64,000 nucleotides of DNA from a virus (Duplodnaviria; Heunggongvirae; Uroviricota; Caudoviricetes): IMG/VR virus record IMGVR_UViG_3300042922_000906, positions 40,054 to 104,053 of that record, one strand, 5' to 3'. The translations under genes and the position numbers were made by a program. The notes beneath the pieces are model-generated. The model made no database searches, was not told the origin of the DNA, and worked only from the letters and a program-made list of their open reading frames with translations. Numbering within the stretch: position 1 is the first letter of the stretch; the number at the start of each line of letters is the position of its first letter. Of the stretch, positions 1 through 64,000 are shown piece after piece.

Positions 1-98
1 GGCGTGGAATGAGGTAAACGAGAGTTTAACACATAGTTATTTTTATAGATTGGTTGTGAATAAATAGTTTAAATAGAAGGTGGAATTCATATCATAAT

Positions 99-350
99 TT
101 GAAAGGATGGATAAAAATGATGTCAATGTATGAGTATGTAAGAGATATAGTTAAAAATAGCTATAGAGCAAAAGGAAATAATGAATTAGCTGGTATGATA
201 CATGATGAAATGAATAGATATTTTAAAACTGATAATATTCATGTGTTTGTGCAAGATGGGATTATACTGGTTTATGTTGCAGATTTAAAATTATGTGAGT
301 TTAAAACTGAAATAGGAAATGACTCTATGTGGGTAACAGAAGTCATATAA
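99..350 (+). CDS. hypothetical protein
   Basis: Six-frame ORF of 83 aa in the dominant + orientation. Has an upstream AGGTGG-like SD. No recognisable motif. Confidence 0.3.
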   Translation: MKGWIKMMSMYEYVRDIVKNSYRAKGNNELAGMIHDEMNRYFKTDNIHVFVQDGIILVYVADLKLCEFKTEIGNDSMWVTEVI

Positions 351-406
351 TAGTGCATGAAATAAGATATTTGTTAAAAGTGTATAACAGAAAGGCGGAA
401 ATAGTA

Positions 407-784
407 ATGGACGAAATTAAAATTAATCATGAAGCAATTAATAGAATTGCTAATGAAATTCAGCATGAATGGAATATAGAGTTTGCAGGATATGAAGGAA
501 AGATTATCTATAGACCTCATAGAGGAGGCACTGTATTTGATTCTTTAGAAGAAGCTAAAGAGTTTGATAGTATTCAAGAAATGAAAGAATATATAGTTAA
601 ACAATGGGATAATTATTTCTTAGTTGAAGATATTGTTATAATAGGCAAGCCTTTGAATGATAATAGAATCAATTGGAAAGATGTTAGATATGTTTGCTCA
701 AAAAGATTCGGTAATGAGGATAATATAGCTAAATACGGTACACCACAATGTATAGGATATTGTGCTACAGAGTATGTAAAATGA
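407..784 (+). CDS. hypothetical protein (start moved to the internal ATG at 407 behind an AAAGGCGGA SD)
   Basis: The tracked ORF 329..784 overlaps the previous gene. The in-frame ATG at 407 has a good SD. No motif recognised. Confidence 0.35.
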   Translation: MDEIKINHEAINRIANEIQHEWNIEFAGYEGKIIYRPHRGGTVFDSLEEAKEFDSIQEMKEYIVKQWDNYFLVEDIVIIGKPLNDNRINWKDVRYVCSKRFGNEDNIAKYGTPQCIGYCATEYVK

Positions 785-838
785 AGAAAATAAGGATGTA
801 CAGACCAATAAAATAAGAATTTTAAATGGAGGGGGTTT

Positions 839-1318
839 ATGTCTGAAGCAATTAAGACACAAGATATAAATGAGTTAGAATATGGTGCTCAATATAAACA
901 ACATATATTAGAACAATATAAGTTATATGTAGAAATGGCTGACAGAATAAGCCAAAGAAGAATAACATCAAATACATTCTTTGTAACACTTACATCTTTA
1001 ATACTCACAACCTACGGAGTCATAAAGTCTTCATTATTTGTGCCAAGTATTTGTATTTTATTTGCTGGAGTGCTTTTATCGTTTTCTTGGTATAATATAG
1101 TAAATAGTTATAAACAAATTAACTCAGTAAAATGGCATTTAGTACATGAAATCGAAAAGTCGTTACCAATATGCCCATATACTTACGAATGGATAAAAGC
1201 AGGAGAAGGTAAAGTAAAAAAGAAATATAATCCTACGAGCCATATAGAAAAAAAATTACCATTAATATTTGGCTTGATATTTTTGGTACTTTTAATAAAC
1301 AGTATATTTACATATTAG
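839..1318 (+). CDS. small polytopic membrane protein (about 3 TM), candidate effector partner of the downstream TIR protein
   Basis: SD GGAGGGGG lies before the ATG. Hydrophobic helices: FFVTLTSLILTTYGVI, FVPSICILFAGVLLSFSWYNIV and a C-terminal LPLIFGLIFLVLLINSIF. It ends 18 nt before the TIR gene. Confidence 0.5.
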   Translation: MSEAIKTQDINELEYGAQYKQHILEQYKLYVEMADRISQRRITSNTFFVTLTSLILTTYGVIKSSLFVPSICILFAGVLLSFSWYNIVNSYKQINSVKWHLVHEIEKSLPICPYTYEWIKAGEGKVKKKYNPTSHIEKKLPLIFGLIFLVLLINSIFTY

Positions 1319-1335
1319 AAAGTGAGGTCTTTAGT

Positions 1336-1746
1336 ATGCCAGACTTAAAAACTTATGACTTATTTATAAGTCACGCTTGGGATTACAATAGTGAATATTA
1401 TAATCTAGAAAGAATGTTAAAGGACGCACCATATTTTTATTTTAGAAATTATAGTGTACCTCAACATGATAGTTTGCAAGTTAATACCGACTATGCTCTT
1501 GATGATGGACTATGGAAACAAATTAGACCAGTAAACACTGTATTAATTTTATCTGGAATGTATTACAATCATAGAAAATGGATTCAGAGAGAAATAGAGA
1601 TTGCTCAAGCTCTAAATAAACCAATAATTGGTGTTATTCCTTGGGGGCAAGAGAGAATTCCATCGGAAGTAAGTGGAGTTGCGAAAACAATGGTTCATTG
1701 GAACACATCATCAATAATTGATGCAATAAGAAATTACTCAATATAA
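1336..1746 (+). CDS. standalone TIR-domain protein (ThsB-like, putative NADase)
   Basis: N-terminal beta-A motif YDLFISHAWDY. An alphaC-like motif RKWIQREIEIA gives the W-x3-E arrangement typical of catalytic TIR NADases. A beta-D-like PIIGVIPWG is also present. Length 136 aa. Confidence 0.6.
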   Translation: MPDLKTYDLFISHAWDYNSEYYNLERMLKDAPYFYFRNYSVPQHDSLQVNTDYALDDGLWKQIRPVNTVLILSGMYYNHRKWIQREIEIAQALNKPIIGVIPWGQERIPSEVSGVAKTMVHWNTSSIIDAIRNYSI

Positions 1747-1751
1747 GCCAA

Positions 1752-1773
1752 TTGCTCCTATTATTAGGAGCAA
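1752..1773 (+). terminator. hairpin with an 8-bp stem (TTGCTCCT/AGGAGCAA) downstream of the TIR gene; no U-tract
   Basis: Perfect inverted repeat read directly from the sequence. May act as a terminator or an RNA stability element. Confidence 0.3.
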
Positions 1774-1822
1774 TATACATAAGGAATTAAAATACTATTT
1801 ATTATGTTTTGGAGGAAATATT

Positions 1823-2047
1823 ATGGCTTGGGAAGATGGAAATGTCAGTAGTGTAGAAGTCCTTATTATTGCAGGAGATACGTTATTTGATAGAAAAAAT
1901 TATAAACATGCTGTAAGAAAGTATCAGGAGGCATATAATAGTGCAATGTGTATTAAAAATGAAAAAACACGAAAATCATTAGCTATGTTGGCTGGAGATA
2001 AATTAAAAGAGGCACAAAGATTACGTGATATAGAAATAAGTGAATAA
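1823..2047 (+). CDS. hypothetical small helical protein
   Basis: ORF of 74 aa. The ATACATAAGGA motif at 1785-1795 precedes it. Confidence 0.35.
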   Translation: MAWEDGNVSSVEVLIIAGDTLFDRKNYKHAVRKYQEAYNSAMCIKNEKTRKSLAMLAGDKLKEAQRLRDIEISE

Positions 2048-2204
2048 TCTATATTACATTAACTAAATAAAATCCAAAATTTGTTATTTAAATGTTAATT
2101 GTTTTATTTCTGCCCTCTCTTATCCAAAATACTAACTATTCAATCCCTATTATATGCTGTACAATAATTTTGTAAACACTAATTTAGAGAGGATTGCAGC
2201 AGAT

Positions 2205-2924
2205 ATGGAAAAAATTAAAGTAATCGTTGCAGATGATAATGAAGTAATTTTAGAAGTCATGAAAGAATTAATTAACGGGCAAACGGATATGGAGGTTATA
2301 GGCGAATATAATAACGGGGAATCGGCTTATGAAGCAATAATAAAAATGCAACCTGATGTTATTATTTTGGATATATTAATGCCTATATGGGATGGATTAG
2401 AAGTATTAAAGCAGCTAAGAAATAATTATAACAAGAAAATTACTAAAATAGTTTTTTCAAGTGAGGCAAAAGAAGTTCAAAGAAAATTGGCAGATGGTGT
2501 TTTAGATGATGTATATTACTTTACAAAACCCTTTAAATTTGAGTTGTTTATTGAAAGAATTAAAATGGCATATTATGAGAGCAGTAAAAAGGATGCTGAA
2601 CATATAATTCATGAGTTTTTAGAAGGACTAGTGTTAACTGAATCAGGAAAGAAATATATATCACAAAGTGTAATGCTTCTGATCAATGATAGAACTTTAT
2701 TAACCAAGGATTTTTGTACAATTATCGCCAACAAGGAAGGGACTACTTGGAACAATATTCAAAGAAAAATAAGATATTCAATAGAACTTGCTTATAAGAG
2801 TTCTGAAAGTAGTAAATTGAATACTGCATTTGGACAATCAACATTAGGAACATTTAAAATGGACTTAAATATCAAAACTATGTTATTACATTTTAGTGAT
2901 AAGGTAAGTAAAATGATGGCCTGA
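2205..2924 (+). CDS. spo0A: Spo0A-like response regulator (receiver domain plus Spo0A_C-like DNA-binding domain)
   Basis: From the ATG at 2205 the N-terminus reads MEKIKVIVADDNEVILEVMKELINGQTDMEVIGEYNNGESAYEAIIKMQPDVIILDILMPIWDGLEVLKQL. This parallels B. subtilis Spo0A MEKIKVCVADDNREL...PDVLVLDIIMPHLDGLAVLERL, including the phospho-acceptor Asp. The C-terminus IIHEFLEG...RKIRYSIELAY...AFGQST resembles the Spo0A_C core (IIHEIGVP...RVERAIRHAIEVAW...LFGYT). Confidence 0.7.
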   Translation: MEKIKVIVADDNEVILEVMKELINGQTDMEVIGEYNNGESAYEAIIKMQPDVIILDILMPIWDGLEVLKQLRNNYNKKITKIVFSSEAKEVQRKLADGVLDDVYYFTKPFKFELFIERIKMAYYESSKKDAEHIIHEFLEGLVLTESGKKYISQSVMLLINDRTLLTKDFCTIIANKEGTTWNNIQRKIRYSIELAYKSSESSKLNTAFGQSTLGTFKMDLNIKTMLLHFSDKVSKMMA

Positions 2925-3395
2925 TGTAGATGGAAGAAACAGTAAAGAAACAATTAAAGTTTTTTAAATTAATTGTTTTAAGCAAAATGCCTATATGTAA
3001 ATGATTGCTTCTGAGTGGATGGTTATACTCAACTGTTTTACCTGTTTCTAACAATTAAGCCCTATTTACAGACAAAAGAAACTGATATACAATTGAAATT
3101 AATAAAGCTTTGAAACATAGTAACGGTACGATTTTGGAAAGATTATACTATAAAAAATTAAAGGAGTGAACTTTTAAATTATACATAAGGAATACAATTG
3201 TTAATCTTAAGAAATCGGGAATAAAACTTCCATTTACACTAATACTATGAAAATATTAACACCCTCAAATTTTATATCTTTACAATAATTTTGTTCGAGT
3301 ATATAATGGAAAAAGAACAAGTGTTCGATTTTATAAATAAGAGGTGAGCGAAAAATGTTATGTAAACTGTGGAAATATTGTAATAGGGGGTTAAA

Positions 3396-3779
3396 ATGGT
3401 TAGAGAGATTACGATGAATGAATTTGAGCAAATTATGAATGCTGCTAATGGAAACTATTTATGCACAACATTTTTCGGGTCGATAGTTGAATCCAAAACT
3501 TATAGAGGGTTTGATTTTCTAAGTGGAAGTAATGGTACTTACCTGTTTAGAGATATACTAGACGATGATTTTGAATTTAATATTGAAAAAATTAAAATAA
3601 TAACTATTGTTCATGATTATGAAAAGGACGAGGAGGAAAATCAAATTTCATTATTGTTTAGAAATGGAGATTCTTTAATAATTAATTTCTATATGAATGA
3701 TATGAATAAATTAATAAATAAGGACAAAAAGAAAGACCGTGTGCTTGTATGCGCAGCAGGTCAATATTCACTCAATTAA
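3396..3779 (+). CDS. hypothetical protein
   Basis: ORF of 127 aa with a GGGGG SD. No motif recognised. Confidence 0.35.
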   Translation: MVREITMNEFEQIMNAANGNYLCTTFFGSIVESKTYRGFDFLSGSNGTYLFRDILDDDFEFNIEKIKIITIVHDYEKDEEENQISLLFRNGDSLIINFYMNDMNKLINKDKKKDRVLVCAAGQYSLN

Positions 3780-3860
3780 AAGTATAAAGATAAGTTTATA
3801 AGTTGTCAAGGTGTGGTGGCAACTTATAAATACTATTAACTAAAACATTATAATATATTA

Positions 3861-3889
3861 TTGACAATGGACTGTATATTTGATAAAAT
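3861..3889 (+). promoter_or_regulatory. sigma-A-type promoter (TTGACA, 17 nt spacer, TAAAAT) upstream of def
   Basis: Consensus -35 at 3861-3866 and a -10 at 3884-3889. The ATACATAAGGA motif at 3950-3960 follows. Confidence 0.5.
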
Positions 3890-3970
3890 TTATACATAAT
3901 AAGGAAATAAAATCGCTGTTTTAAAGGGTATTGAAATTAAAATAAAATAATACATAAGGAGTGTTGTTAT

Positions 3971-4432
3971 ATGAAAATTGTAATAGAGGAAAAAGAACTT
4001 AGGGAAAAATGTATAGAGGTAAATGATAGTGATAAGCCGAAAGAAATAAACGAATTAATAAGTGAAATGATCAAAACAATGATTGAAAATCAAGGCGTGG
4101 GAATAGCTGCTCCACAAGTAGGAATCAATAAAAGATTATTTATTGCGGTTATTGATAAAAAAATTGAAATATTTATTAATCCTGAAGTAATAGATAAAAG
4201 TGATGAAATGACAGAGGACACAGAAGGGTGTTTAAGTGTTCCTAACTGCTTTGGAACAGTCCCAAGACATAAAAATATTACAATAAAATATTGTAACGGC
4301 AGAGAGTTTATAGAACAAAAATTCGAAGGATTTAATGCTAGAGTGGTACAACATGAATATGATCATTTGGAAGGGATTTTATATACTGATAAGGCTGTTA
4401 ATATCCAAAGTAAAGAGTTGATTAAGGTTTAA
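3971..4432 (+). CDS. def: peptide deformylase
   Basis: All three PDF motifs are present: GVGIAAPQVG, EGCLSVP and QHEYDHLEG (HExxH). Confidence 0.85.
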   Translation: MKIVIEEKELREKCIEVNDSDKPKEINELISEMIKTMIENQGVGIAAPQVGINKRLFIAVIDKKIEIFINPEVIDKSDEMTEDTEGCLSVPNCFGTVPRHKNITIKYCNGREFIEQKFEGFNARVVQHEYDHLEGILYTDKAVNIQSKELIKV

Positions 4433-4468
4433 ACCAATAGAATTTGTGATTTAATGGGAGGTTTTATA

Positions 4469-4630
4469 ATGGATAAATTTAAAAAATGGTTAGATGAATC
4501 TATAGAAACTATAGAGGGTGCAATTAATGAATCTGGATGTAATAGCAGAGATTGGCTTAAAGACAGATTATATATGTTGAATCTTGTTAAAGAAAATTAC
4601 AATAAGTTTAACAATGATTCAATGAAATAG
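4469..4630 (+). CDS. small hypothetical protein (53 aa; not in the ORF track)
   Basis: GGGAGG SD lies 8 nt before the ATG. The open frame runs MDKFKKWLDESIETIEG... Confidence 0.3.
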   Translation: MDKFKKWLDESIETIEGAINESGCNSRDWLKDRLYMLNLVKENYNKFNNDSMK

Positions 4631-4656
4631 TGGTTTTAAGTTAAAGGAGATTAAAT

Positions 4657-4932
4657 ATGTTTACTTGGGATTTGGAAAAATGTGATATGGAAATATATGA
4701 ACATGGACATATGGTAATGATGTGTTGTATTCCTAATAAAGATTGTAATAATTTTATTGAAGAGATATCAAATATTATTGGTTATAAACTTGATTATTCA
4801 AATGCGGCTGGAAGAAATATAATTAAATGCTATGCAAAAGATTATGATAATGTATCAAAAATACTTCCTAATTTGGATAAATCACTGTTTACAAAATATA
4901 ACATGGACGATAGTGGATATAACTTTTATTAA
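4657..4932 (+). CDS. hypothetical Cys/His-containing protein
   Basis: ORF of 91 aa with an AAGGAG SD. Confidence 0.35.
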   Translation: MFTWDLEKCDMEIYEHGHMVMMCCIPNKDCNNFIEEISNIIGYKLDYSNAAGRNIIKCYAKDYDNVSKILPNLDKSLFTKYNMDDSGYNFY

Positions 4933-5055
4933 ATAGGCAAACAATACAGTAGATTTAAGTAAATTAATATAATAGGATGTTGTGTATGGGCAAATATCAA
5001 AACGTTCAAGAAATATTAAAAGGTGTGAATGTATTAGAGGAGGTGATTTATTTAA

Positions 5056-5289
5056 ATGATAATGAATATGACAATAACTAGAACATCAAATATAGATTAC
5101 GATTCCATGAAATATATCAATGATGGATTTATTAGTAAGTATTCAGCAGATTGGAATGACACAATAGAAATATTGGACATTAACAACGGAGAAATTAAAT
5201 TTATTCAAGTCAAAAATTTATCTTTATATGATCATAGGCTTATTATGTTTAGTGATCAATGGCATATTATAGAAGCATTAAGTAAATAA
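5056..5289 (+). CDS. hypothetical protein
   Basis: ORF of 77 aa with a GGAGG SD. Confidence 0.3.
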   Translation: MIMNMTITRTSNIDYDSMKYINDGFISKYSADWNDTIEILDINNGEIKFIQVKNLSLYDHRLIMFSDQWHIIEALSK

Positions 5290-5340
5290 CAGATTAGATT
5301 TTAAAGATAAGTAAAAATATGGTATGATGATTATATAGGA

Positions 5341-5643
5341 GTGGTGACTATGTTATTTCTTCAGGGGGAAAATCAAAAAGCAGTAGTATTTAATGAATTC
5401 GGTAGGTCTAACGATATCGTTATTCTATCTAATACATATTTGAGCATGGGAATTGATTATTACCAGTATGAATTTTTTGAAAATGCCAGAGAAATTTTTA
5501 AAGACATCTTAATTGAACAAGAAGTTAGATGGTTGTTGCTTTATACCAACGAATTAAAAGAGAACTTAAAAAAAGAAATTAACTGGATTATACAACTTGA
5601 AAAAGAAGGTATTATTGGTAATAGTATAATAGCTTGTAGATAG
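5341..5643 (+). CDS. hypothetical protein
   Basis: ORF of 100 aa. The start codon is ambiguous: GTG at 5341 or ATG at 5350. Confidence 0.3.
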   Translation: MVTMLFLQGENQKAVVFNEFGRSNDIVILSNTYLSMGIDYYQYEFFENAREIFKDILIEQEVRWLLLYTNELKENLKKEINWIIQLEKEGIIGNSIIACR

Positions 5644-5681
5644 ATAAAAATGATATTTTAAGTGGTAAGGAGATATAGATT

Positions 5682-6116
5682 ATGAAATTAGAAGATGCAA
5701 TAGAAATAGCGGCAAAGGCGCATAGGGGTCAATTAGATAAAGCAGGGCAACCATACATACTTCATCCATTACACGTAATGATGCAATGTAGACACAATGA
5801 AGATGTAAGAATAGTGGCAGTACTGCATGATGTAATTGAAGATGGAGTACAAGGTTATAGAGACTTTATAATTAATACTGGATTTAGACAAGAAATTATT
5901 GATGCTTTGGATTGTTTGACTCATGATAAAAAAGAGGACTACTTTGACTATATCAGCAGAATTAAAACCAATTCTTTAGCAAAGGAAGTAAAACTTTTAG
6001 ATTTAAAACATAATTGTGATCTAGAAAGGTTGCAAAAAGTTACTTATATAGATTTAAAAAGAGTTGCTAAATATAAAAAGGCTATTAATATTTTATTAGA
6101 TATTGAAGAAGATTGA
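5682..6116 (+). CDS. HD-domain (p)ppGpp hydrolase-like protein (small alarmone hydrolase / Mesh1-like)
   Basis: AHRGQLDKAGQPYILHPLHV...AVLHDVIEDG matches the RelA/SpoT-type HD hydrolase signature (H...HD...ED). Length 144 aa. Confidence 0.6.
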   Translation: MKLEDAIEIAAKAHRGQLDKAGQPYILHPLHVMMQCRHNEDVRIVAVLHDVIEDGVQGYRDFIINTGFRQEIIDALDCLTHDKKEDYFDYISRIKTNSLAKEVKLLDLKHNCDLERLQKVTYIDLKRVAKYKKAINILLDIEED

Positions 6117-6157
6117 AAATTTGAAATGGTTATTTTAAAAGGAGGCTAAAATTAATT

Positions 6158-6850
6158 ATGAGTGATATTGAAAAAGATTTAAAAAATTCAGCAGGAGATT
6201 ATGTGTATTCAGTTTCAAAAGGAATAGTTTCTAGTGTACCAGTTGCAGGTTCGGCAATATCGGAAATTCTATTTTCTGTTATATCTTCACCAATTGAAAA
6301 AAGAAAGAATGAGTGGATGATAAGGTTGTCTGAATCATTATTTGAATTAACGAAAAAAGTGGATAATTTTAATATTAATAATTTATCTGATAATGAGTTG
6401 TTTATAACCATAGTGTCACAAGCTACTCAAATTGCTTTAAGAAATCATCGACAAGAAAAACTAATGGCTTTAAGAAATGCTATAATTAATACTGCCTTGA
6501 ATATTAAAATTGCAGAAATAGAGCAAACAACATTTATTCAATTAGTAGATGAATTAAATATTTTACATTTAAGAATTTTATTGTTTTTCAAAAATCCTTC
6601 TCAATGGTTCATAGACAACAATGTTCGAAGACCCAATATTATTATGGGTTCTCCGCTTAGTATTTTAGAAATTGCATATAGTGATTTTTCAGATAATCAA
6701 CTTACAAATAGACTTATAAAAGATTTATATAATAGAGGATTATTTAGCACCGACAGCCTTGGCGGGATCATGACAGAAAGTGGGATATACGCAAGCAGAC
6801 TTACAGAGTATGGCCAGAGATTCTTAAACTATATAACTATAAATGATTGA
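6158..6850 (+). CDS. hypothetical protein (230 aa)
   Basis: ORF with a GGAGG SD. No motif recognised. Confidence 0.4.
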   Translation: MSDIEKDLKNSAGDYVYSVSKGIVSSVPVAGSAISEILFSVISSPIEKRKNEWMIRLSESLFELTKKVDNFNINNLSDNELFITIVSQATQIALRNHRQEKLMALRNAIINTALNIKIAEIEQTTFIQLVDELNILHLRILLFFKNPSQWFIDNNVRRPNIIMGSPLSILEIAYSDFSDNQLTNRLIKDLYNRGLFSTDSLGGIMTESGIYASRLTEYGQRFLNYITIND

Positions 6851-6856
6851 AACAAA

Positions 6857-7168
6857 TTGCGAGTTTTATTCACTTATAAAGAGGATGGATTAACTATGTT
6901 AGATTTTCATAATGTAAAAAGATATAAAAGATTTAACCTTCCAGAAGTTGATGGTGACAAATATTTAAGAAAAGATTTAGAAAAGTACATAATCATGCGT
7001 GATAATTTAATAAACAGCAAGAAAATTGATGTTAAAAAGCTGGAAGAACAAGAACTCAATTTTTTACAGGATGATTATAAATTCTTATGGGATTTTAGAG
7101 GTACAGGTGCAAGTAAGTTTATGGATTTAATTAAATTATATAAAGTGGAATGTAAGATTGCAGATTAG
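6857..7168 (+). CDS. hypothetical protein
   Basis: ORF of 103 aa. Confidence 0.3.
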   Translation: MRVLFTYKEDGLTMLDFHNVKRYKRFNLPEVDGDKYLRKDLEKYIIMRDNLINSKKIDVKKLEEQELNFLQDDYKFLWDFRGTGASKFMDLIKLYKVECKIAD

Positions 7169-7216
7169 CAAAGAGAACAGAAGATGATAAAATGTGAATT
7201 TTAAAAGGAGGGTCAT

Positions 7217-7399
7217 ATGGATATAGATAATATTACCATAATTGATTCAAACGATGGATGGGTTACCGTTTTCATTAACGGAGAACAATCTTATCAAAGC
7301 GAAAAAGAAAAGTTTAAATTTTCTGATTTAATTGGATGTCTACAAGTTAATTGGGATAAATTTAATGTAATACCAATGAGAAAGTTAATAAATGAATAA
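7217..7399 (+). CDS. hypothetical protein
   Basis: ORF of 60 aa with a GGAGGG SD. Confidence 0.3.
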   Translation: MDIDNITIIDSNDGWVTVFINGEQSYQSEKEKFKFSDLIGCLQVNWDKFNVIPMRKLINE

Positions 7400-7625
7400 A
7401 AAACGTATTTTAAAGGAGGATTATTATATGCAAGGGTTTACTGTCATATGCAATAAGTGTAGTAATCAAGCTAATCTAACAATAAAAAAATATGACGATA
7501 TGCCAGAGAATGTTTCATTTATAGAATCTGATAATGATACACTACAATTTTGCAAAAGCGATCATGATGTTGAAGAGATAGTATGCAAAAAATGTGGGAA
7601 TAAAGTAGTAAATGATTTTCGATAA
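7392..7625 (+). CDS. zinc-ribbon protein
   Basis: Two CxxC pairs (CNKCS...CKKCGNK). GGAGG SD. Confidence 0.35.
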   Translation: MNKKRILKEDYYMQGFTVICNKCSNQANLTIKKYDDMPENVSFIESDNDTLQFCKSDHDVEEIVCKKCGNKVVNDFR

Positions 7626-7703
7626 AAGACGGATTTTAAGCGCGGTACAAGTCTAATACGCACCAAATAAAAATTTTTATGAATCAAATAGGAGGATTAA
7701 TAA

Positions 7704-7922
7704 ATGAAAATAAGATTATTACAAAAAGAGTGTGACAATGGTAACTTGACTTGTAGGGATTGTACATATTACGAATCAGGAGATTCAAGTATTGGGCTTA
7801 ATGACGGCTGTACTCACCCGATTTTATATGATGAAGAAGGTAACATTATCGATGAGGTTGAAAGTCTAATTTTGGATTGTATAAACAACCCTAAACACTG
7901 CATCCTTTTAGAAAGGAAGTAA
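7704..7922 (+). CDS. Cys-rich hypothetical protein
   Basis: ORF of 72 aa with an AGGAGG SD. Confidence 0.35.
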   Translation: MKIRLLQKECDNGNLTCRDCTYYESGDSSIGLNDGCTHPILYDEEGNIIDEVESLILDCINNPKHCILLERK

Positions 7923-7923
7923 T

Positions 7924-8229
7924 ATGAACAATAAAGATAGGCGAGTATTTAATGCAATACGTGAGTACACACAAATATTTAAAGCTTTAAATCCTGCTGA
8001 TACTTATGCAAACTCAATTCATCAAGAAGCTAGCCATTATGCACATATGATTATTGAAGATTTGATTAGAAAACATTTAGCTGGACTTGATGTTACTCAA
8101 GAAATTGAATTATTAAAAGGAAACTATGAGAACTTTAGTTTAAAGTCAAAAGAACATAGTTTAAAACAAAAAAATTACAGTGATTTATTAGGCGATTTAA
8201 TGAAAAGCAACAGTGATTTTAAACAGTAA
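7924..8229 (+). CDS. hypothetical protein
   Basis: ORF of 101 aa abutting the previous stop codon. Confidence 0.35.
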   Translation: MNNKDRRVFNAIREYTQIFKALNPADTYANSIHQEASHYAHMIIEDLIRKHLAGLDVTQEIELLKGNYENFSLKSKEHSLKQKNYSDLLGDLMKSNSDFKQ

Positions 8230-8273
8230 AAATAATTCGCATAATGAATATTATCTGAAAGAAGGAACATTTT

Positions 8274-8645
8274 ATGAATAATGACATGGATAGCATATGT
8301 ATTGATATTATTGAGCAATTATTAATATTATTAAAAAATGATCCAGAACATGCATTGATTACTTATGGATTATTATCTGAGAAATTAAGTACTAAAATTA
8401 ATCCTCGTAATTTAGATTATCCTTTGGGTATTGTATCTGATGTATGTAAAGAATTAGGTATGCCATTATTAAGTACTCTTGTTGTTAGTAAGAGCACATA
8501 TATGCCTGGAACTGGGTATTTTAAATACTATTATCCCGATGCTAAAGAAGCTGAATATAATAATATTTTTAAAAGAAATGTAAAAGAGGTAAGAGAATAT
8601 AAACATTGGCATGAATTGGCTGAAGGTATGGGTATAAAAATTTAG
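8274..8645 (+). CDS. hypothetical protein
   Basis: ORF of 123 aa. Confidence 0.35.
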   Translation: MNNDMDSICIDIIEQLLILLKNDPEHALITYGLLSEKLSTKINPRNLDYPLGIVSDVCKELGMPLLSTLVVSKSTYMPGTGYFKYYYPDAKEAEYNNIFKRNVKEVREYKHWHELAEGMGIKI

Positions 8646-8674
8646 TTTTATTGGGTTATAGGAGGTAATATTAA

Positions 8675-8827
8675 ATGGAAGAATTATTAAAAGAATTACA
8701 AGAAAAACTTAATCAAGTAAAATCTACTTCTGCAAATTACTTATCAGATTATGAAGAAGGTTGCAGAGATGCAAGAATTGATATGCTGAAAGAAATTATT
8801 CTACTTGTTGAAAAGAAAATAATTTAG
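8675..8827 (+). CDS. small hypothetical protein (50 aa; not in the track)
   Basis: AGGAGG SD. A TTTAGTTTTATTGGG element lies upstream. Confidence 0.3.
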   Translation: MEELLKELQEKLNQVKSTSANYLSDYEEGCRDARIDMLKEIILLVEKKII

Positions 8828-8855
8828 TTTTATTGGGAAGTGGGAGGAAGAACAT

Positions 8856-9122
8856 ATGCAAGAAATCAAATATACAGAGAGCGAAAAGTTAAAAGCAATA
8901 TCAGAACAATCACAACTATGTGGTGAATTTTTAGAATGGTTGATGTCAAAGTACAATTTAATTGACAGAAATGAGAAATTTGAAACCCCTAGTATTCCAA
9001 TAGGCTTTTCATCATTTGTTAAAATTGATAATCTTTTGGCTGAATTTTTCGATATAGACATGAGTTTAGTGGAAAAGGAAAGAATACAAATGATTGAAGA
9101 AATGAGAAATAGAAATGGTTAA
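8856..9122 (+). CDS. hypothetical protein
   Basis: ORF of 88 aa with a GGGAGGAAG SD. Preceded by the second copy of TTTAGTTTTATTGGG. Confidence 0.35.
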   Translation: MQEIKYTESEKLKAISEQSQLCGEFLEWLMSKYNLIDRNEKFETPSIPIGFSSFVKIDNLLAEFFDIDMSLVEKERIQMIEEMRNRNG

Positions 9123-9297
9123 AATGAGTCAAAAAAGAACCTGTGAGGGATGTAAAGCATTAGACCAAAGGCAATATATAAATGATTGTCTGCTGGGTTA
9201 TAAATTTGATGAACATTTTAAACCACTAGAAATATGTCCGAAACCAAAGACGTATGAACAATATATTGAAAGTAAACAATGGTATGATAATAGATAA
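9115..9297 (+). CDS. Cys-containing hypothetical protein
   Basis: ORF of 60 aa. Confidence 0.3.
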   Translation: MVKMSQKRTCEGCKALDQRQYINDCLLGYKFDEHFKPLEICPKPKTYEQYIESKQWYDNR

Positions 9298-9340
9298 ATA
9301 TAAGCCAATAAATGTCTGATTTTAAAGGGATGAAAGAGTT

Positions 9341-9571
9341 ATGAATTTAATTACTAGACAGCAGGTTCGCAACTATATAAAAAATAAATCAAAAGTATAT
9401 ATTTTAGAGACTGATGAACTATGGAACGCAAGAGATTTTCACTATGCTATAATAGTCATAGGTTCTAAGGGGTTTTGGTTAAATGCATTTAAGAAGTATA
9501 GTATGGCAGTTAAATATTGTACCAAATTAGGACTAAAAATTGTAAACGATGGAGAAAGTAATTCAATTTAA
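9341..9571 (+). CDS. hypothetical protein
   Basis: ORF of 76 aa. Confidence 0.3.
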   Translation: MNLITRQQVRNYIKNKSKVYILETDELWNARDFHYAIIVIGSKGFWLNAFKKYSMAVKYCTKLGLKIVNDGESNSI

Positions 9572-9727
9572 TATTTCGCAGATCAAAATGCTGTGATTTA
9601 TTAAAATTATATTACTTACATAGTTACACTAGTAATTTACTCTGTACTCTGTTATATTTATTATGTAAACTATCCGATCTATGAGGTATATAATATGAGA
9701 ACATTTTTGCTTATTTTTGCTTAAATT

Positions 9728-10102
9728 GTGGGAATTATTTATTATCATCAGATAGTAACATTTTTTTATCGGTTTGGAAAAGAGCAGATTTATTTGTCAG
9801 AGCCAGAAGTAAATTCAATTGATAAAATAGTAAAGAATGATTCGTTAGCTGATATTCTAATTATCATAATGTTTTTAACTGAAGCAGCATTTTATCTTAT
9901 ATCTATGTTTTATTTTAGATATAAAATTAACACTTACATATCTTTATTTCTACTTATAAATTCTTCAATTGGAAATACCAAGTTAATAATTAGTTTAAAA
10001 TATAAAAAATCACTTCACTATTGGTTTTCAACATGGAACAAACTTATTAAAGTTGCGGCATTGGTTTATGTGATCGGTATATGCATATATCTGTTAATTT
10101 AA
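9728..10102 (+). CDS. hypothetical membrane protein
   Basis: Three to four hydrophobic helices. No clear SD. Confidence 0.25.
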   Translation: MGIIYYHQIVTFFYRFGKEQIYLSEPEVNSIDKIVKNDSLADILIIIMFLTEAAFYLISMFYFRYKINTYISLFLLINSSIGNTKLIISLKYKKSLHYWFSTWNKLIKVAALVYVIGICIYLLI

Positions 10103-10145
10103 TAAAAACTTAACTAAAATATTATAAAATAAATTGTAAAAATCT

Positions 10146-10175
10146 ATTGACAGTAAACTGGTAAAAATATATAAT
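10146..10175 (+). promoter_or_regulatory. sigma-A-type promoter (TTGACA, 18 nt spacer, TATAAT) with an upstream TTAACTAAAATATTATAAAATAAAT element
   Basis: Consensus hexamers. The upstream AT element also recurs at 15281 and 16331. Confidence 0.5.
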
Positions 10176-10213
10176 TAATTCAAGGTTGTAGTTGCAGGAA
10201 AATAACCATTGAA

Positions 10214-10435
10214 ATGGAGGTTTTATTGGGTATGGATATCAAAGATGTTTTTATTAGTAAAGCTAGAAAATATAATAATTATCAAGAGACAGTTTGTGTT
10301 AAAGATAGAAAATGTATAAATTGTACCAGATGGAGATTAAGTTTTCCATATACCTGTAATGACTATGATATGTATACAATCAAAGCAGAAACTTGTTTGA
10401 ATTATACAACAGAATCAAGGCCTGAAGTTGATTAA
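10214..10435 (+). CDS. Cys-rich hypothetical protein
   Basis: ORF of 73 aa. An alternative start at 10236 is possible. Confidence 0.3.
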   Translation: MEVLLGMDIKDVFISKARKYNNYQETVCVKDRKCINCTRWRLSFPYTCNDYDMYTIKAETCLNYTTESRPEVD

Positions 10436-10486
10436 GGTAATTAAAATATTCATTTTAAAGGTTAAATAGAAAGGATATGATTATAG

Positions 10487-11023
10487 ATGAAAGCAACTGG
10501 AATAGTTAGACGTATAGACGATTTAGGAAGAGTTGTAATACCTAGAGAAACACGGAGAGCATTAAGAATTAAAGAAGGAGATCCTCTGGAGATTTTTATT
10601 GAAGATGGTGGAGTAATATTAAAAAAATACAGACCATTTCAAGATTTAATGGAATTTTCAGAGAAGTACGCAGAGTCTTTACATAAAACCTCTGGACATA
10701 TTTGTTTCATTACTGATAGAGATACAATAATTTCTGTAAATGGTACATCTAAAAGAGATTTTCTTGAAAAACCTATTAGTGAGAAGTTGGAAAATATTAT
10801 TGATGAAAGACATTTGTTTATCACAAATACCGAACAGATAAATATAGTTAATGGTCAGAGCTTGAATTTTCATTCTATCATAATAAAACCAATTATGTCT
10901 GAAGGTGAAACCTGTGGTTCAGTAATACTTGCAAGTACAGTTAATAATATAGTTTTTGGAGAAGTTGAAATTAAACTTGTTGAAAATGCAGCCGATTTTT
11001 TAGGTAAACAACTAGAAGATTAA
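10487..11023 (+). CDS. spoVT: SpoVT-like regulator (AbrB-type swapped-hairpin N-domain plus GAF-like C-domain)
   Basis: The N-terminus GIVRRIDDLGRVVIPRETRRALRIKEGDPLEIF is the AbrB/SpoVT DNA-binding fold. Total length 178 aa with a C-terminal sensory domain, matching SpoVT architecture. Confidence 0.75.
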   Translation: MKATGIVRRIDDLGRVVIPRETRRALRIKEGDPLEIFIEDGGVILKKYRPFQDLMEFSEKYAESLHKTSGHICFITDRDTIISVNGTSKRDFLEKPISEKLENIIDERHLFITNTEQINIVNGQSLNFHSIIIKPIMSEGETCGSVILASTVNNIVFGEVEIKLVENAADFLGKQLED

Positions 11024-11069
11024 ACACTTAAAATCTCGTTTTTAATGACTAGTAAAGGTAGGTAGCAGA

Positions 11070-11648
11070 ATGTATCAGGCAATGCATGAAATATTAAATG
11101 AAGGTAAAATAGGTAAATATGTACTTCAAAAATTTGAGATTAATGATAGTAATAGATCATTCGGAAACCCTATCCCATATGGTAAATATATTAGACTTCA
11201 TGATGGAATGGACTGTATAATGTCTAATACATATATGGAAGAGAGAACCAACAGAGAATTTGTTTTGAAGGCAAATGGAGATGTTTTTATTGCAGGGTTG
11301 GGTATAGGATTAATAGTATTGCCTGTTCAAGATAAGGTTGAAGTTAAATCTATTACTATTCTTGAAAAGAGTCCTGAAGTAATTGAATTAGTTGGAAATC
11401 AGCTACTTTTAAACAATAAAGTTAAAATTATTCAAGGTGATGTTTTTGAATATGAATTTCCAAAAGGAACAAAATTCGATACAATATATTTTGATATTTG
11501 GAATTATGTGAATTCGGATGTTTATAAAGAAATGAAAGCATTGAAAAATAAATATAGAAAATATCGACTAAGTTCTAAAGAAAATCCTGATGTTTATATG
11601 AAGTGTTGGGCTGAGTATGAAGCAAAAACTGACAGGAGATTATATTGA
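11070..11648 (+). CDS. class I SAM-dependent methyltransferase-like protein
   Basis: A Gly-rich DVFIAGLGIGL motif is followed by an acidic residue (IYFD). Confidence 0.35.
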   Translation: MYQAMHEILNEGKIGKYVLQKFEINDSNRSFGNPIPYGKYIRLHDGMDCIMSNTYMEERTNREFVLKANGDVFIAGLGIGLIVLPVQDKVEVKSITILEKSPEVIELVGNQLLLNNKVKIIQGDVFEYEFPKGTKFDTIYFDIWNYVNSDVYKEMKALKNKYRKYRLSSKENPDVYMKCWAEYEAKTDRRLY

Positions 11649-11669
11649 GAATATATAAGATAGTTTTTA

Positions 11670-11984
11670 TTGGGAGAAAATATGGATATAGGGAACAAAC
11701 TAAAATCACTTAGAGAAAAAATAAATCTGACAACATATGATGTATCAAATGTATCTGGAATTTCACAATCAGTTATAAGTAAAATTGAAAATAATAACAG
11801 AAAGTTAGAAGATATAGAAATACTTGATAAAATATGTAATGCTTTAGGAATCGGACTAATCGAATTTCTTAAAGAAGATGAAACAGACATCAATGTATTA
11901 AGAGTTAATGAAGCTATTAAAGGGTTGAAAGAAGAACATATAGATTTAATAGTTAATATGGCGAATGCATTAAAAAATAAATAA
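11670..11984 (+). CDS. XRE-family helix-turn-helix transcriptional regulator
   Basis: LKSLREKINLTTYDVSNVSGISQSVISKIEN is a classic Cro/C1-type HTH. Confidence 0.7.
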   Translation: MGENMDIGNKLKSLREKINLTTYDVSNVSGISQSVISKIENNNRKLEDIEILDKICNALGIGLIEFLKEDETDINVLRVNEAIKGLKEEHIDLIVNMANALKNK

Positions 11985-12163
11985 ACCAATGAAACAGAAT
12001 TGGGTGATATTGTTGTTAACAAAATAATTTTTAATAGCAATGATAATAAATATAGTTTTGCCTTTCTTGGTAGCGGAATGCCAAAGTTCATAGAATAAAA
12101 TTAGTTTTTGAAGATAAATTAAATTCTTAAACTAAACTAATATAATAGTAGGTGTGAATTAAT

Positions 12164-13063
12164 ATGATATTGAACCAAAATAAACCTTTACCAGAGTTTG
12201 TAATAAATTTCTTAGACTATAAAAAGAATAATGAAAAATTAAGTGACAATACAATAATTGCTTATCAATTAGATATCTATTCTTTTTTAGAGTGGTTGAA
12301 AGAGTATTTCAATACTACTGAAGTATCTTTAAACTTGTTTAACAAATTAACCATTCAAGATGTAGTGAAATGGCAGCGAACACTAAAAAATCAAGCTTCA
12401 ACAGAAGGAAGAAAAATATCTAGCATAAGATTATTGTTTGATTACCTTAATAAATTTAAATTGGTTGATAATGATGTTATGCATAATATTAAGAAGCCTA
12501 AGATACCTAAAAAGCCAAGAAAACACTTGGATTTTGAAACCTCAAAAGAATTGATTCATGTAGCCGAGGTTGAAGGTAGTTTACGAGATGTCGCTATAAT
12601 CAAATTATTTTTGTATAGCGGTATGAGAATAAGCGAAATCACAAATCTTGACTTAGGTGATATAAAAGGTAATAGGGTATATATAAGAGCTGCCAAAGGT
12701 GAAAAAGATAGAATAGTCTATATTGACGAAGATGCAGTTCAGGCAATAAATAATTGGTTGGTAATAAGACCAAAAACAACATGTGATTCAATATTTGTTT
12801 TACATTACTTTAACAAAGAACCATATCGAATTACTGATGCATCAATAAGGAAGATGATTAAGAAATTTGCAGACATAATTGAAGTTGAATTTACTCCTCA
12901 TATCTTAAGACATACTTATGCAACAGATCAATTAGATGCTGGAACACCTTTACCATCAATTCAAAAAGCTTTAGGCCATAGTGATATAAAGACAACTCAA
13001 ATATATGCTCACACAACAGAAAAACAATTAATGCAAATGGCAGGAAAGGTAAAATACAAATAG
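12164..13063 (+). CDS. tyrosine site-specific recombinase / phage integrase (XerC/D-like)
   Basis: N-terminal SAM-like core-binding region. The C-terminal catalytic motifs HILRHTYAT...LGHSDIKTTQIYAH give the R...HxxR...Y tyrosine nucleophile arrangement. Confidence 0.85.
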   Translation: MILNQNKPLPEFVINFLDYKKNNEKLSDNTIIAYQLDIYSFLEWLKEYFNTTEVSLNLFNKLTIQDVVKWQRTLKNQASTEGRKISSIRLLFDYLNKFKLVDNDVMHNIKKPKIPKKPRKHLDFETSKELIHVAEVEGSLRDVAIIKLFLYSGMRISEITNLDLGDIKGNRVYIRAAKGEKDRIVYIDEDAVQAINNWLVIRPKTTCDSIFVLHYFNKEPYRITDASIRKMIKKFADIIEVEFTPHILRHTYATDQLDAGTPLPSIQKALGHSDIKTTQIYAHTTEKQLMQMAGKVKYK

Positions 13064-13121
13064 GCAATAAAATACAAGTTTTAGTGGAATTAATTAGTTT
13101 ATTCGAAAGGATGGTATGAAA

Positions 13122-13295
13122 ATGAAAAGATATTTTCAGATAGAAGGAGAAAGACAAGTTGTAGAATTGGATATATCAGATGGAAGTTTAGCTGCTACAG
13201 CTACACCAGAACAGTTAGGTCAGGCTATGAAAGTAGAACTTAAGGAAATTACAAATAGCCAGTATAGACGTTTGAGTGTTCAATTTGCTCAGTAA
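13122..13295 (+). CDS. small hypothetical protein (57 aa; not in the track)
   Basis: AAAGGATGG SD. The open frame runs MKRYFQIEGERQVVELD... Confidence 0.3.
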   Translation: MKRYFQIEGERQVVELDISDGSLAATATPEQLGQAMKVELKEITNSQYRRLSVQFAQ

Positions 13296-13692
13296 ATATG
13301 TCTTATGCGACGGAAGGGAAGTGTTTATATGATTGAATTTGATACACACATAGAAAAGAAAGACATAATAGAATTGGTAGTTATTGATGATGAGGTTGTT
13401 TTAAGCGCAGAGACCGATGATTAATTGTGCAATTTAAGAATAAGATAAAGGAGGAACAATACAATTGAAAGATTATTTAATCGGTTTTATTTCAGGAATT
13501 TTCCTGACATTTGGAATGCTGCTTTGGCTAGCTCATATAAGAATTTTGGGTATAGTTCTAATTTTTCTAGCATGGTTTTTAAGTGTAGTAGTTTTGGGAC
13601 ATTATAAATACATAAGAAAGGAAAATTAAATGAATTTTATTGACAAATTGGCAAATAAAAGTGCAATTTTAAAGAAAAAAGAATAAAAAATG

Positions 13693-13721
13693 TTGACAAA
13701 TTTTAATTACAATAATATAAT
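13693..13721 (+). promoter_or_regulatory. sigma-A-type promoter (TTGACA, 17 nt spacer, TATAAT)
   Basis: Consensus hexamers with the conserved spacer AATTTTAATTACAATAA. Confidence 0.55.
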
Positions 13722-13744
13722 ATAAAACAGGAGATATCGATTAA

Positions 13745-14248
13745 ATGTACAAATTAATGAAAAAGTTAGCAGGTATAATTGCTGCATACAAAGTAAATCG
13801 CTTAAAGGATTTCTCAACATTAGAAAATGCTTTGTTAAAAAAGAAAAAGAAGCATGTAAAAGTAACTAGAGAAGATGCGTTGTCTGTATATAGTTATATT
13901 TATACTGGATTATTATTAGAATTATTTATTTTATTTGTAATATCTATAATTGCAATTATTCTTAATATAATTATACCAACAATTGCAATACTAATACCTT
14001 TTTTAGTATTTAGGTTTATATTTAAAGGCAATCATTTAAATGGTTATTATAGGTGTTTAATATTTACAACAAGTTATATAATTCTTGCCGCCTTTATTTC
14101 AAGTCTAATAATACCAGCAAGTTTAAATTTATTGTTAAAATTTATTTGTTATGTTAGTATAGGGCTAGGATTAGAGTTGATTTCATTGACGAGCTGGTTT
14201 AATAAAATTTTAGATCAGATAAATAGATTTAATATTAATAAGACATAG
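13745..14248 (+). CDS. AgrB-like polytopic membrane protein (tentative)
   Basis: Four hydrophobic helices. A His-x6-Cys arrangement (KGNHLNGYYRC) follows TM2, as in the AgrB catalytic H77/C84 pair. Confidence 0.3.
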   Translation: MYKLMKKLAGIIAAYKVNRLKDFSTLENALLKKKKKHVKVTREDALSVYSYIYTGLLLELFILFVISIIAIILNIIIPTIAILIPFLVFRFIFKGNHLNGYYRCLIFTTSYIILAAFISSLIIPASLNLLLKFICYVSIGLGLELISLTSWFNKILDQINRFNINKT

Positions 14249-14267
14249 TTATTTGGGGGAAGAATAA

Positions 14268-15050
14268 ATGCAAGAGATATTATTAGATTTACGAGACATG
14301 TTATGCTTTTCTATACCAGAAGCTATTTTTATCACAATTATGACATATATTCTTTTAAAAAAGTATAATATGCTAGATAAGTATAAAATAAAATCAACCT
14401 TAATAAATTTATTATTTCCTGCATTAATTTCATCAATTGTATTAACTCTATTAGGACTTTTAAATATCGGCTTAATGGCAAAGATAATTGGCTTATTGGT
14501 ATTTTATTTAATATTACTATATTTAATCAGTTCAACATCATATCAAAAAATACATTGGTTAGGTTTAAAAGTGTTAATGAGTTTTATCACATCATTTTTT
14601 ATAGCAATGATGATTGAATATCTAAGTCTGCTTTTATTAATGACTCTTATAAAGATCGACCCGACGAAACTAATGATGAATGATGAGATGTTTTATACTA
14701 AGCTAACAACATCTTTAGTTTGGATAGTTATAGAAATATGTTTAATTTTCATTCTTTATTTTAAAAAGGATAATAAAATAAGCTATTTATTAAACATTGT
14801 ATTTAAAAACAAGAAGTTATTGTATTTTGGAATAGTTTTAATAACGATTAATATTTTGTTAATTCTTGAATTTATTAAATTAACTCTATATAACAATATA
14901 TTTGTAAATACAAGTATTAATGAACAAATTTGTGTAACATTAGGTATTGTATTAGTTCTACCATTATTGACTGTGCTTTTAATGAATTTTGTAGTATCTG
15001 CTTTAATTAAGCAACAAAATTACTATGAACAGTTATATCATTTAAAATGA
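14268..15050 (+). CDS. polytopic membrane protein (6-7 TM), possibly an AgrC-type sensor module lacking a kinase domain
   Basis: 260 aa, almost entirely hydrophobic helices. No H-box or ATP-binding motifs are present. Confidence 0.35.
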   Translation: MQEILLDLRDMLCFSIPEAIFITIMTYILLKKYNMLDKYKIKSTLINLLFPALISSIVLTLLGLLNIGLMAKIIGLLVFYLILLYLISSTSYQKIHWLGLKVLMSFITSFFIAMMIEYLSLLLLMTLIKIDPTKLMMNDEMFYTKLTTSLVWIVIEICLIFILYFKKDNKISYLLNIVFKNKKLLYFGIVLITINILLILEFIKLTLYNNIFVNTSINEQICVTLGIVLVLPLLTVLLMNFVVSALIKQQNYYEQLYHLK

Positions 15051-15090
15051 TATTTATATATAGCTGTTATTAAAATTTGGAGGTGGAAAA

Positions 15091-15183
15091 ATGGACGCAC
15101 TTTTAATCGAAGCAATAGTTGCTCAACCTGCTGATTGTTGGATTCTCTGGTATAAAGAAGAAACTCCAGATTGCTTGAAATAA
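15091..15183 (+). CDS. 30-aa Cys-containing peptide (candidate AgrD-like autoinducer precursor)
   Basis: GGAGGTGG SD lies 7 nt before the ATG. The peptide MDALLIEAIVAQPADCWILWYKEETPDCLK has an amphipathic N-terminus, a Cys-Trp-rich core and a charged tail. It is not in the ORF track because it is under 60 aa. Confidence 0.4.
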   Translation: MDALLIEAIVAQPADCWILWYKEETPDCLK

Positions 15184-15230
15184 CCCGAACTAAAATATTA
15201 TAGCAAAAATACATAAGGGTTAAATAAAAA

Positions 15231-15265
15231 CTCTAGGATAATTACCTAGAGTTTTTATTTTTTTT
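15231..15265 (+). terminator. Rho-independent terminator
   Basis: Stem CTCTAGG/CCTAGAG with a 7-nt loop, followed by TTTTTATTTTTTTT. Confidence 0.8.
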
Positions 15266-15304
15266 ATGAGAATCATAATTTAACTAAAATATTATAAAAT
15301 AAAT

Positions 15305-15334
15305 ATTGACATTTTGAAATTATTATAATATAAT
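15305..15334 (+). promoter_or_regulatory. sigma-A-type promoter (TTGACA, 18 nt spacer, TATAAT) with an upstream TTAACTAAAATATTATAAAATAAAT element
   Basis: Consensus hexamers. The same upstream element occurs at 10111. Confidence 0.55.
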
Positions 15335-15397
15335 TTTATCATACAAAATTTACAAAAACAACAAGCCGTTTGCAGATAAGTAAGGGAGTGTAGGACT

Positions 15398-16300
15398 ATG
15401 AAAACTTTTTATGACAAATTTAAATCATACAATAAACCGATCTACGAAAATAAAAATTGGATTGATATGAAAGAAGTATCCAGACTAGTTAATTTAGCCA
15501 AAGGTAATCGAAATACTTCTCAATTTCTAACAGATATGAATTTGACATGTGAAACAGAACAAATTATTGATATGATAAATGGCCGGTATAATTCTTGTAT
15601 AAGACTACATCACTTGAAAAAGATTGCAAAAGCATCTGAAGGAAGAGTGGATTTTGATCAGCTAAATGCTATATTTAAATTTATGGAAAATAATTCTTTG
15701 GATGAATTAAAGAATATTAATATCGAGCGTAGTGATATTTGTCAAGTTAATCTTGGCGAAGCGCTTGACAATGAGCATGGTGGCATAAAGATGTGCGTGG
15801 TTATTTCAAATAATAAAGGAAATGGTTCAAGTGCAACTTTTCAATTAATCCCTTTGTCTTCATCTATCGGGAAAAATTACATTCCTTCACATGTGCCTGT
15901 GGGTTTGGAATCAGGAATATTAAAACCTTCTGTAGCAATGATTGAACAACTTAGAGTTAAAACAAAGGCAAGTCTTTTATTTGATGGTGAGATAATTAAA
16001 GTCGGAAAAGTATCTGAAGCAACCATGATAAAAATAGAATCAGCGATTAAAAAGCAGTTTGGTATGATTAGTCTTAATTTTAATCCAAGATTTGCGGAAG
16101 AAATGGTAAGAGCAATATTAGGAGTTATGAATGTAGTTGAAGATGATGATAATCTTGTTATAGCTAAAAACCTCTTATGGAAAGATCTTGAAGCTTATTG
16201 TGCAGATTATGATAAGGATGCCAAATCAATTTTTAATGAGTTTACAACTAAAATTGCGCGCGGTGAACCTGTTTTTAAGAGATTCTGTCTTGTCGGCTGA
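15398..16300 (+). CDS. MazF/PemK-fold endoribonuclease-domain protein with N- and C-terminal extensions
   Basis: The central region GDICQVNLGEALDNEHGGIKMCVVISNN...FQLIPLSSS...PSHVPV parallels the MazF core (GDIvlvdF.P..GsEq.g.RPavVls...vvPiTs). Confidence 0.5.
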   Translation: MKTFYDKFKSYNKPIYENKNWIDMKEVSRLVNLAKGNRNTSQFLTDMNLTCETEQIIDMINGRYNSCIRLHHLKKIAKASEGRVDFDQLNAIFKFMENNSLDELKNINIERSDICQVNLGEALDNEHGGIKMCVVISNNKGNGSSATFQLIPLSSSIGKNYIPSHVPVGLESGILKPSVAMIEQLRVKTKASLLFDGEIIKVGKVSEATMIKIESAIKKQFGMISLNFNPRFAEEMVRAILGVMNVVEDDDNLVIAKNLLWKDLEAYCADYDKDAKSIFNEFTTKIARGEPVFKRFCLVG

Positions 16301-16438
16301 GTTTCAGAGCTAAATAGAAAATAAATAGTTTAACTAAAATAAAATAAAATTGCTTGAATATGATGTTATGATATGTTAAAATATAGGATATAATATTAAT
16401 ATGATATTATTATATTATTTTAGAAAGGGAAAATCAAG

Positions 16439-17764
16439 ATGAAAGCTAACAAAGAAGAACTTATAAATGTATTATATCCTGCAATAGAACGGTCAAGAAG
16501 AAACAATGAAGTAAAAGATGTAAATTATTTAAAAGATAAATTAGCAGAACATAATATAGGAATTGGAAAGGTTCAGGGTATTTATGACACAAATATTCCT
16601 TTAGAAACATTATCTAATGCCGACTTATACTTGTTTACTAAATATTTGTTTGAAACAACTAAAAATGAAACAATTAACATTACAAATTGGTTTTATGATG
16701 AAGAAATAAAAACTCATGATCAACATACTGAAGATGTATTTTATAAAGATAACAAGATTATTTTATATGATGTAAGTCAAACTTCGGAGTATGAATATTT
16801 AGTATCGAAAATGACTTATGTTGAAATGAGTAATATTATTAATCAGAAATTATTAACATATAATTATCGTACTCAGAGAGAAGCAAGAATAGTTTATTTT
16901 GGAAATGAATTTATTAAAAGACCTGAAGTAAAGTCAAATAAGATTATGGACATGTTTGAGATGATGAAAACAGGTTTTGAAGCCAATTTGATATCTCTTA
17001 ACATTCGTAAAATTGGGACAGAAAAATTTGTATATGATGAAAAGAAGCGAATTTTGATTATCGAAGTTGATAATGATAATACTTTTTTGGACATAATTGA
17101 TGGTTTTCATAGGTGGCTTGCAGCAACAGCTTGCATAATGAACAATCCAAGTAATCAAGGATATTTTCATGCTAAAATATATAATATGACAGAAAGTAAA
17201 GCACAAAGCTATTTAGCAAGAGAAGAGAAAGCATCACCAATGAATTTATCTCATGTTGCAGGTTATGATAATAGAGATGCTTATGTAACATTTACCAAAG
17301 ATATTAATTCTTATGGTGAGAATAGAAAAAGTAATGAATTATTTGGTATGATAGCGCTTGATGATATTGAGTATTTGTCACAGAATAAATATACTACTGT
17401 TGAGGTGTTTTCAAAAGGATTGAAGCATAATTTTAAATTTAAAGATATGAATGCCAGAGAATTAGGAAAGTTACAAGATTTTTTTGTTAAATATTTTAAT
17501 GAATTATTAGGTATTTTACAGGAGAAGTATTCAGGTGAAAATAGCGTTATCTTTGAAAAGAAAATTTTTATCGGTTATATCGCTTTGGGCAGCAAATTAA
17601 TAAACAAGAATGATTGGAAATTATTATTAGAGCAGGCGCTTTCTTCGATAGATTTTTCAAGATCGAGTGATTGGGAAAATATAGGTTTATTCAAAGATGA
17701 TGTTAATAATAGTAATGTGAAACTGATAAGTAATTATTTTAAGAAAGAAGTTGGTGTGGATTAA
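16439..17764 (+). CDS. ParB/Srx-fold (DGQHR / DUF262-like) domain protein
   Basis: TQREARIV (GERRxRA-like) followed by LDIIDGFHRWLAA (a DGxHR box). Length 441 aa. Confidence 0.4.
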   Translation: MKANKEELINVLYPAIERSRRNNEVKDVNYLKDKLAEHNIGIGKVQGIYDTNIPLETLSNADLYLFTKYLFETTKNETINITNWFYDEEIKTHDQHTEDVFYKDNKIILYDVSQTSEYEYLVSKMTYVEMSNIINQKLLTYNYRTQREARIVYFGNEFIKRPEVKSNKIMDMFEMMKTGFEANLISLNIRKIGTEKFVYDEKKRILIIEVDNDNTFLDIIDGFHRWLAATACIMNNPSNQGYFHAKIYNMTESKAQSYLAREEKASPMNLSHVAGYDNRDAYVTFTKDINSYGENRKSNELFGMIALDDIEYLSQNKYTTVEVFSKGLKHNFKFKDMNARELGKLQDFFVKYFNELLGILQEKYSGENSVIFEKKIFIGYIALGSKLINKNDWKLLLEQALSSIDFSRSSDWENIGLFKDDVNNSNVKLISNYFKKEVGVD

Positions 17765-18699
17765 TGTATAATAAAGAGATTAAGGAAAAGTTTATTAATG
17801 AACACTATAACACCGAAGAAAGTAAAAAAGTAGTTGAGTGTGCTTTTAATAATTATAGTAAAATTGAAGAACAATATGATACTGATCTATATCATTTCAA
17901 TTTTTATCAAAGAAATGAATTGCTTATGAATCTATCTTCGTCTAGTATAAAGGCAATAAGAAAAGATTATAATTATATTCAAAGTTATGTACGGTGGGCA
18001 GAAAATAGGGGAATGTGTCCTCTTAATATGGCTTTTATAGATTTGTCAACTAATGAATTAAAACAATTTGTTTCAAATGCAAAGAAAGATCAATTTATTA
18101 AAAACAGAGAAGAATTATATAATAATTTTTTACCTAAGATACATAATGTAATAGACAAGGCCATGATAATATTAATATATGAGGGTGTGCTAGGTAAGGA
18201 AGCTGTTGATCTAGTTAATTTTACTAAAGAGAATATAGAATTTGATAAACAACGATTTATATTTAATACGAAAAAGGGAACAAGAATTATTCCTAACATT
18301 GATCAGCAATCAATAGATATACTAAAAAAATCAATTAGTGAGACAATTTACGAACTAGACAATGGTAATTCTAATGCTAAAGCACCAACTAGAAATTTAG
18401 CTAATTCAGATTATATTGTAAGACCAATTATTGGTTTTGAAGATAAAATTAATAGAATGGGTGTTATAACTAAGTTTTCAAAAATAAAGATTTGGACTGA
18501 AAAACGGTATATAAAACCAAAAAGTATTCATTATTCAGGGATGTTTGATAAGTTAAGAAATATTGAAATTAGTGAAAAAAGAGATTTAGTTACTTATGAT
18601 TATGAAGATGTTTTAACATTATATGGATATAATGCAAAGCAATCAGCACATTTAAAATTGGATTATGAATATTTTTGTGAGATGTTTTACGGAGAATAA
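17764..18699 (+). CDS. hypothetical protein translationally coupled to the ParB-like gene (TAATG overlap)
   Basis: ORF of 311 aa whose start overlaps the upstream stop. Confidence 0.4.
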   Translation: MYNKEIKEKFINEHYNTEESKKVVECAFNNYSKIEEQYDTDLYHFNFYQRNELLMNLSSSSIKAIRKDYNYIQSYVRWAENRGMCPLNMAFIDLSTNELKQFVSNAKKDQFIKNREELYNNFLPKIHNVIDKAMIILIYEGVLGKEAVDLVNFTKENIEFDKQRFIFNTKKGTRIIPNIDQQSIDILKKSISETIYELDNGNSNAKAPTRNLANSDYIVRPIIGFEDKINRMGVITKFSKIKIWTEKRYIKPKSIHYSGMFDKLRNIEISEKRDLVTYDYEDVLTLYGYNAKQSAHLKLDYEYFCEMFYGE

Positions 18700-18709
18700 T
18701 GAATTCTCC
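18691..18709 (+). terminator. hairpin (GGAGAAT/ATTCTCC) overlapping the stop codon; weak terminator candidate
   Basis: Perfect 7-bp inverted repeat. An A/T-rich tail follows. Confidence 0.3.
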
Positions 18710-18815
18710 ATATTTAAATAAAATATTATAATAATATTTGTAAATAATGGAGGTGATGTTTTTTCTTTTTTTTACTATTAATATCTAATTAAAATTTTAT
18801 GTAAGGGGATAAAAT

Positions 18816-19052
18816 ATGATTAATAAAATGTATTACACGATTATGGATGATTGTGGAGAATATACAGATGATTGTGGGGTTTATAGTATTAAGGGCGTTT
18901 ACACTTATCATAGTAGAAAACGATATGATGACGGTAAAATATTACTGGCTACCACTAAAGAAATGGCTGAAAAATGGAAGGATGCGTTGGAGAAAGATAT
19001 TCATAAGGTTGGGTTGATTAGAAAGTTTGAAATTGTTGAGATAGAGATATAG
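18816..19052 (+). CDS. hypothetical protein
   Basis: ORF of 78 aa with a GGGGA SD. Confidence 0.35.
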   Translation: MINKMYYTIMDDCGEYTDDCGVYSIKGVYTYHSRKRYDDGKILLATTKEMAEKWKDALEKDIHKVGLIRKFEIVEIEI

Positions 19053-19080
19053 AGATATGAAAATACATAAGGAAGTGAAA

Positions 19081-19686
19081 ATGATATATGTTTCTTTGAT
19101 ATGTTTAATTTTTATTGGAGTTTACTCAGCCAACTATTCATTAAATTCAAATAGCACTCTTAAACACAATATTATAATAGATGAACATATAAGAGAAAAA
19201 ATTAATTATTCAAACCAAATTTTAATAAAAGAATTTGAAATTCGACAACTCAAAATCAATAATTCCAACCTAACAAAAGAAGTGAATAAGTTAAAAGAAG
19301 AACATAAACAATTTGAAACGTCAAGAGGAGTGATTGATAATGGCTATAAGGTGAAAGTTACAGCTTATACACTCTCGGAAGATTCTTGTGGTAAAAGTAA
19401 ACTACATCCTGAATACGGAATTACGGCATCAGGATACAGTCTTAAAGGACAGACACTAGAGACAGCTAGAACAATAGCAGTAGACCCAAAGGTTATACCA
19501 ATGGGTAGTAAAGTTAGAATTTTATTTAAAGACAAAGAATTCAGTTATCTTAACGGAGAATACACAGCAAGAGATACAGGGAGATTGATTAAAAATAATA
19601 AAATTGATCTGTATTATGGAGAAGAAAATGATAATGAGGCTAGACTATTTGGTGTAAGAGAAGCCTATATTGAAGTAATTAACTAA
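19081..19686 (+). CDS. secreted 3D-domain protein (YuiC/YabE-like cell-wall-binding or lytic-transglycosylase fold)
   Basis: Signal peptide MIYVSLICLIFIGVYSA. The 3D-domain segment reads KVKVTAYTLSEDSCGKSKL...GYSLKGQTLETARTIAVDP...YTARDTG...IDLYY. The start is set at the ATG behind the ATACATAAGGAAG motif. Confidence 0.65.
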   Translation: MIYVSLICLIFIGVYSANYSLNSNSTLKHNIIIDEHIREKINYSNQILIKEFEIRQLKINNSNLTKEVNKLKEEHKQFETSRGVIDNGYKVKVTAYTLSEDSCGKSKLHPEYGITASGYSLKGQTLETARTIAVDPKVIPMGSKVRILFKDKEFSYLNGEYTARDTGRLIKNNKIDLYYGEENDNEARLFGVREAYIEVIN

Positions 19687-19726
19687 GTAATAGAATATAA
19701 GGTCAAAATCTGTCGAACGATTGTTC

Positions 19727-19755
19727 TTTTATATTATTGACAATGTTAAACTACA
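19727..19755 (+). promoter_or_regulatory. sigma-A-type promoter (TTGACA, 17 nt spacer, TATAAT)
   Basis: Consensus hexamers with the conserved spacer ATGTTAAACTACAATAA. Confidence 0.55.
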
Positions 19756-19811
19756 ATAATATAATATAAATATAACCAATCAAAACAGCAAGTTAAAGCG
19801 CAAGAAAGGAT

Positions 19812-20177
19812 ATGGTGAATTATATGGAAAAACTATTTAAATGTATCGTGTGTGGAAAAATTTTTGAGGGGGTAGATGCAGAAGAAAAATGTGATACCCA
19901 TGAAAAAAATTGCCAAAAAACTATTTATTTTAAAGATGATTTTAGTAGTGAGGTTATAAGCTATAAGAATACAGTTAAGTTTGACTATGCCGAAGAAACA
20001 AAAAGAAACCAATGTCATGTTTTAAAATGCGATGTACCAAGATTGGGAAGTAAATTTGAAGGTAAAAAAATAGAATTTAATGTCACCGATAATGGTTTGG
20101 AAAGTATAATAAAGTGTCTTGAACCAGAGGCATATGAAAGGATTATGGGGACTCAAAGGAAGGAAGATGAGGAATGA
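19812..20177 (+). CDS. zinc-finger protein (CxxC...CDTH...C)
   Basis: CIVCGKIFEGVDAEEKCDTHEKNC is the visible zinc-binding arrangement. Confidence 0.4.
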   Translation: MVNYMEKLFKCIVCGKIFEGVDAEEKCDTHEKNCQKTIYFKDDFSSEVISYKNTVKFDYAEETKRNQCHVLKCDVPRLGSKFEGKKIEFNVTDNGLESIIKCLEPEAYERIMGTQRKEDEE

Positions 20178-20213
20178 GAATTTAAAGCGTGATTTTATCA
20201 GGAGGCTATTTGA

Positions 20214-20414
20214 ATGGAAACAATTATATTCTTTGAAGTTGAACCGAAATGTATAAACCAACGATATAGAATAAGAGAGTCAGCAGAAACATGTTGTAGA
20301 TTTTCAGGTAATATATGCAGAGATGGAAATTTACGTTGCGGAAAATATAGTGAAAATCTTAATGAAGGAAAAACAATTGAGAACAAAAATAGAAAAGATT
20401 GGTGGACAGTATAA
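20214..20414 (+). CDS. hypothetical Cys-rich protein
   Basis: ORF of 66 aa. Confidence 0.3.
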   Translation: METIIFFEVEPKCINQRYRIRESAETCCRFSGNICRDGNLRCGKYSENLNEGKTIENKNRKDWWTV

Positions 20415-20450
20415 AATCTCTATTTTAAAGAAAAAGAAAGTGATAATAAC

Positions 20451-20948
20451 ATGATAAAAATAGTTGAAGGAAATATATTAGATGCAAATGAAAAACTGAT
20501 ATGTCAGCAAGTGAACTGTCAGGGTGTAATGGGTTCTGGATTAGCAAAGCAACTTAAAGATAAATATCCAAAGTTATATCCTTCATATAAGAAATTTTGT
20601 GAAGGTTGTAAAGATAATAATCCAAGAACATTATTGGGAGAGTTTCAAACTGTGCCTATGCCTGATGGAAAAGTAATAGTTAATTTGTTTGGTCAATTTG
20701 ACTTTGGAAGAGATAAAAAATATACAGATTATGATGCATTAAGAAATAGTTTAGAAAATATATTATTTGTTGCAAAAGAATGTGGAAATGATTCAATTGC
20801 TATTCCTTATAATCTAGGCTGTGGATTAGCTGGTGGTGATTGGAATATAGTTTACAAAATAATTGAAGATGTGTTTCAAGATTATGATGTAACTATTTAT
20901 TACCTAATAGGTAATAAAAATCATGTTTTAAGCAGAGGATTAAAATAA
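20451..20948 (+). CDS. macro-domain protein (ADP-ribose binding / ADP-ribosyl hydrolase family)
   Basis: Begins GNILDANEKLICQQVNCQGVMGSGLAKQLK, the N..(V/A)N..G.MG.G(L/I)A signature of macro domains. Length 165 aa. Confidence 0.65.
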   Translation: MIKIVEGNILDANEKLICQQVNCQGVMGSGLAKQLKDKYPKLYPSYKKFCEGCKDNNPRTLLGEFQTVPMPDGKVIVNLFGQFDFGRDKKYTDYDALRNSLENILFVAKECGNDSIAIPYNLGCGLAGGDWNIVYKIIEDVFQDYDVTIYYLIGNKNHVLSRGLK

Positions 20949-21409
20949 TGGACAAGATTAAATGTATTTTTATGGGATGGATAATGTTTAAGCATTATTA
21001 TTGTAAAACAAATAGCGATTATAGTTATTCTAGAGGTTTTTATTACACTGATAAACCAACAATTGCAGATAATGCATGGTTTAAAAAAGAAGAAAATTTC
21101 TATAAATGTGAAATTGAAAAGCCACCATTTGAAATAAATGAAAAAGTGTATATTCCAGAATTAGACCTAACTGTGCTTATAACTGATAGAATCAGATCGA
21201 TAGATGGTTCAGTGGTATTCAAAACCAATTATGAGATTAAAATTATTGAAGATGAGTGTACTATTGAGTCATTGGCAGAAGCGACAAAAAACATTGAACA
21301 AGAAACGGGAAAGTATAATGATTGGATAAGTTCTCAAAAATCTAGCTATAAAAAAAGTGGTATCAATTTTGGATGTAAAGTAAAAGAATATATAAAAACT
21401 GTGTTTTAA
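20948..21409 (+). CDS. hypothetical protein
   Basis: ORF of 153 aa overlapping the previous stop. Confidence 0.35.
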   Translation: MDKIKCIFMGWIMFKHYYCKTNSDYSYSRGFYYTDKPTIADNAWFKKEENFYKCEIEKPPFEINEKVYIPELDLTVLITDRIRSIDGSVVFKTNYEIKIIEDECTIESLAEATKNIEQETGKYNDWISSQKSSYKKSGINFGCKVKEYIKTVF

Positions 21410-21422
21410 ATGGAGGAAGATT

Positions 21423-21737
21423 ATGATCAATCCATTACCTTGGAAATTTTCAAAAAGTATTTCTGGAGAACAAAAATATAATGTTATATTTGATGTAAAT
21501 GATAAAGAATGTGTGTTACATGTTAATGACTATGAATTATCAGATGAAAATGCTGAGTATATAATTAAAGCTTGCAATATGTTTCCCGAAGTTGTAGAAG
21601 CTCTTAGAATGGTGTTACATGATACAATGAATGGTCATTTATCAGATAAGGCTGAAGAAATCATGTGTAGAGCTTATAGTGTATTGAATAAGAACAATAT
21701 AAAAGTACCAAATTTTTATGATAAACAAAACATTTAA
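21423..21737 (+). CDS. hypothetical protein
   Basis: ORF of 104 aa with a GGAGG SD. Confidence 0.35.
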   Translation: MINPLPWKFSKSISGEQKYNVIFDVNDKECVLHVNDYELSDENAEYIIKACNMFPEVVEALRMVLHDTMNGHLSDKAEEIMCRAYSVLNKNNIKVPNFYDKQNI

Positions 21738-21927
21738 AAAACTGTGTTTTTATTGTGGCGGTAATGTAAAGCTATTTTACTTAATTAGAATTTGGAATGA
21801 GTGGAATCCTCCATTGCGATATGAAAAGGTCGTATGGGATGAAAAGTTTGTGAAGAAGTTTGAATGGATATAAAAATCACTTTTAATTATCACAAAATTA
21901 AAATATTATAAAATAAAAGGAGATTGA

Positions 21928-22377
21928 ATGATGGATAAATTAACAAAATCACTTAAATGTTCTTTCTGTGGTAAATCTCAAAACCAAGTTAAGAGATTGA
22001 TTGCGGGGCCGGGTATTTATATATGTGATGAATGTGTAGATTTGTGTTCAGAAATTATTGAAGAAGAATCTGATATAAAAGTAGATGATTTACTTGATGA
22101 TGTACCGACTCCAAGCATAATTAAAAAATATCTTGATCAGCATGTTATAGGACAAGAAGAAGCTAAAAAATCATTAAGTGTAGCTGTTTATAATCACTAC
22201 AAAAGAATAAATTCTTTAAAGAAAAAGAAAAAATCAGATGATGTAGAAATTCAGAAAAGCAATATACTCATGATCGGTACTACGGGTATAGGAAAAACTG
22301 AATTGGCTAGAACAATAGCGAAAATGCTAAAACTTCCCTTTGCTATTGCTGATGCCACTACGTTAACGGAAGCAGGG
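21928..22377 (+). CDS. clpX: ClpX ATP-dependent protease ATPase subunit, exon 1 (zinc-binding domain plus Walker A)
   Basis: Zinc-binding domain [30 protein letters not shown] and Walker [17 protein letters not shown]. The frame ends ...[10 protein letters not shown] followed by TA, at the intron boundary. Confidence 0.8.
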
Positions 22378-23549
22378 TAAAGGTTTTAAAAAATATTTCA
22401 TATTTTATTCGCATTATTCAAAATTAAGGACGGTAAAGATATATAAGTGATATTGTAAACTATAATTCAGCTATGGAAGATTATATAAATAAACATTTGT
22501 CATTAAGCAAGTTAGCAGAAATTTATAAAATCTCTAGATATAAGCTAACAAAATTATTAAATAAGAATGGTATCAAGATTAGGAATCATAATATTGTTGA
22601 TGTGAACTATAAGGTTGATAATTGCTACTTTGATAAAATTAATACCGAATCAAAAGCGTATTGGCTTGGATTTATTTATGCAGATGGATGTATTAATACG
22701 AGTGGGAATAGTTTAAGATTTTCAATTGAATTAGCCGATTACGATTTTAACCATTTAAAAAAATTTAGAAAAGCAATTAAATCTAATCATCCAATTACTG
22801 AAAGACAAAATAGCAAAAGAAATACATGCAATATTTCAATTAATAGTCGAAACATTGTAAATAAACTAATAGACATTGGATGTGTTACAAATAAAACATA
22901 TAATGGATTTATAGACCCAAACATTTTAAAAACAACAGAAATGAAAATTGCTTTTATTAGAGGTTATTTAGATGGAAATGGTTATATTGACAAGGGTGAC
23001 AAGTATAGAATTGTATTCACATTACAATCAGAAAAATTGGTTGAAGATTTAAATATAATGATAAGAGAGTTAAAAATACATACAAGAATACAAAAAGATC
23101 AAGAATATTTTAGAATACATATTGAAAGAAAAAATGATTTTTATCAACTATTAAATCTAATATATAAAAATGCGAGTATATATTTAGATAGAAAATATGA
23201 AATATTTTTAAGAAGAACAATGCCGTTTGGTCAAGAAACTGACCAAATAATTAGTGCGAAATTAAGCTGGGAAGTCCTTCCAAACATGTACGAACATAAA
23301 GGTAATGTTTTAGGATAATCAGAACCGAAGGCTAATTTTAAAAGATTAGTCAGGGGCAGAGCATAGAGATTGAAATTATATATTCCATTAATATATAAAA
23401 TATAATATCTCCACGAGGTCGCACTACCTAACCTTATATTATAAAAATTTATGGAATTTGATGATTAATATAAGTATGGTAAAAAGATATGCCGAACAAG
23501 TTTGTAATGAACTTGAGGTAAAGATAAAAAGCTTTACGATAACAAATTG
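22378..23549 (+). mobile_element. group I intron interrupting clpX (approx. 1172 nt; 5' exon ends in U, intron ends in G)
   Basis: Joining 22377 to 23550 gives ...[41 protein letters not shown], matching the ClpX consensus across the junction. The insert carries a free-standing LAGLIDADG ORF and about 230 nt of 3' structured sequence. Confidence 0.6.
22473..23318 (+). CDS. LAGLIDADG homing endonuclease (double-motif, intron-encoded)
   Basis: Two dodecapeptide motifs are present: WLGFIYADGCI and IRGYLDGNGYI. Length 281 aa. Confidence 0.75.
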   Translation: MEDYINKHLSLSKLAEIYKISRYKLTKLLNKNGIKIRNHNIVDVNYKVDNCYFDKINTESKAYWLGFIYADGCINTSGNSLRFSIELADYDFNHLKKFRKAIKSNHPITERQNSKRNTCNISINSRNIVNKLIDIGCVTNKTYNGFIDPNILKTTEMKIAFIRGYLDGNGYIDKGDKYRIVFTLQSEKLVEDLNIMIRELKIHTRIQKDQEYFRIHIERKNDFYQLLNLIYKNASIYLDRKYEIFLRRTMPFGQETDQIISAKLSWEVLPNMYEHKGNVLG

Positions 23550-24352
23550 ATGTCGGAGATGACGTAGAAAACATATTGTTAAAACTTCTGCAAGCAGCGG
23601 ACTTTGATGAAGAGCTAGCACAGAAAGGGATTATCTATATTGATGAAATTGATAAAATTGCACGAAAAGGTGAAAATACATCAATTACAAGAGATGTTAA
23701 TGGTGAGGGAGTACAACATGCGTTATTAAAAATACTTGAAGGTACAGTAGCAAGAGTTCCACCACAGGGAGGACGTAAACACCCTCATCAGGAGTGTATT
23801 GAAATAGATACAAGTAATATTCTGTTTATTTGCGGTGGTGCATTTGATGGTATTGATAAGATACTTTCTCAAAAAAATAAGACTGAAAAGAGTATAGGGT
23901 TTGGTGCTTCAGTAAGCAGTAAAATAGAAAACAATAATACAAATTTATTAGAAACAATTGAACCTCATGATTTTGTGAAGTATGGTTTAGTGCCAGAATT
24001 AGTTGGAAGATTACCTGTGATAACTACACTGCAACCATTAGATAAAAATGCGTTATTAAGAATATTAACTGAACCTAAAAATGCAATAGTTAAGCAATAT
24101 CAGAAATTGCTTAATATTGACAATGTTAACCTCGAATTTGAAAATGATGCACTGGAGGAAATTGTTAATAAAGCAATTGAAAGAAAGACTGGTGCTAGAG
24201 GTTTAAGAGGAATACTGGAAAGTGTTATGAAGAATGTTATGTTTGAAATCCCCGATATAAAAAATGCAAAGAAAGTTGTTATTACAAAAGGTGTTGTATT
24301 AGGGCTAGAAAATTCAGTTATTTATGATAGTAAGAATAAAGTTATTGCATAG
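23550..24352 (+). CDS. clpX: ClpX ATPase, exon 2 (Walker B / sensor / C-terminal domain)
   Basis: [10 protein letters not shown] (Walker B), [11 protein letters not shown] and [11 protein letters not shown] all match ClpX. The exon starts at the A of the codon TAT. Confidence 0.8.
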
Positions 24353-24365
24353 AAAGGATAAAAAT

Positions 24366-24917
24366 ATGAAATCAGCTATATCTATTAATCAAAGTGATAA
24401 ACATGCAATCAAAACTTTAAGCGACCACCTTTATGACCTGATTATCAATTTGGATAAAAAGTTTAATAAAATCATATTTGTTTGTATCGGTACAGATCGA
24501 AGTACAGGCGATTCGCTTGCTCCAATAGTAGGTAGTAAAATACATAAGAAATACAATGTTTATGGAACTCTTGAAAATCCAGATCATGCAAAAAATCTAG
24601 AAGAAACTATGAATATGATTGATACTAAAAACAATCTCATTATTGCAATTGATGCCTGTTTAGGTAAGTCGGAGAATGTTGGTAATATTAATATTCATAA
24701 CGGTTCGCTAAAGCCTGGTTCTGCTGTTGGCAAAGATTTAATGGCGGTTGGTGATATTAGTATATCTGGAATAGTTAATTTCAGCGGCTTTATGGACTTC
24801 CTTATACTACAAAATACTAGATTAAGCATTGTAATGAATTTGAGTAATATTATATCAAAAGTTATTTGTAAAACTATGAAGCAAGTAAATAAGGAAAATA
24901 TAAAAAAGAGTGCTTAA
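24366..24917 (+). CDS. yyaC: YyaC-family sporulation protein (GPR-like protease fold)
   Basis: IIFVCIGTDRSTGDSLAPIVG...GTLENPDHAKN...IIAIDACLGK...GSLKPGSAVGKDL...ISISGIVNFSGFMDFLILQNTRLSIVMN aligns along its whole length with B. subtilis YyaC. The start is set at the ATG behind an AAAGGA SD. Confidence 0.8.
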   Translation: MKSAISINQSDKHAIKTLSDHLYDLIINLDKKFNKIIFVCIGTDRSTGDSLAPIVGSKIHKKYNVYGTLENPDHAKNLEETMNMIDTKNNLIIAIDACLGKSENVGNINIHNGSLKPGSAVGKDLMAVGDISISGIVNFSGFMDFLILQNTRLSIVMNLSNIISKVICKTMKQVNKENIKKSA

Positions 24918-24950
24918 AATGTACCTTTTATAGAGTAGAGGAAAAATATC

Positions 24951-25412
24951 ATGATATTTTGGTTGGTTGTAAGTGGAATTTATTATTTTTTAGGATGGAT
25001 ATTATTTATTTACTATTATAGTGATTTTTATAGTGAAGAATGGGCTGTGGGTTCTTTTTTTGGTAGCTTGTTTGGTTTGTGGTTTTTATGGTTTATCCCT
25101 TACGCTTTGAAAAACTTTAAAGGAAATAAGCCTAAAATGAATTTCGAAAAATTATTTAATAAATATAAAATTATTGTAGAAAACCATAAAAAATCAAATG
25201 AACAAGGGATTATATTTTATACAGATTACGATGGGAATGCTTATGTTTATTATAATTTTCCCGAAGAAGATTATTGCGCAATGATTGAAATAAATACTAA
25301 AATTATTAATTCCAAGACTGTAGAGAAAATTATTTCTAAATTAAAAAAGTGGGCAGATAATGAGAATAGGAAAAACGTAAGGATTAGAGTATATAAAAAT
25401 TTAAGTCTTTAA
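24951..25412 (+). CDS. hypothetical membrane-anchored protein
   Basis: Two N-terminal TM helices. Length 153 aa. Confidence 0.35.
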   Translation: MIFWLVVSGIYYFLGWILFIYYYSDFYSEEWAVGSFFGSLFGLWFLWFIPYALKNFKGNKPKMNFEKLFNKYKIIVENHKKSNEQGIIFYTDYDGNAYVYYNFPEEDYCAMIEINTKIINSKTVEKIISKLKKWADNENRKNVRIRVYKNLSL

Positions 25413-25446
25413 AATACATCATTAAGTTCCTAAAAGCGAGGTAAGT

Positions 25447-25764
25447 ATGTTAGACACATATTCAAATACAAATCTAAAAAACAATAATAATTTCAATTAT
25501 AATATTAACGCTGTTAGTGGAACTATTAGAAAATCTCATTCCAAAAGCATTATTACGATGGTTAAATTAGATGATACACTTCTTGATAAAATAAATCCAA
25601 AATATACAACAATAGAAAGAAGATATTCAAGCAAAAGTGATTATGATGGATATAATCATGCGATTGATTATCCTGTAGTTATATTACAGGTGATGTTATG
25701 TGGAGAAAATAAATGTCTTGTAGAGTTTGTTAAACAAGAAAATTTTGAAGATGAGGGATATTAA
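25447..25764 (+). CDS. hypothetical protein
   Basis: ORF of 105 aa. Confidence 0.3.
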   Translation: MLDTYSNTNLKNNNNFNYNINAVSGTIRKSHSKSIITMVKLDDTLLDKINPKYTTIERRYSSKSDYDGYNHAIDYPVVILQVMLCGENKCLVEFVKQENFEDEGY

Positions 25765-25814
25765 ATACAAGCCTATAATTCTTCAATGCTAAAATATTAC
25801 AATAGGAGGTATGT

Positions 25815-26717
25815 ATGTACAAAACTGTGAAAAGATTAGATAGTAGTGAGGGGAATGTATGGAAATACATATTTGAATTTGAAAATGCAATAGCTGAAGC
25901 AGTGTTATATAAATATGATTCTTTTAATGAACGTACTGTTATATGTTGTTCAGTGCAAAGTGGATGTCCAATAGGTTGTACATTTTGTGGTACAGGTAAA
26001 AGATTTATTAGGAATCTATCAAATGAAGAAATTCTTAGTCAAATTACTTATATACTAAAGGATATGAACATTGAAGGAGTCAATAGTTCTAGTAAAAAAT
26101 TTCAGATCATGTTTATGAGTATGGGAGAACCAATGCTTAATTTTAAAGAAGTAGAAAGGGCTATTAGAAGTTTGCACATATTATATCCTAATGCTGACCT
26201 ATTAATGTCTACTATTGGTGTAGATAATGATGATGTTTTCAGAAATATTATAGAATTATCAAAAGATATACATAAGGTAGGGTTACAATTTTCAATACAT
26301 AAATCATGTGATGCTGATCGAAATGAATTAATACCATATAAAAATAAGATGAGTTTATACAAGCTAAGAGATGCAGGATTATTATGGTGGAAAGAGACAG
26401 GTAGAAAACCGTATTTAAATTATTGCGTAGATGGAACAAATAATAAGCATAGTGATTTTTTAAAATTGTATATGAATTTTAGTCCACTTGCATTCTGCTT
26501 TACATTTAGTGTGGTTTGTAGTGCCGATGAAACAATGAAAAAAGCAGGATTTAGAAATTTAGAATCAATTCAAAAATTTCAAGAATATTTCTTAGACAGA
26601 GGATATGATTGCAGAATATTTAATCCAGCAGGTCAAGATGATATTGGTGGAGGATGCGGACAATTATTTTATGTGCAGCAATGGTTAAAGGACTATAAGA
26701 AGACCGATAAAATATAA
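25815..26717 (+). CDS. radical SAM RNA methyltransferase of the RlmN/Cfr family (N-terminally minimal)
   Basis: CCSVQSGCPIGCTFCGTGK parallels the RlmN CVSSQVGCALACTFCSTGQ cluster. MFMSMGEPMLN parallels VFMGMGEPLLN. The C-terminal DDIGGGCGQL parallels DDIDAACGQL, the methyl-carrier Cys. At 300 aa it lacks the roughly 75-aa N-terminal accessory domain. Confidence 0.65.
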   Translation: MYKTVKRLDSSEGNVWKYIFEFENAIAEAVLYKYDSFNERTVICCSVQSGCPIGCTFCGTGKRFIRNLSNEEILSQITYILKDMNIEGVNSSSKKFQIMFMSMGEPMLNFKEVERAIRSLHILYPNADLLMSTIGVDNDDVFRNIIELSKDIHKVGLQFSIHKSCDADRNELIPYKNKMSLYKLRDAGLLWWKETGRKPYLNYCVDGTNNKHSDFLKLYMNFSPLAFCFTFSVVCSADETMKKAGFRNLESIQKFQEYFLDRGYDCRIFNPAGQDDIGGGCGQLFYVQQWLKDYKKTDKI

Positions 26718-26734
26718 ATTTTAAAGGCTGAAAT

Positions 26735-27316
26735 GTGAGGTGTAAAATGGATTATAAAGCAATGTGTATTCATCAAGGATACGTACCTTCAACTTGTACT
26801 ATGGAAGGTCAAATGTGTTGGTTACTAGTTAATAGTCAAGGAGATCCATGTAAAGGATGTAATGAAAATAGAAGTAAATGTGGCGGCAGGTACGCTCCTT
26901 ATGAAAATAAAGATTATAGATTTATGTGCTTCTTAGATAAGTGGGATGAGATAGATAGAAAACAACGTGAAGAGAATGAAAAGAGACATAGAGAAATAAT
27001 CGAAAAAAGAAAAGATGGACATTTAAATGGATATACTAGAACCATTTTAGAAGTTAAATGGGAATTATTACATAAGAATAATCATATCGAAGTATTAGTT
27101 AAAGATTTAGTAGATGAAAAGGTTTATATTGCGAAATGTAGAGACATAGTTGAGATGTTACATGTCATAAAGCTTTCTTGTAGTAAATACAATGTGGAAC
27201 AAATTCATGTAGAAACTACTGCATGGGGACAATCTATTTATAATGAATTAAATAATAACATAAAAGACATAGATATTGTTCCATTAAAATATGTAAAAAT
27301 GGATTTATTTAATTAA
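26735..27316 (+). CDS. Cys-rich hypothetical protein
   Basis: ORF of 193 aa. Multiple Cys residues cluster in the N-terminal 60 aa. Confidence 0.35.
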   Translation: MRCKMDYKAMCIHQGYVPSTCTMEGQMCWLLVNSQGDPCKGCNENRSKCGGRYAPYENKDYRFMCFLDKWDEIDRKQREENEKRHREIIEKRKDGHLNGYTRTILEVKWELLHKNNHIEVLVKDLVDEKVYIAKCRDIVEMLHVIKLSCSKYNVEQIHVETTAWGQSIYNELNNNIKDIDIVPLKYVKMDLFN

Positions 27317-27337
27317 ATTAAAGGAGAATATTATAAT

Positions 27338-27679
27338 ATGAAAAGTTTTAATAATCTAAGTGAAGAAGAAAAATATTTATTTGAAGCGATAATGTCTGCT
27401 AGAAAAGTTCAAGAATTTCTTTGGGGCGAATGTAATGGTAGGTGGGGAATAGAAGAATGGAAAAGAATGTTCAGAAAAAGAATGGTTAAAATTGATGATA
27501 TTGATGTTAATAACCCTCATGCATTGGTTGAACTTAGAAAAAGAATTCTTCAAAATACAGCTTTAGGGATTGCATTGTTGAAAATTATTGATAATCCTGA
27601 AATTATGGTTAATTTGAAGAATGATCATTGTACTATCCCTTCTAACTTACCCCAATATGCAGAATCAACAAACCAATAA
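27338..27679 (+). CDS. hypothetical protein
   Basis: ORF of 113 aa with a GGAG SD. Confidence 0.35.
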   Translation: MKSFNNLSEEEKYLFEAIMSARKVQEFLWGECNGRWGIEEWKRMFRKRMVKIDDIDVNNPHALVELRKRILQNTALGIALLKIIDNPEIMVNLKNDHCTIPSNLPQYAESTNQ

Positions 27680-27706
27680 AAGCAACTGTTAGGTACTGGA
27701 GAAACT

Positions 27707-28012
27707 ATGATAATAAAAATCAAAAGCTTATTTTACAAGTGGAATGACTATTCTAGATGTCCAAAATGTAAAAGTAAAAAACAGAAAGAAACAAATATTG
27801 ATAGGCTTGTCGGATACGGTTCTGAAATTTTGGAATATGATATATTTTGTGCGGAGTGTGGACAATATTTAAATCATTATGCTTTTGGGCATTTTGAAAT
27901 ACCTGAAACCAAAACAGAAAATTTAAAATGGCTATGGTGTTGTGGTAAACCTGTAAGCATTAAAGGATACATAAGGACGATAATTGAAAGTATTAAGGTA
28001 ATTTTTGGATAA
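27707..28012 (+). CDS. zinc-ribbon protein
   Basis: CPKCKSK...CAECGQY is the visible zinc-ribbon arrangement. Confidence 0.35.
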   Translation: MIIKIKSLFYKWNDYSRCPKCKSKKQKETNIDRLVGYGSEILEYDIFCAECGQYLNHYAFGHFEIPETKTENLKWLWCCGKPVSIKGYIRTIIESIKVIFG

Positions 28013-28044
28013 TAAGAATATTATAAAGGAGTTGATTATTATAT

Positions 28045-28302
28045 ATGACAGATGCATTTAAATTTAATCTTACGTGTTTTAAAGAATCGGGAAAGTATTA
28101 CAATAAAAATACAATAGATGTACCAAAATATTTTACGTCCATGTACCAAGTTACAGATTGCATCAGACTTATGATTAATGCAGGTCAATTATCACCAAAC
28201 TTTTATTACCTTGTAGACTCAGATACAGTTGATTTTGCGTACCCTTGCCTTATTACTATAGACAGTATCAATACACCTAGAATACCATATCAAAAAATAT
28301 AG
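28045..28302 (+). CDS. hypothetical protein
   Basis: ORF of 85 aa with an AGGAG SD. Confidence 0.3.
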   Translation: MTDAFKFNLTCFKESGKYYNKNTIDVPKYFTSMYQVTDCIRLMINAGQLSPNFYYLVDSDTVDFAYPCLITIDSINTPRIPYQKI

Positions 28303-28313
28303 GAGGAATTAGT

Positions 28314-28463
28314 ATGACACATGGACAAGGCATTCAAAAGGCAATTTTAATTATCGAATCTCAGAAGGGTTTTGCAAAACTTTCAAAAAACAGTGAGAAA
28401 GCACTTGCACAGCTTGATGAAATCATAGAACATCTTAAGTTTGTAGGTCAGTTTTATATGTGA
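28314..28463 (+). CDS. small hypothetical protein (49 aa; not in the track)
   Basis: AGGAGG SD lies 7 nt before the ATG. Confidence 0.3.
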   Translation: MTHGQGIQKAILIIESQKGFAKLSKNSEKALAQLDEIIEHLKFVGQFYM

Positions 28464-28495
28464 TGCAAAAGAAACCAATAGAATTATCGTTTTTA

Positions 28496-29068
28496 TCAAA
28501 AAATAAATGGAATAATCTTATACTTACATTTTTTCATATATTCTTTGTATTCTTCTCCATAAAAATCAATTAATTTATCTTCCTCTTTGTCAACCATTAA
28601 CCGGCTAACAGGAATATACATAGCGACTATACCCACAGCTAACAAATATGGAGATGCTAGAATAAATCCAATACCTTCAAAAAAGAAACTAGAGTATATA
28701 GGATGACGCACAATAGAGTAGACACCCGAAGTAATTAACTCAGCATTTGTGTTAGGAGTGCTTGAATCTGCCCAGTTGGTGTTTAATTGCTTTAAAGCGA
28801 AAAAATGAAATGCAAAAGCTATTCCCAATATTATGAAAGAATGTGTAATATGTTTATAAAAAAATGAATATGTAAATTTATAACAAAGATATAGATTTGA
28901 TGTGACAGCAACTATTATAACTATGATTAGAGCTATATCTTTCCAAGTGGTTTTAGTTTTAGATTGAGCTTTTTTCTTATTCTTGTACGAAGTCATGAAT
29001 TGGGTAACAACCATAGCGATCATTAATGTCAAAGCAATTAATCCTAATACAATATCCAACATAATCAT
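28496..29068 (-). CDS. membrane methyltransferase of the ICMT/PEMT family
   Basis: Multi-TM protein with the RHPIY motif and a C-terminal E...E region typical of isoprenylcysteine carboxyl / phospholipid methyltransferases. It is the only well-supported minus-strand gene. Confidence 0.55.
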   Translation of the reverse strand: MIMLDIVLGLIALTLMIAMVVTQFMTSYKNKKKAQSKTKTTWKDIALIIVIIVAVTSNLYLCYKFTYSFFYKHITHSFIILGIAFAFHFFALKQLNTNWADSSTPNTNAELITSGVYSIVRHPIYSSFFFEGIGFILASPYLLAVGIVAMYIPVSRLMVDKEEDKLIDFYGEEYKEYMKKCKYKIIPFIF

Positions 29069-29217
29069 TACCTCTAAATTGAAATTTATGTGTATTATAT
29101 TAAACTACAACCTCAATGTCAAATAAATACATAAAAATTCCTCTTTATTTATTTAAAACAATGACATATAATAATATCATAAAACGAACAAATGTTCGAA
29201 AATAGGAGCTGATTAAT

Positions 29218-29526
29218 ATGCCATTTGGCTATGAAGTAAAAGAGCAGGAGAAGAAAAATAATGAGATGCATTTTTCTGGTTATAAAAAGAAATATGTAGA
29301 TGTTCAATGTTTATATACTAAAGAGCCTAAAGTTATCCCTTTAATTATTTATTTTGATGAGTATCATAAGTATGAAGTCGATAAAGTTATTGATGTGAGA
29401 AAAGGCGCGTCTTTAAAAGTTGGAGGACAAGGTTTAAGATTTACTGTAAGAGTATGTGGGAAAGAAACTTTTCTTTTCTACGATAGCTGTGATAATAAAT
29501 GGTTTGTGGAAGAAAAGCCGAAGTAA
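29218..29526 (+). CDS. hypothetical protein
   Basis: ORF of 102 aa with an AGGAG SD. Confidence 0.35.
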   Translation: MPFGYEVKEQEKKNNEMHFSGYKKKYVDVQCLYTKEPKVIPLIIYFDEYHKYEVDKVIDVRKGASLKVGGQGLRFTVRVCGKETFLFYDSCDNKWFVEEKPK

Positions 29527-29535
29527 ATAGAAAGG

Positions 29536-29760
29536 ATGATTATTATAAATAATTCAAGTGAATGTTTGAAGTGTGGTTTAGAAAAATTAAAGAAAGAGTT
29601 TGAGGATATAAGGTTAAAACATCAAATTGAAGGATTGAAATATAAAACTGTAATAAATTCTAATGGTTTTTTCCATGAGTTGATGCTAAATAGCCTACAG
29701 GATGATATATTTATTACTATTTTAAAAGCTAGAGGTTATGATGTAATTAAAAAATTTTAA
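29536..29760 (+). CDS. hypothetical protein
   Basis: ORF of 74 aa. Confidence 0.3.
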   Translation: MIIINNSSECLKCGLEKLKKEFEDIRLKHQIEGLKYKTVINSNGFFHELMLNSLQDDIFITILKARGYDVIKKF

Positions 29761-29803
29761 CCTGTAAGGTTAATTATTAATATACATAAAAGGAGAAAAT
29801 TTT

Positions 29804-30094
29804 ATGAGAGATGGCGAACCTTGTAATCACAAAGGATGTCTAAGTCATATTTCGCACCCATGTGAAGGCTGTGGAAGAATTGCAGGAAGAAATATATTAG
29901 AATCCAAGAATGAAGTAGAAGCCTATTTTAATTTGAAGGATATTAATAATGCATGTATGTCTAAACGTGAAATGTATAAGGCACTTTCAGGCAAATCTGT
30001 TAAATGTACTTATATTGAAAAAGATGAAATGGGATTATTTGCGGTTGAATTACAAGATAATAATACTTATATTCTTGATCAGCTAACGCTATAA
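29804..30094 (+). CDS. Cys/His zinc-binding hypothetical protein
   Basis: CNHKGCLSHISHPCEGCG is the visible zinc-binding arrangement. AGGAG SD. Confidence 0.35.
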   Translation: MRDGEPCNHKGCLSHISHPCEGCGRIAGRNILESKNEVEAYFNLKDINNACMSKREMYKALSGKSVKCTYIEKDEMGLFAVELQDNNTYILDQLTL

Positions 30095-30132
30095 ATTGAC
30101 ATTTTATGTTCTAAGAAAGGACGTGAAATTAG

Positions 30133-30336
30133 TTGGATAATTGGAATTTCAATGAAAAGATGATATTTATGTGGAGTTTAGTTTTAGTATTGATGCTTTT
30201 AGATTTGTTTATACCTAATTCTTTCTATTTAAATTTTATCAATCAAGAACATGTTTTTAAAGATTTATTGTTTATCATTGTATTTGCAGGATTAATTGGA
30301 AGTATAATCTGTAAATTTACCAGAAAGGAAGACTAA
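30133..30336 (+). CDS. small membrane protein (2 TM)
   Basis: ORF of 67 aa with two hydrophobic helices. Confidence 0.3.
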   Translation: MDNWNFNEKMIFMWSLVLVLMLLDLFIPNSFYLNFINQEHVFKDLLFIIVFAGLIGSIICKFTRKED

Positions 30337-30337
30337 A

Positions 30338-30505
30338 TTGATTTGTAAAAGATGCAATAATATAATATGTTTGTGTGCATTTTCAGAGGGTAATTGTAAA
30401 ATTTGTAACAAAAAAATAATAACATCACATATTCCATGTCATGATGTATGCAAGGAATGTAGTTTGAAAAATAATGTATGTGAGCAATGTGGTGAGTCGT
30501 TATGA
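30338..30505 (+). CDS. Cys-rich 55-aa protein with a TTG start
   Basis: AAAGGAAG SD lies 5 nt before the TTG. Ten Cys residues are arranged as CxxC-type pairs. Not in the track. Confidence 0.35.
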   Translation: MICKRCNNIICLCAFSEGNCKICNKKIITSHIPCHDVCKECSLKNNVCEQCGESL

Positions 30506-30939
30506 TAATCGAATATACATATTCTCAAAATGATTTAAAAAGAGATGTTATGGCTGTAAATGGTTGAAACTTAACCAGTATGACAGTTGGAATGGTAGGT
30601 GTGAATGTGAGTTTAATAAAGTAAAGTTTAGGCAAAGAAGTATTACTGATAAAGCACCACCTTACCATTTTTTATCCAATATGAAGTATATCTAATTTCC
30701 ATTATGAACTCTGCTAAAGACTCACTTTCAAAACACTCATTACAAACAAATCCTTTTTCTTTTTCACGAATCATATATACATATGTTCTAATATCTAATT
30801 TATTGTCCATATTAAACCTCATTAACAACTTCTGTCTGCATTTTTACAACCTGGTAGTTGTTCCTATTCCTGTTAAGATTTTAAAGGAAAAATAGGCATT
30901 AAAATCAGAATTTTATTGGGTAATTGGAAGGAGTACTTT

Positions 30940-31161
30940 ATGGCTAAATTATATAAAGTAGAGATGTATATATTAGATATAAATGAATCGCATAAAGATA
31001 TTTGTGAGCTTTGTGATAATATGTCTATTGATTTAGATTTAGTCTATTTACAGCCGTTTGATCAACAGGTGAGGCAGCTTGATTGGCATGATGAAATTGA
31101 CTTAAATAAAACTGGTTGCACAAAAGCAACTTATGAAAAATATTTTAAAGATAATTCTTGA
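30940..31161 (+). CDS. hypothetical protein (start moved to the ATG behind the GGAAGGAG SD)
   Basis: The tracked ORF begins at an upstream TTG. The ATG at 30940 has the strong SD. Confidence 0.35.
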   Translation: MAKLYKVEMYILDINESHKDICELCDNMSIDLDLVYLQPFDQQVRQLDWHDEIDLNKTGCTKATYEKYFKDNS

Positions 31162-31186
31162 CAATTTTTAACTACAATATTATAAT
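31158..31186 (+). promoter_or_regulatory. sigma-A-type promoter (TTGACA, 17 nt spacer, TATAAT)
   Basis: Consensus hexamers with the conserved spacer ATTTTTAACTACAATAT. Confidence 0.55.
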
Positions 31187-31304
31187 ATAATTGTGGTTGA
31201 GAAAATGAATTTTAAATGTATTTTTTAATGCATAAAGAGTTTTAAAGCATGTTAAGAGTGCATTAGGCAAAAAAGTTTATTTACTAATAAAGCGAGGTGA
31301 GAGA

Positions 31305-31535
31305 TTGAGAAATTGGATTAAAGTAGCAATAGGGTTGTTTATAATATTTTTTCTATTTGCTAATCCCTATACAAGAATGATCGTTTTGTTTTTACTTCCA
31401 TTAGGTTCAGGCTTTGATGATTTAATTGAAATAGTAGCTTTGGTTTTATTGATAATATTAGGTATCTATAAAATCATAGAGAATTGGGATTACATAGTTG
31501 ATTGGTTTAAATATGATTATAAAAATAAATATTGA
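31305..31535 (+). CDS. small membrane protein
   Basis: ORF of 76 aa with two TM helices. Confidence 0.3.
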   Translation: MRNWIKVAIGLFIIFFLFANPYTRMIVLFLLPLGSGFDDLIEIVALVLLIILGIYKIIENWDYIVDWFKYDYKNKY

Positions 31536-32476
31536 TTAGGAGAATAAAAATGAAAAATATTAAAAAGTTATTGGTTTTAGTTTTAATAATTGTGTTAAGT
31601 ATAAGTTTTACAGGATGTTATCACTGGAGTGAAGTAAGTTCAAATCAAATAGGTTTACAAATGGATGATGGAGTAACAATATCCAAGGTTGTAAATTCTG
31701 GAAGATATACAGATTGGGGTTGGTTTGCAAATATTGAAAAGATAGATACATCTGCAAAGACCGTAATATGGGAAGACCCTGATATGTGGACTTCAGACAA
31801 GCAACCAGTTAAGTTTAAAATTTCTGTTACATATTCAAGAAGTAGAGATGAAAAGGCAGCTAAAATATTATGGGAAAAATATAATTCTGAGGCCACAGAT
31901 GACAAAACACTACAGCAACTTGTTACGACTCGAATTCCAAGAGTAGCAAAACAAGTAACTACAAGTATGACACTAGACCAGATGTTGGGAATTACTTCTG
32001 AAAATTCAGCAGCCAACACCAATGAAGAAAAGGGAAGAGAACTGCTTCAAGATAATATGTCAAAATTATTAAAAGAAGAGTTAAGTGAATGTGGTATTGA
32101 TTTGTTAGATGTAGGTGTTAATGATATAGGCGTGGACGAAGATTATGCTAAACAGCTTAAAGAAAAAGCAGTATCTAAAGTAGCTTCAGAGGTTTCAAAA
32201 GAAAAAACTGCACAATTAAATGAACAGTTAAACCAAGAAAAAGCACAAACACTTATTGATCAAGAAGTTGCAAACAGAAAAAACAATGTGTTGGGTAAAG
32301 AAAACGAAATTTATTTAACAAATCCGAGAGCGTATGAACTGGAAAGATTAAGATTACTAAAAGATGTAATCGGGGATAGTGATAAAATCTATTTTGTTCC
32401 ATCTGATGCAGATTTGAATTTGGTATTGTCGGGTTCTGGTAATGTTAGCGTCCCGATAGATAATAAAGAAAAGTAG
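31532..32476 (+). CDS. lipoprotein with a coiled-coil C-terminal half
   Basis: Signal peptide plus a lipobox (LVLIIVLSISFTGC). Length 314 aa. Confidence 0.5.
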   Translation: MIRRIKMKNIKKLLVLVLIIVLSISFTGCYHWSEVSSNQIGLQMDDGVTISKVVNSGRYTDWGWFANIEKIDTSAKTVIWEDPDMWTSDKQPVKFKISVTYSRSRDEKAAKILWEKYNSEATDDKTLQQLVTTRIPRVAKQVTTSMTLDQMLGITSENSAANTNEEKGRELLQDNMSKLLKEELSECGIDLLDVGVNDIGVDEDYAKQLKEKAVSKVASEVSKEKTAQLNEQLNQEKAQTLIDQEVANRKNNVLGKENEIYLTNPRAYELERLRLLKDVIGDSDKIYFVPSDADLNLVLSGSGNVSVPIDNKEK

Positions 32477-32704
32477 AATAATATAGTATATCGTTTGTAG
32501 GTAACGTATAACCTTCAATCCATAAGGATGTAACAAAATGGCTAATGTGCATGACTTTGACTCATGAAATAGAGTTTCGATTACTCTCATCCTTGCCAAT
32601 AACATCGTGTAATTGCTGTTGTGCTTTGTTATTCATGTGTACCCTCCTTTTTTTGAAAGCGTTTGTAGGTATCGCTTGAGAAATCAGAATAACCTTCAGA
32701 TATA

Positions 32705-32780
32705 TTGCGGATTAGCCAAGTAGGTAAGGCAGTAGATTTTGATTCTATCATACTCAGGTTCAAGTCCTGAATCCGTAGCC
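32705..32780 (+). tRNA. tRNA-Gln (anticodon UUG), CCA encoded
   Basis: Hand-folded cloverleaf. Acceptor stem TGCGGAT/ATCCGTA with a U1:A72 pair and G73, as in bacterial tRNA-Gln. U8 is present. The D-arm has GG in its loop. Anticodon stem GTAGA/TCTAT with loop TTTTGAT (U33, UUG, A37). T-arm TCAGG-TTCAAGT-CCTGA. The 3' CCA lies at 32778-32780. Confidence 0.8.
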
Positions 32781-33156
32781 AATTAATTTAATAAAGGTGA
32801 CTGAAAGTTTAGGGTTAAGGCTTAGACAAAACCAATAAACGATGATGAGTAACGAGGGTGACAGCTTATATGTCTTGAATATACCTAAAGTGGGTATCTA
32901 GGAAGATTAGTTGAAATGATACATACTACTTCCAAAAACTATAATAATTTGACGTGATACTGTGTCTAGGATATTTTGAATATTACTAGAATCGTGAAAA
33001 TTGGAGTTACTAATTAAGTCGGCCGAAGTAGTCAATATAAGTGAACGTGCTATATAAGCTAAATGGTTCTACCTGTATTAAATTAAATACCATAAAATGG
33101 ACATTTTAATGTGTGATTAAATAAAATATTATACATAAGGAAGGAAATAGAAAAAA

Positions 33157-34440
33157 ATGAAAGAATTATTAGAGGTTAAAATACTAATTGATAAGATTGC
33201 AGAGACATCTAGTAGGAATGAAAAAGAAGCAATACTAAAAGATTATAAAGCAGTTCCACTATTTAGAGAAATTTTATACTTTGTTTATTCACCATATATT
33301 CTTACAGGAATAAGCAAGAAGAAAATATCTAAACAGGTTGGTATGATTAATGGTTTTAGTAAACCACAAAACATAAAAGAATTAATGGATTATCTAAGAA
33401 TACATAATTCTGGTAGAGATGTTGATATATCAACATGTGAATGCTTTTATACAAACTTTGATAATGAACTTCAAGACTTTATTAAAAAGATTGTTACTAA
33501 AGATGTGGTTATTGGAATTACTGCCGACAGTATAAATAAGGCATTTGGTGAAGAGTTTATTCCAACATTTGATGTTATGTTGGCAAAGAAATATGATGAA
33601 CATAAAGACAAAGTTAAAGGGAATTTTGTAATAACTCAGAAACTTGACGGAAATAGAATTGTGCTTATTAAAGAGAACGGTTTGATAAAAACATTCACTA
33701 GACAGGGAAAACAATATGAAGGTTTGGAAGAAATAGAATCTGACTTTAAAGATATTCCAATTGATAATATTGTATTTGATGGCGAATTAATTGCTGATGT
33801 AAAAGGAAGTACACATGAAATATATACTGAAACTACAAGTAAGGCAAGAAGTAAGGGAAGCAATAAAACAGGATTGTTATTTTATGTGTTTGATGTTTTA
33901 CCTTTGAAAGAATTTCAAAGTGGCAAATCAAATTTAAATGCCATACAAAGAAAATTGAACTTGAGTGATATTTTTAATAAATTTACTTTGCAACATTGTA
34001 TTGAGGTTAAACCATTATATACTGGCTCTGATGTTACTCAAATCGATAAGTGGATGGAATATGCTAATCAAAACGCATGGGAAGGTTTAATGATTAATCT
34101 TGATAAGCCCTATGTTTGTAAGAGAACAGATTCTATTTTAAAAGTTAAAGGCATGAATACATGCGATCTGAAAGTAATAGGTTTCGAAGAAGGAACTGGA
34201 AGAAATGAAGGAAAACTAGGTGCTTTGTTGGTAGGTTATAAGGGTTATACAGTTGGTGTTGGTAGCGGATTTACTGATGCAGACAGAGATTATATTTGGA
34301 ATCATTTAAAAGAATATGATGGTAAAATAGTTGAAATCCAATATTTCGAAGAATCTAAAAACCAAGATGGTGGATTATCATTAAGATTTCCTGTATTCCT
34401 TAGAAAGAGAGAAGAAGGTAAGGAAGTGAGTTATAATTAA
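33157..34440 (+). CDS. ATP-dependent DNA ligase
   Basis: Motif I QKLDGNR (KxDG), motif III VFDGELI, motif IV WEGLMI and motif V ILKVKG are all present, with a C-terminal OB-fold region. Length 427 aa. Confidence 0.85.
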   Translation: MKELLEVKILIDKIAETSSRNEKEAILKDYKAVPLFREILYFVYSPYILTGISKKKISKQVGMINGFSKPQNIKELMDYLRIHNSGRDVDISTCECFYTNFDNELQDFIKKIVTKDVVIGITADSINKAFGEEFIPTFDVMLAKKYDEHKDKVKGNFVITQKLDGNRIVLIKENGLIKTFTRQGKQYEGLEEIESDFKDIPIDNIVFDGELIADVKGSTHEIYTETTSKARSKGSNKTGLLFYVFDVLPLKEFQSGKSNLNAIQRKLNLSDIFNKFTLQHCIEVKPLYTGSDVTQIDKWMEYANQNAWEGLMINLDKPYVCKRTDSILKVKGMNTCDLKVIGFEEGTGRNEGKLGALLVGYKGYTVGVGSGFTDADRDYIWNHLKEYDGKIVEIQYFEESKNQDGGLSLRFPVFLRKREEGKEVSYN

Positions 34441-34442
34441 TA

Positions 34443-35093
34443 ATGAAGTGTGAAGTATGTAATTCAGAAGATAGAGTTTGTTTTAATAAAATTACGCAAA
34501 AATATCTTTGTGGGAGACATAGACAACAAGTAAGTAAAAATGGAAAAGTATTACTTTATACATGCTATGATAAAAATAATATAATAACATATAATGATTG
34601 TGCTGAAATAGTATTGCTTGATAAAAATTATGTTGAAATTGCGAGAGCGAAGATATCTTTAAATAGAATAGAAAAAGTAAAACTATATAGTTGGCGTCTA
34701 CAAGACTATAATAATCCAAAAGATTCTTATGTTGTAGCGAAACACAATAAACAAGCAATTTTATTACATAGATATTTATTAGATGCTAAAGAAAATGAAG
34801 TTGTTGATCATATTAACAGAGATAAATTAAATAATTTAGATGAAAATCTAAGAAAAGTTTGTACATCAGAGAATCAAGTTAATAAAGGTATAATGTCAAA
34901 TAATACTTCTGGCGTTACAGGTGTAACTTGGGATAGGTTAAGAGATAAATGGAAAGTTTCACTAAATATTTATAATAAATGTTATAACTTAGGAAGATAT
35001 GATAACTTTGATGATGCTGTAAGAGTTAGATTAGATGCAGAAAAGTTGTATCATAAAGAATTTATCCCAATTGAAAGACAAGAACATACATAA
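34443..35093 (+). CDS. HNH homing endonuclease with a C-terminal AP2 DNA-binding domain
   Basis: HNH core VVDHINRDKLNNLDENLRKVCTSENQ. AP2 segment SGVTGVTWDRLRDKWKVSL...LGRYDNFDDAVRVRLDAEKLYH. The gene abuts the DNA ligase stop. Confidence 0.8.
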   Translation: MKCEVCNSEDRVCFNKITQKYLCGRHRQQVSKNGKVLLYTCYDKNNIITYNDCAEIVLLDKNYVEIARAKISLNRIEKVKLYSWRLQDYNNPKDSYVVAKHNKQAILLHRYLLDAKENEVVDHINRDKLNNLDENLRKVCTSENQVNKGIMSNNTSGVTGVTWDRLRDKWKVSLNIYNKCYNLGRYDNFDDAVRVRLDAEKLYHKEFIPIERQEHT

Positions 35094-35164
35094 GAAAAAT
35101 AATAGGTGTAGAGTAAAGTAAGTTATAAACTAAAATATAATAATACATAAGAGAGGGTAAAAAC

Positions 35165-37210
35165 ATGGAAATTAAAAATTTTAAAGCAGCATTACAAGAG
35201 AACTTTAAACAGATGACAAAAGAAGCCACACACTTATTCGAGGTATCTTTAGATAAGGATGAACTCTGGAATCTTTACTTGGATAGTTTTCCAGAAGGTA
35301 CAAACGAAATTTATCGAGAAAGAAGGGAATATGATTGCAGTGCTTGTAGACAGTTTATAAAGAATATTGGAAATGCTGTTGTAATCAAAGACAATGAAGT
35401 TAAAACAATTTGGGATTTTAATACAAATGGCACAACGTTTCAACCTGTAGTTGATGCTCTGTCAGCATTTGTAAAGTCTAAAACAATTACAGACATTTGG
35501 GTAAGCAAACTTAAGAAGATTGGAACAGATAAAAACTTTGAAGAGTTGGTAGATGGAAAAATAATTGAATGGCAGCATTTACATTTAGAATTACCAGATA
35601 AGTTTGTTGATAGAAGTGGTAGGTCTGAAGGAGACATTAAAGGTAGCTTTAGAGATACAAGAAATGTTTTCAAGAGATCATTGGATGAAATCACAGAAGA
35701 CAGCATCCTTACTGTACTAGAACTCATATCATCAAATACTTTATACAAAGGCGAAGAGTGGAAAGGTGTATTGACTGAGTTTCTAAAATATAAGAAAGAA
35801 TATGAAAAGTTACAGACCTTAAAAGAAAAGGATAACTATACTTGGGAACAGTCTGTAAAGGCAGGTATTGCTATAGGAAGAATAAGAAATCATAGCATAG
35901 GTACTCTTTTAGTAAATATTAGTGAAGGTATAGATTTGGATACAGCAGTAAGAAAGTATGAAGTTATTGTTGCTCCATCAAACTATAAAAGACCAAAAGC
36001 AATATTTACACAAAAGATGTTGGAAGATGCTAGAAAGACTCTAGAAGATTTGGGTTATATGGATTCATTGAGTAGAAGATATGCTACTTTAGATGATATA
36101 ACTGTAAATAATATATTATTCTCAAATAAAGATTCAGCTAAGAGAATTAGTGGTTCTGATATCTTTGCTGAAATGTCTCAAAATGTTGTTTTGAATCCGA
36201 AGAAATTTTCCAAGGCAGAAGAAGTCTCAATTAATCATTTTGTTGCTAATATCTTACCGACAGCAAAAGAGATTGAAATATTCTTAGAAAATAGACATTC
36301 AAACAATATGGTTTCATTAATTGCACCTGAAAATAAAAATAGTAAGACCATGTTTAAATGGGATAATGGTTTTAGTTGGGCATATTCAGGTAATATAACT
36401 GATAGTTCAATGAAGGAAAATGTTAAGTCTGCTGGAGGTAAGGTGGATGGAGTGCTGAGATTTTCTATTCAATGGAATGATGTAGAAAATGATAGAAATG
36501 ATTTGGATGCTCATTGTATTGAGCCAAATAGAAATGAAATTTATTTTAGTCGTAAAGTTAATCCATATACAACAGGTCAATTAGATGTTGATATTATTCA
36601 TCCTGTAAATGGAAAGGCAGCCGTTGAAAATATAACATGGACTGACAAAAACAGAATGTCGGAAGGTATATATAAATTCTTTGTAAATTGTTATTCAAAT
36701 AATGGTGGAAGAAGTGGATTTAGAGCTGAAATCGAGTTTGATGGTCAAATTTATTCTTTTGAGTATAATGGGGAATTAAGAGGTGGAGAAAATGTTCAAG
36801 TAGCAGAAGTAACATTTAATAAAGGCACTGGATTTTCAATTTTGGAAAAGTTACCATCAAATGTTTCTTCTAAAGAAGTTTGGAATCTCAAAACAAATAA
36901 GTTTGTTCCTGTGTCGGTAGTTTGTTATTCCCCTAATTATTGGAATGAACAGGATAATATTGGTCATAGACATTATTTTTTTATGCTTAAAGATTGTATT
37001 AATCCAGAGAAGCCAAACGGATTCTATAATGAGTTTTTGAAACAAGAATTAGTTGAACATAAGAGAGTATTTGAAGCTCTTGGAGGGAAAATGGCTGTAA
37101 AGGATGTTAATGATCAGTTATCAGGAATAGGCTTTAGTTCAACTAAAAGAAATGATTTATTAGTAAAAGTCAAAGGTCAGACTGAAAGAGTATTTAAAAT
37201 AAAATTTTAA
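35165..37210 (+). CDS. large hypothetical protein (681 aa)
   Basis: Long uninterrupted frame behind an ATACATAAGAGAGG motif. No family recognised by eye. Confidence 0.5.
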
Positions 37211-37234
37211 TATAGTAAAGGAGATCAAAATATT

Positions 37235-37618
37235 ATGAGTGAAAAAATGTTTGAAACAGCGGTAAAAAATAAGTTAAGATATCCATTTAAAGGATTGATA
37301 TCTACAGAGGACTTATTTGATTTATCACCAAGGGATTTAGATTCAATCTTTAAGTCATTAAATTCTCAAGTAAAGAAAGTACAGGAAGAAAGTTTACTTG
37401 ATACTAAAACAAAAGAAGACGAAACACTTAATACTATGATAGAAATTGTAAGATATATTGTTGGTATTAAGTTAGCGGAAGAAAATGCAAGACTTCGTGC
37501 AAAAGAACAAAGAGAAAAGAAACAAAAGATCATGGAAATTATGGCTGCTAAACAGAATGCTGATTTAGAGAGTAAATCAATAGAAGACCTTCAGACCATG
37601 CTTAATGACCTTGGCTAA
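37235..37618 (+). CDS. hypothetical coiled-coil protein
   Basis: ORF of 127 aa with an AAGGAG SD. Confidence 0.4.
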   Translation: MSEKMFETAVKNKLRYPFKGLISTEDLFDLSPRDLDSIFKSLNSQVKKVQEESLLDTKTKEDETLNTMIEIVRYIVGIKLAEENARLRAKEQREKKQKIMEIMAAKQNADLESKSIEDLQTMLNDLG

Positions 37619-37624
37619 TTAGAA

Positions 37625-37650
37625 GGAGGGGATTTACCCCTCCTATATAT
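37625..37650 (+). terminator. GC-rich hairpin (GGAGGGG/CCCCTCC) followed by TATATAT; terminator candidate
   Basis: Perfect 7-bp GC stem with a 5-nt loop, directly after the stop of 37235..37618. Confidence 0.45.
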
Positions 37651-37741
37651 GGGGCGTACAGGTGTATGTTATTCAGGTAGGTTTGATTCCTATAAAAAAG
37701 TGGTGTTGAATTGCAAGTCGGTTCGAGTCCGATACGTTCCT
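37651..37741 (+). tRNA. tRNA-like element (canonical T-arm and acceptor pairing; D-arm non-canonical, possible pseudo-tRNA)
   Basis: T-arm GTCGG-TTCGAGT-CCGAT with the GGTTCGAGTCC signature. A 7-bp acceptor pairing GGGGCGT/ACGTTCC is possible with two G-U pairs. A possible anticodon arm is GTAGG-TTTGATT-CCTAT. No acceptable D-stem was found. Confidence 0.3.
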
Positions 37742-37790
37742 AAAAATTATGTTTTTAATGGCAATTAGAATAAAAAGAAAGGGTGTTTTT

Positions 37791-38030
37791 ATGTATCAAG
37801 TAAAAGAACCAGATGGTGAGTTATTTAATACAAAAGGTGATACTTTAGAATTTGAAGATGATTTTATGGATAGTGGATTTGATGATTATATTGTCGAAAT
37901 GCTTCGTTCGGAGGGCGCAAATCATAATTACATATCTTATATAAGATCAGAGATTGAAGATTTAGAAGCTGGAGATGATTTTGTTGTTGAATATATTGGA
38001 AAGGAATTGTTTACTGTTACTAGATATTAA
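37791..38030 (+). CDS. hypothetical acidic protein (start moved to the ATG behind AAAGGGTG)
   Basis: The tracked ORF starts upstream at 37749. The ATG at 37791 has the SD. Confidence 0.35.
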   Translation: MYQVKEPDGELFNTKGDTLEFEDDFMDSGFDDYIVEMLRSEGANHNYISYIRSEIEDLEAGDDFVVEYIGKELFTVTRY

Positions 38031-38052
38031 TATTAAAGATAATGAGGTTAAT

Positions 38053-38424
38053 ATGAAACAGCATATTGAAGTACAACAACTTAATGAATTGACATCGGAG
38101 CAATTTAAGAAATTAATGGAATTAGGTAGAAATCCATTTGTAAATCGAATTGCACTTAAAAGTGAATTTAAATGGGATGTTGAAGAAAGATATTATATTG
38201 AGGCAGCATATAGTATGAACATTGGAGCAATGATTGAGTTGTTATGTAATTCTGATTTTTGTTTTCCAAGTATAGGATTAACTGAATCATGTATAGTACA
38301 TGAATTAATTGTTGTTGGAGTTTATTGCAGAAGTGGTTCAGAAAAATATCGTGGAAAATGTTTTGAAGGTAACGATCTGGTTGATGCTTTATGGAATGCC
38401 GTAAAACTAGTACTTTCAGAGTAG
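38053..38424 (+). CDS. hypothetical protein (start moved to the ATG behind AATGAGG)
   Basis: The tracked ORF 37975..38424 overlaps the upstream gene. An in-frame ATG lies at 38053. Confidence 0.4.
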   Translation: MKQHIEVQQLNELTSEQFKKLMELGRNPFVNRIALKSEFKWDVEERYYIEAAYSMNIGAMIELLCNSDFCFPSIGLTESCIVHELIVVGVYCRSGSEKYRGKCFEGNDLVDALWNAVKLVLSE

Positions 38425-38481
38425 GTTTTTACCACATGAAATCTGCCTTTTAAGTGTTATTAATTAAACATTTGGAATAAT

Positions 38482-38510
38482 AAAAATACTTCTTTACAAA
38501 TTTAAACTGC
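38482..38510 (+). promoter_or_regulatory. sigma-A-type promoter (TTTACA, 17 nt spacer, TATAAT)
   Basis: Near-consensus hexamers with the conserved spacer AATTTAAACTGCAATAT. Confidence 0.5.
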
Positions 38511-38550
38511 AATATTATAATATAAATATAAAAAAGAAAAGAGAACGAAA

Positions 38551-38931
38551 ATGAAAAAAGAACTATGGGATGGAAAAGATTTTTATGGTCATGTAGGTGA
38601 AACTACACCATTTCTTGTAGATAAAGAATATCTGCAAGTCGGCGATGTTGTTGAAAAATTTCATAAATCAAAATCATATGGAGAAAGTTATGTTGTAAAG
38701 GGCAATGGTGAGTACTTCATCATGGGAATTATGTGTGATTGTAATAACAAAAATGGAGAAATTAGTGGTTGGCATATCAAAATAATTAAAAAATATTATG
38801 AAGTAAAAAATCTAGAAAGACATGATGGAATAATAATGATATATTGTACTAATTCCAAAAAAGCCGAAATTAGTGAATTTACCAATGAAGAGCTGATAAA
38901 TGAACTTCAGAAAAGATTAAGTACATTCTAA
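38551..38931 (+). CDS. hypothetical protein
   Basis: ORF of 126 aa. Confidence 0.4.
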   Translation: MKKELWDGKDFYGHVGETTPFLVDKEYLQVGDVVEKFHKSKSYGESYVVKGNGEYFIMGIMCDCNNKNGEISGWHIKIIKKYYEVKNLERHDGIIMIYCTNSKKAEISEFTNEELINELQKRLSTF

Positions 38932-39078
38932 GTGCTTTAAATTAAAAGAATATAATATAAGGTGGGAGTGATTATGACTATATATCATGCAGAACCCAAT
39001 ATGAAGAGAGTTACTTCATATTATATTATCAAAGGAATTTTAGTTACAAAAATATATTATAGGAAGGATACATAAGAA

Positions 39079-40383
39079 ATGAGTTATAACGCTTATATAA
39101 CAAAAATCAAGAATATAAGAAAACATACAAATGCAGACAGATTACAAGTAGGTGAATGTTTTGAAAACTTTGTTATTGTTAGTATGGATACACGAGACAA
39201 TGAACTAGGAGTGTACTTCCCAACTGATGGACGGTTAGGTACTGAATACTGTGAATCCAACAATCTACTAAGAAAGAAAGACGAAAATGGTAATAATATT
39301 GGCGGTTATTTAGAACCCGAAAAAAGACATATATCATCGTTGAAATTTCGTGGTGAAAAATCAGATGGTTTATTTATGCCACTAAAGAGCCTCGAAAACT
39401 TTTGTAATATTTCAGATTTAAAAGAAGGAGATATTATTACAACTTTAAATGGAACTTTAATATGTGAAAAATACATACCAAAATCTAATAGAAGAAATAA
39501 TGCTCTAACTAACAATAAAGAAAAGAAGAAGCTTATAGATAAAATATCTTATCCTATGTTTGAAGAACATATAGATACATCACAACTGGCATATAATTTG
39601 AATCAATTCAAACAGGGTGATTTATGTTATATAACTCTTAAAATGCATGGTACATCTCAAAGAACAGCTTATACTATTCAAGAGTTTCTAAAAAAAAGGA
39701 ATTTAATCCAAAGAATATTTAAGTTAAAAAATAAAATAAATAAGTCATGGCAATATGTTAGTGGCACAAGACGTTGTATTTTAATGAATTTTGATAATGG
39801 ATTTTATGGAAATGACTTGTTCAGAAAAACATTCCATGATTACTTTGTTGGGAAGTTATATAAGGGCGAAGAAGTGTTTTATGAAGTTGTTGGATATGTA
39901 AATGAAAATACTACCATCATGCCAGAATGCAATAATAAAAAAACCAATGATAAAGAATTTATCAAGCAATATGGAGAAACAACAAGATTTACATATGGAT
40001 GTGGTGTAGGTCAAAGTGATATTTATGTTTATAGAATAACCAAAACAGATGAAGATGGGAATATTGTTGAATATCCTTGGCATTTAGTCAAGTTGAGATG
40101 TGACCAAATGGGAGTTAAACATGTTCCAGAATTTGATAAATTTATATATTCTACTCAAGAAGATTTGATGAATCGAGTTAATGTATATGTAGATGGAACT
40201 GACCCAATAGGCAAAACTCATGTTAGAGAAGGTGTGGTTATAAGAATAGAAAACAGAGAAAAATTTTCTGCCTTTAAACATAAGAATTTTAATTTTAAAG
40301 TATTAGAAGGAATTATCAAAGCAAATGATGTTTTAGATATGGAGGAGGCTAATAGTGAAGAATTATCAACAAATAATGAATAG
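39079..40383 (+). CDS. RNA ligase (Rnl2-type nucleotidyltransferase motifs with an N-terminal OB-like domain)
   Basis: Motif I LKMHGTSQ (KxHG as in T4 Rnl2 KIHG), motif IV REGVVIRIEN (EGxV) and motif V AFKHKNF (K..K). The N-terminus IRKHTNADRLQVGEC is OB / tRNA-binding-like. Confidence 0.6.
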   Translation: MSYNAYITKIKNIRKHTNADRLQVGECFENFVIVSMDTRDNELGVYFPTDGRLGTEYCESNNLLRKKDENGNNIGGYLEPEKRHISSLKFRGEKSDGLFMPLKSLENFCNISDLKEGDIITTLNGTLICEKYIPKSNRRNNALTNNKEKKKLIDKISYPMFEEHIDTSQLAYNLNQFKQGDLCYITLKMHGTSQRTAYTIQEFLKKRNLIQRIFKLKNKINKSWQYVSGTRRCILMNFDNGFYGNDLFRKTFHDYFVGKLYKGEEVFYEVVGYVNENTTIMPECNNKKTNDKEFIKQYGETTRFTYGCGVGQSDIYVYRITKTDEDGNIVEYPWHLVKLRCDQMGVKHVPEFDKFIYSTQEDLMNRVNVYVDGTDPIGKTHVREGVVIRIENREKFSAFKHKNFNFKVLEGIIKANDVLDMEEANSEELSTNNE

Positions 40384-41155
40384 ACTTCAGGAGCATTATA
40401 GTGAAGTTGAAAATATGGGATATGAAATTGTAGGAGTGTTTCTTCAAGGTAGCCAGAATTATGATTTAGCTTATAAAAATAGTGATATAGATAGTAAGGC
40501 TATATTGCTTCCAAAATTCAATGATTTTGTATTAAATAATAAGGTAGTAAGCATAACTCATGTGATGAAAAATAATGAACATATAGATTTGAAAGATATT
40601 AGATTAATGTTTGATTGCTTTAAGAAACAGAATATAAACTTTGTGGAAATTCTATTTTCAAAATATAAAATTATTAATCCTAAGTATGAAAAGTTTATGC
40701 AAAAGCTATTTGACAATAATGAAAAGATAGCAAGATATAATAATTATGCTTCTTTAAACTGCATCAGTGGAACTACTATGGAGAAGTATAAGGCACTAGA
40801 ACATCCATATCCTACACTTATAGATAAGATTGAAAAATATGGGTACGACCCAAAACAGTTGCATCACATTATCAGACTTAATGAATTTATCAAAAGATAT
40901 CTAGCAGGAGAAAAATATTCCGATTGTTTAGTATCGAAGAATAAAGAATATTTAATTGGAGTTAAGAAAGGTATTCACACTTTAGAAGAAGCAAGAGCAT
41001 TAGCAAAGACACTATCTGATGATACTTATCAAATAAAAACTAATTACATGAATAATAATCCAGTTCGAATTGTTAAAGAATGTGAAGATATTTTAAATGG
41101 TGTCTTGTTGGATATAATGAAGCACAACTTTAAATGTGAGTTAAGTGAGGTTTGA
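40355..41155 (+). CDS. pol-beta-superfamily nucleotidyltransferase
   Basis: GVFLQGSQNYDLAYKNSDIDSKAI gives the hG[GS] ... DxD arrangement. Confidence 0.5.
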   Translation: MKNYQQIMNRLQEHYSEVENMGYEIVGVFLQGSQNYDLAYKNSDIDSKAILLPKFNDFVLNNKVVSITHVMKNNEHIDLKDIRLMFDCFKKQNINFVEILFSKYKIINPKYEKFMQKLFDNNEKIARYNNYASLNCISGTTMEKYKALEHPYPTLIDKIEKYGYDPKQLHHIIRLNEFIKRYLAGEKYSDCLVSKNKEYLIGVKKGIHTLEEARALAKTLSDDTYQIKTNYMNNNPVRIVKECEDILNGVLLDIMKHNFKCELSEV

Positions 41156-42059
41156 AATGAATAAGTTTATTATGATGGTTGGACTTCCTGCAAGTGGTAA
41201 ATCTACTATTGCAGAAGAACTATCGAGAGAAGAAAATGCTATTGTTCATGCTTCAGATAGATTAAGGAAAGAGTTATTTGGAGATGAAAATGCAAATGAT
41301 AAAAATGTTGAGCTATTTAAAGAGTTACATAAGAGAATTAAAAATGATTTAAGTGAAGGCAAAAATGTAATTTATGATGCTACAAACATAAACTATAAGC
41401 GCAGGAAAGCTTTTCTTGAAGAATTGAAGAACATCAGTTGTAAAAAGATTTGTTATTTAATTGCTACTCCATATGAAGAGTGTTTGGAGCAAAATAAACT
41501 CAGAGAAAGATTCGTTCCAGAGCATGTAATTAAAAAAATGTATCTTGGTTTTTATATTCCTCAATATTATGAAGGTTGGGATAAAATTGAAATCGTTTAT
41601 ACTAGAAATAGTGGGAAACGAATTACAGATTTATTGCAACGTTTAAAAGAAATAGACCAAGAAAATAAACATCACACTTTAACTATAGGAAATCATTGTT
41701 CACAATGTTTAAATTACATTGAAAAGAAAGTAGATGACATTAATTTATCTTATGCAGCTTTATTGCATGATATAGGGAAGGAGTTTACCAAAGAATATAA
41801 AAACTCAAAAGGCGAAGATACTATCGAAGCACATTATTTTCAACATCACTTAGTATCTGCTTATGATTCACTATTTTATTTGGATGGTGCTCAGAACTCT
41901 AACTTTATTTTAATAGAAACAGTTGCTTTAATTATGTGGCATATGCAACCATTCTTTATAGAAACTGAAAAAGCCAAGAAAAAGTTTATAAGATTGGTTG
42001 GTCAAGAGTTTTATGATAAGTTGATGATTTTACATGAGGCAGATAAGATGGCTCATTAG
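41145..42059 (+). CDS. P-loop polynucleotide kinase fused to an HD phosphohydrolase (Pnkp-like RNA end-healing enzyme)
   Basis: N-terminal Walker A MMVGLPASGKST and VIYDATN, as in T4 Pnk. The C-terminal HD domain reads HH...ALLHDIGK...H...D. Confidence 0.6.
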   Translation: MRFEMNKFIMMVGLPASGKSTIAEELSREENAIVHASDRLRKELFGDENANDKNVELFKELHKRIKNDLSEGKNVIYDATNINYKRRKAFLEELKNISCKKICYLIATPYEECLEQNKLRERFVPEHVIKKMYLGFYIPQYYEGWDKIEIVYTRNSGKRITDLLQRLKEIDQENKHHTLTIGNHCSQCLNYIEKKVDDINLSYAALLHDIGKEFTKEYKNSKGEDTIEAHYFQHHLVSAYDSLFYLDGAQNSNFILIETVALIMWHMQPFFIETEKAKKKFIRLVGQEFYDKLMILHEADKMAH

Positions 42060-42122
42060 GTAATAAAATACTATTTTTATAGAGTTAATTAAAATAATAT
42101 ACAAGAAAGGGAGAAAAAGTTT

Positions 42123-42335
42123 ATGCTTAAAAAGGTAGTAATTACAAACGGAAAGTTCTATATTGGTGAGAATAAAACCAGCAAGGACGGACAAAGAGAA
42201 TATTGTGTAACTTCTAAAATTGAAGAAGCAAAATTGTTTAACTTTTACTGGTTGATTGCTTCTAAAAGAACATGGCTGAAGGGTATAAGAAATCTATTTG
42301 GAAACGAATATAATTTTGCTAAAATCGGAGGATGA
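42123..42335 (+). CDS. hypothetical protein
   Basis: ORF of 70 aa with a GGGAG SD. Confidence 0.3.
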   Translation: MLKKVVITNGKFYIGENKTSKDGQREYCVTSKIEEAKLFNFYWLIASKRTWLKGIRNLFGNEYNFAKIGG

Positions 42336-42610
42336 TAAAAATGAAAAAGAAATTAATTAATTGTTTGGCGAGTTTAATGTTAATTCTTTCATTAACTGCA
42401 TGTAATTCAGTTACAAGAAATTTAGGTGGTACAATGACCGTTGAGCTTGATCAAGGAAAGAAGTTAGTTAATTGTACTTGGAAGGAAGATGAATTTTGGT
42501 ATTTGATCAGAGATATGAAAGAAGATGAAAAAGCCGATACTTACGAGTTTATCGAAAAAAGTAATATGGGTGTGCTAGAAGGAAAAGTAGTTATCATAGA
42601 AAAGAAATAA
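42332..42610 (+). CDS. small lipoprotein
   Basis: Signal peptide plus lipobox LMLILSLTAC. Confidence 0.45.
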   Translation: MIKMKKKLINCLASLMLILSLTACNSVTRNLGGTMTVELDQGKKLVNCTWKEDEFWYLIRDMKEDEKADTYEFIEKSNMGVLEGKVVIIEKK

Positions 42611-42633
42611 TAATATGCGAAAGAGGTGTTGTT

Positions 42634-43251
42634 ATGAATCAAAACAATTTTATTGGTATAGCTCTAGATGAGCTATATAGGATATTTGAAATCCTAAACA
42701 AAGAATATTATTCGGAAAAATTAACTTATCCTATGATCACAATTCAAAAAACTAAAAGAAGTGGAAATTTAGGATGGTTTACACTGGATAGAGTTTGGGA
42801 AAAGAAAGATACTGAAGATAAGAGATTTGAAATAAATATTTGTGCTGAATATCTTGGTAGAGATATGTATGATGTAGTCGATACGTTGCAGCATGAAATG
42901 GTTCATTATGCTAATAAAATTTCAGATGTTAAAGATTGTAATGGACAGGTGCATAATAAAAAGTTTAAAACCCTTGCAGAAAGTGTAGGATTGATAGTTG
43001 AGAAAAGTAAGAAGTATGGATATGGACATACTACATGTTCAGATCAATTTAAAAAGTTTATAGATGAAAGTATTCAACCTAATATTGAATGTTTTGCTTA
43101 TTTTAGAAATGTGCCACCAAAGGAAAACACTCCTAAAGAAAAGACACAGTTTACTTATATTTGTCCGAATTGTGAAGAAAAGATTAAGGCCAAAGCCGAT
43201 AAACATATAATATGTGGAGATTGTCAAGTTGAATTTATAATGAAAGAATGA
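42634..43251 (+). CDS. SprT-like zinc metallopeptidase domain protein with a C-terminal zinc ribbon
   Basis: HEMVHYAN is the HExxH motif. The C-terminal zinc ribbon reads CPNCEEK...CGDCQ. Confidence 0.55.
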   Translation: MNQNNFIGIALDELYRIFEILNKEYYSEKLTYPMITIQKTKRSGNLGWFTLDRVWEKKDTEDKRFEINICAEYLGRDMYDVVDTLQHEMVHYANKISDVKDCNGQVHNKKFKTLAESVGLIVEKSKKYGYGHTTCSDQFKKFIDESIQPNIECFAYFRNVPPKENTPKEKTQFTYICPNCEEKIKAKADKHIICGDCQVEFIMKE

Positions 43252-43288
43252 TCGATTGAAGATAAGTTATTATAATACATAAGGAGTA

Positions 43289-43843
43289 TTGAAGATGAAA
43301 AAGGTTTTAGCAGGAGTAGGAATTTTTGTAGGAATAATATTAATCATAGGAATAATATCTGCATCTACTATCTGGAGTCATAGAAACACTGCTGTAGCAA
43401 TAGAGGAAAGAGTTAATGCACAATATGTTGCAAACAAGTCAAACTATGACAATATGTGGAAACGCTTTAAAGAAATGAGTCAAGTTACAGAGCTACAGGC
43501 AACACAAGTTAAAGATGTGTACGAAGGGTTAATAGCTGGGCGCTATGAGGATACAGATTTACTTTTTAAGATGGTTAAAGAAGATAATCCAAAGCTTGAT
43601 ACTAGTGTATATACACAATTACAAAGGGAAATTTCTTCAGGTAGACAGCAATTTGATAATAATCAAAAACAAATAGCTGATATAGTAAGAGAATATAATA
43701 CTTACATAAGAAAACATATAATAATGACCTATTTAACAAATAGAGAACCTATGGATATAAATCTGTTTATCGTAACCTCAGAAGAGACAGAAAATACCTT
43801 TAAAGATAAAAAAGCTGATGAGATTAATCTATTAGGAAAGTAG
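43289..43843 (+). CDS. LemA-family membrane protein
   Basis: N-terminal TM helix, then a helical domain with YNTYIRKHIIMTYL (compare LemA YNTSIRQFPNNIIANMF). The ATACATAAGGAG motif lies upstream. Confidence 0.55.
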   Translation: MKMKKVLAGVGIFVGIILIIGIISASTIWSHRNTAVAIEERVNAQYVANKSNYDNMWKRFKEMSQVTELQATQVKDVYEGLIAGRYEDTDLLFKMVKEDNPKLDTSVYTQLQREISSGRQQFDNNQKQIADIVREYNTYIRKHIIMTYLTNREPMDINLFIVTSEETENTFKDKKADEINLLGK

Positions 43844-43852
43844 GGTAAAAGT

Positions 43853-44965
43853 ATGTTATATATTCTACCATGCATAATTCTGATGATAGTAGCCTTTGTA
43901 TATGCATTTTTTATAGATAGAAATTGGATTAAAGCGATAATCATATCATTAATTTCAATACTTTTAACTTTAATCATTGTATCAGTTGATTACTCAAGTC
44001 AAGTATACGATGAGGAAGTTTGGTCGGGTACAGTTGTAGACTGGCAACATACAGAAGAATATGATGAATGGGTAGTTCCTACTTACGATGAAGATGGTAA
44101 TCAGACAGGTGGAGGATATTATCAGCATTATGATGCGGTAAATTGCATAAAAACATCTGATAATGGTTGGATAAATATAAATGTTGCTCCTGATGGAACA
44201 AAGTTTGATGATAAATATCCGAATTACACAAGTGATTTGAAAAGATATTGGCCATTGGGTTCTCCTAGTGCCTCAGTACATTCTTATAAAAACAAAGTCC
44301 AGTCATCTTATAGCATATATAGGCACAAAGACATAGATTTAAATAAATATCCTGATCTACCTGACTATCCTAAAAATGTTGATAGATATATCAATATTAA
44401 TAGAATACTTGGATTTGTACCAAATAAAGATACAGCATTAAAGTTATTAGCAAAATCTAACGCCGAAATGAATAAATTTATTCCTGATCCCGAAAAACAA
44501 GGCAAAATGCGCTCATGGAAACAAGTTAATTTAATATTTGTTAATGTGGGAGATTATAAACCTGAAGATTATGGTTTTGCTTTACAAGATAAATGGGAAG
44601 GTGGAAACAAGAATGATTTTATTGTTTCATTCAGTATGGATTCGAATGGAAACGTTAAGTGGGTATATCCTTTCTCTTGGAGTGAAGTTGAAATTCTCAA
44701 ACTAGAAATAAGAGATTATATGTTAAATACAAAACTAATTAGTGATTTTGTTCCTGTGGTCGAAGATGTATCTAAAATGGTTATTGATAAATTTGAAAGA
44801 AAACAATTTGCTGACTTCAATTATCTCCAGATAGAAGTAAGTAATGTAGCTAGTGTACTTATTTGGATATTTAATACGATTTTAGGTATTTTTATATTTG
44901 TAATTAAGGATGAAAGAAATTATAGGAGACATCGAACTTCAAATTACAATGTGAGGTTCTGGTGA
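43853..44965 (+). CDS. membrane protein (2 N-terminal TM helices plus a large extracytoplasmic domain)
   Basis: 370 aa following LemA, as in bacterial LemA-partner pairs. Confidence 0.4.
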   Translation: MLYILPCIILMIVAFVYAFFIDRNWIKAIIISLISILLTLIIVSVDYSSQVYDEEVWSGTVVDWQHTEEYDEWVVPTYDEDGNQTGGGYYQHYDAVNCIKTSDNGWININVAPDGTKFDDKYPNYTSDLKRYWPLGSPSASVHSYKNKVQSSYSIYRHKDIDLNKYPDLPDYPKNVDRYININRILGFVPNKDTALKLLAKSNAEMNKFIPDPEKQGKMRSWKQVNLIFVNVGDYKPEDYGFALQDKWEGGNKNDFIVSFSMDSNGNVKWVYPFSWSEVEILKLEIRDYMLNTKLISDFVPVVEDVSKMVIDKFERKQFADFNYLQIEVSNVASVLIWIFNTILGIFIFVIKDERNYRRHRTSNYNVRFW

Positions 44966-45006
44966 ATAAAACATTAATTTTAAAGTGTTAAATTAGGGGG
45001 GATAAT

Positions 45007-45492
45007 TTGATGAAAGAAATATTAGTATGGGGAAATCCAGTTAAAGATTTTGAAAGATTAAGCATAAGTCCAAAGTGTACTTGGAGTGGCAAAAGTAATT
45101 CAGATGTAGAAATGCATGTATATGAGGTATCTGATAATGAATTTGAGACATTATGTAAAGATGCTGAAATAGATATAGAAGATACATGGATAGATTGCGC
45201 TTGGAGAAATGCTGAAGGTTCAAATATGGGAGTAGTTTCTGTAAGATATAACATTAATAAACATTACATAAAGGCATGGGATGGTGCTGGAAGAGAAGAT
45301 ATTACAGAACAAAATAAAAATGAGAAACCAGAAGATCGTTATTATCCTGAAAGAAAATATTATAACCTACTTGAATATTTCTGTGATGAAATTGGAGCTG
45401 GACAGCCACGTAACGTATGTGCATTAGCTGTAGATTTGGCCAAACAAAACGGTATTACTATAGGTGAGTTGTTTAATAAGTTTCAAGGATAA
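45007..45492 (+). CDS. hypothetical protein
   Basis: ORF of 161 aa with a GGGGGG SD. Confidence 0.35.
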   Translation: MMKEILVWGNPVKDFERLSISPKCTWSGKSNSDVEMHVYEVSDNEFETLCKDAEIDIEDTWIDCAWRNAEGSNMGVVSVRYNINKHYIKAWDGAGREDITEQNKNEKPEDRYYPERKYYNLLEYFCDEIGAGQPRNVCALAVDLAKQNGITIGELFNKFQG

Positions 45493-45661
45493 ATTTTGCT
45501 TTGGTGTCGGAATAGGTAGACGATCTTAAATATGTCGGAGTAGGCGATACTTCGTTAGAGAATGTAAGGAATAACTGCTACATATGCTGAAGGTTATTTA
45601 TGTAAGGTGCAAATCCTTATCTAAAGCAATTAAAACTTGATTTGATGGGGGAGAAAATGTT

Positions 45662-45886
45662 ATGAAAAGAATTGGTATATTCCAAGCGGTGGACATTTGT
45701 GATTACAATACTACTAATTATAAAAAGATGGATTTATATATTGATAAGGGTGAATTAGGCTTTAGACTAATATGTAATAATTGTCAACCTATTTGTTCAG
45801 GTCATTTCACCAAATTAAGCGGTTTAGAATATTTAGGGTATATGTTGGTTGTTGGAAGTATAAAAGTCAACGGAACAATAGAGTAA
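45662..45886 (+). CDS. Cys-containing hypothetical protein
   Basis: ORF of 74 aa with a GGGGGAG SD. Confidence 0.3.
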   Translation: MKRIGIFQAVDICDYNTTNYKKMDLYIDKGELGFRLICNNCQPICSGHFTKLSGLEYLGYMLVVGSIKVNGTIE

Positions 45887-45919
45887 ATAAAACACTGATT
45901 TTAATTGGAGGAAAGAAGT

Positions 45920-46066
45920 ATGAGTTATAAAAGAAGTCAAACAAGATATAAAGTTAGAAAAGAAAAGATCAAACAGGAATTAAAAGATTTTAGTTCGGTA
46001 ACAGAAACCAATGGGATTTTAATTGGAAAAAGCCTGTGCGAAATATATGAAGTACTCAAAATATAG
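45920..46066 (+). CDS. small basic protein (48 aa; not in the track)
   Basis: GGAGG SD lies 9 nt before the ATG. Confidence 0.3.
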   Translation: MSYKRSQTRYKVRKEKIKQELKDFSSVTETNGILIGKSLCEIYEVLKI

Positions 46067-46077
46067 TTTTTAATAGA

Positions 46078-46107
46078 TTGACAATATTCAATCTAAAATA
46101 TTATAAT
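46078..46107 (+). promoter_or_regulatory. sigma-A-type promoter (TTGACA, 18 nt spacer, TATAAT)
   Basis: Consensus hexamers. Confidence 0.5.
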
Positions 46108-46126
46108 ATAAAAGGAATATAAATGA

Positions 46127-46609
46127 ATGGAAAAGTTTTTTATAGTTACAGAGAAATCAGGATTACATAAGGAATATAGTGATTATCTAAAAAGTGTTAA
46201 AGAGGTAAATGAGTTATATAAAGCATTTTCAGATATGTTTGATATTAAAGCTACTAATTATCTAGCATATAGTGATCATTTATATATAATTCCTACAGAA
46301 GATGATTTGATACACTTTGACAAGTCATTGGGAAAAGAAGTAAGCCAAGGATTAAGACCTTTTAAGAGAAATTCCACCATAAATAAGGAATGGACTAAAT
46401 CGATTAAATCAAAAAAATACAAAGTACTTCGTAGTCCATTAGTACAGTTTTATTTCAAGAATTGTAGTAATTCACGATATAGGATATTTGAAAACAAGGA
46501 TGCAATCTATTGCTCTTATGAAAATGATTATGATGTAGATATTCCTGAAGGCTTTACTGAAATCAAAGCTAGCGAGTTTTATAAAGTGATTGAAGATTCG
46601 GAGGAATAA
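46127..46609 (+). CDS. hypothetical protein
   Basis: ORF of 160 aa. Confidence 0.35.
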   Translation: MEKFFIVTEKSGLHKEYSDYLKSVKEVNELYKAFSDMFDIKATNYLAYSDHLYIIPTEDDLIHFDKSLGKEVSQGLRPFKRNSTINKEWTKSIKSKKYKVLRSPLVQFYFKNCSNSRYRIFENKDAIYCSYENDYDVDIPEGFTEIKASEFYKVIEDSEE

Positions 46610-46610
46610 G

Positions 46611-47000
46611 ATGAAGTCTTATACAAAAAGAGGTAAAAACTATAAAAACTTAAAATTTCCAATCACAAGTAAAGTAACAGGTAGACAATATATTGTAGAA
46701 ATTTATCCTTATGGAATGAACGATGATAGATATTTAGAAGGCTGCTTTGTTACTTTGTATTTAAAAAGATTCCTATTAAAAAAAGAAGTCAAACATTATT
46801 TCTGTAACAATGATAAGGGACAAATTACAATTTCACCCATCTGCAATCCTAAAATTAAAACAGATTATGAATATTCCTTAATAGGAATGACGAAGTGCAT
46901 TGTAGATAGATATGAAGAATCTATAGTGGCTGCTATAAAAACAAGTAGTCAACTAGAGAATGACTACAAAGAATTTGAAAATTGGAATGGTGAAGTTTGA
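46611..47000 (+). CDS. hypothetical protein (start moved to the ATG behind the GGAGG SD)
   Basis: The tracked ORF starts at 46590 inside the previous gene. The ATG at 46611 immediately follows the stop. Confidence 0.35.
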   Translation: MKSYTKRGKNYKNLKFPITSKVTGRQYIVEIYPYGMNDDRYLEGCFVTLYLKRFLLKKEVKHYFCNNDKGQITISPICNPKIKTDYEYSLIGMTKCIVDRYEESIVAAIKTSSQLENDYKEFENWNGEV

Positions 47001-47027
47001 AGCCATTAAAAGAATTGTTTTATTACA

Positions 47028-47306
47028 ATGAAAGGAGTAAAAGAATTGCAGCATTATCAAGAAGCAAATGGTTTCAAGATTGGCGATATAGTATATAGAT
47101 TGAATCATTATACCGTTGAAGAAGCTTACATACAAGATATATTTGATGATTATTATAGTGATGATGAAAATTATATTTGCAAATGGGTGAAAACGAATAA
47201 AGGCTATGACCATTTAAGTGATATTTATACAAATAGGGTATATGCAGAAAGAAAAATACAAGAGAAAAAGGAAACTTATGATAGATATGTTACAAGAGGA
47301 TATTAA
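47028..47306 (+). CDS. hypothetical protein
   Basis: ORF of 92 aa with an AAAGGAG SD. Confidence 0.35.
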   Translation: MKGVKELQHYQEANGFKIGDIVYRLNHYTVEEAYIQDIFDDYYSDDENYICKWVKTNKGYDHLSDIYTNRVYAERKIQEKKETYDRYVTRGY

Positions 47307-47341
47307 GACAATAAAAGTGTGGTTTTAATGGGAGGTAAACA

Positions 47342-47530
47342 TTGAGGAAAATTGTAGAAATTGATAAATGTAATCATTGCAGGTATTTCGATAATAGTTG
47401 GGGAACAAGATGTTTTCATTCAAACGTGACAAAACCTCATCCAGAAGGTTGTATACCAAAGCCATTGAAAAGAGCAGACTATATGGTTGATATTCCAGAT
47501 TGGTGTCCGCTAGAAACAATAAGGCAATAA
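47342..47530 (+). CDS. Cys/His-rich small protein
   Basis: CNHCRYF...CFH...C...C is the visible arrangement. Upstream GGGAGG. Either TTG at 47342 or the next ATG could be the start. Confidence 0.3.
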   Translation: MRKIVEIDKCNHCRYFDNSWGTRCFHSNVTKPHPEGCIPKPLKRADYMVDIPDWCPLETIRQ

Positions 47531-47564
47531 AAGGATTATTTCAAATACCAAGAAAGGAGAGCAT

Positions 47565-47915
47565 ATGAAATATAACAACCGTAATATGGAAAGTTTTAAT
47601 ATTCAAGTTGAATTAGGCGGCGAATTTAAGAAAGCAAATAAGTTGAAAGATTTCAAAAGAAATGAGAAGCATGTTGCTGATTTGCTAAAAAAGAACAATA
47701 TACATAACTGGGTGTTTTGTGAAGCTGTATTGAATGATCTTGTAATAATAAATACTTGTGCAAACAACATTGAAGAAATTAATAATCTATTTATTAATGT
47801 GAAGAGTCTATTTAAAAAAGTAAGTATCGGCGTATTTTATCACGAATTTGGTGATTTCGATTATAATGAACAGACCTTTGAAGAATGTTTAGATGCTAAT
47901 TTATTTAGTAAGTAA
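47565..47915 (+). CDS. hypothetical protein
   Basis: ORF of 116 aa with an AAAGGAGAG SD. Confidence 0.35.
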   Translation: MKYNNRNMESFNIQVELGGEFKKANKLKDFKRNEKHVADLLKKNNIHNWVFCEAVLNDLVIINTCANNIEEINNLFINVKSLFKKVSIGVFYHEFGDFDYNEQTFEECLDANLFSK

Positions 47916-47931
47916 TACTTAGGGGTGAAAA

Positions 47932-48111
47932 ATGAAAGAAACAGATAAAATTGAACACATATTGATAAATTTGTTGGATATTGTTGACACCTTAACAACT
48001 GTTTTGAGTGCATCAATTAAAGGAAACGTCTACACAAATCCAGAACGAAAACCATTATATGAATGCGAAGAACGCATAAGAAGGATAAGACAAGATTTGT
48101 TGAGGGATTAA
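47932..48111 (+). CDS. small hypothetical protein (59 aa; not in the track)
   Basis: AGGGGTG SD lies 6 nt before the ATG. Confidence 0.3.
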   Translation: MKETDKIEHILINLLDIVDTLTTVLSASIKGNVYTNPERKPLYECEERIRRIRQDLLRD

Positions 48112-48142
48112 AATAAGTATTTTAAGTGAAAGGATATAATAT

Positions 48143-48346
48143 ATGTTTAAGTATTATTTTATAAGTAAAGTCTTTCCGATTTTAGGTGGATTCTTATTCG
48201 GATTTTTTGGTCTAGGTGGCATATTCAAAACAACAATAAATCACGCTGCCGATGCAATTATTGGTGGGATTGGATTAATGCTAATGATTTCTGCAATATA
48301 TGCGGCATATAAGATAGATAGAAACATCCAAAAGTATAATCCATAG
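48143..48346 (+). CDS. small membrane protein (2 TM, Gly-zipper)
   Basis: ORF of 67 aa containing GGFLFGFFGLGGI. Confidence 0.35.
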   Translation: MFKYYFISKVFPILGGFLFGFFGLGGIFKTTINHAADAIIGGIGLMLMISAIYAAYKIDRNIQKYNP

Positions 48347-48354
48347 GAGGTTTT

Positions 48355-48609
48355 ATGATAGAAAAATATAAAGTCAATGAATTAGGTAAAGTTAGTATTA
48401 TTCCAAGAGAAGATGGATTGTCACAAATATTAATAATTCAAGGGGTTATTAACGATAAGCCTGCCTCACTAGTTTTTAATAAAGCTAATTTAAATGCAAG
48501 TATTATTTGCAAATCAGAAGTCAATAAAATAACGAACGTTACATTAACAATTAATGCAGAGATTTTTGAGGATGAAAATGAAACATTTTTTACTATGGTG
48601 CAAATATAA
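48355..48609 (+). CDS. hypothetical protein
   Basis: ORF of 84 aa with a GGAGG SD. Confidence 0.35.
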   Translation: MIEKYKVNELGKVSIIPREDGLSQILIIQGVINDKPASLVFNKANLNASIICKSEVNKITNVTLTINAEIFEDENETFFTMVQI

Positions 48610-48636
48610 TGATTTTATGTGACGAAGGGAGAAAAT

Positions 48637-49419
48637 ATGATAAAAGTTAATGGTTTTCTTGTTGGAAACGAGTGTTTTCCTAATAATGAAAGGATATTAA
48701 AAATAAATGATTTTGGTGATAAATACTTTGATATTGAATTTAAGTACGAAACAGATATTGACATTTCTATTTTAATAATGGTCAAGAAGTACCTAGATGA
48801 TACATATCCTAATTCATACATACATTTAATAATGAAGTATGTTCCATACTCAAGAATGGATAGAAAAATTGAAGGATATATGTTCAGCCTTAAGTATTTT
48901 TGTCAGCTAATAAATGATTTACATTTTAGTGATGTTCAGGTATTAGATACACACTCAAATGTAACAACTGCTTTACTTGATAGATGTACGGAAATGAGCA
49001 TTCAAGATAATATCAGTAGAATATTTTCAAATATTCATATTGATTATGTTTTTTATCCTGATAACGGAGCAATGAAAAGATATAGTGAAATTCTTAAAAT
49101 TCCAGTACCATACTTCTACGGAAATAAGAAAAGAAATCTTAATACTGGTGAAATTGTCGGCTATGAATTAGTAGATTGTCCAGACATTAAGGATAAAGAT
49201 ATTTTAATAATAGATGACTTGTGTGCAAAAGGATTTACATTCTATAATGCAGCACAAAAGTTAAAAGACAATGGAGCTAATAATATTAATTTATATGTAT
49301 CTCATTGTGAAAATTCTATTTATCAAGGACAATTACTGAAATCTGATCTAATTAAGACCATATTTACAACTGATTCAATTTTAACTGATTGGTCAAGTAA
49401 AATATTATATAATGTCTAA
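48637..49419 (+). CDS. ribose-phosphate pyrophosphokinase-family enzyme (Prs-like; candidate ADP-ribose pyrophosphokinase of a phage NAD+ pathway)
   Basis: KYVPYSRMDRK parallels the Prs segment IPYFGYARQDRK. ILIIDDLCAKGFTF is the C-terminal PRPP-binding loop. The start is set at the ATG behind a GAAGGGAG SD. Confidence 0.65.
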   Translation: MIKVNGFLVGNECFPNNERILKINDFGDKYFDIEFKYETDIDISILIMVKKYLDDTYPNSYIHLIMKYVPYSRMDRKIEGYMFSLKYFCQLINDLHFSDVQVLDTHSNVTTALLDRCTEMSIQDNISRIFSNIHIDYVFYPDNGAMKRYSEILKIPVPYFYGNKKRNLNTGEIVGYELVDCPDIKDKDILIIDDLCAKGFTFYNAAQKLKDNGANNINLYVSHCENSIYQGQLLKSDLIKTIFTTDSILTDWSSKILYNV

Positions 49420-49440
49420 CAAGAATAAGAGGAGAAAAGA

Positions 49441-50925
49441 ATGAATAAAAATTATATCTATCCAGCAACATTATTGTGTGACTTTTACAAGGTGTCTCAT
49501 AGAGAACAATATCCAAAGGGAACAGAGATTGTATACAGTACATGGATACCAAGAGCAAGTAGAATAACTGGAATTGACAAGGTAGTTGCTTTTGGGTTTC
49601 AAGCATTTATTAAAGAATATATCATTAAATATTTTAATGACAATTTCTTTAATAGGCCAAAGAATGAAGTAATAGAAGAATACATAAGGGTTATAAAAAA
49701 TACATTAGGTATACAAAATCCAGATGCTAGTCATATCGAAGAATTATATGATTTAGGGTATATGCCTATTAAGATTAAAGCGGTTAAAGAAGGTACTTTA
49801 GTTCCTTTGCGAGTACCAATGTTGACAATTGAAAATACTGAACTTAGATTCTTCTGGTTAACAAACTATCTGGAAACACTCATGTCTTGTGCTATGTGGA
49901 TACCATCCACCAGTGCAACAATAGCATTTGAATATAGAAAAATACTTGAAAAATATGCAAAGGAAACTGTAGGTAATATTGAAGGAGTTCAATTCCAAGG
50001 TCATGATTTTAGTATGAGGGGTATGGGTGCATTAGATTCAGCAAAAGTTAGTGGAGCTGGACATTTACTTTCATTTGTAGGTACAGATACAATTCCTGCA
50101 ATACTATTTACCGAAGAATTCTATAATGCAAATATTGAACAAGAATTAATAGGCACTTCAATACCAGCTACCGAACATTCAGTACAATGTGCTTATGGAA
50201 GAGACGAGTTCTCATCTTATAAAAGAATTATTACTGAAATATATCCAAGTGGTTTTGTTTCAATTGTTAGTGACACATGGGACTTGTGGAAGGTATTAAC
50301 CGATGTTGTTGCTAAATTAAAGACAGAGATAATGTCTAGAGACGGTAGAGTAGTAATTAGACCAGATAGCGGTGATCCAGTAAAAATTATTTGTGGAGAC
50401 CCCAAATCAGATAATGAACTTGAAAGAAAAGGTGTGGTTGAAGTTCTATGGGATATTTTTGGTGGAACTATCACAGCGAAAGGCTATAAGCAGCTTGAAA
50501 CACATATCGGATGTATTTATGGAGATGCCATAACCCTTGAAAGGGCAACCGCAATATGCGAAGGGTTAAAAGCTAAAGGATTCGCTTCAACAAATACAGT
50601 GTATGGTATTGGCTCATTTACATATCAGTATAATACAAGAGATACTTTTGGATTTGCTTTGAAATCTACGCATGTTGTCATTGATGGTATAGATCAAAAT
50701 ATTTATAAAGACCCTGCGACAGATAAAGATAAGATTAAAAAATCATTGATAGGTAGAGCGTGTGTATTAAATGACAGAGGGTATATTCATACCATAGACG
50801 GATTATCAATAGTACAACAGAGTAATTGTAGAGCGGATATTCTTGAAGATCTTTTTGTTGACGGTGAATTACTGAGAGATGAAAACTTTATCGATATTAG
50901 AAATAGATTGTTATCAAATCTTTAA
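49441..50925 (+). CDS. nadV: nicotinamide phosphoribosyltransferase family (NadV/Nampt-like)
   Basis: 494 aa. The N-terminus YPATLLCDFYKVSHREQYP reads as the conserved Nampt start, and GTDT and related motifs are present. Confidence 0.75.
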   Translation: MNKNYIYPATLLCDFYKVSHREQYPKGTEIVYSTWIPRASRITGIDKVVAFGFQAFIKEYIIKYFNDNFFNRPKNEVIEEYIRVIKNTLGIQNPDASHIEELYDLGYMPIKIKAVKEGTLVPLRVPMLTIENTELRFFWLTNYLETLMSCAMWIPSTSATIAFEYRKILEKYAKETVGNIEGVQFQGHDFSMRGMGALDSAKVSGAGHLLSFVGTDTIPAILFTEEFYNANIEQELIGTSIPATEHSVQCAYGRDEFSSYKRIITEIYPSGFVSIVSDTWDLWKVLTDVVAKLKTEIMSRDGRVVIRPDSGDPVKIICGDPKSDNELERKGVVEVLWDIFGGTITAKGYKQLETHIGCIYGDAITLERATAICEGLKAKGFASTNTVYGIGSFTYQYNTRDTFGFALKSTHVVIDGIDQNIYKDPATDKDKIKKSLIGRACVLNDRGYIHTIDGLSIVQQSNCRADILEDLFVDGELLRDENFIDIRNRLLSNL

Positions 50926-51172
50926 TTAACATATTATAATACAAACAGCAATAAGTATGGTGGGTTTTATGGATGAAAAGTTAGCAAAAGATATTTACGA
51001 TTGTGATGAATGTCCATTGCATGAGAATGATTGTAAAGGTGTAATTGGGACACCTAATGGTTATATTGAACCTCCATGCACTTCTTGGAGTGATGACACT
51101 TTAGTTTATAAAGGTATGTATGAATATTAATATGAGTAATAATAAAGTTTTACACCCTGAAAGGAGCAATTT

Positions 51173-51535
51173 ATGAATAATAATCATAAACAAAAAGTTT
51201 ATTCGGTTTTAGACCGTCTTACAAAAAATGAATTAGATAATTACATAAAAGATAGAAGCATTAGTGTTGAGAAAAATGAGATATTTGAATTGTTAAGTAA
51301 GGTTAAGAAACCAGAAACTTATGTGCAAGGGTGGTGTCAAAAGATAAGTGATGGATTTCAAAATTCTCTATCATCTTATTATAAATTGGGTCAGGCAAGT
51401 ATTATATCATTTGTTCTTGAATGTTTCTATGATGATAAATATAAGATTAAGGATTTACAAGATTATCTGAGATGTATGTTTAAAGATGATATTGAGCTTA
51501 AAGAAATGGTTTATGATTTTATGAAAGATTTTTAG
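51173..51535 (+). CDS. hypothetical protein
   Basis: ORF of 120 aa with an AAAGGAG SD. Confidence 0.35.
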   Translation: MNNNHKQKVYSVLDRLTKNELDNYIKDRSISVEKNEIFELLSKVKKPETYVQGWCQKISDGFQNSLSSYYKLGQASIISFVLECFYDDKYKIKDLQDYLRCMFKDDIELKEMVYDFMKDF

Positions 51536-51572
51536 CAGTTAAAATTTTGATTTAAAAGGGAAGGAGTAGTTT

Positions 51573-51866
51573 ATGAAAAAGGCATTGTATTACAAAGAAT
51601 ATTATTCACCTGTAGCCTATGGATATAAACCAGATCATAAAGTTAAATCATATTTTAAGTTTATAATGGTTTTTGACCTTAAAGAAGGATTAAGATTTAC
51701 AGCATGTGTTCCTAATTTTTCATATTGTTGTAGAAATCCTATTAGAACGGTACTAAGAGTATTGGAACATGAAAGCATAGGTATGGCTAAATATAATAAA
51801 ATAAAAGAAGATACAAGGGCTTGTGGTTTATATAAGAAATTGGATTGCAAGCCAATCAAACTTTGA
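51573..51866 (+). CDS. Cys-rich hypothetical protein
   Basis: ORF of 97 aa with a GGAGTAG SD. Confidence 0.35.
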   Translation: MKKALYYKEYYSPVAYGYKPDHKVKSYFKFIMVFDLKEGLRFTACVPNFSYCCRNPIRTVLRVLEHESIGMAKYNKIKEDTRACGLYKKLDCKPIKL

Positions 51867-51903
51867 TACAAAAATAAAGATTATAGTACATAAGGAAATT
51901 AAT

Positions 51904-52446
51904 GTGGAGAAATTTAATAAATATAAAGTAGTAGATGATTATGTAATTATCTACATTCATCGAAGAGATAAAACAATTATTGAAACAATAATAGATGTAG
52001 AAGATTTAGATAGACTTAAAGAGTTAAATTTGTATTGGCACACTTATTATGATAAGAAGTTAAGACATTATTATGTGCAAGCAACAGAGTATATGGGTGT
52101 ATTTGATGGTAAACCTAAATATAGAATGTGGTATTTACATAGAGTTGTTATGAATGCTGGTAAAAAGGAATATGTTGACCATGAAGATCATGATACATTA
52201 AATAATAGAAAATTCAATTTGCGTTTAACTAAGCAATTATATAATACTAAAAATAGAAGTGGAAGAAATTCCAATAATAAAAGTGGTTATCGTAATGTAT
52301 CATGGGTTGATGGAAAATGGGTTGTACAAATACAAATTGATGGTAAAAATACTTGTCTAGGAAGATTTACAGATGTCGATAAAGCTGGTAAATTCGCTGA
52401 AGAAATGAGGCAGAAATATTATGGCAAATTTGCAGGTAATAGTTAA
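51904..52446 (+). CDS. HNH homing endonuclease with an AP2 domain (GTG start behind ACATAAGGAAATT)
   Basis: HNH core YVDHEDHDTLNNRKFNLRLTKQLYNTKNR. AP2 segment SGYRNVSWVDGKWVVQIQIDGKNTCLGRFTDVDKAGKFAEEMRQKYYG. Confidence 0.75.
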   Translation: MEKFNKYKVVDDYVIIYIHRRDKTIIETIIDVEDLDRLKELNLYWHTYYDKKLRHYYVQATEYMGVFDGKPKYRMWYLHRVVMNAGKKEYVDHEDHDTLNNRKFNLRLTKQLYNTKNRSGRNSNNKSGYRNVSWVDGKWVVQIQIDGKNTCLGRFTDVDKAGKFAEEMRQKYYGKFAGNS

Positions 52447-52469
52447 TAGTAACGTGAAAGGACTTTTAT

Positions 52470-53180
52470 ATGAATATATTTTTAAAAAACATAATAAAGA
52501 AATATCTAGATTTTAATGAATACCTGCAACAAATAAATGTTAAAGATTTTGATCAATTTTCAAGACAAGAACTAATTGAATTTACCAAAATTTTAAGGCA
52601 GCATACACATTTAAGATATATTACATCAGATATAGACAAGATCATAGCAAATAAAAAACTTGAAGAATATCCAGAGTTATTAGGCGTACATAATTATCCT
52701 GAAATAAAGGAAATTGATTTTCTTTCTGAAGAAGATAAAGTTAATCTTGATAAATCATTGTGTTCTTTAGGATATAGTTCTTACATTTATAAAGGTTCAA
52801 CTTTATGGAGAAATGTGAGTAATACATGGTCGGAAGATGTACAGGACAAAATATTTAAGTTTCTATTAGAAAAAGGGATTGTTGAAAGACACTATAAAAT
52901 TCACCCATGCTGTTTTGACAAGGTTATATCTCAAGTTGTTGTAAATAATTTTATGACATTTTTCAATCTACATGATGAAAATGGAATAATACCAAAAGAA
53001 AAATATTTTGAAAATGAAGAATTTATTTATTCTATGATGAATGAATCTGAAGGCTGCTGTGATGATTGTGATAATGATTATGAAATCACCAAAGACATGA
53101 TTGAAGAAGCTATAAATAATACTTGGCAACATCTGTATAAAGTTGTGAAAACAAGAGATAAATCATTGGATGATAAGTAA
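52470..53180 (+). CDS. hypothetical protein
   Basis: ORF of 236 aa. Confidence 0.4.
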   Translation: MNIFLKNIIKKYLDFNEYLQQINVKDFDQFSRQELIEFTKILRQHTHLRYITSDIDKIIANKKLEEYPELLGVHNYPEIKEIDFLSEEDKVNLDKSLCSLGYSSYIYKGSTLWRNVSNTWSEDVQDKIFKFLLEKGIVERHYKIHPCCFDKVISQVVVNNFMTFFNLHDENGIIPKEKYFENEEFIYSMMNESEGCCDDCDNDYEITKDMIEEAINNTWQHLYKVVKTRDKSLDDK

Positions 53181-53193
53181 CTAAGGAGTATGT

Positions 53194-53460
53194 ATGAGTG
53201 AATTAAAGGAATTGCAAAAACGTCTTGAAAATGAAAGAGATATTAATAATGCTTTAATCTGTAATATTGAAGAAATGGCAGAATTAATTAAGGTATTATG
53301 CAAATATTTGAGAAATAGTAGTAAATTTTCAATGGGTGATTTAACTGAAGAACTTGCACATAATTTATTAATGACAAATGTTGTTAAAAATAGGTTTAAC
53401 ATTTCAGATGAGGAGATTGAAAATGAACAACTGTCGGCATTAAGAAAATGTTTTAAGTAA
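53194..53460 (+). CDS. hypothetical protein
   Basis: ORF of 88 aa with an AGGAG SD. Confidence 0.35.
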   Translation: MSELKELQKRLENERDINNALICNIEEMAELIKVLCKYLRNSSKFSMGDLTEELAHNLLMTNVVKNRFNISDEEIENEQLSALRKCFK

Positions 53461-53485
53461 TTAAGTGGAGTAATGGAGGTGAGAT

Positions 53486-53653
53486 ATGAATATAATAACT
53501 TGGATTTTACAAGGCGCAGGAACGCTATCTGTTTTATATTTTATATTTGGTGGAATCAAAGAAGTAAAGAAAGCATTGGTATATGGATGGGTGGCAGTTA
53601 TTGTAGTACTAATAATGGTTAGTGTGATGGGATACAATTTTATAACTAATTAA
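53486..53653 (+). CDS. small membrane protein (55 aa, 2 TM; not in the track)
   Basis: GGAGGTGAG SD lies 5 nt before the ATG. Confidence 0.35.
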   Translation: MNIITWILQGAGTLSVLYFIFGGIKEVKKALVYGWVAVIVVLIMVSVMGYNFITN

Positions 53654-53682
53654 GTTAGATAAATATTGAAAGGAGCAATGTA

Positions 53683-54732
53683 TTGAAATCAAATATTTTT
53701 ATTCCGCAAAAAATCAATGTTGGTTTTCAAAATAGAGATGATACGTATACTGGTAAGTTAGCTTACATTATCTATTTTGACCAAAAGGGAGTATTAAGAA
53801 AAGAAACTTCATGGCAAGGCTGGAGAGATAAGAAAATTGATAATTTAATTCATGAAAATACTCCAACATCAGGATTTGTTCTTAATAAAAAGGCTGGAGG
53901 ATATGATACTGGATGGAATCATAGACAGACTTATTGTAGGGTGTATGACCCTAGAGATTTTGAGTTTGAGATAACTATACCTAATTTGTTGTATATATTA
54001 GAGAATACAAATTCAATCAAAGGTAAAGGTTTAGAAGGTGAATTTGTTTATGGATGGGAGGGTAAGGATTTAATATTAATTCCTGTGAATTCTCCAGATT
54101 ACAAAGAACTTTCTGAATTTAATGAGAAAATTCATTCCAAAAACTTTATTCTAGCCAAAGATTTGATTTTAGGTGCTATATATAAGTTCAAAAGTAATAG
54201 AGATTTAATCTATATGGGAAGATTTCAAGAATCAAATGATGAAAATAAAGAAGTCAATTCTTATTTCTTTTACAATGAAAATCGTTATTCAGGTTTTGAG
54301 ATATTTAAATCTGTTAGTGGTATGATTATTGAATGTGTAAACGATCAATGTGTTGGTAATTATGCAGAATTAATGGATAAATTAACAAAATCCAGTTATT
54401 ATTCCGAGCGTGACCAAAAGCAAGACAAATACATCCCTTATACATTAGAACAATTCAAAGAACATTTGCATAATTGTTATTATCGTGAGCATTTTTATAA
54501 TGTTGATGGTACCAAGTACTTTATTACTAAATATAGGGATTATTACTACTATTATAACAATAACTGTCCAGTTAAGTATGATATTTATAATAAAAACCAA
54601 TGTGATGAAAAATTAGATAGCGAGATATCTATTGAAAGAGTATTTGAAAAATATAAACCATATTATTTAACAACATATAAACCTAATGGAGAAATAATTA
54701 AGGAGTGGAGAAAATATGAACAATCCAAATGA
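53683..54732 (+). CDS. hypothetical protein (349 aa, TTG start behind AAAGGAG)
   Basis: Long open frame. No motif recognised. Confidence 0.4.
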   Translation: MKSNIFIPQKINVGFQNRDDTYTGKLAYIIYFDQKGVLRKETSWQGWRDKKIDNLIHENTPTSGFVLNKKAGGYDTGWNHRQTYCRVYDPRDFEFEITIPNLLYILENTNSIKGKGLEGEFVYGWEGKDLILIPVNSPDYKELSEFNEKIHSKNFILAKDLILGAIYKFKSNRDLIYMGRFQESNDENKEVNSYFFYNENRYSGFEIFKSVSGMIIECVNDQCVGNYAELMDKLTKSSYYSERDQKQDKYIPYTLEQFKEHLHNCYYREHFYNVDGTKYFITKYRDYYYYYNNNCPVKYDIYNKNQCDEKLDSEISIERVFEKYKPYYLTTYKPNGEIIKEWRKYEQSK

Positions 54733-55126
54733 TGAAAAAATCTTGCAACTAAGAGATCAAATTAAAGTAAAGAAAGAAAAGCTTAAAAATAAAAAGAAGT
54801 TTATTCCTGTTACAAATTGTTCAATTGAGGTAGATGGAGTAAGAAACAATCTCCAAGTGTTAACAAAAGAACTATTAATTTCATTGGCAGTTAAATTAAA
54901 TGCTTATAAAATGTCTGCTGAAGATTTGGGGTTAGCAGATGAATATACTATATCTGGTTATAAACTTGAAGATTGGATAACAGATATTAAGTTAAAACTT
55001 GAGGTTATAGCTCAGAGGGAAGAAGAATCTAAACTTCAGGCATTAGAGACCAAATTACATGTTTTACTTTCTAATGATAAGAAGGTTGAACTTGAAATTA
55101 GTGAGATTGAATCAATGTTGAAATAG
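54716..55126 (+). CDS. coiled-coil hypothetical protein
   Basis: ORF of 136 aa overlapping the previous gene by 17 nt. Confidence 0.35.
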   Translation: MNNPNDEKILQLRDQIKVKKEKLKNKKKFIPVTNCSIEVDGVRNNLQVLTKELLISLAVKLNAYKMSAEDLGLADEYTISGYKLEDWITDIKLKLEVIAQREEESKLQALETKLHVLLSNDKKVELEISEIESMLK

Positions 55127-55150
55127 TCGTATACATATGGGAGGGCAGTA

Positions 55151-55438
55151 ATGTCAAACTTTGAAACCATAGAAGAAAGAGTTCAGCATTTGCTGGAAAC
55201 TTATCCTTCAACCAGAGAATCAGATCATGCTTTATATATCAAATATTTCAAACAGTATATACATAATGAGTTTAATGAAATTAACTTTATTCAAGCCGCA
55301 CAAAGTTTTGAAGGGTTATCAAGAGCGAGGCGTAGAGTGCAAGAGAAATATCCTGAATTAACCGATGAAGCAACTGTTATAAAACGTACTGAATTAGAAC
55401 AACAATATAAAGATTATTATTCAGGTAATTTTAATTAA
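55151..55438 (+). CDS. hypothetical protein
   Basis: ORF of 95 aa with a GGGAGGG SD. Confidence 0.35.
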   Translation: MSNFETIEERVQHLLETYPSTRESDHALYIKYFKQYIHNEFNEINFIQAAQSFEGLSRARRRVQEKYPELTDEATVIKRTELEQQYKDYYSGNFN

Positions 55439-55456
55439 AATATTATAATATAATTA

Positions 55457-55485
55457 TTGACAAGTTTTGATTGCTTATGTATAAT
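55457..55485 (+). promoter_or_regulatory. sigma-A-type promoter (TTGACA, 17 nt spacer, TATAAT)
   Basis: Consensus hexamers. Confidence 0.5.
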
Positions 55486-55585
55486 AAAATCGAGGATTAT
55501 GTCCTTTAAAGATTTTAAACTGAAACATTATAATATAAAAACAAAGTTAGCGGTTCGCAACCAATAGCGAGAAAGAGGTAAATAA

Positions 55586-55810
55586 ATGGCAAATGGAATT
55601 TTTACAATTGAAACTACAGGTAAAGAAATTAAGGGAAAAGAAGTAAAGGTTGTAGCAGAAGGAGTAGCTGATGAGGAACTTGGCGAAGTTGTAAAGTTTT
55701 CAGATTTGTTTAAGGCATTTGAAGGACAGTATGTTAATTTTTCAATTAAGGTTACTGCAAAGTTAGAAGATAAGTTTGAAGCACCTGAAGATGAGGAGAA
55801 TAAGGGATAA
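55586..55810 (+). CDS. hypothetical acidic protein
   Basis: ORF of 74 aa with an AGAGG SD. Confidence 0.35.
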   Translation: MANGIFTIETTGKEIKGKEVKVVAEGVADEELGEVVKFSDLFKAFEGQYVNFSIKVTAKLEDKFEAPEDEENKG

Positions 55811-55811
55811 T

Positions 55812-56102
55812 ATGTTAAAAAAGAAAAATCAAATTGTGGTTCTTACAGAAGAACAAAAAGTTCAGAATGTTATTAATCATTATAGTTCAGAATTGGCGTC
55901 ATTACAGAATGAATCTGACAATATACTGGATGTATTTAAAAATACTGTAAAAAGACTTGAAAATATTAATTCTAAGATTGATAGTAAAGTATCGAGTATT
56001 GAGATGCAGATGGAGAAGATGGCAGAAATAAAAGCTGCGTTAGTGGATTCAAAAGCAGCTAATGAAAAAGTTAAAGCTAGGTTTGTAGATTTCTTAGCAT
56101 AA
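55812..56102 (+). CDS. coiled-coil hypothetical protein (start at the internal ATG)
   Basis: The tracked ORF starts at 55776 inside the upstream gene. The ATG at 55812 follows its stop. Confidence 0.3.
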   Translation: MLKKKNQIVVLTEEQKVQNVINHYSSELASLQNESDNILDVFKNTVKRLENINSKIDSKVSSIEMQMEKMAEIKAALVDSKAANEKVKARFVDFLA

Positions 56103-56154
56103 TACATAAGAAAGGAAAGTAAAATAATGCAAGCATTTAGAAAGGAGGTTTACA

Positions 56155-56742
56155 TTGGATAGACTAAAAATTTTTGAAACAGAATTAGGATACATAAGGA
56201 ATGGGAAGATTAGAGAGTTTGTAGAAAAAGCATTAAACAAATTGCCAGATTATTTCTTTACAATGGCCGCAAGTACATCAGGTAGATTTCATCCTAAATT
56301 CAGTTTAGGAGAAGGTGGTTTGGTAAGACACACACAGGCAGCTGTGAGAATTGCCGTTGATCTAACTAGTTTAGAAATGATGAAATATACAGATATAGAA
56401 AAGGATATAATTATAGCTGCCCTTATACTACACGATGGTATGAAGTGTGGTGAGAATGGTACTGGAACGGTTTTGTTGCATCCAACTATTATGGCAGCTT
56501 TTATTGATGAAAATTCTGAACTAAGCACAATGTTAGAATCTGAAATTCTTGATAAAATTAAGGGATGTATTTCAAGCCATATGGGTGAATGGGCATATGA
56601 TTATAAAGATAAGTTTAAGAAAAATCAATTACTTCCTAAACCAAAGAATAAACTTGAAAGTATAGTTCATCTGTCAGATTATTTATCTTCAAGAAAATAT
56701 TTATCAGAATTTGATTTTGATTTAGCTGTTCCAAGACGTTAA
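56155..56742 (+). CDS. HD-domain phosphohydrolase (TTG start behind AAGGAGG)
   Basis: ALILHDGMK gives the HD motif, with downstream His and Asp residues. Confidence 0.5.
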   Translation: MDRLKIFETELGYIRNGKIREFVEKALNKLPDYFFTMAASTSGRFHPKFSLGEGGLVRHTQAAVRIAVDLTSLEMMKYTDIEKDIIIAALILHDGMKCGENGTGTVLLHPTIMAAFIDENSELSTMLESEILDKIKGCISSHMGEWAYDYKDKFKKNQLLPKPKNKLESIVHLSDYLSSRKYLSEFDFDLAVPRR

Positions 56743-56786
56743 CTACAATAATATAATAATATATAAGAAAGAGGTAATGAATTAAT

Positions 56787-58019
56787 ATGGCAAAAAAAGA
56801 AGAAAAGTTAGCTCTAAAAAAAGGTAAGGCTCAATTTATGCTTGTTGGAGAAGCAAAGGTTGGAGATTATACTTTCACAATTGATAAGGAGTCTGATAAG
56901 TCAGATTGGATTTACAATCAAATGAATGTCGGTGTTGATTGTGGAAATGGTAATGTAATCTATGCTGATATGATGGGTGGATATGGTTCTGAAAGAGACA
57001 ATGTAGTTTATGTTCATGGTACAAAAGATAAAGACGGTAAGACAGTAGAAGATTTTGAAAATAAATTTACTATTGATTGGGACGATAGGGATAATGAAGA
57101 TATCTTAGCAACAGTTGGAGAATCATGTTATATCAAGGTGGGTCTTGAAAAAGATGCTAAAGATAAAACATTTACAAAAAAATTTCTATCAGCTTATGAT
57201 GCTATTGAATATATTCAGCAACATCTTGAAAGCGGAATGGTTATAAATGTAAAAGGTAATTTAAAGTATCAACCATACAACGATAGTGTTAATGTTAAAA
57301 AGGAAATTACTTCAATATTCTTATCTAAAGCTAAACCCGAAGAATATAAGGCAGTATTTACTCAGACCATTCTTTGTGATGGAGATTCTGTGGGAAAGGT
57401 AGATAAGGAAAAGGCAGCATTCCCTATAACCGCATATGTAGTTGATTATGTTGGAAAATACGAAGGACAGGAAATAAAGAAGAGTCTTGCATTTTCAAAG
57501 ACATTTGAGCTTGAAATTGATAAGGCAAAACCTGAAAATACTAAGAAACTTATTCAGAAAATGTTCACACCTGCTAAAAAAAATACTCTAGTTGAAACAA
57601 CCATAGAAGGGGAGTTTCTTGAAGGTGCTAGTGTTGTTAATATCACAATTGATGATTTGCCAGATGATATTAAAGAACTAATTGAACTCAATGTACTTAC
57701 CGAGGAAGAAGCCTTAAATAAGTGTGCTATTGGTGGAAATAAAGAAAAGAGAATGATTATAAAGAAACCACATATTACTTTTGAAGGTGAAGGAGATACA
57801 AAAGTTCCTGTTCTTGCAATCAATAAAGATAAGTATAAAGAAGATGATCTGGTTTTTTTATCTCAATTTATCGACGAAAATGATGAACCACCATTTGAAG
57901 AAGAAGAGAAAAAGGAAACTAAAACAAACAAATCATCAAATACATCTAAAAATTCAAAACCAGAAGAAACCGAAGAAGATACTAGTGAAGATGATTGGAT
58001 GAAATTATTGGATGATTAA
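56787..58019 (+). CDS. putative ssDNA-binding protein with an acidic C-terminal tail
   Basis: 410 aa ending ...EETEEDTSEDDWMKLLDD. It heads the helicase/primase module. The family call is weak. Confidence 0.3.
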   Translation: MAKKEEKLALKKGKAQFMLVGEAKVGDYTFTIDKESDKSDWIYNQMNVGVDCGNGNVIYADMMGGYGSERDNVVYVHGTKDKDGKTVEDFENKFTIDWDDRDNEDILATVGESCYIKVGLEKDAKDKTFTKKFLSAYDAIEYIQQHLESGMVINVKGNLKYQPYNDSVNVKKEITSIFLSKAKPEEYKAVFTQTILCDGDSVGKVDKEKAAFPITAYVVDYVGKYEGQEIKKSLAFSKTFELEIDKAKPENTKKLIQKMFTPAKKNTLVETTIEGEFLEGASVVNITIDDLPDDIKELIELNVLTEEEALNKCAIGGNKEKRMIIKKPHITFEGEGDTKVPVLAINKDKYKEDDLVFLSQFIDENDEPPFEEEEKKETKTNKSSNTSKNSKPEETEEDTSEDDWMKLLDD

Positions 58020-58020
58020 T

Positions 58021-58048
58021 AGTAAGAAGGATCAATCCCCTTCTTACT
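58021..58048 (+). terminator. 10-bp perfect hairpin (AGTAAGAAGG/CCTTCTTACT) after the stop; terminator candidate without a clear U-tract
   Basis: Inverted repeat read directly from the sequence. Confidence 0.35.
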
Positions 58049-58070
58049 ATCCAAAATATTCTGGTGATAT

Positions 58071-58763
58071 ATGGGGAGATTAAAAGATTTAACAGGAATG
58101 AAATTTGATAGACTTACTGTAATTGAAAGAGATGGTAGTAATGCGCATAAAAAAGCAACTTGGTTTTGTAAATGTAACTGCAATGGTAATATTAAGTCTT
58201 ACATTGGTTCACAATTATTAAATGAAAACACAAAATCATGTGGATGTTTACAAAAGGAAAAAGCATCTCAATCAAATAAAAAATTTAATATATATGATTT
58301 ATCAAGCAAATATGGTGTAGGTTGGACTACAAATACAAACAAAGAATTTTATTTTGATTTAGAAGATTATGATAAGATAAAAGATTATTGTTGGTTTGAA
58401 CAGAATGAATACATTGTTACTAAATGTAATAATATAACATTATTTCAACATCGTTTAATTATGGATGCACCAGATGATAAATCTATAGACCATATATATC
58501 ATAAAACTTATGATAATAGAAAATCAGAATTAAGACTGTGTACAATTAGTCAAAATGGTTGCAACATGATAAAACCAAGTGATAATACTTCGGGAATTAA
58601 AGGTGTAAGATGGCACAATAGAGATTGTATATGGGAAGCGTTTATTGTGGTAAATAGAAAATATATACATCTTGGTAGATTCAATATATTTAAAGAAGCA
58701 GTAAAAGTGCGTAAAGAAGCAGAGGCATTATATCATGGAGAATTTAGATATAAAGTGAAATAA
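58071..58763 (+). CDS. HNH homing endonuclease with an AP2 domain
   Basis: HNH core SIDHIYHKTYDNRKSELRLCTISQNGCN. AP2 segment SGIKGVRWHNRDCIWEAFIVVNRKYIHLGRFNIFKEAVKVRKEAEALYHGEF. Confidence 0.8.
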   Translation: MGRLKDLTGMKFDRLTVIERDGSNAHKKATWFCKCNCNGNIKSYIGSQLLNENTKSCGCLQKEKASQSNKKFNIYDLSSKYGVGWTTNTNKEFYFDLEDYDKIKDYCWFEQNEYIVTKCNNITLFQHRLIMDAPDDKSIDHIYHKTYDNRKSELRLCTISQNGCNMIKPSDNTSGIKGVRWHNRDCIWEAFIVVNRKYIHLGRFNIFKEAVKVRKEAEALYHGEFRYKVK

Positions 58764-58790
58764 TATAATATGAAAAGAGGTAAATAATTA

Positions 58791-59768
58791 ATGGCATTTA
58801 GAAAAGCCGGTGAAAAGAAAATAGGTGGTAAATTTTTAGTATTTGGTGACACAGCTTCTGGTAAAAGTTTTTTTACACTTACATTTCCTAAAGTAGCAAG
58901 TATAGATAGTGAAGCAGGTGTAGCTCATTATGAAGGTAGAGATATTGAAATTGCAGGTAAAAAATATAATAATCTTGTAATGGTGGATAATACAGCAGAC
59001 CTTGATGAACTAGAAGATAATATTGATGCACTTTCTGATGGGGATTATGATGGGCAAATTGAAACATTATCTATAGACAGTGAAACTAAGTTCTATAATA
59101 CAATGCAGGTTGGAGCGATGGAGGTAGAAGAACGTAGAGCAAGAAAAACTGGCGCTGATGTAGATGATCAAACAGTTAGTACTAGACAATGGGGTCGAAT
59201 CAAACTAATAAATATGAAGCTTCAACAAGTTAAAATTGATTTGTCAGCAAAAGGGATAAATGTAATTTCTGTAGCTCAAGGAACTGATGAAAGAGATAAA
59301 AAAGATAGTGATAAAATTATTGGTGAAAAACCAGATATGCACAAATCAGCTAAATTTGATTATGATACCATTCTAAGATTTTATAAAGAAAAAGATAAGA
59401 AAACAAGTGAAATTAGATACTTGACAGAAGTCTTAAAAGATAGAACAGAGGTTACTAAAGAAGGGCAAATTTTAGAAAATTGCACATTTGATATTTGGAA
59501 GAATTATTATGCAAAGAAAAATAATCTAGAATCTATGAAAACTACATATGCAAAAGATTTAAAATCATCTACTGAAAGCATGATTGATGATGCGGATAAA
59601 GCTGAAGAATTAGTTAAGAAAATAAAAAATCTTCTTAAAACTACATCGGCAGATAATCAAAAAGCAATTGGTAAGAAAATGAGAGATTTAGAAATTAACA
59701 TCAAAGACCTTTCCCTCAATCCTTCAGAAAAACTTACTGAAGTCCTGAAATTTGCCGAAGCACTGTAA
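58791..59768 (+). CDS. P-loop ATPase (phage AAA_24 / Sak4-like RecA-fold candidate)
   Basis: Walker A KFLVFGDTASGKS, and a Walker B-like LSIDSE. Confidence 0.4.
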   Translation: MAFRKAGEKKIGGKFLVFGDTASGKSFFTLTFPKVASIDSEAGVAHYEGRDIEIAGKKYNNLVMVDNTADLDELEDNIDALSDGDYDGQIETLSIDSETKFYNTMQVGAMEVEERRARKTGADVDDQTVSTRQWGRIKLINMKLQQVKIDLSAKGINVISVAQGTDERDKKDSDKIIGEKPDMHKSAKFDYDTILRFYKEKDKKTSEIRYLTEVLKDRTEVTKEGQILENCTFDIWKNYYAKKNNLESMKTTYAKDLKSSTESMIDDADKAEELVKKIKNLLKTTSADNQKAIGKKMRDLEINIKDLSLNPSEKLTEVLKFAEAL

Positions 59769-59801
59769 TTCACATCTAAATATTATAAGGGGTTAGTAGA
59801 T

Positions 59802-60317
59802 ATGCTAATCCCTTATAATTCTACAATAGGGAGTGATAAATTGGAAGAAACAAAGAAACGTAAAATGACGAGAACCGAAAAAAATGCTGACTGGCTAGAT
59901 TTATGTGAATATGTTAAAAACATCATATTAGGATACGATGACACAATGGTAATGCCTAAACACTTAATATTTAGATTACAAGGTATGTTTAAAGGTCAAT
60001 TCTTAGGAAATAACAATCTTGATATAAACGCATGGTACGATTACAAAACTATTTTATTAACATTTAAATTCTGCAAAGGTGAAATATTACAAGGTTTTGA
60101 AAAAAATAAGTCATCGTTTACAGATGAAAATCATCGTATTAATTTTATGATGAAGATCATAGATGGTGAACTAAATAATGTGGTAATGAGATTGAAAAAA
60201 GCTAAAAAGTCAGAAGAAAAAACTGAAAATTTACAATTAGATAATCAAATCCATGAAACTGCCGAGTATATACCAAAAAGTAAGATTGTTAATAAAGAAC
60301 TGGAGGAATTGTGGTAA
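59802..60317 (+). CDS. hypothetical protein (possible helicase accessory or loader)
   Basis: ORF of 171 aa whose stop overlaps the helicase start (TAAATG). Confidence 0.35.
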   Translation: MLIPYNSTIGSDKLEETKKRKMTRTEKNADWLDLCEYVKNIILGYDDTMVMPKHLIFRLQGMFKGQFLGNNNLDINAWYDYKTILLTFKFCKGEILQGFEKNKSSFTDENHRINFMMKIIDGELNNVVMRLKKAKKSEEKTENLQLDNQIHETAEYIPKSKIVNKELEELW

Positions 60318-61859
60318 ATGGCAGCAACTAATACAAAAAAGAGAACTACAACTTCTGCAAAAAATAAAACAAAGAAAGAATTAACACCTTACGAAACAGA
60401 ACTTTTATTGGCTGCTACTAAAGTGAAGGAATTTAAATTATCGGCTGAAGCCAATATAGTGTCTATATTTTATAGAAATCCAGAATTATTATATGCTTAT
60501 GATAATCTGAAACTTGAAGATTTCACAAATAATATTTGGAAAGTATTTTTTACAATTGCTCATGACATTATTATAAAAGAAAAAAAGCAATCTCTTGATG
60601 AAATTACTGTCGGTTTATATCTTGAAAAACATGACAAACTCAAAGCTAAGTATGAGGAATACGGTGGATATGACACTATTGAAAAAGCTAAAGAATATGT
60701 AAAAGAAGAAAATATGACAGGATACATAAATGAACTTCATAAGTGGAATGCGATATTACAACTACTTAAAATGAAGTTTCCTGTATATGATAAATTAAGT
60801 GAATTTGCGGATATGAACGCTGAAGAAATTTATGCTTCATATGAATCAAAACTTAATCATATTTTCGTAAATGTTGAAGGAGAAGTAAAGAGTTATAATA
60901 TCGCTTACAATATAAAAGGCTTAATTGAAAAATTAGATGAAGGATTAGCGGTAGGTTTACCTTACTATAATTTGCCTATGATTACAAAAGAGACAGGTGG
61001 TATGTTGTGTGGAAATATAACTTTAATAGGAGCATTGTCAAATGTAGGTAAATCTACATTTGCGAGAAACGGAATATTACAAAGTATAGTTGAAAAAAAT
61101 GAAAAAATTGTAATCATGTTAAATGAAGATGGATTAGAAAAATGGCAGCGTGAATATCTTGTGTGGGTAGCAAATAATATTTATAAATTTGACTTGCAAA
61201 AATATGTAGTGAGAGATGGCAAGTATTCACCAGAAGTAAAAGAAATTCTTTACAAAAGTGCAGAGTGGATTGAAAAACAAGAAGAAAATAAAACTATTAC
61301 AATTATACCTTTTAAAAGATATAAGACATCTCTAGCAATAAAAATAATAAAAAAATATGCTAGTTTGGGTGTAACTCAATTTATGATTGATACATTTAAG
61401 AATGATGCTGGAAAAGTATCAGATAATGCTTGGCTAGATATGATGCAGAATATGGTTGAATTGTATGATGTCGTAAAGCCTGATAGTAAAAATCTACATT
61501 TGACCTGTACATTTCAATTAGAAAAAGGTAAAACTGCACGACAAAGATACTATTCTCAAGATAATATTGGAATGAGTAAAAATATGATTGACCCCGTATC
61601 GACATGTGTAATGCTAAGAAATTTATTTGAGGATGAAAACACAGGTGGGTTAAAAGAGTTAAAAGTATTTAGACTTGAAGGTAAAAACGGGCGTACTAAA
61701 ATTCCTGTGCAATTAAATAGAGATAAAAAATATCAAATTGCATTTATTATCAAAAATAGAGAAGGGTCAGCAAATGAATATCAAATTGTGTTAGAACATG
61801 ATCTGTCAAGAAACACCCTTAAAGAAATTGGTATAGTATCTGTTCCAGTTGATTTTTAA
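60318..61859 (+). CDS. DnaB-family replicative DNA helicase
   Basis: N-terminal helical domain. The C-terminal RecA-like domain has Walker A ITLIGALSNVGKSTFARN and Walker B FMIDTF. Confidence 0.6.
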   Translation: MAATNTKKRTTTSAKNKTKKELTPYETELLLAATKVKEFKLSAEANIVSIFYRNPELLYAYDNLKLEDFTNNIWKVFFTIAHDIIIKEKKQSLDEITVGLYLEKHDKLKAKYEEYGGYDTIEKAKEYVKEENMTGYINELHKWNAILQLLKMKFPVYDKLSEFADMNAEEIYASYESKLNHIFVNVEGEVKSYNIAYNIKGLIEKLDEGLAVGLPYYNLPMITKETGGMLCGNITLIGALSNVGKSTFARNGILQSIVEKNEKIVIMLNEDGLEKWQREYLVWVANNIYKFDLQKYVVRDGKYSPEVKEILYKSAEWIEKQEENKTITIIPFKRYKTSLAIKIIKKYASLGVTQFMIDTFKNDAGKVSDNAWLDMMQNMVELYDVVKPDSKNLHLTCTFQLEKGKTARQRYYSQDNIGMSKNMIDPVSTCVMLRNLFEDENTGGLKELKVFRLEGKNGRTKIPVQLNRDKKYQIAFIIKNREGSANEYQIVLEHDLSRNTLKEIGIVSVPVDF

Positions 61860-61877
61860 AGTAGGTGATTATAATAA

Positions 61878-62954
61878 ATGGACATTACTTCTTTAAAACA
61901 ATACATAGTAGATAATGACAAAGTAGAATTAATAATCAACGATTTATGCTGTCATGGATTTAAAGAATATAATAAAGAGTATCGTTGCGGTTTACCTAAT
62001 CATCGATCTACCTCAACAATTGCAATTAATAAAGAAACATTATCAGTAAAAATTTTTACACCAGATGATAAAACAATCAGAGGTGATATTGTAACTTTAG
62101 TAATGTATATCAAAGATGCCAAATTTATTGAAGCAAATAAATACATTCACAATTTGATGGGTTTAGAATATAAATTTAACTTTAAAGAAAAAGGCGAAGA
62201 AAAGCCAGACCCATTAGCAGTTTTTAAAAAAGTCAAAAGAAGAAAATATCAAGTAAATTTAGATGATATTGAAATTTATGATGAAGAAATTATAAAGGAA
62301 TATATTCCATTACCACATATACTTTGGATTCGAGAAGGAATTCTACCATTTACATGTGAAAAATTTAATATTGGATACAGCGCGGATAAAAAGCGAATCA
62401 TTATACCTGAACGTTATTGGTGTGGGGAAGAAACAGATTATCTTGGAATTATGGGGCGCACAACCATAGAGTCTTATGATATTCTTGATATTCCCAAATA
62501 TTTTCCATTGAAATCTTTCTCTAAATCAATAAATCTATATGGGTTACAAGAGAATTATGACAGTATTCAAAAAGCTGGTTACTGTGTTGTTGCTGAAAGT
62601 CAGAAATCTGTATTAAAAAGACATAGTAGAAAAGATGAGACAGTTGTCTCTATTGGTTGTCATGATATTTCTGACGAACAAGTTAAAATTCTAATAGGCC
62701 TTAATATTGAAATCATAATTGCTTTTGATAAAGGAGTAACTTTACAACACATAAGATATACTTGTGAAAAATTCTATGGACTCAAAGCGGTTTCATACAT
62801 ATGGGATAAATATGATGTTATAGAAAACAAACAAGCGCCCATGGATTTACCAGATAAAACTTATAAATATATGCTTAAATATAAAGTTAAATATGATGAA
62901 AAGGAACATAAGGAATATTTGAAAGAAAGGGAAAAGAATGAGAAAAGATTATAA
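61878..62954 (+). CDS. DnaG-type DNA primase (zinc-binding N-terminus plus TOPRIM)
   Basis: N-terminal CCHGFKEYNKEYRCGLPNH. TOPRIM-like VVAESQKSV...IIIAFDKG. Confidence 0.5.
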   Translation: MDITSLKQYIVDNDKVELIINDLCCHGFKEYNKEYRCGLPNHRSTSTIAINKETLSVKIFTPDDKTIRGDIVTLVMYIKDAKFIEANKYIHNLMGLEYKFNFKEKGEEKPDPLAVFKKVKRRKYQVNLDDIEIYDEEIIKEYIPLPHILWIREGILPFTCEKFNIGYSADKKRIIIPERYWCGEETDYLGIMGRTTIESYDILDIPKYFPLKSFSKSINLYGLQENYDSIQKAGYCVVAESQKSVLKRHSRKDETVVSIGCHDISDEQVKILIGLNIEIIIAFDKGVTLQHIRYTCEKFYGLKAVSYIWDKYDVIENKQAPMDLPDKTYKYMLKYKVKYDEKEHKEYLKEREKNEKRL

Positions 62955-64000
62955 AGAAATTCAAGAAATTGCAAAGAAGATGAATTGTACAGATATATAT
63001 TCATGGAGCAAATATAACACATATATAGGAGATAAATATATTTATTTTCTAAAATATATTTTAAAAATACCAGAAGATAGAAATGATTCAATATATGCTC
63101 CCATGGGAACAGCTTCTCACGATAGCCTAGAAAGCTTTTACTTAGATAAATTTACTCAAGAGCAAATGTCTGAATACTTTGAAGAAAAGCTTTTTGAATT
63201 TACCGTAGGAGGATTAAAATATGATAGAAGTGATGACGAAAAGAATAAGAAAATTGGTGATAAATATGAAGCGTGCTTAAGACACTTTTTTATAAATCAT
63301 CACAGAATTAAAGGTAAACCATTGTTAGAAATATTTATACCTATAAAAATTAAAAACATTCTTTTTCAGGGTTATATAGATTTTATACATAAAGAAGTTC
63401 GTGAAAACAAAGATTTTTATATAGTTACAGATTTTAAAACATCATCAATCTATAAAGGTGAAAAATATGAAAAAGAGAAAGGTCAGCTAATTTTATATGG
63501 GTTGGGTATTCATCAAAAATTAAATATTCCACTTAACCAAATTATTATAAGATGGGCATTTCTTAAATATGTAGAAGTCGAATGTTTACAAGCTAATGGT
63601 AAATGGAAGTCAAGAATAATTGAAAGAAATGATATTGGTGGTAGTTTAGAATCAAGTGCAAAGATGTGGTTAAAAAAATCATCAATTAAACCATCTGAAG
63701 ATGACATAGAGAAATATTTAGAAAGAATCAAACAAGAGAATGCACTAGATTGCCTACCTAATGATGTTAAAGATAAATTTGAAATTAAAGACTGTTATGT
63801 TGAAGTTTCCTTGACTGACGAAAGTATTAAAGAATTAACTGATAATATTGTTAGTACTGTCAAAGAAATTAAGGAGAAAGAAGAAGAGTATGGCAAGACC
63901 AAGAATAGCAGACTGTGGTGGCAGGAAGTTACAGATAAAGAAAGTTATTTTATGAGCAATCTTAGTGGATATAGTTCAAAAATCCATCTTCCATATAAAG
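62928..64000 (+). CDS. PD-(D/E)xK nuclease (RecB/Cas4-like exonuclease), partial; runs off the window end
   Basis: QGYIDFIHKE (motif II Asp), YEKEKGQLILYGLG (E.K plus QhxxY). The frame is open to position 64000. Confidence 0.5.

Follow-up and report, generated by a model that had tools for sequence, protein, structure and literature searches.

In the Staphylococcus aureus AgrBDCA system with MroQ, a His/Cys AgrB that spans the membrane six times removes the tail of the precursor AgrD, the product carries a five-residue (thio)lactone ring, and maturation needs a second membrane protein. AIPs that have Ser in place of Cys form lactones (PMC12312760), while AIP export and leader removal other than by MroQ are still unexplained in the field (PMC12312760, PMC10196373). 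The Clostridium perfringens operon (CPE1563-CPE1562-agrB-agrD) produces the signal [CLWFT], for which VirS/VirR, encoded elsewhere, is the proposed receptor. Operons of this type are established quorum-sensing loci, and the C. perfringens agr locus encodes no two-component system (PMC7300355). Two hypothetical ORFs are co-transcribed upstream of its agrB and agrD, and an agrB mutant was complemented only by a clone carrying all four genes (PMC2706048).

Phage-borne agr genes are not a new category. They have been known since the description of the Clostridioides difficile phage phiCDHM1 (PMC3901668), and an earlier note on the DNA analyzed here already mentioned agr genes in at least one Clostridioides phage. 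The phiCDHM1 agr3 locus (agrC-agrB-agrD) encodes an AgrC of 453 aa that includes a HATPase domain, a full-length 197-aa AgrB and an AgrD, and has no response regulator. In the Brevibacillus phages Davies, Emery and Abouo, Hargreaves et al. (2014) noted AgrB and AgrD along with membrane proteins lacking HATPase_C; the novelty suggested earlier for a phage agr cassette with a kinase-less membrane protein was thus overstated. These phages have an AgrB (172 aa in Davies), a 39-aa putative AgrD and kinase-less polytopic membrane proteins. In Davies, the genes of two such proteins (gp44 and gp45, ~220 aa) precede agrB.

The operon described here lies in a 64-kb window, the whole stretch of DNA analyzed, from a phage of ~141 kb. 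Like that of C. perfringens, it combines agrB and agrD with co-transcribed genes for hypothetical membrane proteins (two there, one here) and has no adjacent kinase or regulator. It differs in being phage-borne, in its gene order, with agrB first and the gene of a 7-TM protein, which we call X, directly before agrD, and in the absence of DUF5317 from the window clade. A response regulator is missing here as in phiCDHM1, but phiCDHM1 has no X-like or DUF5317 protein. Compared with S. aureus, the proposed chemistry is the same, whereas AgrC and AgrA are absent, AgrB has 4 instead of 6 TM segments, and the leader and tail of AgrD are shorter (15 versus 24-25 and 10 versus 14-15 residues, respectively).

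Organization and distribution of the operon

The operon extends from 13693 to 15260 on the plus strand. It is flanked by a promoter and a terminator and comprises agrB, the gene for X and agrD, each with a good ribosome binding site. The consensus promoter reported earlier at 13693 is a sigma-70-type element (13693-13721, plus strand) with a perfect TTGACA-17 nt-TATAAT sequence, matching at 12 of 12 positions. Seven perfect copies occur in the window versus 0.07 expected by chance, which identifies them as a real promoter class of the phage. The strong terminator, previously placed at 15231, is an intrinsic one at the operon end (15222-15260, plus strand) with a 16-bp stem, a 7-nt loop and a T-run (RNAfold folding energy of -18.4 kcal/mol). 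All three genes that had been placed between these signals were found, as ORFs at 13745-14248 (167 aa), 14268-15050 (260 aa) and 15091-15183 (30 aa, MDALLIEAIVAQPADCWILWYKEETPDCLK); they are separated by gaps of 19 and 40 nt, and the sequences 5' of them include GGAG, GGGGGA and GGAGGTGG, respectively. The shortest ORF, described earlier as unannotated, is not universally so, as gene callers called it on three other contigs with an identical cassette. These copies are exact (0-1 mismatch) and thus uninformative about selection.

Just upstream of the promoter, an 18-aa ORF (MNFIDKLANKSAILKKKE; 13630-13686, plus strand) resembles the AgrB N-terminus of related phages. It shares 8 of 14 positions with the AgrB N-termini of two of our loci, L015 and L016, at a background where only 3 and 1 of the 127,912 six-frame 14-mers of the window reach at least 7/14. 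This relic is probably the 5' end of an ancestral agrB, now severed by the promoter.

A word-indexed protein search returned only self-matches for X and AgrB, and it was an exhaustive HMMER search that revealed a family. The X family is small, with 22 representatives, nearly all of 254-278 aa; the exceptions are a few shorter sequences, which are probably partial, and one repetitive protein of 1567 aa, which is likely spurious. It occurs in 12 distinct loci; wherever the contig reaches far enough, X is preceded by AgrB and followed by an AgrD-like ORF, and the three-gene unit recurs in all 12, with or without DUF5317. Identity of X between clades is 25-42%, and that of its neighbors 25-40%. 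Scans of viral and genome contig collections with X found nothing, and neither the window cassette DNA nor tblastn searches with AgrB, X and DUF5317 had a match in 50,697 catalogued phages. The host is a low-GC, spore-forming anaerobe; the other genes of the phage include some for Spo0A- and SpoVT-like regulators.

A short form of AgrB

The first gene (13745-14248, plus strand) had been described as AgrB-like, with 4 TM segments and a His-x6-Cys pair spaced as H77 and C84 of AgrB. The suggested profile search bears this out: residues 34-139 of the 167-aa product match positions 8-110 of the 185 in PF04647 with 54.3 bits (cutoff 23) and an E-value of 1.4e-14. The motif NHLNGYYRC corresponds to H97-x6-C104 and is preceded by R90 and G95. 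These four candidate catalytic residues correspond to R70, G75, H77 and C84 of S. aureus AgrB, for which roles are documented (PMC10196373), and are invariant in 11 aligned AgrB sequences, including those of phiCDHM1 and Davies. By profile match and residue conservation, gene 1 encodes a true AgrB-family protein in an unusual short form, with approximately four TM segments and not the six-TM topology of the family. Relative to the long phage forms and to the AgrB proteins of phiCDHM1 and Davies, it lacks ~50 residues comprising the ‘AP’ loop and one TM helix. The missing segment corresponds to the S. aureus region that follows TM4 around K129-131, where mutants are reported to keep peptidase activity and lose AIP formation (PMC10196373); cyclization by the short AgrB is therefore putative.

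The loss of a segment that canonical and sister-clade AgrB proteins retain, together with remains of a former agrB 5' end just upstream and an AgrD that scores under its family cutoff (see below), could mark the cassette as a decaying passenger, in which a deletion has left the short AgrB unable to cyclize AgrD and the genes are kept only by recent descent. We find this hard to credit. The short form (163-179 aa) is full-length in the window and in loci L013, L014, L015 and L016, and is read incompletely in L011; although these proteins are just 28-51% identical, the R/G/H/C residues and the last TM helix are kept throughout. Moreover, the window has three intact ORFs, each with its own ribosome binding site, behind a perfect promoter. 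Since it is conserved across several lineages, we file the short AgrB as a variant and not as a pseudogene.

A minimal AgrD precursor

The third gene (15091-15183, plus strand) encodes a 30-aa precursor with an amphipathic leader of 15 residues (MDALLIEAIVAQPAD), a predicted ring CWILW and the tail YKEETPDCLK. In the AgrD profile search proposed earlier, the window peptide scored 16.7 bits (E-value of 0.0063) against TIGR04223, under the curated cutoff of 19, whereas orthologues from seven of the nine tested loci passed it (24.2, 26.1, 29.5, 31.1, 26.7, 24.9 and 30.2 bits); one further positional orthologue, at 18.7 bits, is marginally under it. The AgrD layout (a leader, Cys or Ser followed by four residues, and a charged, Pro-containing tail, in an operon with agrB) is kept in all 12 loci. 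While the leaders diverge, all orthologues have in common the motif [C/S]-x4-[YFNH]-[QK]-[PE]-x-T-P-x-C-[LIV]-x, with Cys and Ser alternating at the ring position. A similar layout is seen in the phiCDHM1 AgrD ([S/C]-x4-N-Q-P-x-x-P) and in the bacterial AgrDs that adjoin the ‘mid’ family described below. The core and tail of the C. perfringens type (C-x4-[H/Y]-Q-P-E-x-P) are alike as well, and some bacterial AgrDs carry a Cys in the tail (PKCLRDE). Judged by its position and conserved motif, the Cys peptide that the earlier note had picked out for its AgrD layout belongs to the AgrD lineage.

The product could also be an antagonistic or antimicrobial cyclic peptide, that is, a cross-inhibiting AIP directed at the Agr system of the host or a bacteriocin-like molecule, with X as its immunity protein. 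The ring CWILW is very hydrophobic and Trp-rich, and the consensus promoter looks constitutive, with no sign of autoinduction. Non-cognate AIPs are inhibitors of staphylococcal Agr receptors, and polytopic immunity proteins are common beside peptide toxins. We nevertheless regard this reading as rather improbable: X has no CPBP/Abi immunity motifs and no Pfam match, and its bacterial relatives sit in quorum-sensing operons of the C. perfringens type (PMC7300355).

A seven-TM protein related to a clostridial membrane protein

The second gene (14268-15050, plus strand) encodes X, a membrane protein of 260 aa with N-out/C-in topology. The description of its product as a kinase-less protein with 6-7 TM helices was accurate: seven helices are predicted, and there is no Pfam, NCBIfam or PDB sequence match. 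PDB sequence searches with X, AgrB and the profiles of X and DUF5317 gave a single chance match at an E-value of 0.31. The AlphaFold2 model (pLDDT of 81, pTM of 0.67), which also has seven helices, has no fold match in PDB. The topology is supported by a K+R count of 11.2 inside versus 2.2 outside. Residues 9-164 form a 5-TM core, and residues 165-260 a phage-specific extension that adds two TM helices and one helix in the cytoplasm. Conserved residues include P17, E18, D37, K101 and E117, as well as a ‘QQxY’ motif in the C-terminal helix; conservation is highest in cytoplasmic loops 1 and 5 and TM1 and lowest in extracellular loops 2 and 4.

X lacks the features of a protease of the CPBP/MroQ type: there is no match to Pfam CPBP, the EExxxR, FxxxH and HxxxN/D motifs are not present, and neither His nor Arg is conserved at the positions that CPBP requires. 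Two possible roles for X were rejected. It is not a hypervariable specificity determinant, as its rate of divergence equals those of AgrB and of the flanking PemK-fusion gene. Finally, it is not a stand-in for the missing part of AgrB, because clade C has a full-length AgrB yet retains X.

When the X-family profile was compared with that of a bacterial family of ~155-aa proteins (‘mid’, with the motif ‘RAIPEGF’), residues 9-164 of X aligned with residues 9-145 of mid at a probability of 94.2% and an E-value of 1.1e-7 over 137 columns (hhalign). In this alignment, the ‘IPE’ motifs of TM1 coincide, and E117 of X, a residue kept in ~94% of X-family members, falls opposite the Glu that is invariant in mid. 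The gene order on Clostridium chromosomes is DUF5317-mid-agrB-agrD: in 30 of the 39 DUF5317 loci, AgrB follows ~0.5 kb downstream, with a ~155-aa ORF in between and AgrD after AgrB. In this they are similar to the four-gene operon of C. perfringens; by position, mid would be CPE1562-like. The profile alignment makes X a larger relative of a helper protein, so far unstudied, whose gene adjoins agrB and agrD in Clostridium chromosomes. In three of the loci, which were checked for agrCA, none was adjacent to the operon, and the next gene encodes a GGDEF/HD-GYP protein; kinship of X with the N-terminus of that neighbor was tried and rejected (hhalign, <1%).

DUF5317 itself is absent from the window clade, where X is co-operonic with agrB and agrD; in the sister clades L016/L017, L012 and L004-L010, it immediately precedes X. 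Among sister clades, its presence tracks long, signal-peptide-like AgrD leaders, and X is present regardless. DUF5317 has invariant Asp, His and Ser residues and an ‘S-x-G-D’ motif, which has led us to the idea that it may be a GxGD-type aspartyl peptidase. No mention of DUF5317 was found in the literature.

Is X a receptor?

The N-out/C-in arrangement of seven helices with a cytoplasmic helix resembles the sensor module of AgrC. X might thus be a kinase-less receptor or transducer that binds the peptide on its outer loops and signals through its cytoplasmic loops and C-terminal helix, either via a partner protein, as do the membrane proteins that inhibit stand-alone LytTR regulators, or by interfering with a host kinase of the AgrC/VirS type. 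Consistent with this, the last TM helix continues into the cytoplasm, the extracellular loops are variable and the cytoplasmic ones conserved, and ‘QQxY’ is kept in the C-terminal helix. Similarly, Davies has agrB, agrD and the genes for two kinase-less membrane proteins, and the gene after agrD has a product of 121 aa that weakly matches LytTR (E-value of 0.0074); no such gene was seen in the window cassette.

We consider a receptor role unlikely on several grounds. The suggested comparison with the N-terminal sensor of AgrC gave a probability of 0.3% for the X-family profile against residues 1-266 of the phiCDHM1 AgrC (hhalign), a single AgrC from a very divergent group of sensors, and X matched gp44 and gp45 of Davies at <1%. 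Homology points instead to a 5-TM protein of producer-type agrBD operons in bacteria. The promoter-terminator unit contains no regulator or output domain, HisKA/HATPase domains are absent from X and every member of its family, and X shows no excess variability over AgrB or the flanking genes. Of the Agr-like cassette put forward in the earlier note, the AgrB/AgrD part stands, and the orphan receptor or autoinducer sink has no positive evidence behind it.

Discussion

The reading that we favor, with somewhat better than even confidence and by analogy with described systems, is that a self-contained phage operon makes an Agr-type cyclic peptide pheromone, with X as an accessory and the receptor elsewhere. 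If the chemistry of the family applies, the short AgrB (H97/C104) would cut AgrD between Trp20 and Tyr21, freeing the tail YKEETPDCLK and joining Cys16 to Trp20 in a thiolactone. The tailless C. perfringens AIP [CLWFT] serves as the model for the product, which would be a ring of CWILW, perhaps carrying a few exocyclic residues. We read X as a production accessory given the homology of its core to clostridial mid and the three checked loci with no agrC or agrA beside them. It may be a subunit that carries out steps AgrB does not do, namely leader removal and/or passage through the membrane. Neither X nor its bacterial relatives has a catalytic motif pointing to these steps; it is the gene neighborhood that makes such a role in maturation or export likelier than that of a receptor or sink. 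For sensing, the peptide would depend on a receptor whose gene lies outside the operon, either a kinase of the VirS/AgrC type in the host or a component of the phage. Among the matches listed (for Pfam, 25 of 38 families) in the 64-kb window of the ~141-kb phage, no kinase or LytTR receptor gene was found.

Clostridial Agr systems are reported to control sporulation and toxins. Together with the Spo0A- and SpoVT-like regulators of the phage, this makes a sporulation-biasing use the likely one, although speculatively so; the signal might bias sporulation or some collective behavior of the host population. More tentatively, X and its ~155-aa relatives might be a missing component of clostridial Agr systems, acting with DUF5317 as the machinery of leader removal and export or constituting a new kinase-less receptor. 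The phage would have captured and enlarged this component in order to broadcast or read a signal of its own, with the Spo0A/SpoVT-like proteins steering sporulation.

What is new is a small family of 7-TM proteins that are strictly linked to agrB and agrD and related to an unannotated clostridial membrane protein. The X/mid and DUF5317 families are testable candidates for AIP export and non-MroQ leader removal, or for a new receptor. The conserved 4-TM AgrB and the 30-residue AgrD constitute a minimal system that could ease biochemical reconstitution. Finally, the presence of the operon in a phage with Spo0A- and SpoVT-like regulators suggests that the phage may influence, across the host population, the decision to sporulate.

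Transcription unit and its promoter

The cassette consists of three plus-strand ORFs, agrB (gene 1, 13745-14248, 167 aa), gene 2, here called X (14268-15050, 260 aa), and agrD (gene 3, 15091-15183, 30 aa), each preceded by a purine-rich Shine-Dalgarno sequence and separated by gaps of 19 and 40 nt. A promoter matching the consensus TTGACA-17-TATAAT at 12 of 12 positions (13693-13721, plus strand) lies upstream, and a plus-strand terminator (15222-15260; a 16-bp stem-loop and T-run, RNAfold -18.4 kcal/mol) lies downstream. Every feature described in an earlier note on this DNA was found in the window sequence; together, the promoter, the Shine-Dalgarno sequences and the terminator therefore make the cassette a transcription unit in its own right, which the host polymerase reads. 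The window holds seven perfect 12/12 copies of this promoter (at 10147, 13693, 15306, 19737, 29094 on the minus strand, 31158 and 55457) versus 0.07 expected from shuffles, so chance in AT-rich DNA does not account for the operon promoter. An extended spacer (…TTGACAAnnTTnAAnTACAATAnTATAAT) is common to several of the seven, suggesting that they belong to a defined class of early promoters dependent on host RNA polymerase.

AgrB and AgrD

The gene 1 product scores 54.3 bits against the Pfam AgrB model (cutoff 23), and its JGI name is also AgrB. When it was aligned with eight relatives and with the AgrB proteins of the Clostridioides difficile phage phiCDHM1 and Brevibacillus phage Davies, R90, G95, H97 and C104 were invariant and in register with S. 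aureus R70, G75, H77 and C84, reported as required (PMC10196373). Both the AgrB assignment and the His/Cys pair (H97/C104) proposed in the earlier note are thus borne out. It has about four TM helices only; compared with canonical AgrB and a sister phage clade, approximately 50 residues are missing, comprising the “AP” loop and one helix. Short AgrB (163-179 aa; full-length in the window and phage loci L013, L014, L015 and L016, incompletely read in L011) recurs across lineages only 28-51% identical and is a stable variant rather than a pseudogene. Because K129-131 mutations in S. aureus, in the region equivalent to this missing loop, preserve cleavage and abolish AIP formation (PMC10196373), the cyclisation competence of short AgrB is putative. 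Just 5' of the operon promoter, an 18-aa ORF (MNFIDKLANKSAILKKKE; 13630-13686) matches the AgrB N-termini of related phages (L015, L016) at 8 of 14 positions and looks like the ancestral agrB 5' end, displaced by the consensus promoter and a new start.

The 30-aa peptide scores 16.7 bits on TIGR04223, just below the cutoff of 19; seven of nine AgrD peptides tested score 24-31 bits. In 11 further distinct loci an agrD was recovered from the corresponding position, two of these being uncalled ORFs. All AgrDs have the motif [C/S]-x4-[YFNH]-[QK]-[PE]-x-T-P-x-C-[LIV]-x in common; their leaders are wholly different. At the residue that forms the ring, some lineages have Cys and others Ser, an alternation that fits the thiolactone and lactone AIPs already known (PMC12312760). 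An identical layout is seen in phiCDHM1 AgrD (…S-VWYI-NQPKMPKSL) and in chromosomal Clostridium AgrDs (…C-xWxx-YQPEEPK[A/S/C]LRDE, with a tail Cys in some). Judged by its sequence, gene 3 is an AgrD-lineage precursor, as previously proposed, its motif and position being kept across loci. Going by the family chemistry, AgrB would cleave AgrD after Trp20, giving a Cys16-Trp20 thiolactone; by analogy with the C. perfringens AIP [CLWFT], which is tailless (PMC7300355, PMC12312760), the predicted product is a CWILW thiolactone, possibly with a few exocyclic residues.

Conservation of the cassette among phages

The identical cassette, base for base, occurs on three other metagenomic contigs, and no DNA-level or protein-level match was found among 50,697 catalogued phages. 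In 12 of 12 distinct X loci, AgrB precedes X and an AgrD-like ORF comes after it, as far as each contig reaches. Three layouts were seen: short AgrB – X – AgrD of 30-31 aa (window, L011, L013, L014 and L015, the last incompletely read); AgrB (179 aa) – DUF5317 – X – AgrD of 38-41 aa (L016/L017, and L012, whose contig starts within DUF5317 and does not cover agrB); and AgrB (228 aa) – DUF5317 – X – AgrD of 39 aa (L004-L010). Presence of DUF5317 (PF17248; for example L016 5450-5986 and L006 3600-4238) coincides with a long, hydrophobic, signal-peptide-like AgrD leader and its absence with a 15-16-residue amphipathic one in 12/12 loci, a correlation that is suggestive, not statistically firm, since these loci represent only about five deep lineages. 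DUF5317 has invariant Asp/His/Ser residues, an “S-x-G-D” motif among them, and may be a leader peptidase; we found no paper mentioning the family.

The wider order in all 12 loci is integrase … cassette – PemK/MazF fusion – ~445-aa protein (DndB-like in sister clades) – MrpR-type recombinase. In the window, the 300-aa PemK/MazF-like protein (15398-16300; domain at aa 110-221) has its own perfect promoter (15306-15334) and is followed by a 441-aa protein (16439-17764; DndB-like in sister loci) and then the MrpR-type tyrosine recombinase (17764-18699). With the second integrase at 12164-13063, the cassette is flanked by two recombinase genes in all related phages. Regions on either side of the PemK/MazF domain are unassigned. 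Wherever a related phage locus reaches far enough, agrD is followed by a PemK-domain gene, and in some loci another, small PemK gene precedes agrB.

X is related to a clostridial agr-operon protein

X has no match in Pfam, NCBIfam or PDB sequences. An exhaustive HMMER search yielded 22 representatives, nearly all of 254-278 aa (the exceptions are a few shorter, probably partial sequences and a repetitive, likely spurious 1567-aa protein). Members with source information all come from metagenomes, and none in the family has a kinase domain. The AlphaFold model built from the family alignment is confident (pLDDT 81, pTM 0.67) and shows seven TM helices, the last running on as a long C-terminal helix. 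K+R counts across the family are 11.2 on odd loops plus C-terminus versus 2.2 on the opposite side, and from this clear positive-inside bias X is N-out/C-in. Conservation is seen at P17-E18 (TM1), D37 (cytoplasmic loop 1), K101 and E117 (TM4), and at a “QQxY” motif of the C-terminal helix. X is not hypervariable: AgrB and the flanking gene have diverged just as fast.

Scanning species-representative genomes with the DUF5317 alignment identified 39 loci (L020-L058), mostly from Clostridium (C. gasigenes, C. tertium, C. nigeriense, C. sartagoforme, C. gallinarum and others) and related MAGs. In 30 of the 39, DUF5317 is followed at ~0.5 kb by AgrB, and most of these 30 have a 41-47-aa AgrD after AgrB. 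The gap holds a membrane ORF of ~150-170 aa (“mid”) with a “RAIPE[G/S]F” motif in TM1; it has no Pfam family and is annotated “hypothetical protein”. When the X family was compared, profile against profile, with 17 “mid” proteins, the probability was 94.2% (E 1.1e-7, 137 columns), X residues 9-164 spanning essentially the whole “mid” protein. TM1 “IPE” is aligned, and X E117 (~94% of the X family) falls on an invariant Glu of “mid”. X therefore consists of a “mid”-family 5-TM core with a phage-specific extension (two TM helices and a cytoplasmic helix). It is a 7-TM protein strictly co-inherited with agrB and agrD, and its relative is an accessory protein encoded in agrBD operons of bacteria. 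The Agr cassette reading of the earlier note holds for two of the three genes; its view of gene 2 as an orphan receptor gives way to this better-supported homology.

The bacterial DUF5317-“mid”-agrB-agrD arrangement matches in layout the published four-gene C. perfringens operon CPE1563-CPE1562-agrB-agrD, where the two upstream hypothetical ORFs are co-transcribed and an agrB mutant was complemented only by the four-gene clone (PMC2706048). The C. perfringens agr locus reportedly encodes no two-component system of its own (PMC7300355). Directly behind agrD, three bacterial loci have a gene for a membrane GGDEF/HD-GYP protein, not agrCA (L022 5941-7638; L034 5837-7594; L029 5811-7496). These proteins (C. 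gasigenes, C. tertium and a Peptococcaceae MAG) have 561-585 aa and a polytopic ~190-aa N-terminus; they may couple c-di-GMP signalling to the Agr peptide, or be candidate receptors.

Other candidate relatives of X were rejected: profile comparisons gave 0.3% with the phiCDHM1 AgrC sensor region, <1% with the kinase-less Davies gp44/gp45 and 0.4% with the GGDEF/HD-GYP N-terminus, and CPBP/MroQ motifs are absent.

Possible role of X

AgrB, AgrD and membrane proteins without HATPase_C have already been noted in Brevibacillus phages (Hargreaves et al.), so a phage agr cassette with such a kinase-less protein has precedent and the novelty suggested in the earlier note is overstated, although the Davies proteins are not detectably related to X. 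The Davies cassette (gp44-gp48; L018 26243-28658) ends, after agrD, with a 121-aa protein that has a weak stand-alone LytTR match (E 0.0074), a hint that kinase-less membrane proteins and LytTR form a signalling route in these phages; no LytTR-like counterpart was seen in the window's operon. That X itself receives or transduces the peptide would suit its conserved cytoplasmic face and variable outer loops; lacking positive homology support, and with no output partner in the operon, this role seems rather unlikely. We put at about even the chances that X is an accessory of peptide maturation or export, a role suggested by gene neighbourhood only. As such, X would assist where AgrB does not act, in leader removal and/or translocation; according to reviews, AIP export and leader removal by non-MroQ enzymes are still unexplained (PMC10196373, PMC12312760).

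The phage and its host

The source record is 140.8 kb long; GC content is 28.7%. Window products include homologues of sporulation regulators and factors, namely Spo0A-like (receiver and Spo0A_C), SpoVT-like (10487-11023) and DUF1256/YyaC-like proteins, and also ClpX/ClpB-like proteins, peptide deformylase, NAD-salvage enzymes (NAMPT, PRPP synthetase), DNA and RNA ligases, several HNH endonucleases and a ThsB-like TIR protein. Bacillus phages of ~155-162 kb, BCP78 and TsarBomba for example, encode proteins with 69% identity to one 681-aa protein. From this match, gene content and GC, we conclude that the source is a large phage of a low-GC spore-former. Since the phage carries Spo0A/SpoVT genes and clostridial Agr systems reportedly act in sporulation and toxin control, one may speculate that the cassette steers host sporulation or collective behaviour. 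The main value of these results lies in pointing to X/“mid” and DUF5317, two uncharacterised membrane-protein families, as partners that accompany AgrBD conservedly in clostridia and in the phages of clostridia.

Follow-up and report, generated by a model that had tools for sequence, protein, structure and literature searches.

A YyaC-family spore protease gene directly downstream of clpX in a large phage that also carries Spo0A-like and SpoVT-like genes

Spore formation is thought to protect bacteria against phages, and sporulation genes are increasingly found in the genomes of phages themselves. A homologue of the spore protease YyaC, encoded in the stretch of 64,000 nucleotides analysed here (hereafter the window; positions 40,054 to 104,053 of the IMG/VR virus record IMGVR_UViG_3300042922_000906), raises the question of what such a protein does in a phage. 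We asked whether the gene encodes an authentic and intact member of the family, whether it belongs to the phage, when it would be expressed and what its product would cleave. The features on which the answers depend are collected in Table 1.

Table 1. Positions of the features discussed in the text, counted from the first nucleotide of the window.
Feature	Coordinates	Strand	Details
Spo0A-like response regulator	2154..2924	+	Receiver domain (70.2 bits) and Spo0A_C effector domain (37.1 bits)
Sigma-A-type promoter, perfect	10147..10175	+	Ahead of the SpoVT-like gene
SpoVT-like regulator	10487..11023	+	AbrB-type N-terminus and SpoVT_C; sigma-A-type promoter upstream
Sigma-A/sigma-70-type promoter TTGACA-17-TATAAT	19737..19765	+	12/12 consensus matches; nearest perfect site upstream of clpX-yyaC
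clpX exon 1	21928..22378	+	C4 zinc finger and Walker A; ends ...ATTLTEAG plus the first base of a Tyr codon
clpX intervening sequence, 1171 nt, probable group I intron	22379..23549	+	Assigned by splice logic
clpX exon 2	23550..24352	+	Pore-1 loop, Walker B, IGF loop (KSIGFGA), C-terminal small domain
Ribosome-binding site AAAGGA	24353..24358	+	Read from sequence; 7 nt before the yyaC ATG, inside the 13-nt clpX-yyaC spacer
yyaC-like CDS, 183 aa	24366..24917	+	DUF1256 / TIGR02841 spore protease YyaC; candidate catalytic Asp49 (TGD motif) and Asp96 (AIDA motif)

The ORF listing gives 24324..24917 as the enclosing plus-strand reading frame of yyaC, within which the ATG at 24366 is the favoured start. 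The 183-residue product from this ATG matches a protein of the public collection exactly (P0001; 100% identity and coverage). The coordinates 24366-24917 given by the first-pass annotation are therefore exact, and the position of the ribosome-binding site agrees with them. The product matched the Pfam family DUF1256 (PF06866) with E 3.1e-55 and 186.5 bits (cut-off 27; profile positions 2-163 of 164), and the NCBIfam model TIGR02841, 'spore protease YyaC', with E 2.6e-54 and 183.1 bits (cut-off 84.9; positions 2-140 of 140). Both matches are strong and cover the whole profile, as expected from the near full-length homology to YyaC that had been proposed. Three of the conserved blocks quoted in that proposal, CIGTDRSTGD (residues 40-49), AIDACLG (94-100) and LKPGSAVGKDL (115-125), are present as described; the last block reads GFMDFLILQNTRL, so that two residues and not one separate GFMDF from LQNTRL, a trivial slip. 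The PHROG 8268 'spore protease' profile was also matched (E 3e-33; positions 23-176 of 181), and this match, together with the location of the gene inside a phage genome, places it among the phage 'spore protease' genes of that group. We conclude that the ORF almost certainly encodes a YyaC-family protein. Identity with the spore protease GPR was considered and rejected, because the GPR model TIGR01441 aligned to a partial core only, scoring 21.3 bits where the cut-off is 120, and because the product has 183 residues while GPR has about 370.

We next compare the protein with its relatives, using an alignment of the window YyaC and 47 homologues (48 sequences). All 26 invariant columns of this alignment, D49, D96 and 24 further positions, are present in the window protein; they include C40, G42, D44, H74 and K123. 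The one oddity is an Asp at the near-invariant Val73 (NPDHAKNL). An AlphaFold2 model built from the same alignment had a mean pLDDT of 91.5 and a pTM of 0.89. The top Foldseek matches of the model in the PDB were GPR structures (7c4x and 1c8b; E 3e-5 to 1e-4, probability 1.00, query TM-score 0.63-0.66), followed by the hydrogenase maturation proteases HycI (5zby) and HybD (5ija/1cfz). The predicted structure thus has the HybD/GPR-like alpha/beta fold, in agreement with the GPR-type fold claimed from the sequence at the outset.

A single-sequence phmmer search of the PDB gave a chance match only, so that a profile search and a fold search were needed to reach GPR. In the profile search of PDB sequences, YyaC CIGTDRSTGDSLGP aligned to GPR GLGNLSVTPDALGP and YyaC IIAIDACLG aligned to GPR IIAIDALAAR. 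This alignment places the TGD motif of YyaC (Asp49) on the TPD motif of GPR, and the AIDA motif of YyaC (Asp96) on the AIDA motif of GPR. We take D49 and D96 to be the counterparts of the catalytic residues D127 and D193 of GPR, which Carroll and Setlow are said to have found in 2005 to be essential for activity. GPR (TIGR01441; 1c8b, 7c4x) and the window YyaC thus have a core fold in common, with both aspartate motifs aligned, whereas their structure-based identity is 13% and the window YyaC lacks the zymogen pro-peptide. The conserved aspartates and the confident GPR-like model suggest a functional member of the family: the protein looks like an active enzyme rather than a decayed copy.

Bacterial YyaC proteins (B. 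subtilis; C. acetobutylicum; YyaC1 and YyaC2 of C. perfringens) resemble the window copy in being single-domain proteins of roughly 180-200 residues. The family-invariant residues are all kept, the predicted fold is equal, and the clostridial chromosomal copies are 46-57% identical to the window copy. Unlike them, the window copy is phage-encoded and has a slightly shorter N-terminus, substitutions typical of its phage clade (see below) and the Asp at position 73.

The surroundings of the gene are those of a phage. GC content is 26-32% and GC skew is positive in every 2-kb bin of the window, and nearly all ORFs of at least 90 residues lie on the plus strand. Phage families flank yyaC in either direction (ATP-dependent DNA ligase, RNA ligase, NAMPT, DnaB-like helicase and MrpR-type recombinase), and the flanking PHROG matches also include phage-only families without an assigned function. 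In all, the 60 other larger ORFs match 61 PHROG families (E ≤ 1e-8), among them several HNH endonucleases and a virion structural protein, and the 681-residue product of the ORF at 35165..37210 shares 66-69% identity with proteins from Bacillus Herelleviridae phages. The exact window YyaC is recorded on a contig of 140,832 bp, and L001, an independent assembly from a different sequencing run, has its genes in the same order. Indeed, same-strand phage-family genes of uniform composition extend over more than 20 kb to the left of yyaC and likewise to its right, which bears out its location in phage DNA. The first-pass annotation had named a weak or partial HMM match, or an origin in host flanking DNA, as grounds for abandoning its reading; we found neither. 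A megablast search with 20-30 kb of the window found no match among deposited phages, so none of the sequenced phages is closely related to this one. Close kinship with the phiCD211-like phages was also rejected, as 50 kb of phiCD211 gave only four protein matches, all of them weak.

Among 50,697 deposited phage records, tblastn found YyaC homologues in 15, at 30-49% identity. Among the carriers are Paenibacillus phage Lilo, the phiCD211/phiCDIF1296T/LIBA2945 group, Bacillus phage G (gp219), Bacillus phage KLEB27-3, Lysinibacillus phage LC76P1 and human-gut contigs. A pattern scan of IMG/VR returned 50 yyaC loci, some of them at the ends of predicted prophages and possibly host flank. A large protein search gave more than 6,000 homologues, the closest of which are metagenomic (52-71% identity). 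Of the copies that clearly lie in a bacterial chromosome, the nearest shows 57% identity and has Rnf, a SpoIIE-type phosphatase, GlnA and flagellar genes as neighbours; in species-representative genomes, the best YyaC proteins are 46-54% identical and come from Ruminiclostridium and uncultured Bacillota MAGs. In a neighbour-joining tree, calculated without support values, the window YyaC groups with metagenomic copies in phage context (P0002, L007, L005, P0005, P0007, P0012, L006 and P0011), separately from the chromosomal copies. Members of this phage clade are 46-57% identical to bacterial YyaC and carry substitutions unseen in bacteria, namely N122G (10/10), G52A (8/10) and PF90-91NL. Because it forms a clade of its own with substitutions of its own, the gene appears to have diversified within phages and not to be a recent pickup. 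From these sequences, the best explanation is that large phages of one lineage, with spore-forming, Clostridia-type hosts, have long carried YyaC.

The gene immediately upstream of yyaC is clpX, whose stop codon (TAG, 24350-24352) is followed by 13 nt before the yyaC ATG. It is split into ORFs 21928..22380 and 23576..24352, and a free-standing LAGLIDADG ORF (22473..23318) lies in the insert between them. Joining position 22378 to 23550 gives an uninterrupted ClpX of 417 residues and restores GYVGDDVEN, which includes the GYVG pore loop. The ends are group I-like (the last base of the 5' exon is U and the last base of the insert is G), the 3' part of the insert is similar to unannotated stretches in other large phages, and the fold z-score is -2.58. 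Homologous clpX genes lack the insert wherever the contig reaches the insertion site. A scan of 21800-24500 against Rfam (E-value mode) returned no group I intron and no other family. We therefore base the call of a probable group I intron on splice logic and on the similarity to other phages, not on Rfam. A tblastn search of the window with B. subtilis ClpP found no ClpP, and no paper on ClpX encoded by phages came up in a literature search.

The clpX-yyaC operon is conserved. In related metagenomic phages, clpX lies directly 5' of yyaC in six lineages, represented by the window and L001, L088, L005, L089/L090, L006, and L032. The ClpX proteins of L005, L006 and L032 are complete and score 457-595 bits against cut-offs of 359 and 370.75, while those of L088 and L089/L090 are cut by the contig end and are 60-67% identical to the window ClpX. 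The spacer between the genes is 10-14 nt wherever the sequence includes the ends of both, and RBS-like purine runs are seen in L005, L006 and L032. Walker A/B, GYVG and the IGF/LGF ClpP-docking loop are kept in all four full-length phage ClpX proteins. Since the docking loop is kept, phage ClpX looks like an ordinary partner of ClpP, with no need for a new peptidase.

We found no clpX within the fetched flanks of bacterial yyaC genes (26 GTDB loci and L002-L004) or of the other IMG/VR loci. The pairing was also absent from the deposited phage records examined; in phiCD211, phage G and Lilo, yyaC has different neighbours. Within the yyaC clade itself, three members have no clpX upstream: L007 has a sigma factor with a SigF/SigH-like region 2 in that place, L092 a YtxC-domain ORF (and a sigma-like ORF downstream), and L093 YopX. 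The recombinase and radical-SAM genes that flank clpX-yyaC in the window are syntenic in L032 too, and the adjacency of clpX and yyaC could be gene order inherited within one phage family.

Bacterial yyaC is a forespore gene under sporulation-sigma control: in B. subtilis it is sigma-F-dependent (PMC12700454), and in C. perfringens its expression is sporulation-specific and late (PMC9332280). In contrast, yyaC of the window is part of a clpX operon behind a sigma-A-type promoter. Using crude patterns, we found no sigma-F/G/E/K consensus within 450 nt upstream of yyaC and no enrichment of such patterns in the window. The sporulation-sigma promoter that would mark yyaC as a member of the forespore sigma-F/sigma-G regulon is thus not seen ahead of the gene; such a promoter does not define the family. 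Perfect TTGACA-N16-18-TATAAT sites, on the other hand, number eight in the window versus 0.26 expected from shuffles (0 of 100 shuffles reached eight), and most of them are in gaps between ORFs of at least 90 residues. The site nearest upstream of clpX-yyaC (Table 1) is likely to be the start of an early transcription unit of roughly 8.7 kb. No terminator-like site was found in 19000-29000, and the unit ends at a convergent gene on the minus strand, which has a perfect promoter of its own (29094-29122). From the perfect sigma-A-type promoter, and from the lack of a terminator-like site and of a sporulation-sigma consensus in the regions searched, we infer early transcription of yyaC by the vegetative RNA polymerase of the host, uncoupled from the forespore programme.

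The two other sporulation homologues noted earlier in the window are indeed there. The Spo0A-like ORF matched both domains of the regulator and scored 110 bits against TIGR02875, below the cut-off of 200; the SpoVT-like ORF scored 230.2 bits against TIGR02851, below its cut-off of 235.9. A survey of sporulation genes in phages lists spo0A (truncated to the effector domain) and spoVT; neither a protease nor GPR turned up when its text was searched (PMC10294663). Had the window contained a SASP gene, YyaC would have had a phage-encoded substrate. No SASP family was found among 46 small ORFs, or among the families listed (25/34) for the 60 larger ORFs. The gene content fits the idea, put forward with the first-pass annotation, of phage intervention in spore formation or germination.

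What the enzyme would do there can be judged from its bacterial relatives. C. acetobutylicum YyaC cleaves SASPs with GPR-like specificity, according to Wetzel and Fischer 2015 as cited in PMC9332280, so that SASP activity is on record, through that citation, for both GPR and the YyaC family. In C. perfringens, yyaC1 mutants form fewer spores and the spores of a yyaC2 mutant barely germinate (PMC9332280). A transposon insertion in B. anthracis yyaC (yyaC::Tn) leads to collapsed forespores, and the authors suggest that protein degradation in the forespore maintains metabolic potential; for B. subtilis yyaC there is no reported phenotype (PMC12700454). By analogy with these enzymes, and given the sequence and the model, we favour on balance the explanation that the phage controls an active YyaC aspartic endopeptidase that cuts SASP-like or other forespore or spore proteins. 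That the mechanism is specifically of the SASP type is a tentative proposal, leaning to the doubtful side.

In the favoured explanation, YyaC would be a catalytically intact endopeptidase, a short GPR relative with a HybD-like fold and no pro-peptide, and would be translated from the clpX mRNA a few nucleotides downstream of clpX (Table 1). With the clpX-yyaC unit beginning at a putative sigma-A-type early promoter, the protease would be made whenever early genes are expressed, and its timing would not be confined to the forespore under sigma-F/sigma-G as in the host. Its likeliest substrates would be alpha/beta-type SASPs, as for bacterial YyaC, or other forespore proteins. Cleavage of SASPs may leave the DNA open to transcription and replication while the cell sporulates or germinates; alternatively, cleavage by YyaC may derail or redirect spore development. 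The Spo0A-like and SpoVT-like regulators of the phage may act alongside YyaC. SASPs are absent from vegetative cells, so an early protease would be without such a target unless infection overlaps sporulation or germination.

The bearing of clpX on this explanation can be viewed in more than one way. One view, which we regard as quite unlikely, makes clpX-yyaC a phage-specific, co-translated anti-dormancy cassette operating outside the forespore programme, in which ClpX would operate with host ClpP or directly with YyaC, the GPR-like protease would cut at its side, and the two would dismantle dormancy proteins such as SASP chromatin or forespore regulators. If it were true, the phage could replicate in sporulating or germinating cells or control the completion of spores, by means of a previously undescribed anti-dormancy device. 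The main rival to the favoured explanation, on the whole unlikely, keeps the cassette: clpX and yyaC would be dedicated to proteolysis and remodelling in the phage with non-SASP targets, the sporulation ancestry of YyaC being historical only. Host regulators of the sporulation decision, defence or stress proteins and phage proteins are possible targets, and ClpX would unfold or deliver substrates or control YyaC. The phiCD211-like phages, in which YyaC is likewise always beside a post-translational regulator, a PrpC/NinI-like phosphatase (PMC5786514), are consistent with this rival. So is the tight pairing, which has been kept in the six lineages despite identities of 51-67% for ClpX and 47-71% for YyaC and is absent from the bacterial loci and deposited phages examined, and so are the fixed substitutions of the phage clade, N122G and G52A among them. 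However, the pairing is not general even within that clade (L007, L092 and L093), shared ancestry explains the adjacency, given the synteny of the flanking genes in L032, and the conserved IGF/LGF loop points to ClpP as the partner of the phage ClpX. Also counting against the rival, GPR-type enzymes are not known to be gated by unfoldases.

The remaining rivals are unlikely. That yyaC is a neutral passenger from the host, with no role in the phage life cycle, would accord with the many host genes that phages of spore formers pick up and with closest bacterial copies that are still 50-57% identical. It is nevertheless very unlikely, as the gene belongs to a diversified phage clade with all catalytic and invariant residues kept, holds its operon position in six lineages, and is of a family that several unrelated groups of phages gained or retained independently; nor was a close bacterial donor found (the best genome copy is 54% identical). 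That a large phage has a protease gene, in a window where no head-maturation protease was identified elsewhere, also invites the thought of a morphogenetic (prohead or scaffold) protease derived from the GPR/HybD fold. We find this barely plausible: yyaC has early, replication and auxiliary genes around it, follows a sigma-A-type promoter and is not part of a structural module, its counterparts in phiCD211, phage G and Lilo are in replication or regulatory regions too, and a search of the viral structures of BFVD found none related to the YyaC model at E ≤ 0.001. Nor is any capsid protease with the GPR/HybD fold known. Finally, several IMG/VR yyaC matches do lie near the ends of prophages predicted in isolate genomes, as they would if yyaC were host flank or part of a chimeric assembly. 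For the window the chance of this is practically nil, since the two ends of the window are more than 24 kb and 39 kb away from yyaC, the composition is as uniform as the strand bias, with phage families on both sides, and L001, from another sequencing run, was assembled with the same arrangement.

A phage YyaC as such is not new, and the gene is less novel than the first-pass annotation implied: it is annotated in phage G, Lilo and the phiCD211-like phages, and in the last of these its role has already been the subject of speculation (PMC10778935, PMC5786514). The C. difficile phages phiCD211, phiCDIF1296T and those like phiCD5763 resemble the window phage in carrying YyaC in a non-structural region of a genome of about 130-140 kb, and in having a clostridial spore former as host, but their YyaC is only 38% identical to the window copy. 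Their yyaC is always paired with the PrpC/NinI-like phosphatase gene (PMC5786514) and that of the window with clpX; in both cases the partner is a gene for post-translational control. Bacillus phage G, like the window, encodes both a spore protease (gp219, 42% identity) and ClpX (gp258, 60%), although the two genes are about 36 kb apart in phage G and adjacent in the window.

What is new here is the context, namely the recurring clpX-yyaC operon, its apparent vegetative-type early control, the separate clade of the phage copies, and the presence of full-length Spo0A-like and SpoVT-like genes alongside. With the intact YyaC, the window phage carries three sporulation genes. If YyaC removes SASPs or other forespore proteins, it would provide a concrete route to active DNA in a cell entering or leaving dormancy, and would help to settle the role of YyaC in bacteria as well. 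The value added by the locus is that of a well-documented example with a testable operon, and not of a new kind of system. In the related contigs L007, L023 and L092, the gene next to yyaC encodes a sigma-F/H-like sigma factor.

The Spo0A-like ORF of the window carries both a receiver and an effector domain, whereas the phage spo0A homologs of a published survey are truncated and consist of the effector domain alone (PMC10294663). It scored 110 bits on TIGR02875, under the cut-off of 200, and is thus a divergent copy. The SpoVT-like regulator reached 230.2 bits with TIGR02851, whose cut-off is 235.9, and a perfect sigma-A-type promoter lies ~310 nt upstream of it.

Neighbours of a sporulation type were also seen next to yyaC homologs at related loci. 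In three of these (L007, L023 and L092) yyaC adjoins a sigma factor with a SigF/SigH-like region 2, and in L092 an ORF with a YtxC domain directly precedes yyaC; a germination defect is common to YtxC and YyaC2 mutants of C. perfringens. The radical-SAM ORF of the window, a relative of the RlmN/Cfr RNA methyltransferases, scored 106 bits on TIGR00048, far under the cut-off of 290. L032, another locus used for the gene-order comparison, likewise has a radical-SAM ORF downstream of yyaC.

Perfect TTGACA-N16-18-TATAAT promoters number eight in the window, where chance alone would give 0.26, and most of them are placed in the gaps that separate the listed ORFs. Such promoters are a typical trait of early genes in large lytic phages that infect Gram-positive hosts.

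Features of the window and, where a locus is named, of related loci (positions of that locus)
Feature	Position	Remark
Spo0A-like ORF	2154-2924	receiver domain aa 23-136, Spo0A_C effector domain aa 159-229
SpoVT-like regulator, full-length	10487-11023	AbrB-type N-terminus, SpoVT_C
300-aa ORF	15398-16300	PemK/MazF toxin domain
3D-domain protein	19057-19686	just upstream of promoter 19737
Macro domain	20451-20948	
clpX, interrupted gene	21928-24352	
Insert splitting clpX	22379..23549	1171 nt
LAGLIDADG homing-endonuclease ORF	22473..23318	inside clpX insert
Radical-SAM ORF, RlmN/Cfr relative	25815-26717	predicted clpX-yyaC transcription unit
tRNA-Gln(UUG) genes	32524-32781	two genes
681-aa ORF, function not assigned	35165-37210	PHROG 1735, 912.7 bits
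NAMPT and PRPP-synthetase-like ORF	48619-50925	NAD salvage
Perfect promoters	10147, 13693, 15306, 19737, 29094(-), 31158, 46078, 55457	
L092	3496-4474	yyaC and sporulation-type neighbour
L007	303-1478	yyaC and sporulation-type neighbour
L023	3574-4475	yyaC and sporulation-type neighbour

The phage clpX is split by an insert with a homing-endonuclease ORF. When U22378 and A23550 were joined, a 417-aa ClpX was regained, with the GYVG pore loop spanned by the junction, and the clpX homologs of five related contigs are without the insert wherever the contig extends to the insertion site. A search of region 21800-24500 against Rfam found no intron family. The 3′ non-coding portion of the insert is similar to unannotated stretches of Aeromonas PS1-like phages and of the Bacillus phages KLEB27-3 and BpSp.

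The 681-aa ORF has no Pfam domain, and for such a phage protein its conservation is unusually strong: it shares 66-69% identity with proteins encoded by Bacillus Herelleviridae phages, and homologs occur in 529 phage records, including those of Salmonella, Klebsiella, Caulobacter and Vibrio phages.

The window is rich in auxiliary genes. In addition to those in the table, other ORFs matched the Pfam families AgrB, ThsB-type TIR, peptide deformylase, Band_7 and 8xMP. The 3D-domain protein is similar to the stationary-phase survival protein SpsC and to Ent cell-wall-binding proteins.

What the first reader, a model, noticed from the sequence alone, without database searches (positions are those of the whole stretch)
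25815..26717. Minimal RlmN/Cfr-family radical SAM methyltransferase
The CxxxCxxC cluster in its exact RlmN context (SGCPIGCTFCGTGK) and the MGEP block are both present. The C-terminal DDIGGGCGQL carries the conserved methyl-carrier cysteine. At 300 aa the protein lacks the N-terminal accessory domain of rRNA-specific RlmN. RlmN methylates C2 of A2503 in 23S rRNA and A37 in tRNA. Cfr methylates C8 and confers multi-drug (PhLOPSA) resistance. A phage copy could be a mobile resistance determinant or an RNA-modifying function that protects translation during infection.
Basis: partly seen in the sequence, partly recalled or inferred. Interest (0 to 1): 0.65.

Follow-up and report, generated by a model that had tools for sequence, protein, structure and literature searches.

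The report
Short RlmN-like enzyme linked to NAD
This phage gene is a real, intact relative of the bacterial RNA methylases RlmN and Cfr, but it belongs to a separate truncated branch whose genes repeatedly sit beside or inside NAD+ salvage operons, so it probably does something other than ribosome methylation or antibiotic resistance.

Summary
ORF 25815-26717 (+, 300 aa, strong Shine-Dalgarno) has the CxxxCxxC cluster, the GEP block and both RlmN catalytic cysteines (C44 = E. coli C118, C281 = C355), and it lacks the N-terminal HhH2 domain. RlmN and Cfr are its nearest solved folds. It is neither RlmN nor Cfr. It scores 106 bits against the RlmN cutoff of 290 and 80-86 bits against the Cfr cutoffs of 530-550. 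It shares 23-28% core identity with either, whereas RlmN and Cfr share 38-41% with each other. In 98 of 100 bootstraps a split separates its clade from all 24 canonical enzymes. Residues shown by cryo-EM to grip the RNA backbone around the target adenosine are replaced throughout the family. Six family-only residues, including two extra cysteines, are invariant in 152 members. The only recurrent genomic partner is NAD+ metabolism: pncA, pncB, nadD, nadE, nrtR or a NARP1-like Prs/Nampt pair lies within 6 kb in 23 of 111 dereplicated loci, often in the same operon, including cellular chromosomes. The substrate is unknown. My best guess is an NAD+-pathway adenine nucleotide. No paper in the searched library reports this link.

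The parts
25815..26717 (+). Short RlmN/Cfr-superfamily radical SAM protein: 300 aa, bare radical SAM core with a three-strand beta extension and a C-terminal loop and helix
25804..25809 (+). Shine-Dalgarno AGGAGG, 5 nt before the ATG
   Evidence: read directly from the sequence
25944..25946 (+). Codon for C44, equivalent to E. coli RlmN C118 / Cfr C105 (the cysteine that resolves the crosslink)
   Evidence: Cys in 148/150 family sequences
25965..25988 (+). CxxxCxxC (C51, C55, C58), ligands of the [4Fe-4S] cluster
   Evidence: in relative L022 an intein is inserted immediately before the third cysteine of this motif
26424..26426 (+). Codon for C204, a family-specific invariant cysteine (Leu/Met/Ile/Val in canonical RlmN/Cfr)
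   Evidence: 149/149
26517..26519 (+). Codon for C235, a family-specific invariant cysteine (Asn in 24/24 canonical RlmN/Cfr; E. coli N312 by my numbering)
   Evidence: 150/150
26655..26657 (+). Codon for C281, equivalent to E. coli C355 / Cfr C338 (methyl carrier)
   Evidence: 148/148
48619..49419 (+). Prs-like (Adps-like) gene, a candidate functional partner 22 kb downstream. In the 86%-identical relative L022 its homolog starts 43 bp after the RlmN-like gene
   Evidence: the link to the finding is inferred
49441..50925 (+). Nampt-like (Namat-like) gene. Together with the previous gene it has the Pfam signature that defined NARP1
   Evidence: the link to the finding is inferred

Best explanation
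The ORF encodes a catalytically competent class A radical SAM enzyme that most likely uses the RlmN/Cfr mechanism. One SAM methylates C281. A second SAM is cleaved at the C51/C55/C58 [4Fe-4S] cluster to give a 5'-deoxyadenosyl radical. That radical activates the S-methyl group, which adds to an sp2 carbon of a purine ring, and C44 resolves the covalent adduct. The protein belongs to a distinct, N-terminally truncated clade that is neither RlmN nor Cfr. This clade has lost the elements that hold structured RNA and the backbone of the target nucleotide. It works with NAD+ salvage or reconstitution modules: the Preiss-Handler genes pncA, pncB, nadD and nadE with the regulator nrtR in cells, and a NARP1-like Prs/Nampt pair in phages. 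I infer that its substrate is an adenine-containing NAD+-pathway nucleotide (NAD+, ADP-ribose or a derivative) rather than 23S A2503 or tRNA A37. In a phage it would then act as an accessory to countering NAD+-depleting immunity. Shown here: fold, catalytic residues, clade separation, replaced RNA-contact residues and gene linkage. Inferred: the chemistry, the substrate and the biological role.
For: Catalytic set: E28, C44, C51/55/58, E105 and C281 are invariant in 148-151 of 152 family sequences spanning 40-86% identity, and a relative carries an intein in the cluster motif. Fold: RlmN TM 0.72-0.78, Cfr 0.62. Separate clade: 98/100 bootstraps; 23-28% core identity to RlmN or Cfr against 38-41% between those two; 106 bits against a cutoff of 290. 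Lost RNA recognition: there is no HhH2 domain, which the cryo-EM Cfr paper calls crucial for rRNA binding. Backbone contacts Cfr S103, S187, N288, R327, R184, R185 and S182 become V42, L130, T230, F269, A127, D/E128 and a deletion (contacts). Median core pI is 5.5 against 7.7 for canonical enzymes. NAD+ linkage: NAD genes lie within 6 kb in 23/111 dereplicated locus groups and are immediate neighbours in 14/111. They make up 8.7% of rank-1 neighbours against 1.4% or less at rank 6 and beyond (odds ratio 15, Fisher p = 2e-16). I count more than ten different gene orders among the NAD-associated loci listed, which span 44-86% identity to the query. In Ornithinimicrobium murale the pncA, X and nrtR ORFs overlap by 4 nt each. 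A Saccharibacteria locus is chromosomal, next to MetRS. In the other 88 groups no Pfam family recurs among immediate neighbours.
Against: Every characterised member of the superfamily acts on RNA. Seventy-nine percent of locus groups show no NAD gene within 6 kb, and in this window the NARP1-like pair is 22 kb away. Phage accessory and anti-defence genes cluster in islands, so part of the linkage could be hitchhiking. Some loci place the gene next to tRNA genes (25-474 bp). R40, R197, K198 and Y/F200, equivalents of RNA-contacting residues, are retained. The tree is neighbour-joining on one MAFFT alignment, ORFs were called crudely, and many of the 'genome' loci are MAG contigs that could be mis-binned phage. 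No methylated NAD species is known to me. No coordinates were available to examine the pocket.
Confidence: 0.4

Rival explanations
1. It is an RNA adenine C-methyltransferase that recognises RNA in a non-canonical way, for example a phage or host tRNA anticodon loop or another small RNA. It would tune or protect translation during infection, and its linkage to NAD genes would reflect shared accessory or anti-defence islands or co-regulation.
For: All known relatives methylate RNA. The fold and the catalytic set are conserved. R40, R197, K198 and Y/F200 are retained. The gene sits inside or beside tRNA clusters in ANB28 and in the L029 and L068 groups. The window encodes two tRNA-Gln(UUG), the best-studied RlmN tRNA substrate. 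T4 Rnl1-type RNA ligase is a neighbour in 6/56 viral groups.
Against: E. coli RlmN needs the whole tRNA, and the anticodon stem-loop alone is not a substrate. Here the domain and residues that hold RNA structure and backbone are gone. Only 15/56 viral groups have any tRNA within 10 kb, with no clear bias toward RlmN-type isoacceptors. Island hitchhiking does not explain the 4-nt-overlap operon pncA-X-nrtR or the chromosomal Saccharibacteria clusters.
Confidence: 0.3
2. It is a streamlined but ordinary RlmN that makes m2A2503 and/or m2A37, as the automated JGI annotation says.
For: The best HMM hit is RlmN, and JGI names it 23S rRNA (adenine2503-C2)-methyltransferase.
Against: It scores 106 bits against a cutoff of 290. 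It falls outside the RlmN clade. The invariant residues R344, N307, N312 and the R206/R207 pair are replaced. Hosts almost always have their own RlmN, and sequences deposited as phage that carry a canonical copy keep the full-length form, for example L020, an UNVERIFIED faecal scaffold.
Confidence: 0.1
3. It is a Cfr-like m8A2503 methylase, a mobile PhLOPSA resistance determinant.
For: Only the shared superfamily and the second-best PDB sequence hit to Cfr.
Against: Cfr models score 80-86 bits against cutoffs of 530-550. The protein is not in the Cfr clade, and the Cfr pair groups with RlmN. Cfr Q329, important for C8 specificity, is P271, and the aromatic pocket residues W101 and F330 are R40 and A272. 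No plasmid homolog lies within the family: every plasmid hit is below 60% identity and the listed ones are at most 33%.
Confidence: 0.02
4. The family has changed chemistry. The two extra invariant cysteines (C204, C235), possibly together with C44 and C281, bind an auxiliary metal or Fe-S site or form a redox pair, so the enzyme does something other than simple methylation.
For: C204 and C235 are invariant in 149-150 sequences and absent from RlmN/Cfr. They sit at the ends of adjacent barrel strands in the model. N202, S232 and Q158 also replace canonical invariants.
Against: The complete RlmN catalytic set is kept, which is most simply read as conserved chemistry. Two cysteines cannot hold a cluster on their own. 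No distances could be measured.
Confidence: 0.1

Closest known systems
RlmN (dual-specificity 23S rRNA A2503 / tRNA A37 C2-methyltransferase; TIGR00048; PDB 3RFA, 5HR7, 6FZ6)
   Same: The partial TIM-barrel radical SAM core with the beta'1-3 extension, the CxxxCxxC motif, the GEP SAM motif, E105, both mechanistic cysteines, and the flexible C-terminal loop that carries the methyl-carrier Cys.
   Different: No HhH2 N-terminal domain. Core identity of 23-27% to the E. coli and S. aureus RlmN references. A separate clade (98/100). Canonical invariants R344, N307, N312, E278, I309, A231 and the R206/R207 pair are replaced. Two extra invariant cysteines. More acidic. Found mainly in phages, plus a few cellular NAD operons, rather than universally in bacteria (76 loci in 185,579 species genomes).
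Cfr (23S rRNA A2503 C8-methyltransferase; NF000424, TIGR04432; PDB 9P0P)
   Same: Same superfamily, fold and cysteines.
   Different: Cfr groups with RlmN rather than with this family. The Cfr-specific pocket (M95, W101, S103, S151, S153, Q329, F330) is not reproduced. There is no N-terminal domain and no alpha5/beta6 basic loop: the positions of Cfr K280 and K283 are gaps in all 46 query-clade sequences.
NARP1 (phage Adps + Namat NAD+ reconstitution pathway) and bacterial Preiss-Handler salvage with the NrtR regulon
   Same: Genomic partners: Prs-like and Nampt-like genes, or pncA, pncB, nadD, nadE and nrtR, lie beside the family's genes in 23/111 locus groups. The window itself encodes a NARP1-like pair.
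   Different: NARP1 was defined as a two-gene pathway. None of the NARP1, NARP2, NARP3, Adps or RyR papers I searched mentions a radical SAM partner, and library searches for NrtR or nicotinamide phosphoribosyltransferase together with radical SAM found nothing. The radical SAM protein has no homology to any NAD enzyme.
Other short RlmN-like clades in metagenomes (e.g. P0200, P0201, P0207, P0248)
   Same: They also lack the N-terminal domain and keep both cysteines.
   Different: They branch on the RlmN/Cfr side of the main split (90/100) and share few of the family-specific residues (0-55% per position). One is fused to an HD/dGTPase-like domain. Their contexts were not examined.

Membership tests
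RlmN/Cfr superfamily (class A radical SAM methylases) | Radical SAM core with CxxxCxxC plus two mechanistic cysteines (E. coli C118 and C355) | tested here: met
   C51/C55/C58, C44 and C281 align to the canonical positions and are invariant in the family
RlmN/Cfr superfamily (class A radical SAM methylases) | RlmN-type fold is the nearest solved structure | tested here: met
   Foldseek TM 0.72-0.78 to RlmN and 0.62 to Cfr; the next fold scores 0.48
RlmN/Cfr superfamily (class A radical SAM methylases) | Methylation of an sp2 carbon through a methyl-cysteine intermediate | not testable with these tools
   Needs enzymology with labelled SAM
RlmN (TIGR00048 equivalog) | Score at or above the curated equivalog cutoff | tested here: not met
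   106.4 bits against a cutoff of 290; other RlmN models score 67-92 bits against cutoffs of 441-633
RlmN (TIGR00048 equivalog) | N-terminal HhH2 RNA-binding domain | tested here: not met
   The match starts at model position 73; 11 residues precede the core against 63-103 in canonical enzymes
RlmN (TIGR00048 equivalog) | Placement within the RlmN clade | tested here: not met
   A split separates all 24 canonical sequences from the query clade in 98/100 NJ bootstraps
RlmN (TIGR00048 equivalog) | Conserved residues that contact the target nucleotide and RNA backbone (R344, N307, T116, T209, R206/R207) | tested here: not met
   They become F269, T230, V42, L130, A127 and D128
RlmN (TIGR00048 equivalog) | Forms m2A at 23S A2503 and tRNA A37 | not testable with these tools
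   Needs LC-MS of RNA
Cfr (NF000424 / TIGR04432) | Score at or above the curated cutoff | tested here: not met
   86.5 bits against 530 and 80 bits against 550
Cfr (NF000424 / TIGR04432) | Placement in the Cfr clade and presence of the C8 determinant Q329 | tested here: not met
   Cfr and Cfr(D) pair in 100/100 bootstraps and sit among RlmN; the query has P271 at Q329
Cfr (NF000424 / TIGR04432) | Confers the PhLOPSA resistance phenotype | not testable with these tools
   Needs MIC assays
NAD+ salvage / reconstitution accessory (proposed here, not a defined family) | Conserved gene linkage with NAD+ pathway genes | tested here: met
   23/111 groups within 6 kb, 14/111 immediate neighbours, odds ratio 15 for rank 1-2 against rank 6 and beyond. 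In this window itself the linkage is loose, at 22 kb
NAD+ salvage / reconstitution accessory (proposed here, not a defined family) | Acts on an NAD+-related metabolite or affects NAD+ levels | not testable with these tools
   Needs enzymology, metabolomics and phage genetics

The most novel reading that the evidence does not exclude
The family is the first class A radical SAM methylase that works on a free nucleotide rather than RNA. It would C-methylate the adenine (C2 or C8) of NAD+, ADP-ribose or an ADPR-derived immune signal. Phages would use it alongside NARP1 or Preiss-Handler genes to blunt NAD+-depleting or ADPR-signalling defences such as SIR2-HerA, Thoeris and other TIR systems. Possible routes are a cofactor that NADases cannot cleave, or disabling of the signal. 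Some bacteria, including Saccharibacteria and actinobacteria, would use it within their NrtR-controlled salvage regulon.
Probability: 0.25. Interest if true: 0.9.

Novelty: new variant of a known kind. Interest (0 to 1): 0.66.

Why it matters
Annotation pipelines label thousands of these genes as 23S rRNA (adenine2503-C2)-methyltransferase, and a resistance screen might flag them as Cfr-like. The evidence here says both labels are unsafe. The family keeps the unusual RlmN/Cfr radical methylation machinery but has shed the RNA-holding parts, and it is repeatedly wired into NAD+ salvage or reconstitution operons in phages and in some cells. If the link is functional, it adds an unrecognised enzymatic player to the phage-bacterium conflict over NAD+. 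It would also extend class A radical SAM methylases beyond RNA substrates. The question is directly testable, because culturable systems exist: Vibrio phages such as 496E54-1, where the gene follows the Prs-like and Nampt genes; Salmonella phage Arash; and Ornithinimicrobium murale DSM 22056.

Tried and rejected
1. Fusion partners as substrate clues. The NUDIX fusion P0123 looked promising, but a dedicated database search found no second fused protein: one cluster on one 9.3-kb contig. The HD/dGTPase fusion P0201 lies in a different short clade. I gave both little weight.
2. N-terminal extensions of 70-110 aa in some members. They are heterogeneous, have no Pfam hit, and each contains the normal start Met, so they are probably read-through gene calls and not a replacement RNA-binding domain.
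3. tRNA linkage. Only 15/56 viral groups have any tRNA within 10 kb, and tRNA-Gln occurs in 5. This is not convincing.
4. Near-identical DNA in deposited phage genomes: none. PADLOC defence models: no hit for the protein or its three unknown neighbours.
5. Immediate neighbours in this window (153-, 105-, 193- and 113-aa ORFs): no Pfam family, uninformative.
6. Group I or II intron models for the split clpX: no Rfam hit even at E <= 1.
7. Literature. Library searches and in-paper term searches found no paper describing a phage short RlmN-like family or linking a radical SAM enzyme to NARP, NrtR or Preiss-Handler genes.
8. I could not obtain model coordinates, so pocket geometry, electrostatics and cysteine distances were not measured.

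Full report
**1. The observation**

ORF 25815-26717 (+) encodes 300 aa from an ATG. An AGGAGG lies 5 nt upstream. The window is 26-32% G+C and almost every ORF is on the + strand. It carries PHROG families such as DnaB-like helicase, RNA ligase, a Sak4-like protein and integrase-like proteins, so it is phage.

- Pfam sees only a generic Radical_SAM domain, at 34 bits.
- NCBIfam ranks RlmN first: TIGR00048, E = 1.5e-30, query residues 7-284 on model positions 73-342. Cfr models follow.
- PDB sequence search finds RlmN 6fz6 (2.9e-20), Cfr 9p0p (3.6e-14) and E. coli RlmN (4e-13). The alignments place C44 on C118 and C281 on C355.
- An AlphaFold2 model (pLDDT 88.3) matches RlmN at TM 0.72-0.78 and Cfr at 0.62. 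All other radical SAM folds score 0.52 or less.
- Only 11 residues precede the shared core, against 63-103 in full-length enzymes.

**2. What family it is**

The bit scores are far below every curated equivalog cutoff: 106 against 290 for RlmN, and 80-86 against 530-550 for Cfr.

The protein belongs to a large family of about 295-aa proteins. The word-indexed search returned 5,542 hits at E <= 0.001, and the best 120 were 63-78% identical. The exhaustive search of 50%-identity representatives gave 75 clusters at E <= 1e-30. Full-length RlmN appears only near E ~1e-24.

Isolated phages of Stenotrophomonas, Xanthomonas, Vibrio, Salmonella and Aeromonas carry members at 45-47% identity.

I built a MAFFT alignment of 109 sequences. 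It held the query clade, other short forms, metagenomic full-length RlmNs, and reference RlmN and Cfr fetched from plasmid and chromosome records. A neighbour-joining tree used 105 of these sequences and 257 core columns.

- A split separates all 24 canonical RlmN and Cfr sequences from the 46-member query clade in 98/100 bootstraps.
- The deeper split has 90/100 support.
- Core identity of the query to RlmN or Cfr is 23-28%, while RlmN and Cfr share 38-41%.

The family is therefore a third, deeper branch of the superfamily.

**3. Anatomy: what is kept and what is replaced**

Across 152 family sequences recovered from loci (40-86% identity), two sets of residues are essentially invariant:

- The RlmN catalytic set: E28 (= E105), C44, C51/55/58, E105 of the GEP motif, and C281.
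- Six residues that canonical enzymes never have: Q158 (canonical A231), N202 (E278), C204 (Leu/Met), S232 (I309), C235 (N312, Asn in 24/24 canonical) and F269 (R344, Arg in 24/24).

Two recent Cfr structure papers list the residues near or contacting A2503 and its neighbours. Mapping those onto the alignment shows that the residues gripping the RNA backbone are replaced family-wide:

| Cfr residue | Query family |
|---|---|
| S103 | V42 |
| S187 | L130 |
| N288 (phosphate of A2503; Asn in 24/24 canonical) | T230 |
| R327 (ribose O4') | F269 |
| R184 / R185 (H90 stem) | A127 / D or E128 |
| S182 | deleted |

The equivalents of R249, K250 and Y252 persist as R197, K198 and Y/F200.

The HhH2 N-terminal domain, which the cryo-EM paper calls crucial for rRNA binding, is absent. 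E. coli RlmN does not accept an isolated anticodon stem-loop, so recognition of RNA tertiary structure matters for the canonical enzyme.

The family core is also more acidic: median pI 5.5 and net charge -5.5, against 7.7 and +1 for canonical enzymes. The isolate-phage members carry -11 to -14.

The chemistry-bearing residues are under strong constraint. The RNA-holding apparatus is not.

**4. Genomic context**

In this window the flanking ORFs are uninformative, and contexts in single relatives looked unconserved.

I therefore fetched 80 IMG/VR loci and 76 loci from one-genome-per-species contigs. I called ORFs, clustered all neighbours by BLASTP and dereplicated the loci at 85% identity of the RlmN-like protein. 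This gave 155 loci in 111 groups.

The recurrent neighbour families were these:

- nicotinamidase PncA
- nicotinate phosphoribosyltransferase PncB (above the NCBIfam cutoff)
- NadD
- NadE, in both glutamine-dependent and NH3-dependent forms
- an NrtR-type ADPR-responsive Nudix regulator
- a Nampt-like protein
- a Prs-like protein

NADAR, Macro and T4 Rnl1-type RNA ligase recurred at lower frequency.

An NAD gene lies within 6 kb in 23/111 groups and is an immediate neighbour in 14/111. The frequency decays with distance. NAD genes are 8.7% of rank-1 neighbours and 7.7% of rank-2 neighbours, but 1.4% or less from rank 6 outward. Comparing ranks 1-2 with ranks 6 and beyond gives an odds ratio of 15 and Fisher p = 2e-16. 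Genes within one locus are not independent, so this p-value is indicative only.

The arrangements differ from locus to locus:

- pncA-pncB-X-nadE-...-nadD-...-nrtR (L101)
- X-nadE-nadD (L105)
- pncA-pncB-nadE-X (L161)
- X-pncA-pncB-nadD (L130)
- pncA-X-nadE (L055)
- pncA-X-nrtR, each ORF overlapping the next by 4 nt, in the isolate Ornithinimicrobium murale (L139)
- divergent pncB<-pncA<- X-> <-nrtR<-nadE in Saccharibacteria (L135, L155, L158)
- X-Prs-Nampt (L047, L137; in L098 with intervening ORFs)
- Nampt-X (L059, L065; in L082 with one small ORF between)
- Prs-Nampt-X in the cultured Vibrio phages (L009)

These loci span 44-86% identity to the query.

One Saccharibacteria locus is plainly chromosomal: methionyl-tRNA synthetase lies upstream. 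The family is therefore not purely viral.

In the 88 groups without an NAD gene, a Pfam census of 127 immediate neighbours found no family present more than twice. NAD+ metabolism is the only recurrent partner.

The window itself encodes a Prs-like plus Nampt-like pair at 48619-50925. That pair has the Pfam signature that led to the discovery of NARP1. In L022, an 86%-identical relative of the window gene, the Prs-like gene starts 43 bp after the RlmN-like gene.

**5. Mechanistic reading**

Shown: the fold, the cluster motif, both mechanistic cysteines, the SAM motif, purifying selection on them, and an intein targeting the cluster motif in a relative.

Inferred from established RlmN/Cfr mechanism: methyl transfer to C281, radical activation, addition to an sp2 carbon of a purine, and resolution by C44.

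The substrate is not shown. Three things argue against the canonical rRNA or tRNA sites:

- the loss of the backbone contacts on both sides of the target nucleotide;
- the loss of the domain that reads RNA tertiary structure;
- the operonic linkage to two different NAD+ routes.

Those two routes share only nicotinamide as input and NAD+ as output. Together these observations point to an NAD+-pathway nucleotide. The adenine of NAD+ or ADPR is the most conservative choice, given the homology. I put about 0.4 on this overall reading. About 0.3 goes to an RNA substrate recognised in a new way, and 0.1 to ordinary RlmN activity. A change of chemistry involving C204 and C235 gets about 0.1, and a Cfr-like resistance function about 0.02.

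**6. Comparison with what is known**

RlmN and Cfr are the closest families. Membership of either fails on score, clade, domain architecture and contact residues. Membership of the class A radical SAM methylase superfamily is met.

The NARP1, NARP2, NARP3, Adps and RyR-domain papers contain no mention of a radical SAM or RlmN-like partner. Library searches combining radical SAM or RlmN with NrtR, nicotinamide phosphoribosyltransferase, pncA or anti-defence found nothing relevant. Within the searchable literature the linkage is unreported. Papers outside the library cannot be excluded.

**7. Caveats**

- The tree is distance-based and rests on one alignment.
- ORF calling was a simple longest-ORF heuristic.
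- Many genome-collection loci are MAG contigs that may be mis-binned phage.
- Seventy-nine percent of groups show no NAD gene within 6 kb.
- In this window the linkage is only at 22 kb.
- Whole-genome co-occurrence could not be computed.

**8. Verdict**

The gene is real and correctly recognised at superfamily level. The specific functional reading (RlmN, or Cfr-like resistance) is not supported. The family is a distinct variant whose most informative property is its tie to NAD+ salvage and reconstitution genes.

Noticed in passing
window 21928-24352: The phage clpX gene is split. The N-terminal ORF (zinc finger plus Walker A) stops right after the conserved TLTEAG motif. A free-standing LAGLIDADG endonuclease ORF (22473-23318) follows, and ClpX coding resumes about 1.1 kb later (AAA_2, ClpB_D2-small). 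It looks like an intron carrying a homing endonuclease, but no Rfam intron model matches even at E <= 1. The same arrangement occurs in L001 and L002.
   Followed up: partly
L022 8801-10729 (IMGVR_UViG_3300024999_000040): The 86%-identical homolog of the finding carries an intein of about 342 aa with LAGLIDADG-type motifs. It is inserted between F57 and C58, inside the radical SAM CxxxCxxC motif (CTF|CLPEE...VHN|CGTGK). The Prs-like gene starts 43 bp downstream.
   Followed up: partly
window 48619-50925: A Prs-like gene (Pribosyltran plus Pribosyl_synth) followed by a Nampt-like gene (NAPRTase plus NAMPT_N). This is the Pfam signature of the NARP1 Adps/Namat NAD+ reconstitution operon. The Prs-like protein also gives weak PADLOC hits to ShosT, probably through PRTase-domain similarity.
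   Followed up: partly
window 32524-32598 and 32706-32781: Two tRNA-Gln(UUG) genes about 110 bp apart with different anticodon loops (A37-C38 and A37-U38). tRNA-Gln(UUG) is the model tRNA substrate of E. coli RlmN, which needs U38.
   Followed up: partly
window 28496-29068 (- strand) and 29094-29122: The only sizeable minus-strand gene in this region is an ICMT/PEMT-like membrane methyltransferase. A perfect 12/12 sigma-70 consensus (TTGACA-17-TATAAT) lies just upstream of it on the minus strand.
   Followed up: no
window 15398-16300, 20451-20948, 24324-24917, 31532-32476, 33157-34440, 39079-40383: The window is rich in accessory and repair genes: a MazF/PemK-like protein, a Macro domain, a YyaC/DUF1256 spore-protease-like protein (which hints at a Firmicutes host), a Band_7/prohibitin protein, an ATP-dependent DNA ligase and an RNA ligase.
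   Followed up: no
L018 about 4845-5807 (Moorella phage MTATph1): A distant (33% identity) short RlmN-like gene is interrupted by an in-frame stop and annotated as two hypothetical proteins. It could be a pseudogene, a recoding event or a sequencing error.
   Followed up: no
P0201 (759 aa, metagenomic): A different short RlmN-like clade, nearer to canonical RlmN, includes a fusion to an HD / HD_assoc (dGTPase-like) phosphohydrolase. P0123, inside the query clade, is a single-contig fusion to a NUDIX domain.
   Followed up: partly
L154 2229-3563 (Saccharibacteria contig JAPUEH010000007.1): A NUDIX plus APH-like kinase fusion protein sits directly beside pncB-pncA and the RlmN-like gene in a chromosomal NAD salvage cluster.
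   Followed up: no
alignment A2 (immediate neighbours of family genes in loci without NAD genes): One immediate neighbour of a family member is a Tad3-type Thoeris inhibitor. That is another gene aimed at NAD+-based immunity.
   Followed up: no
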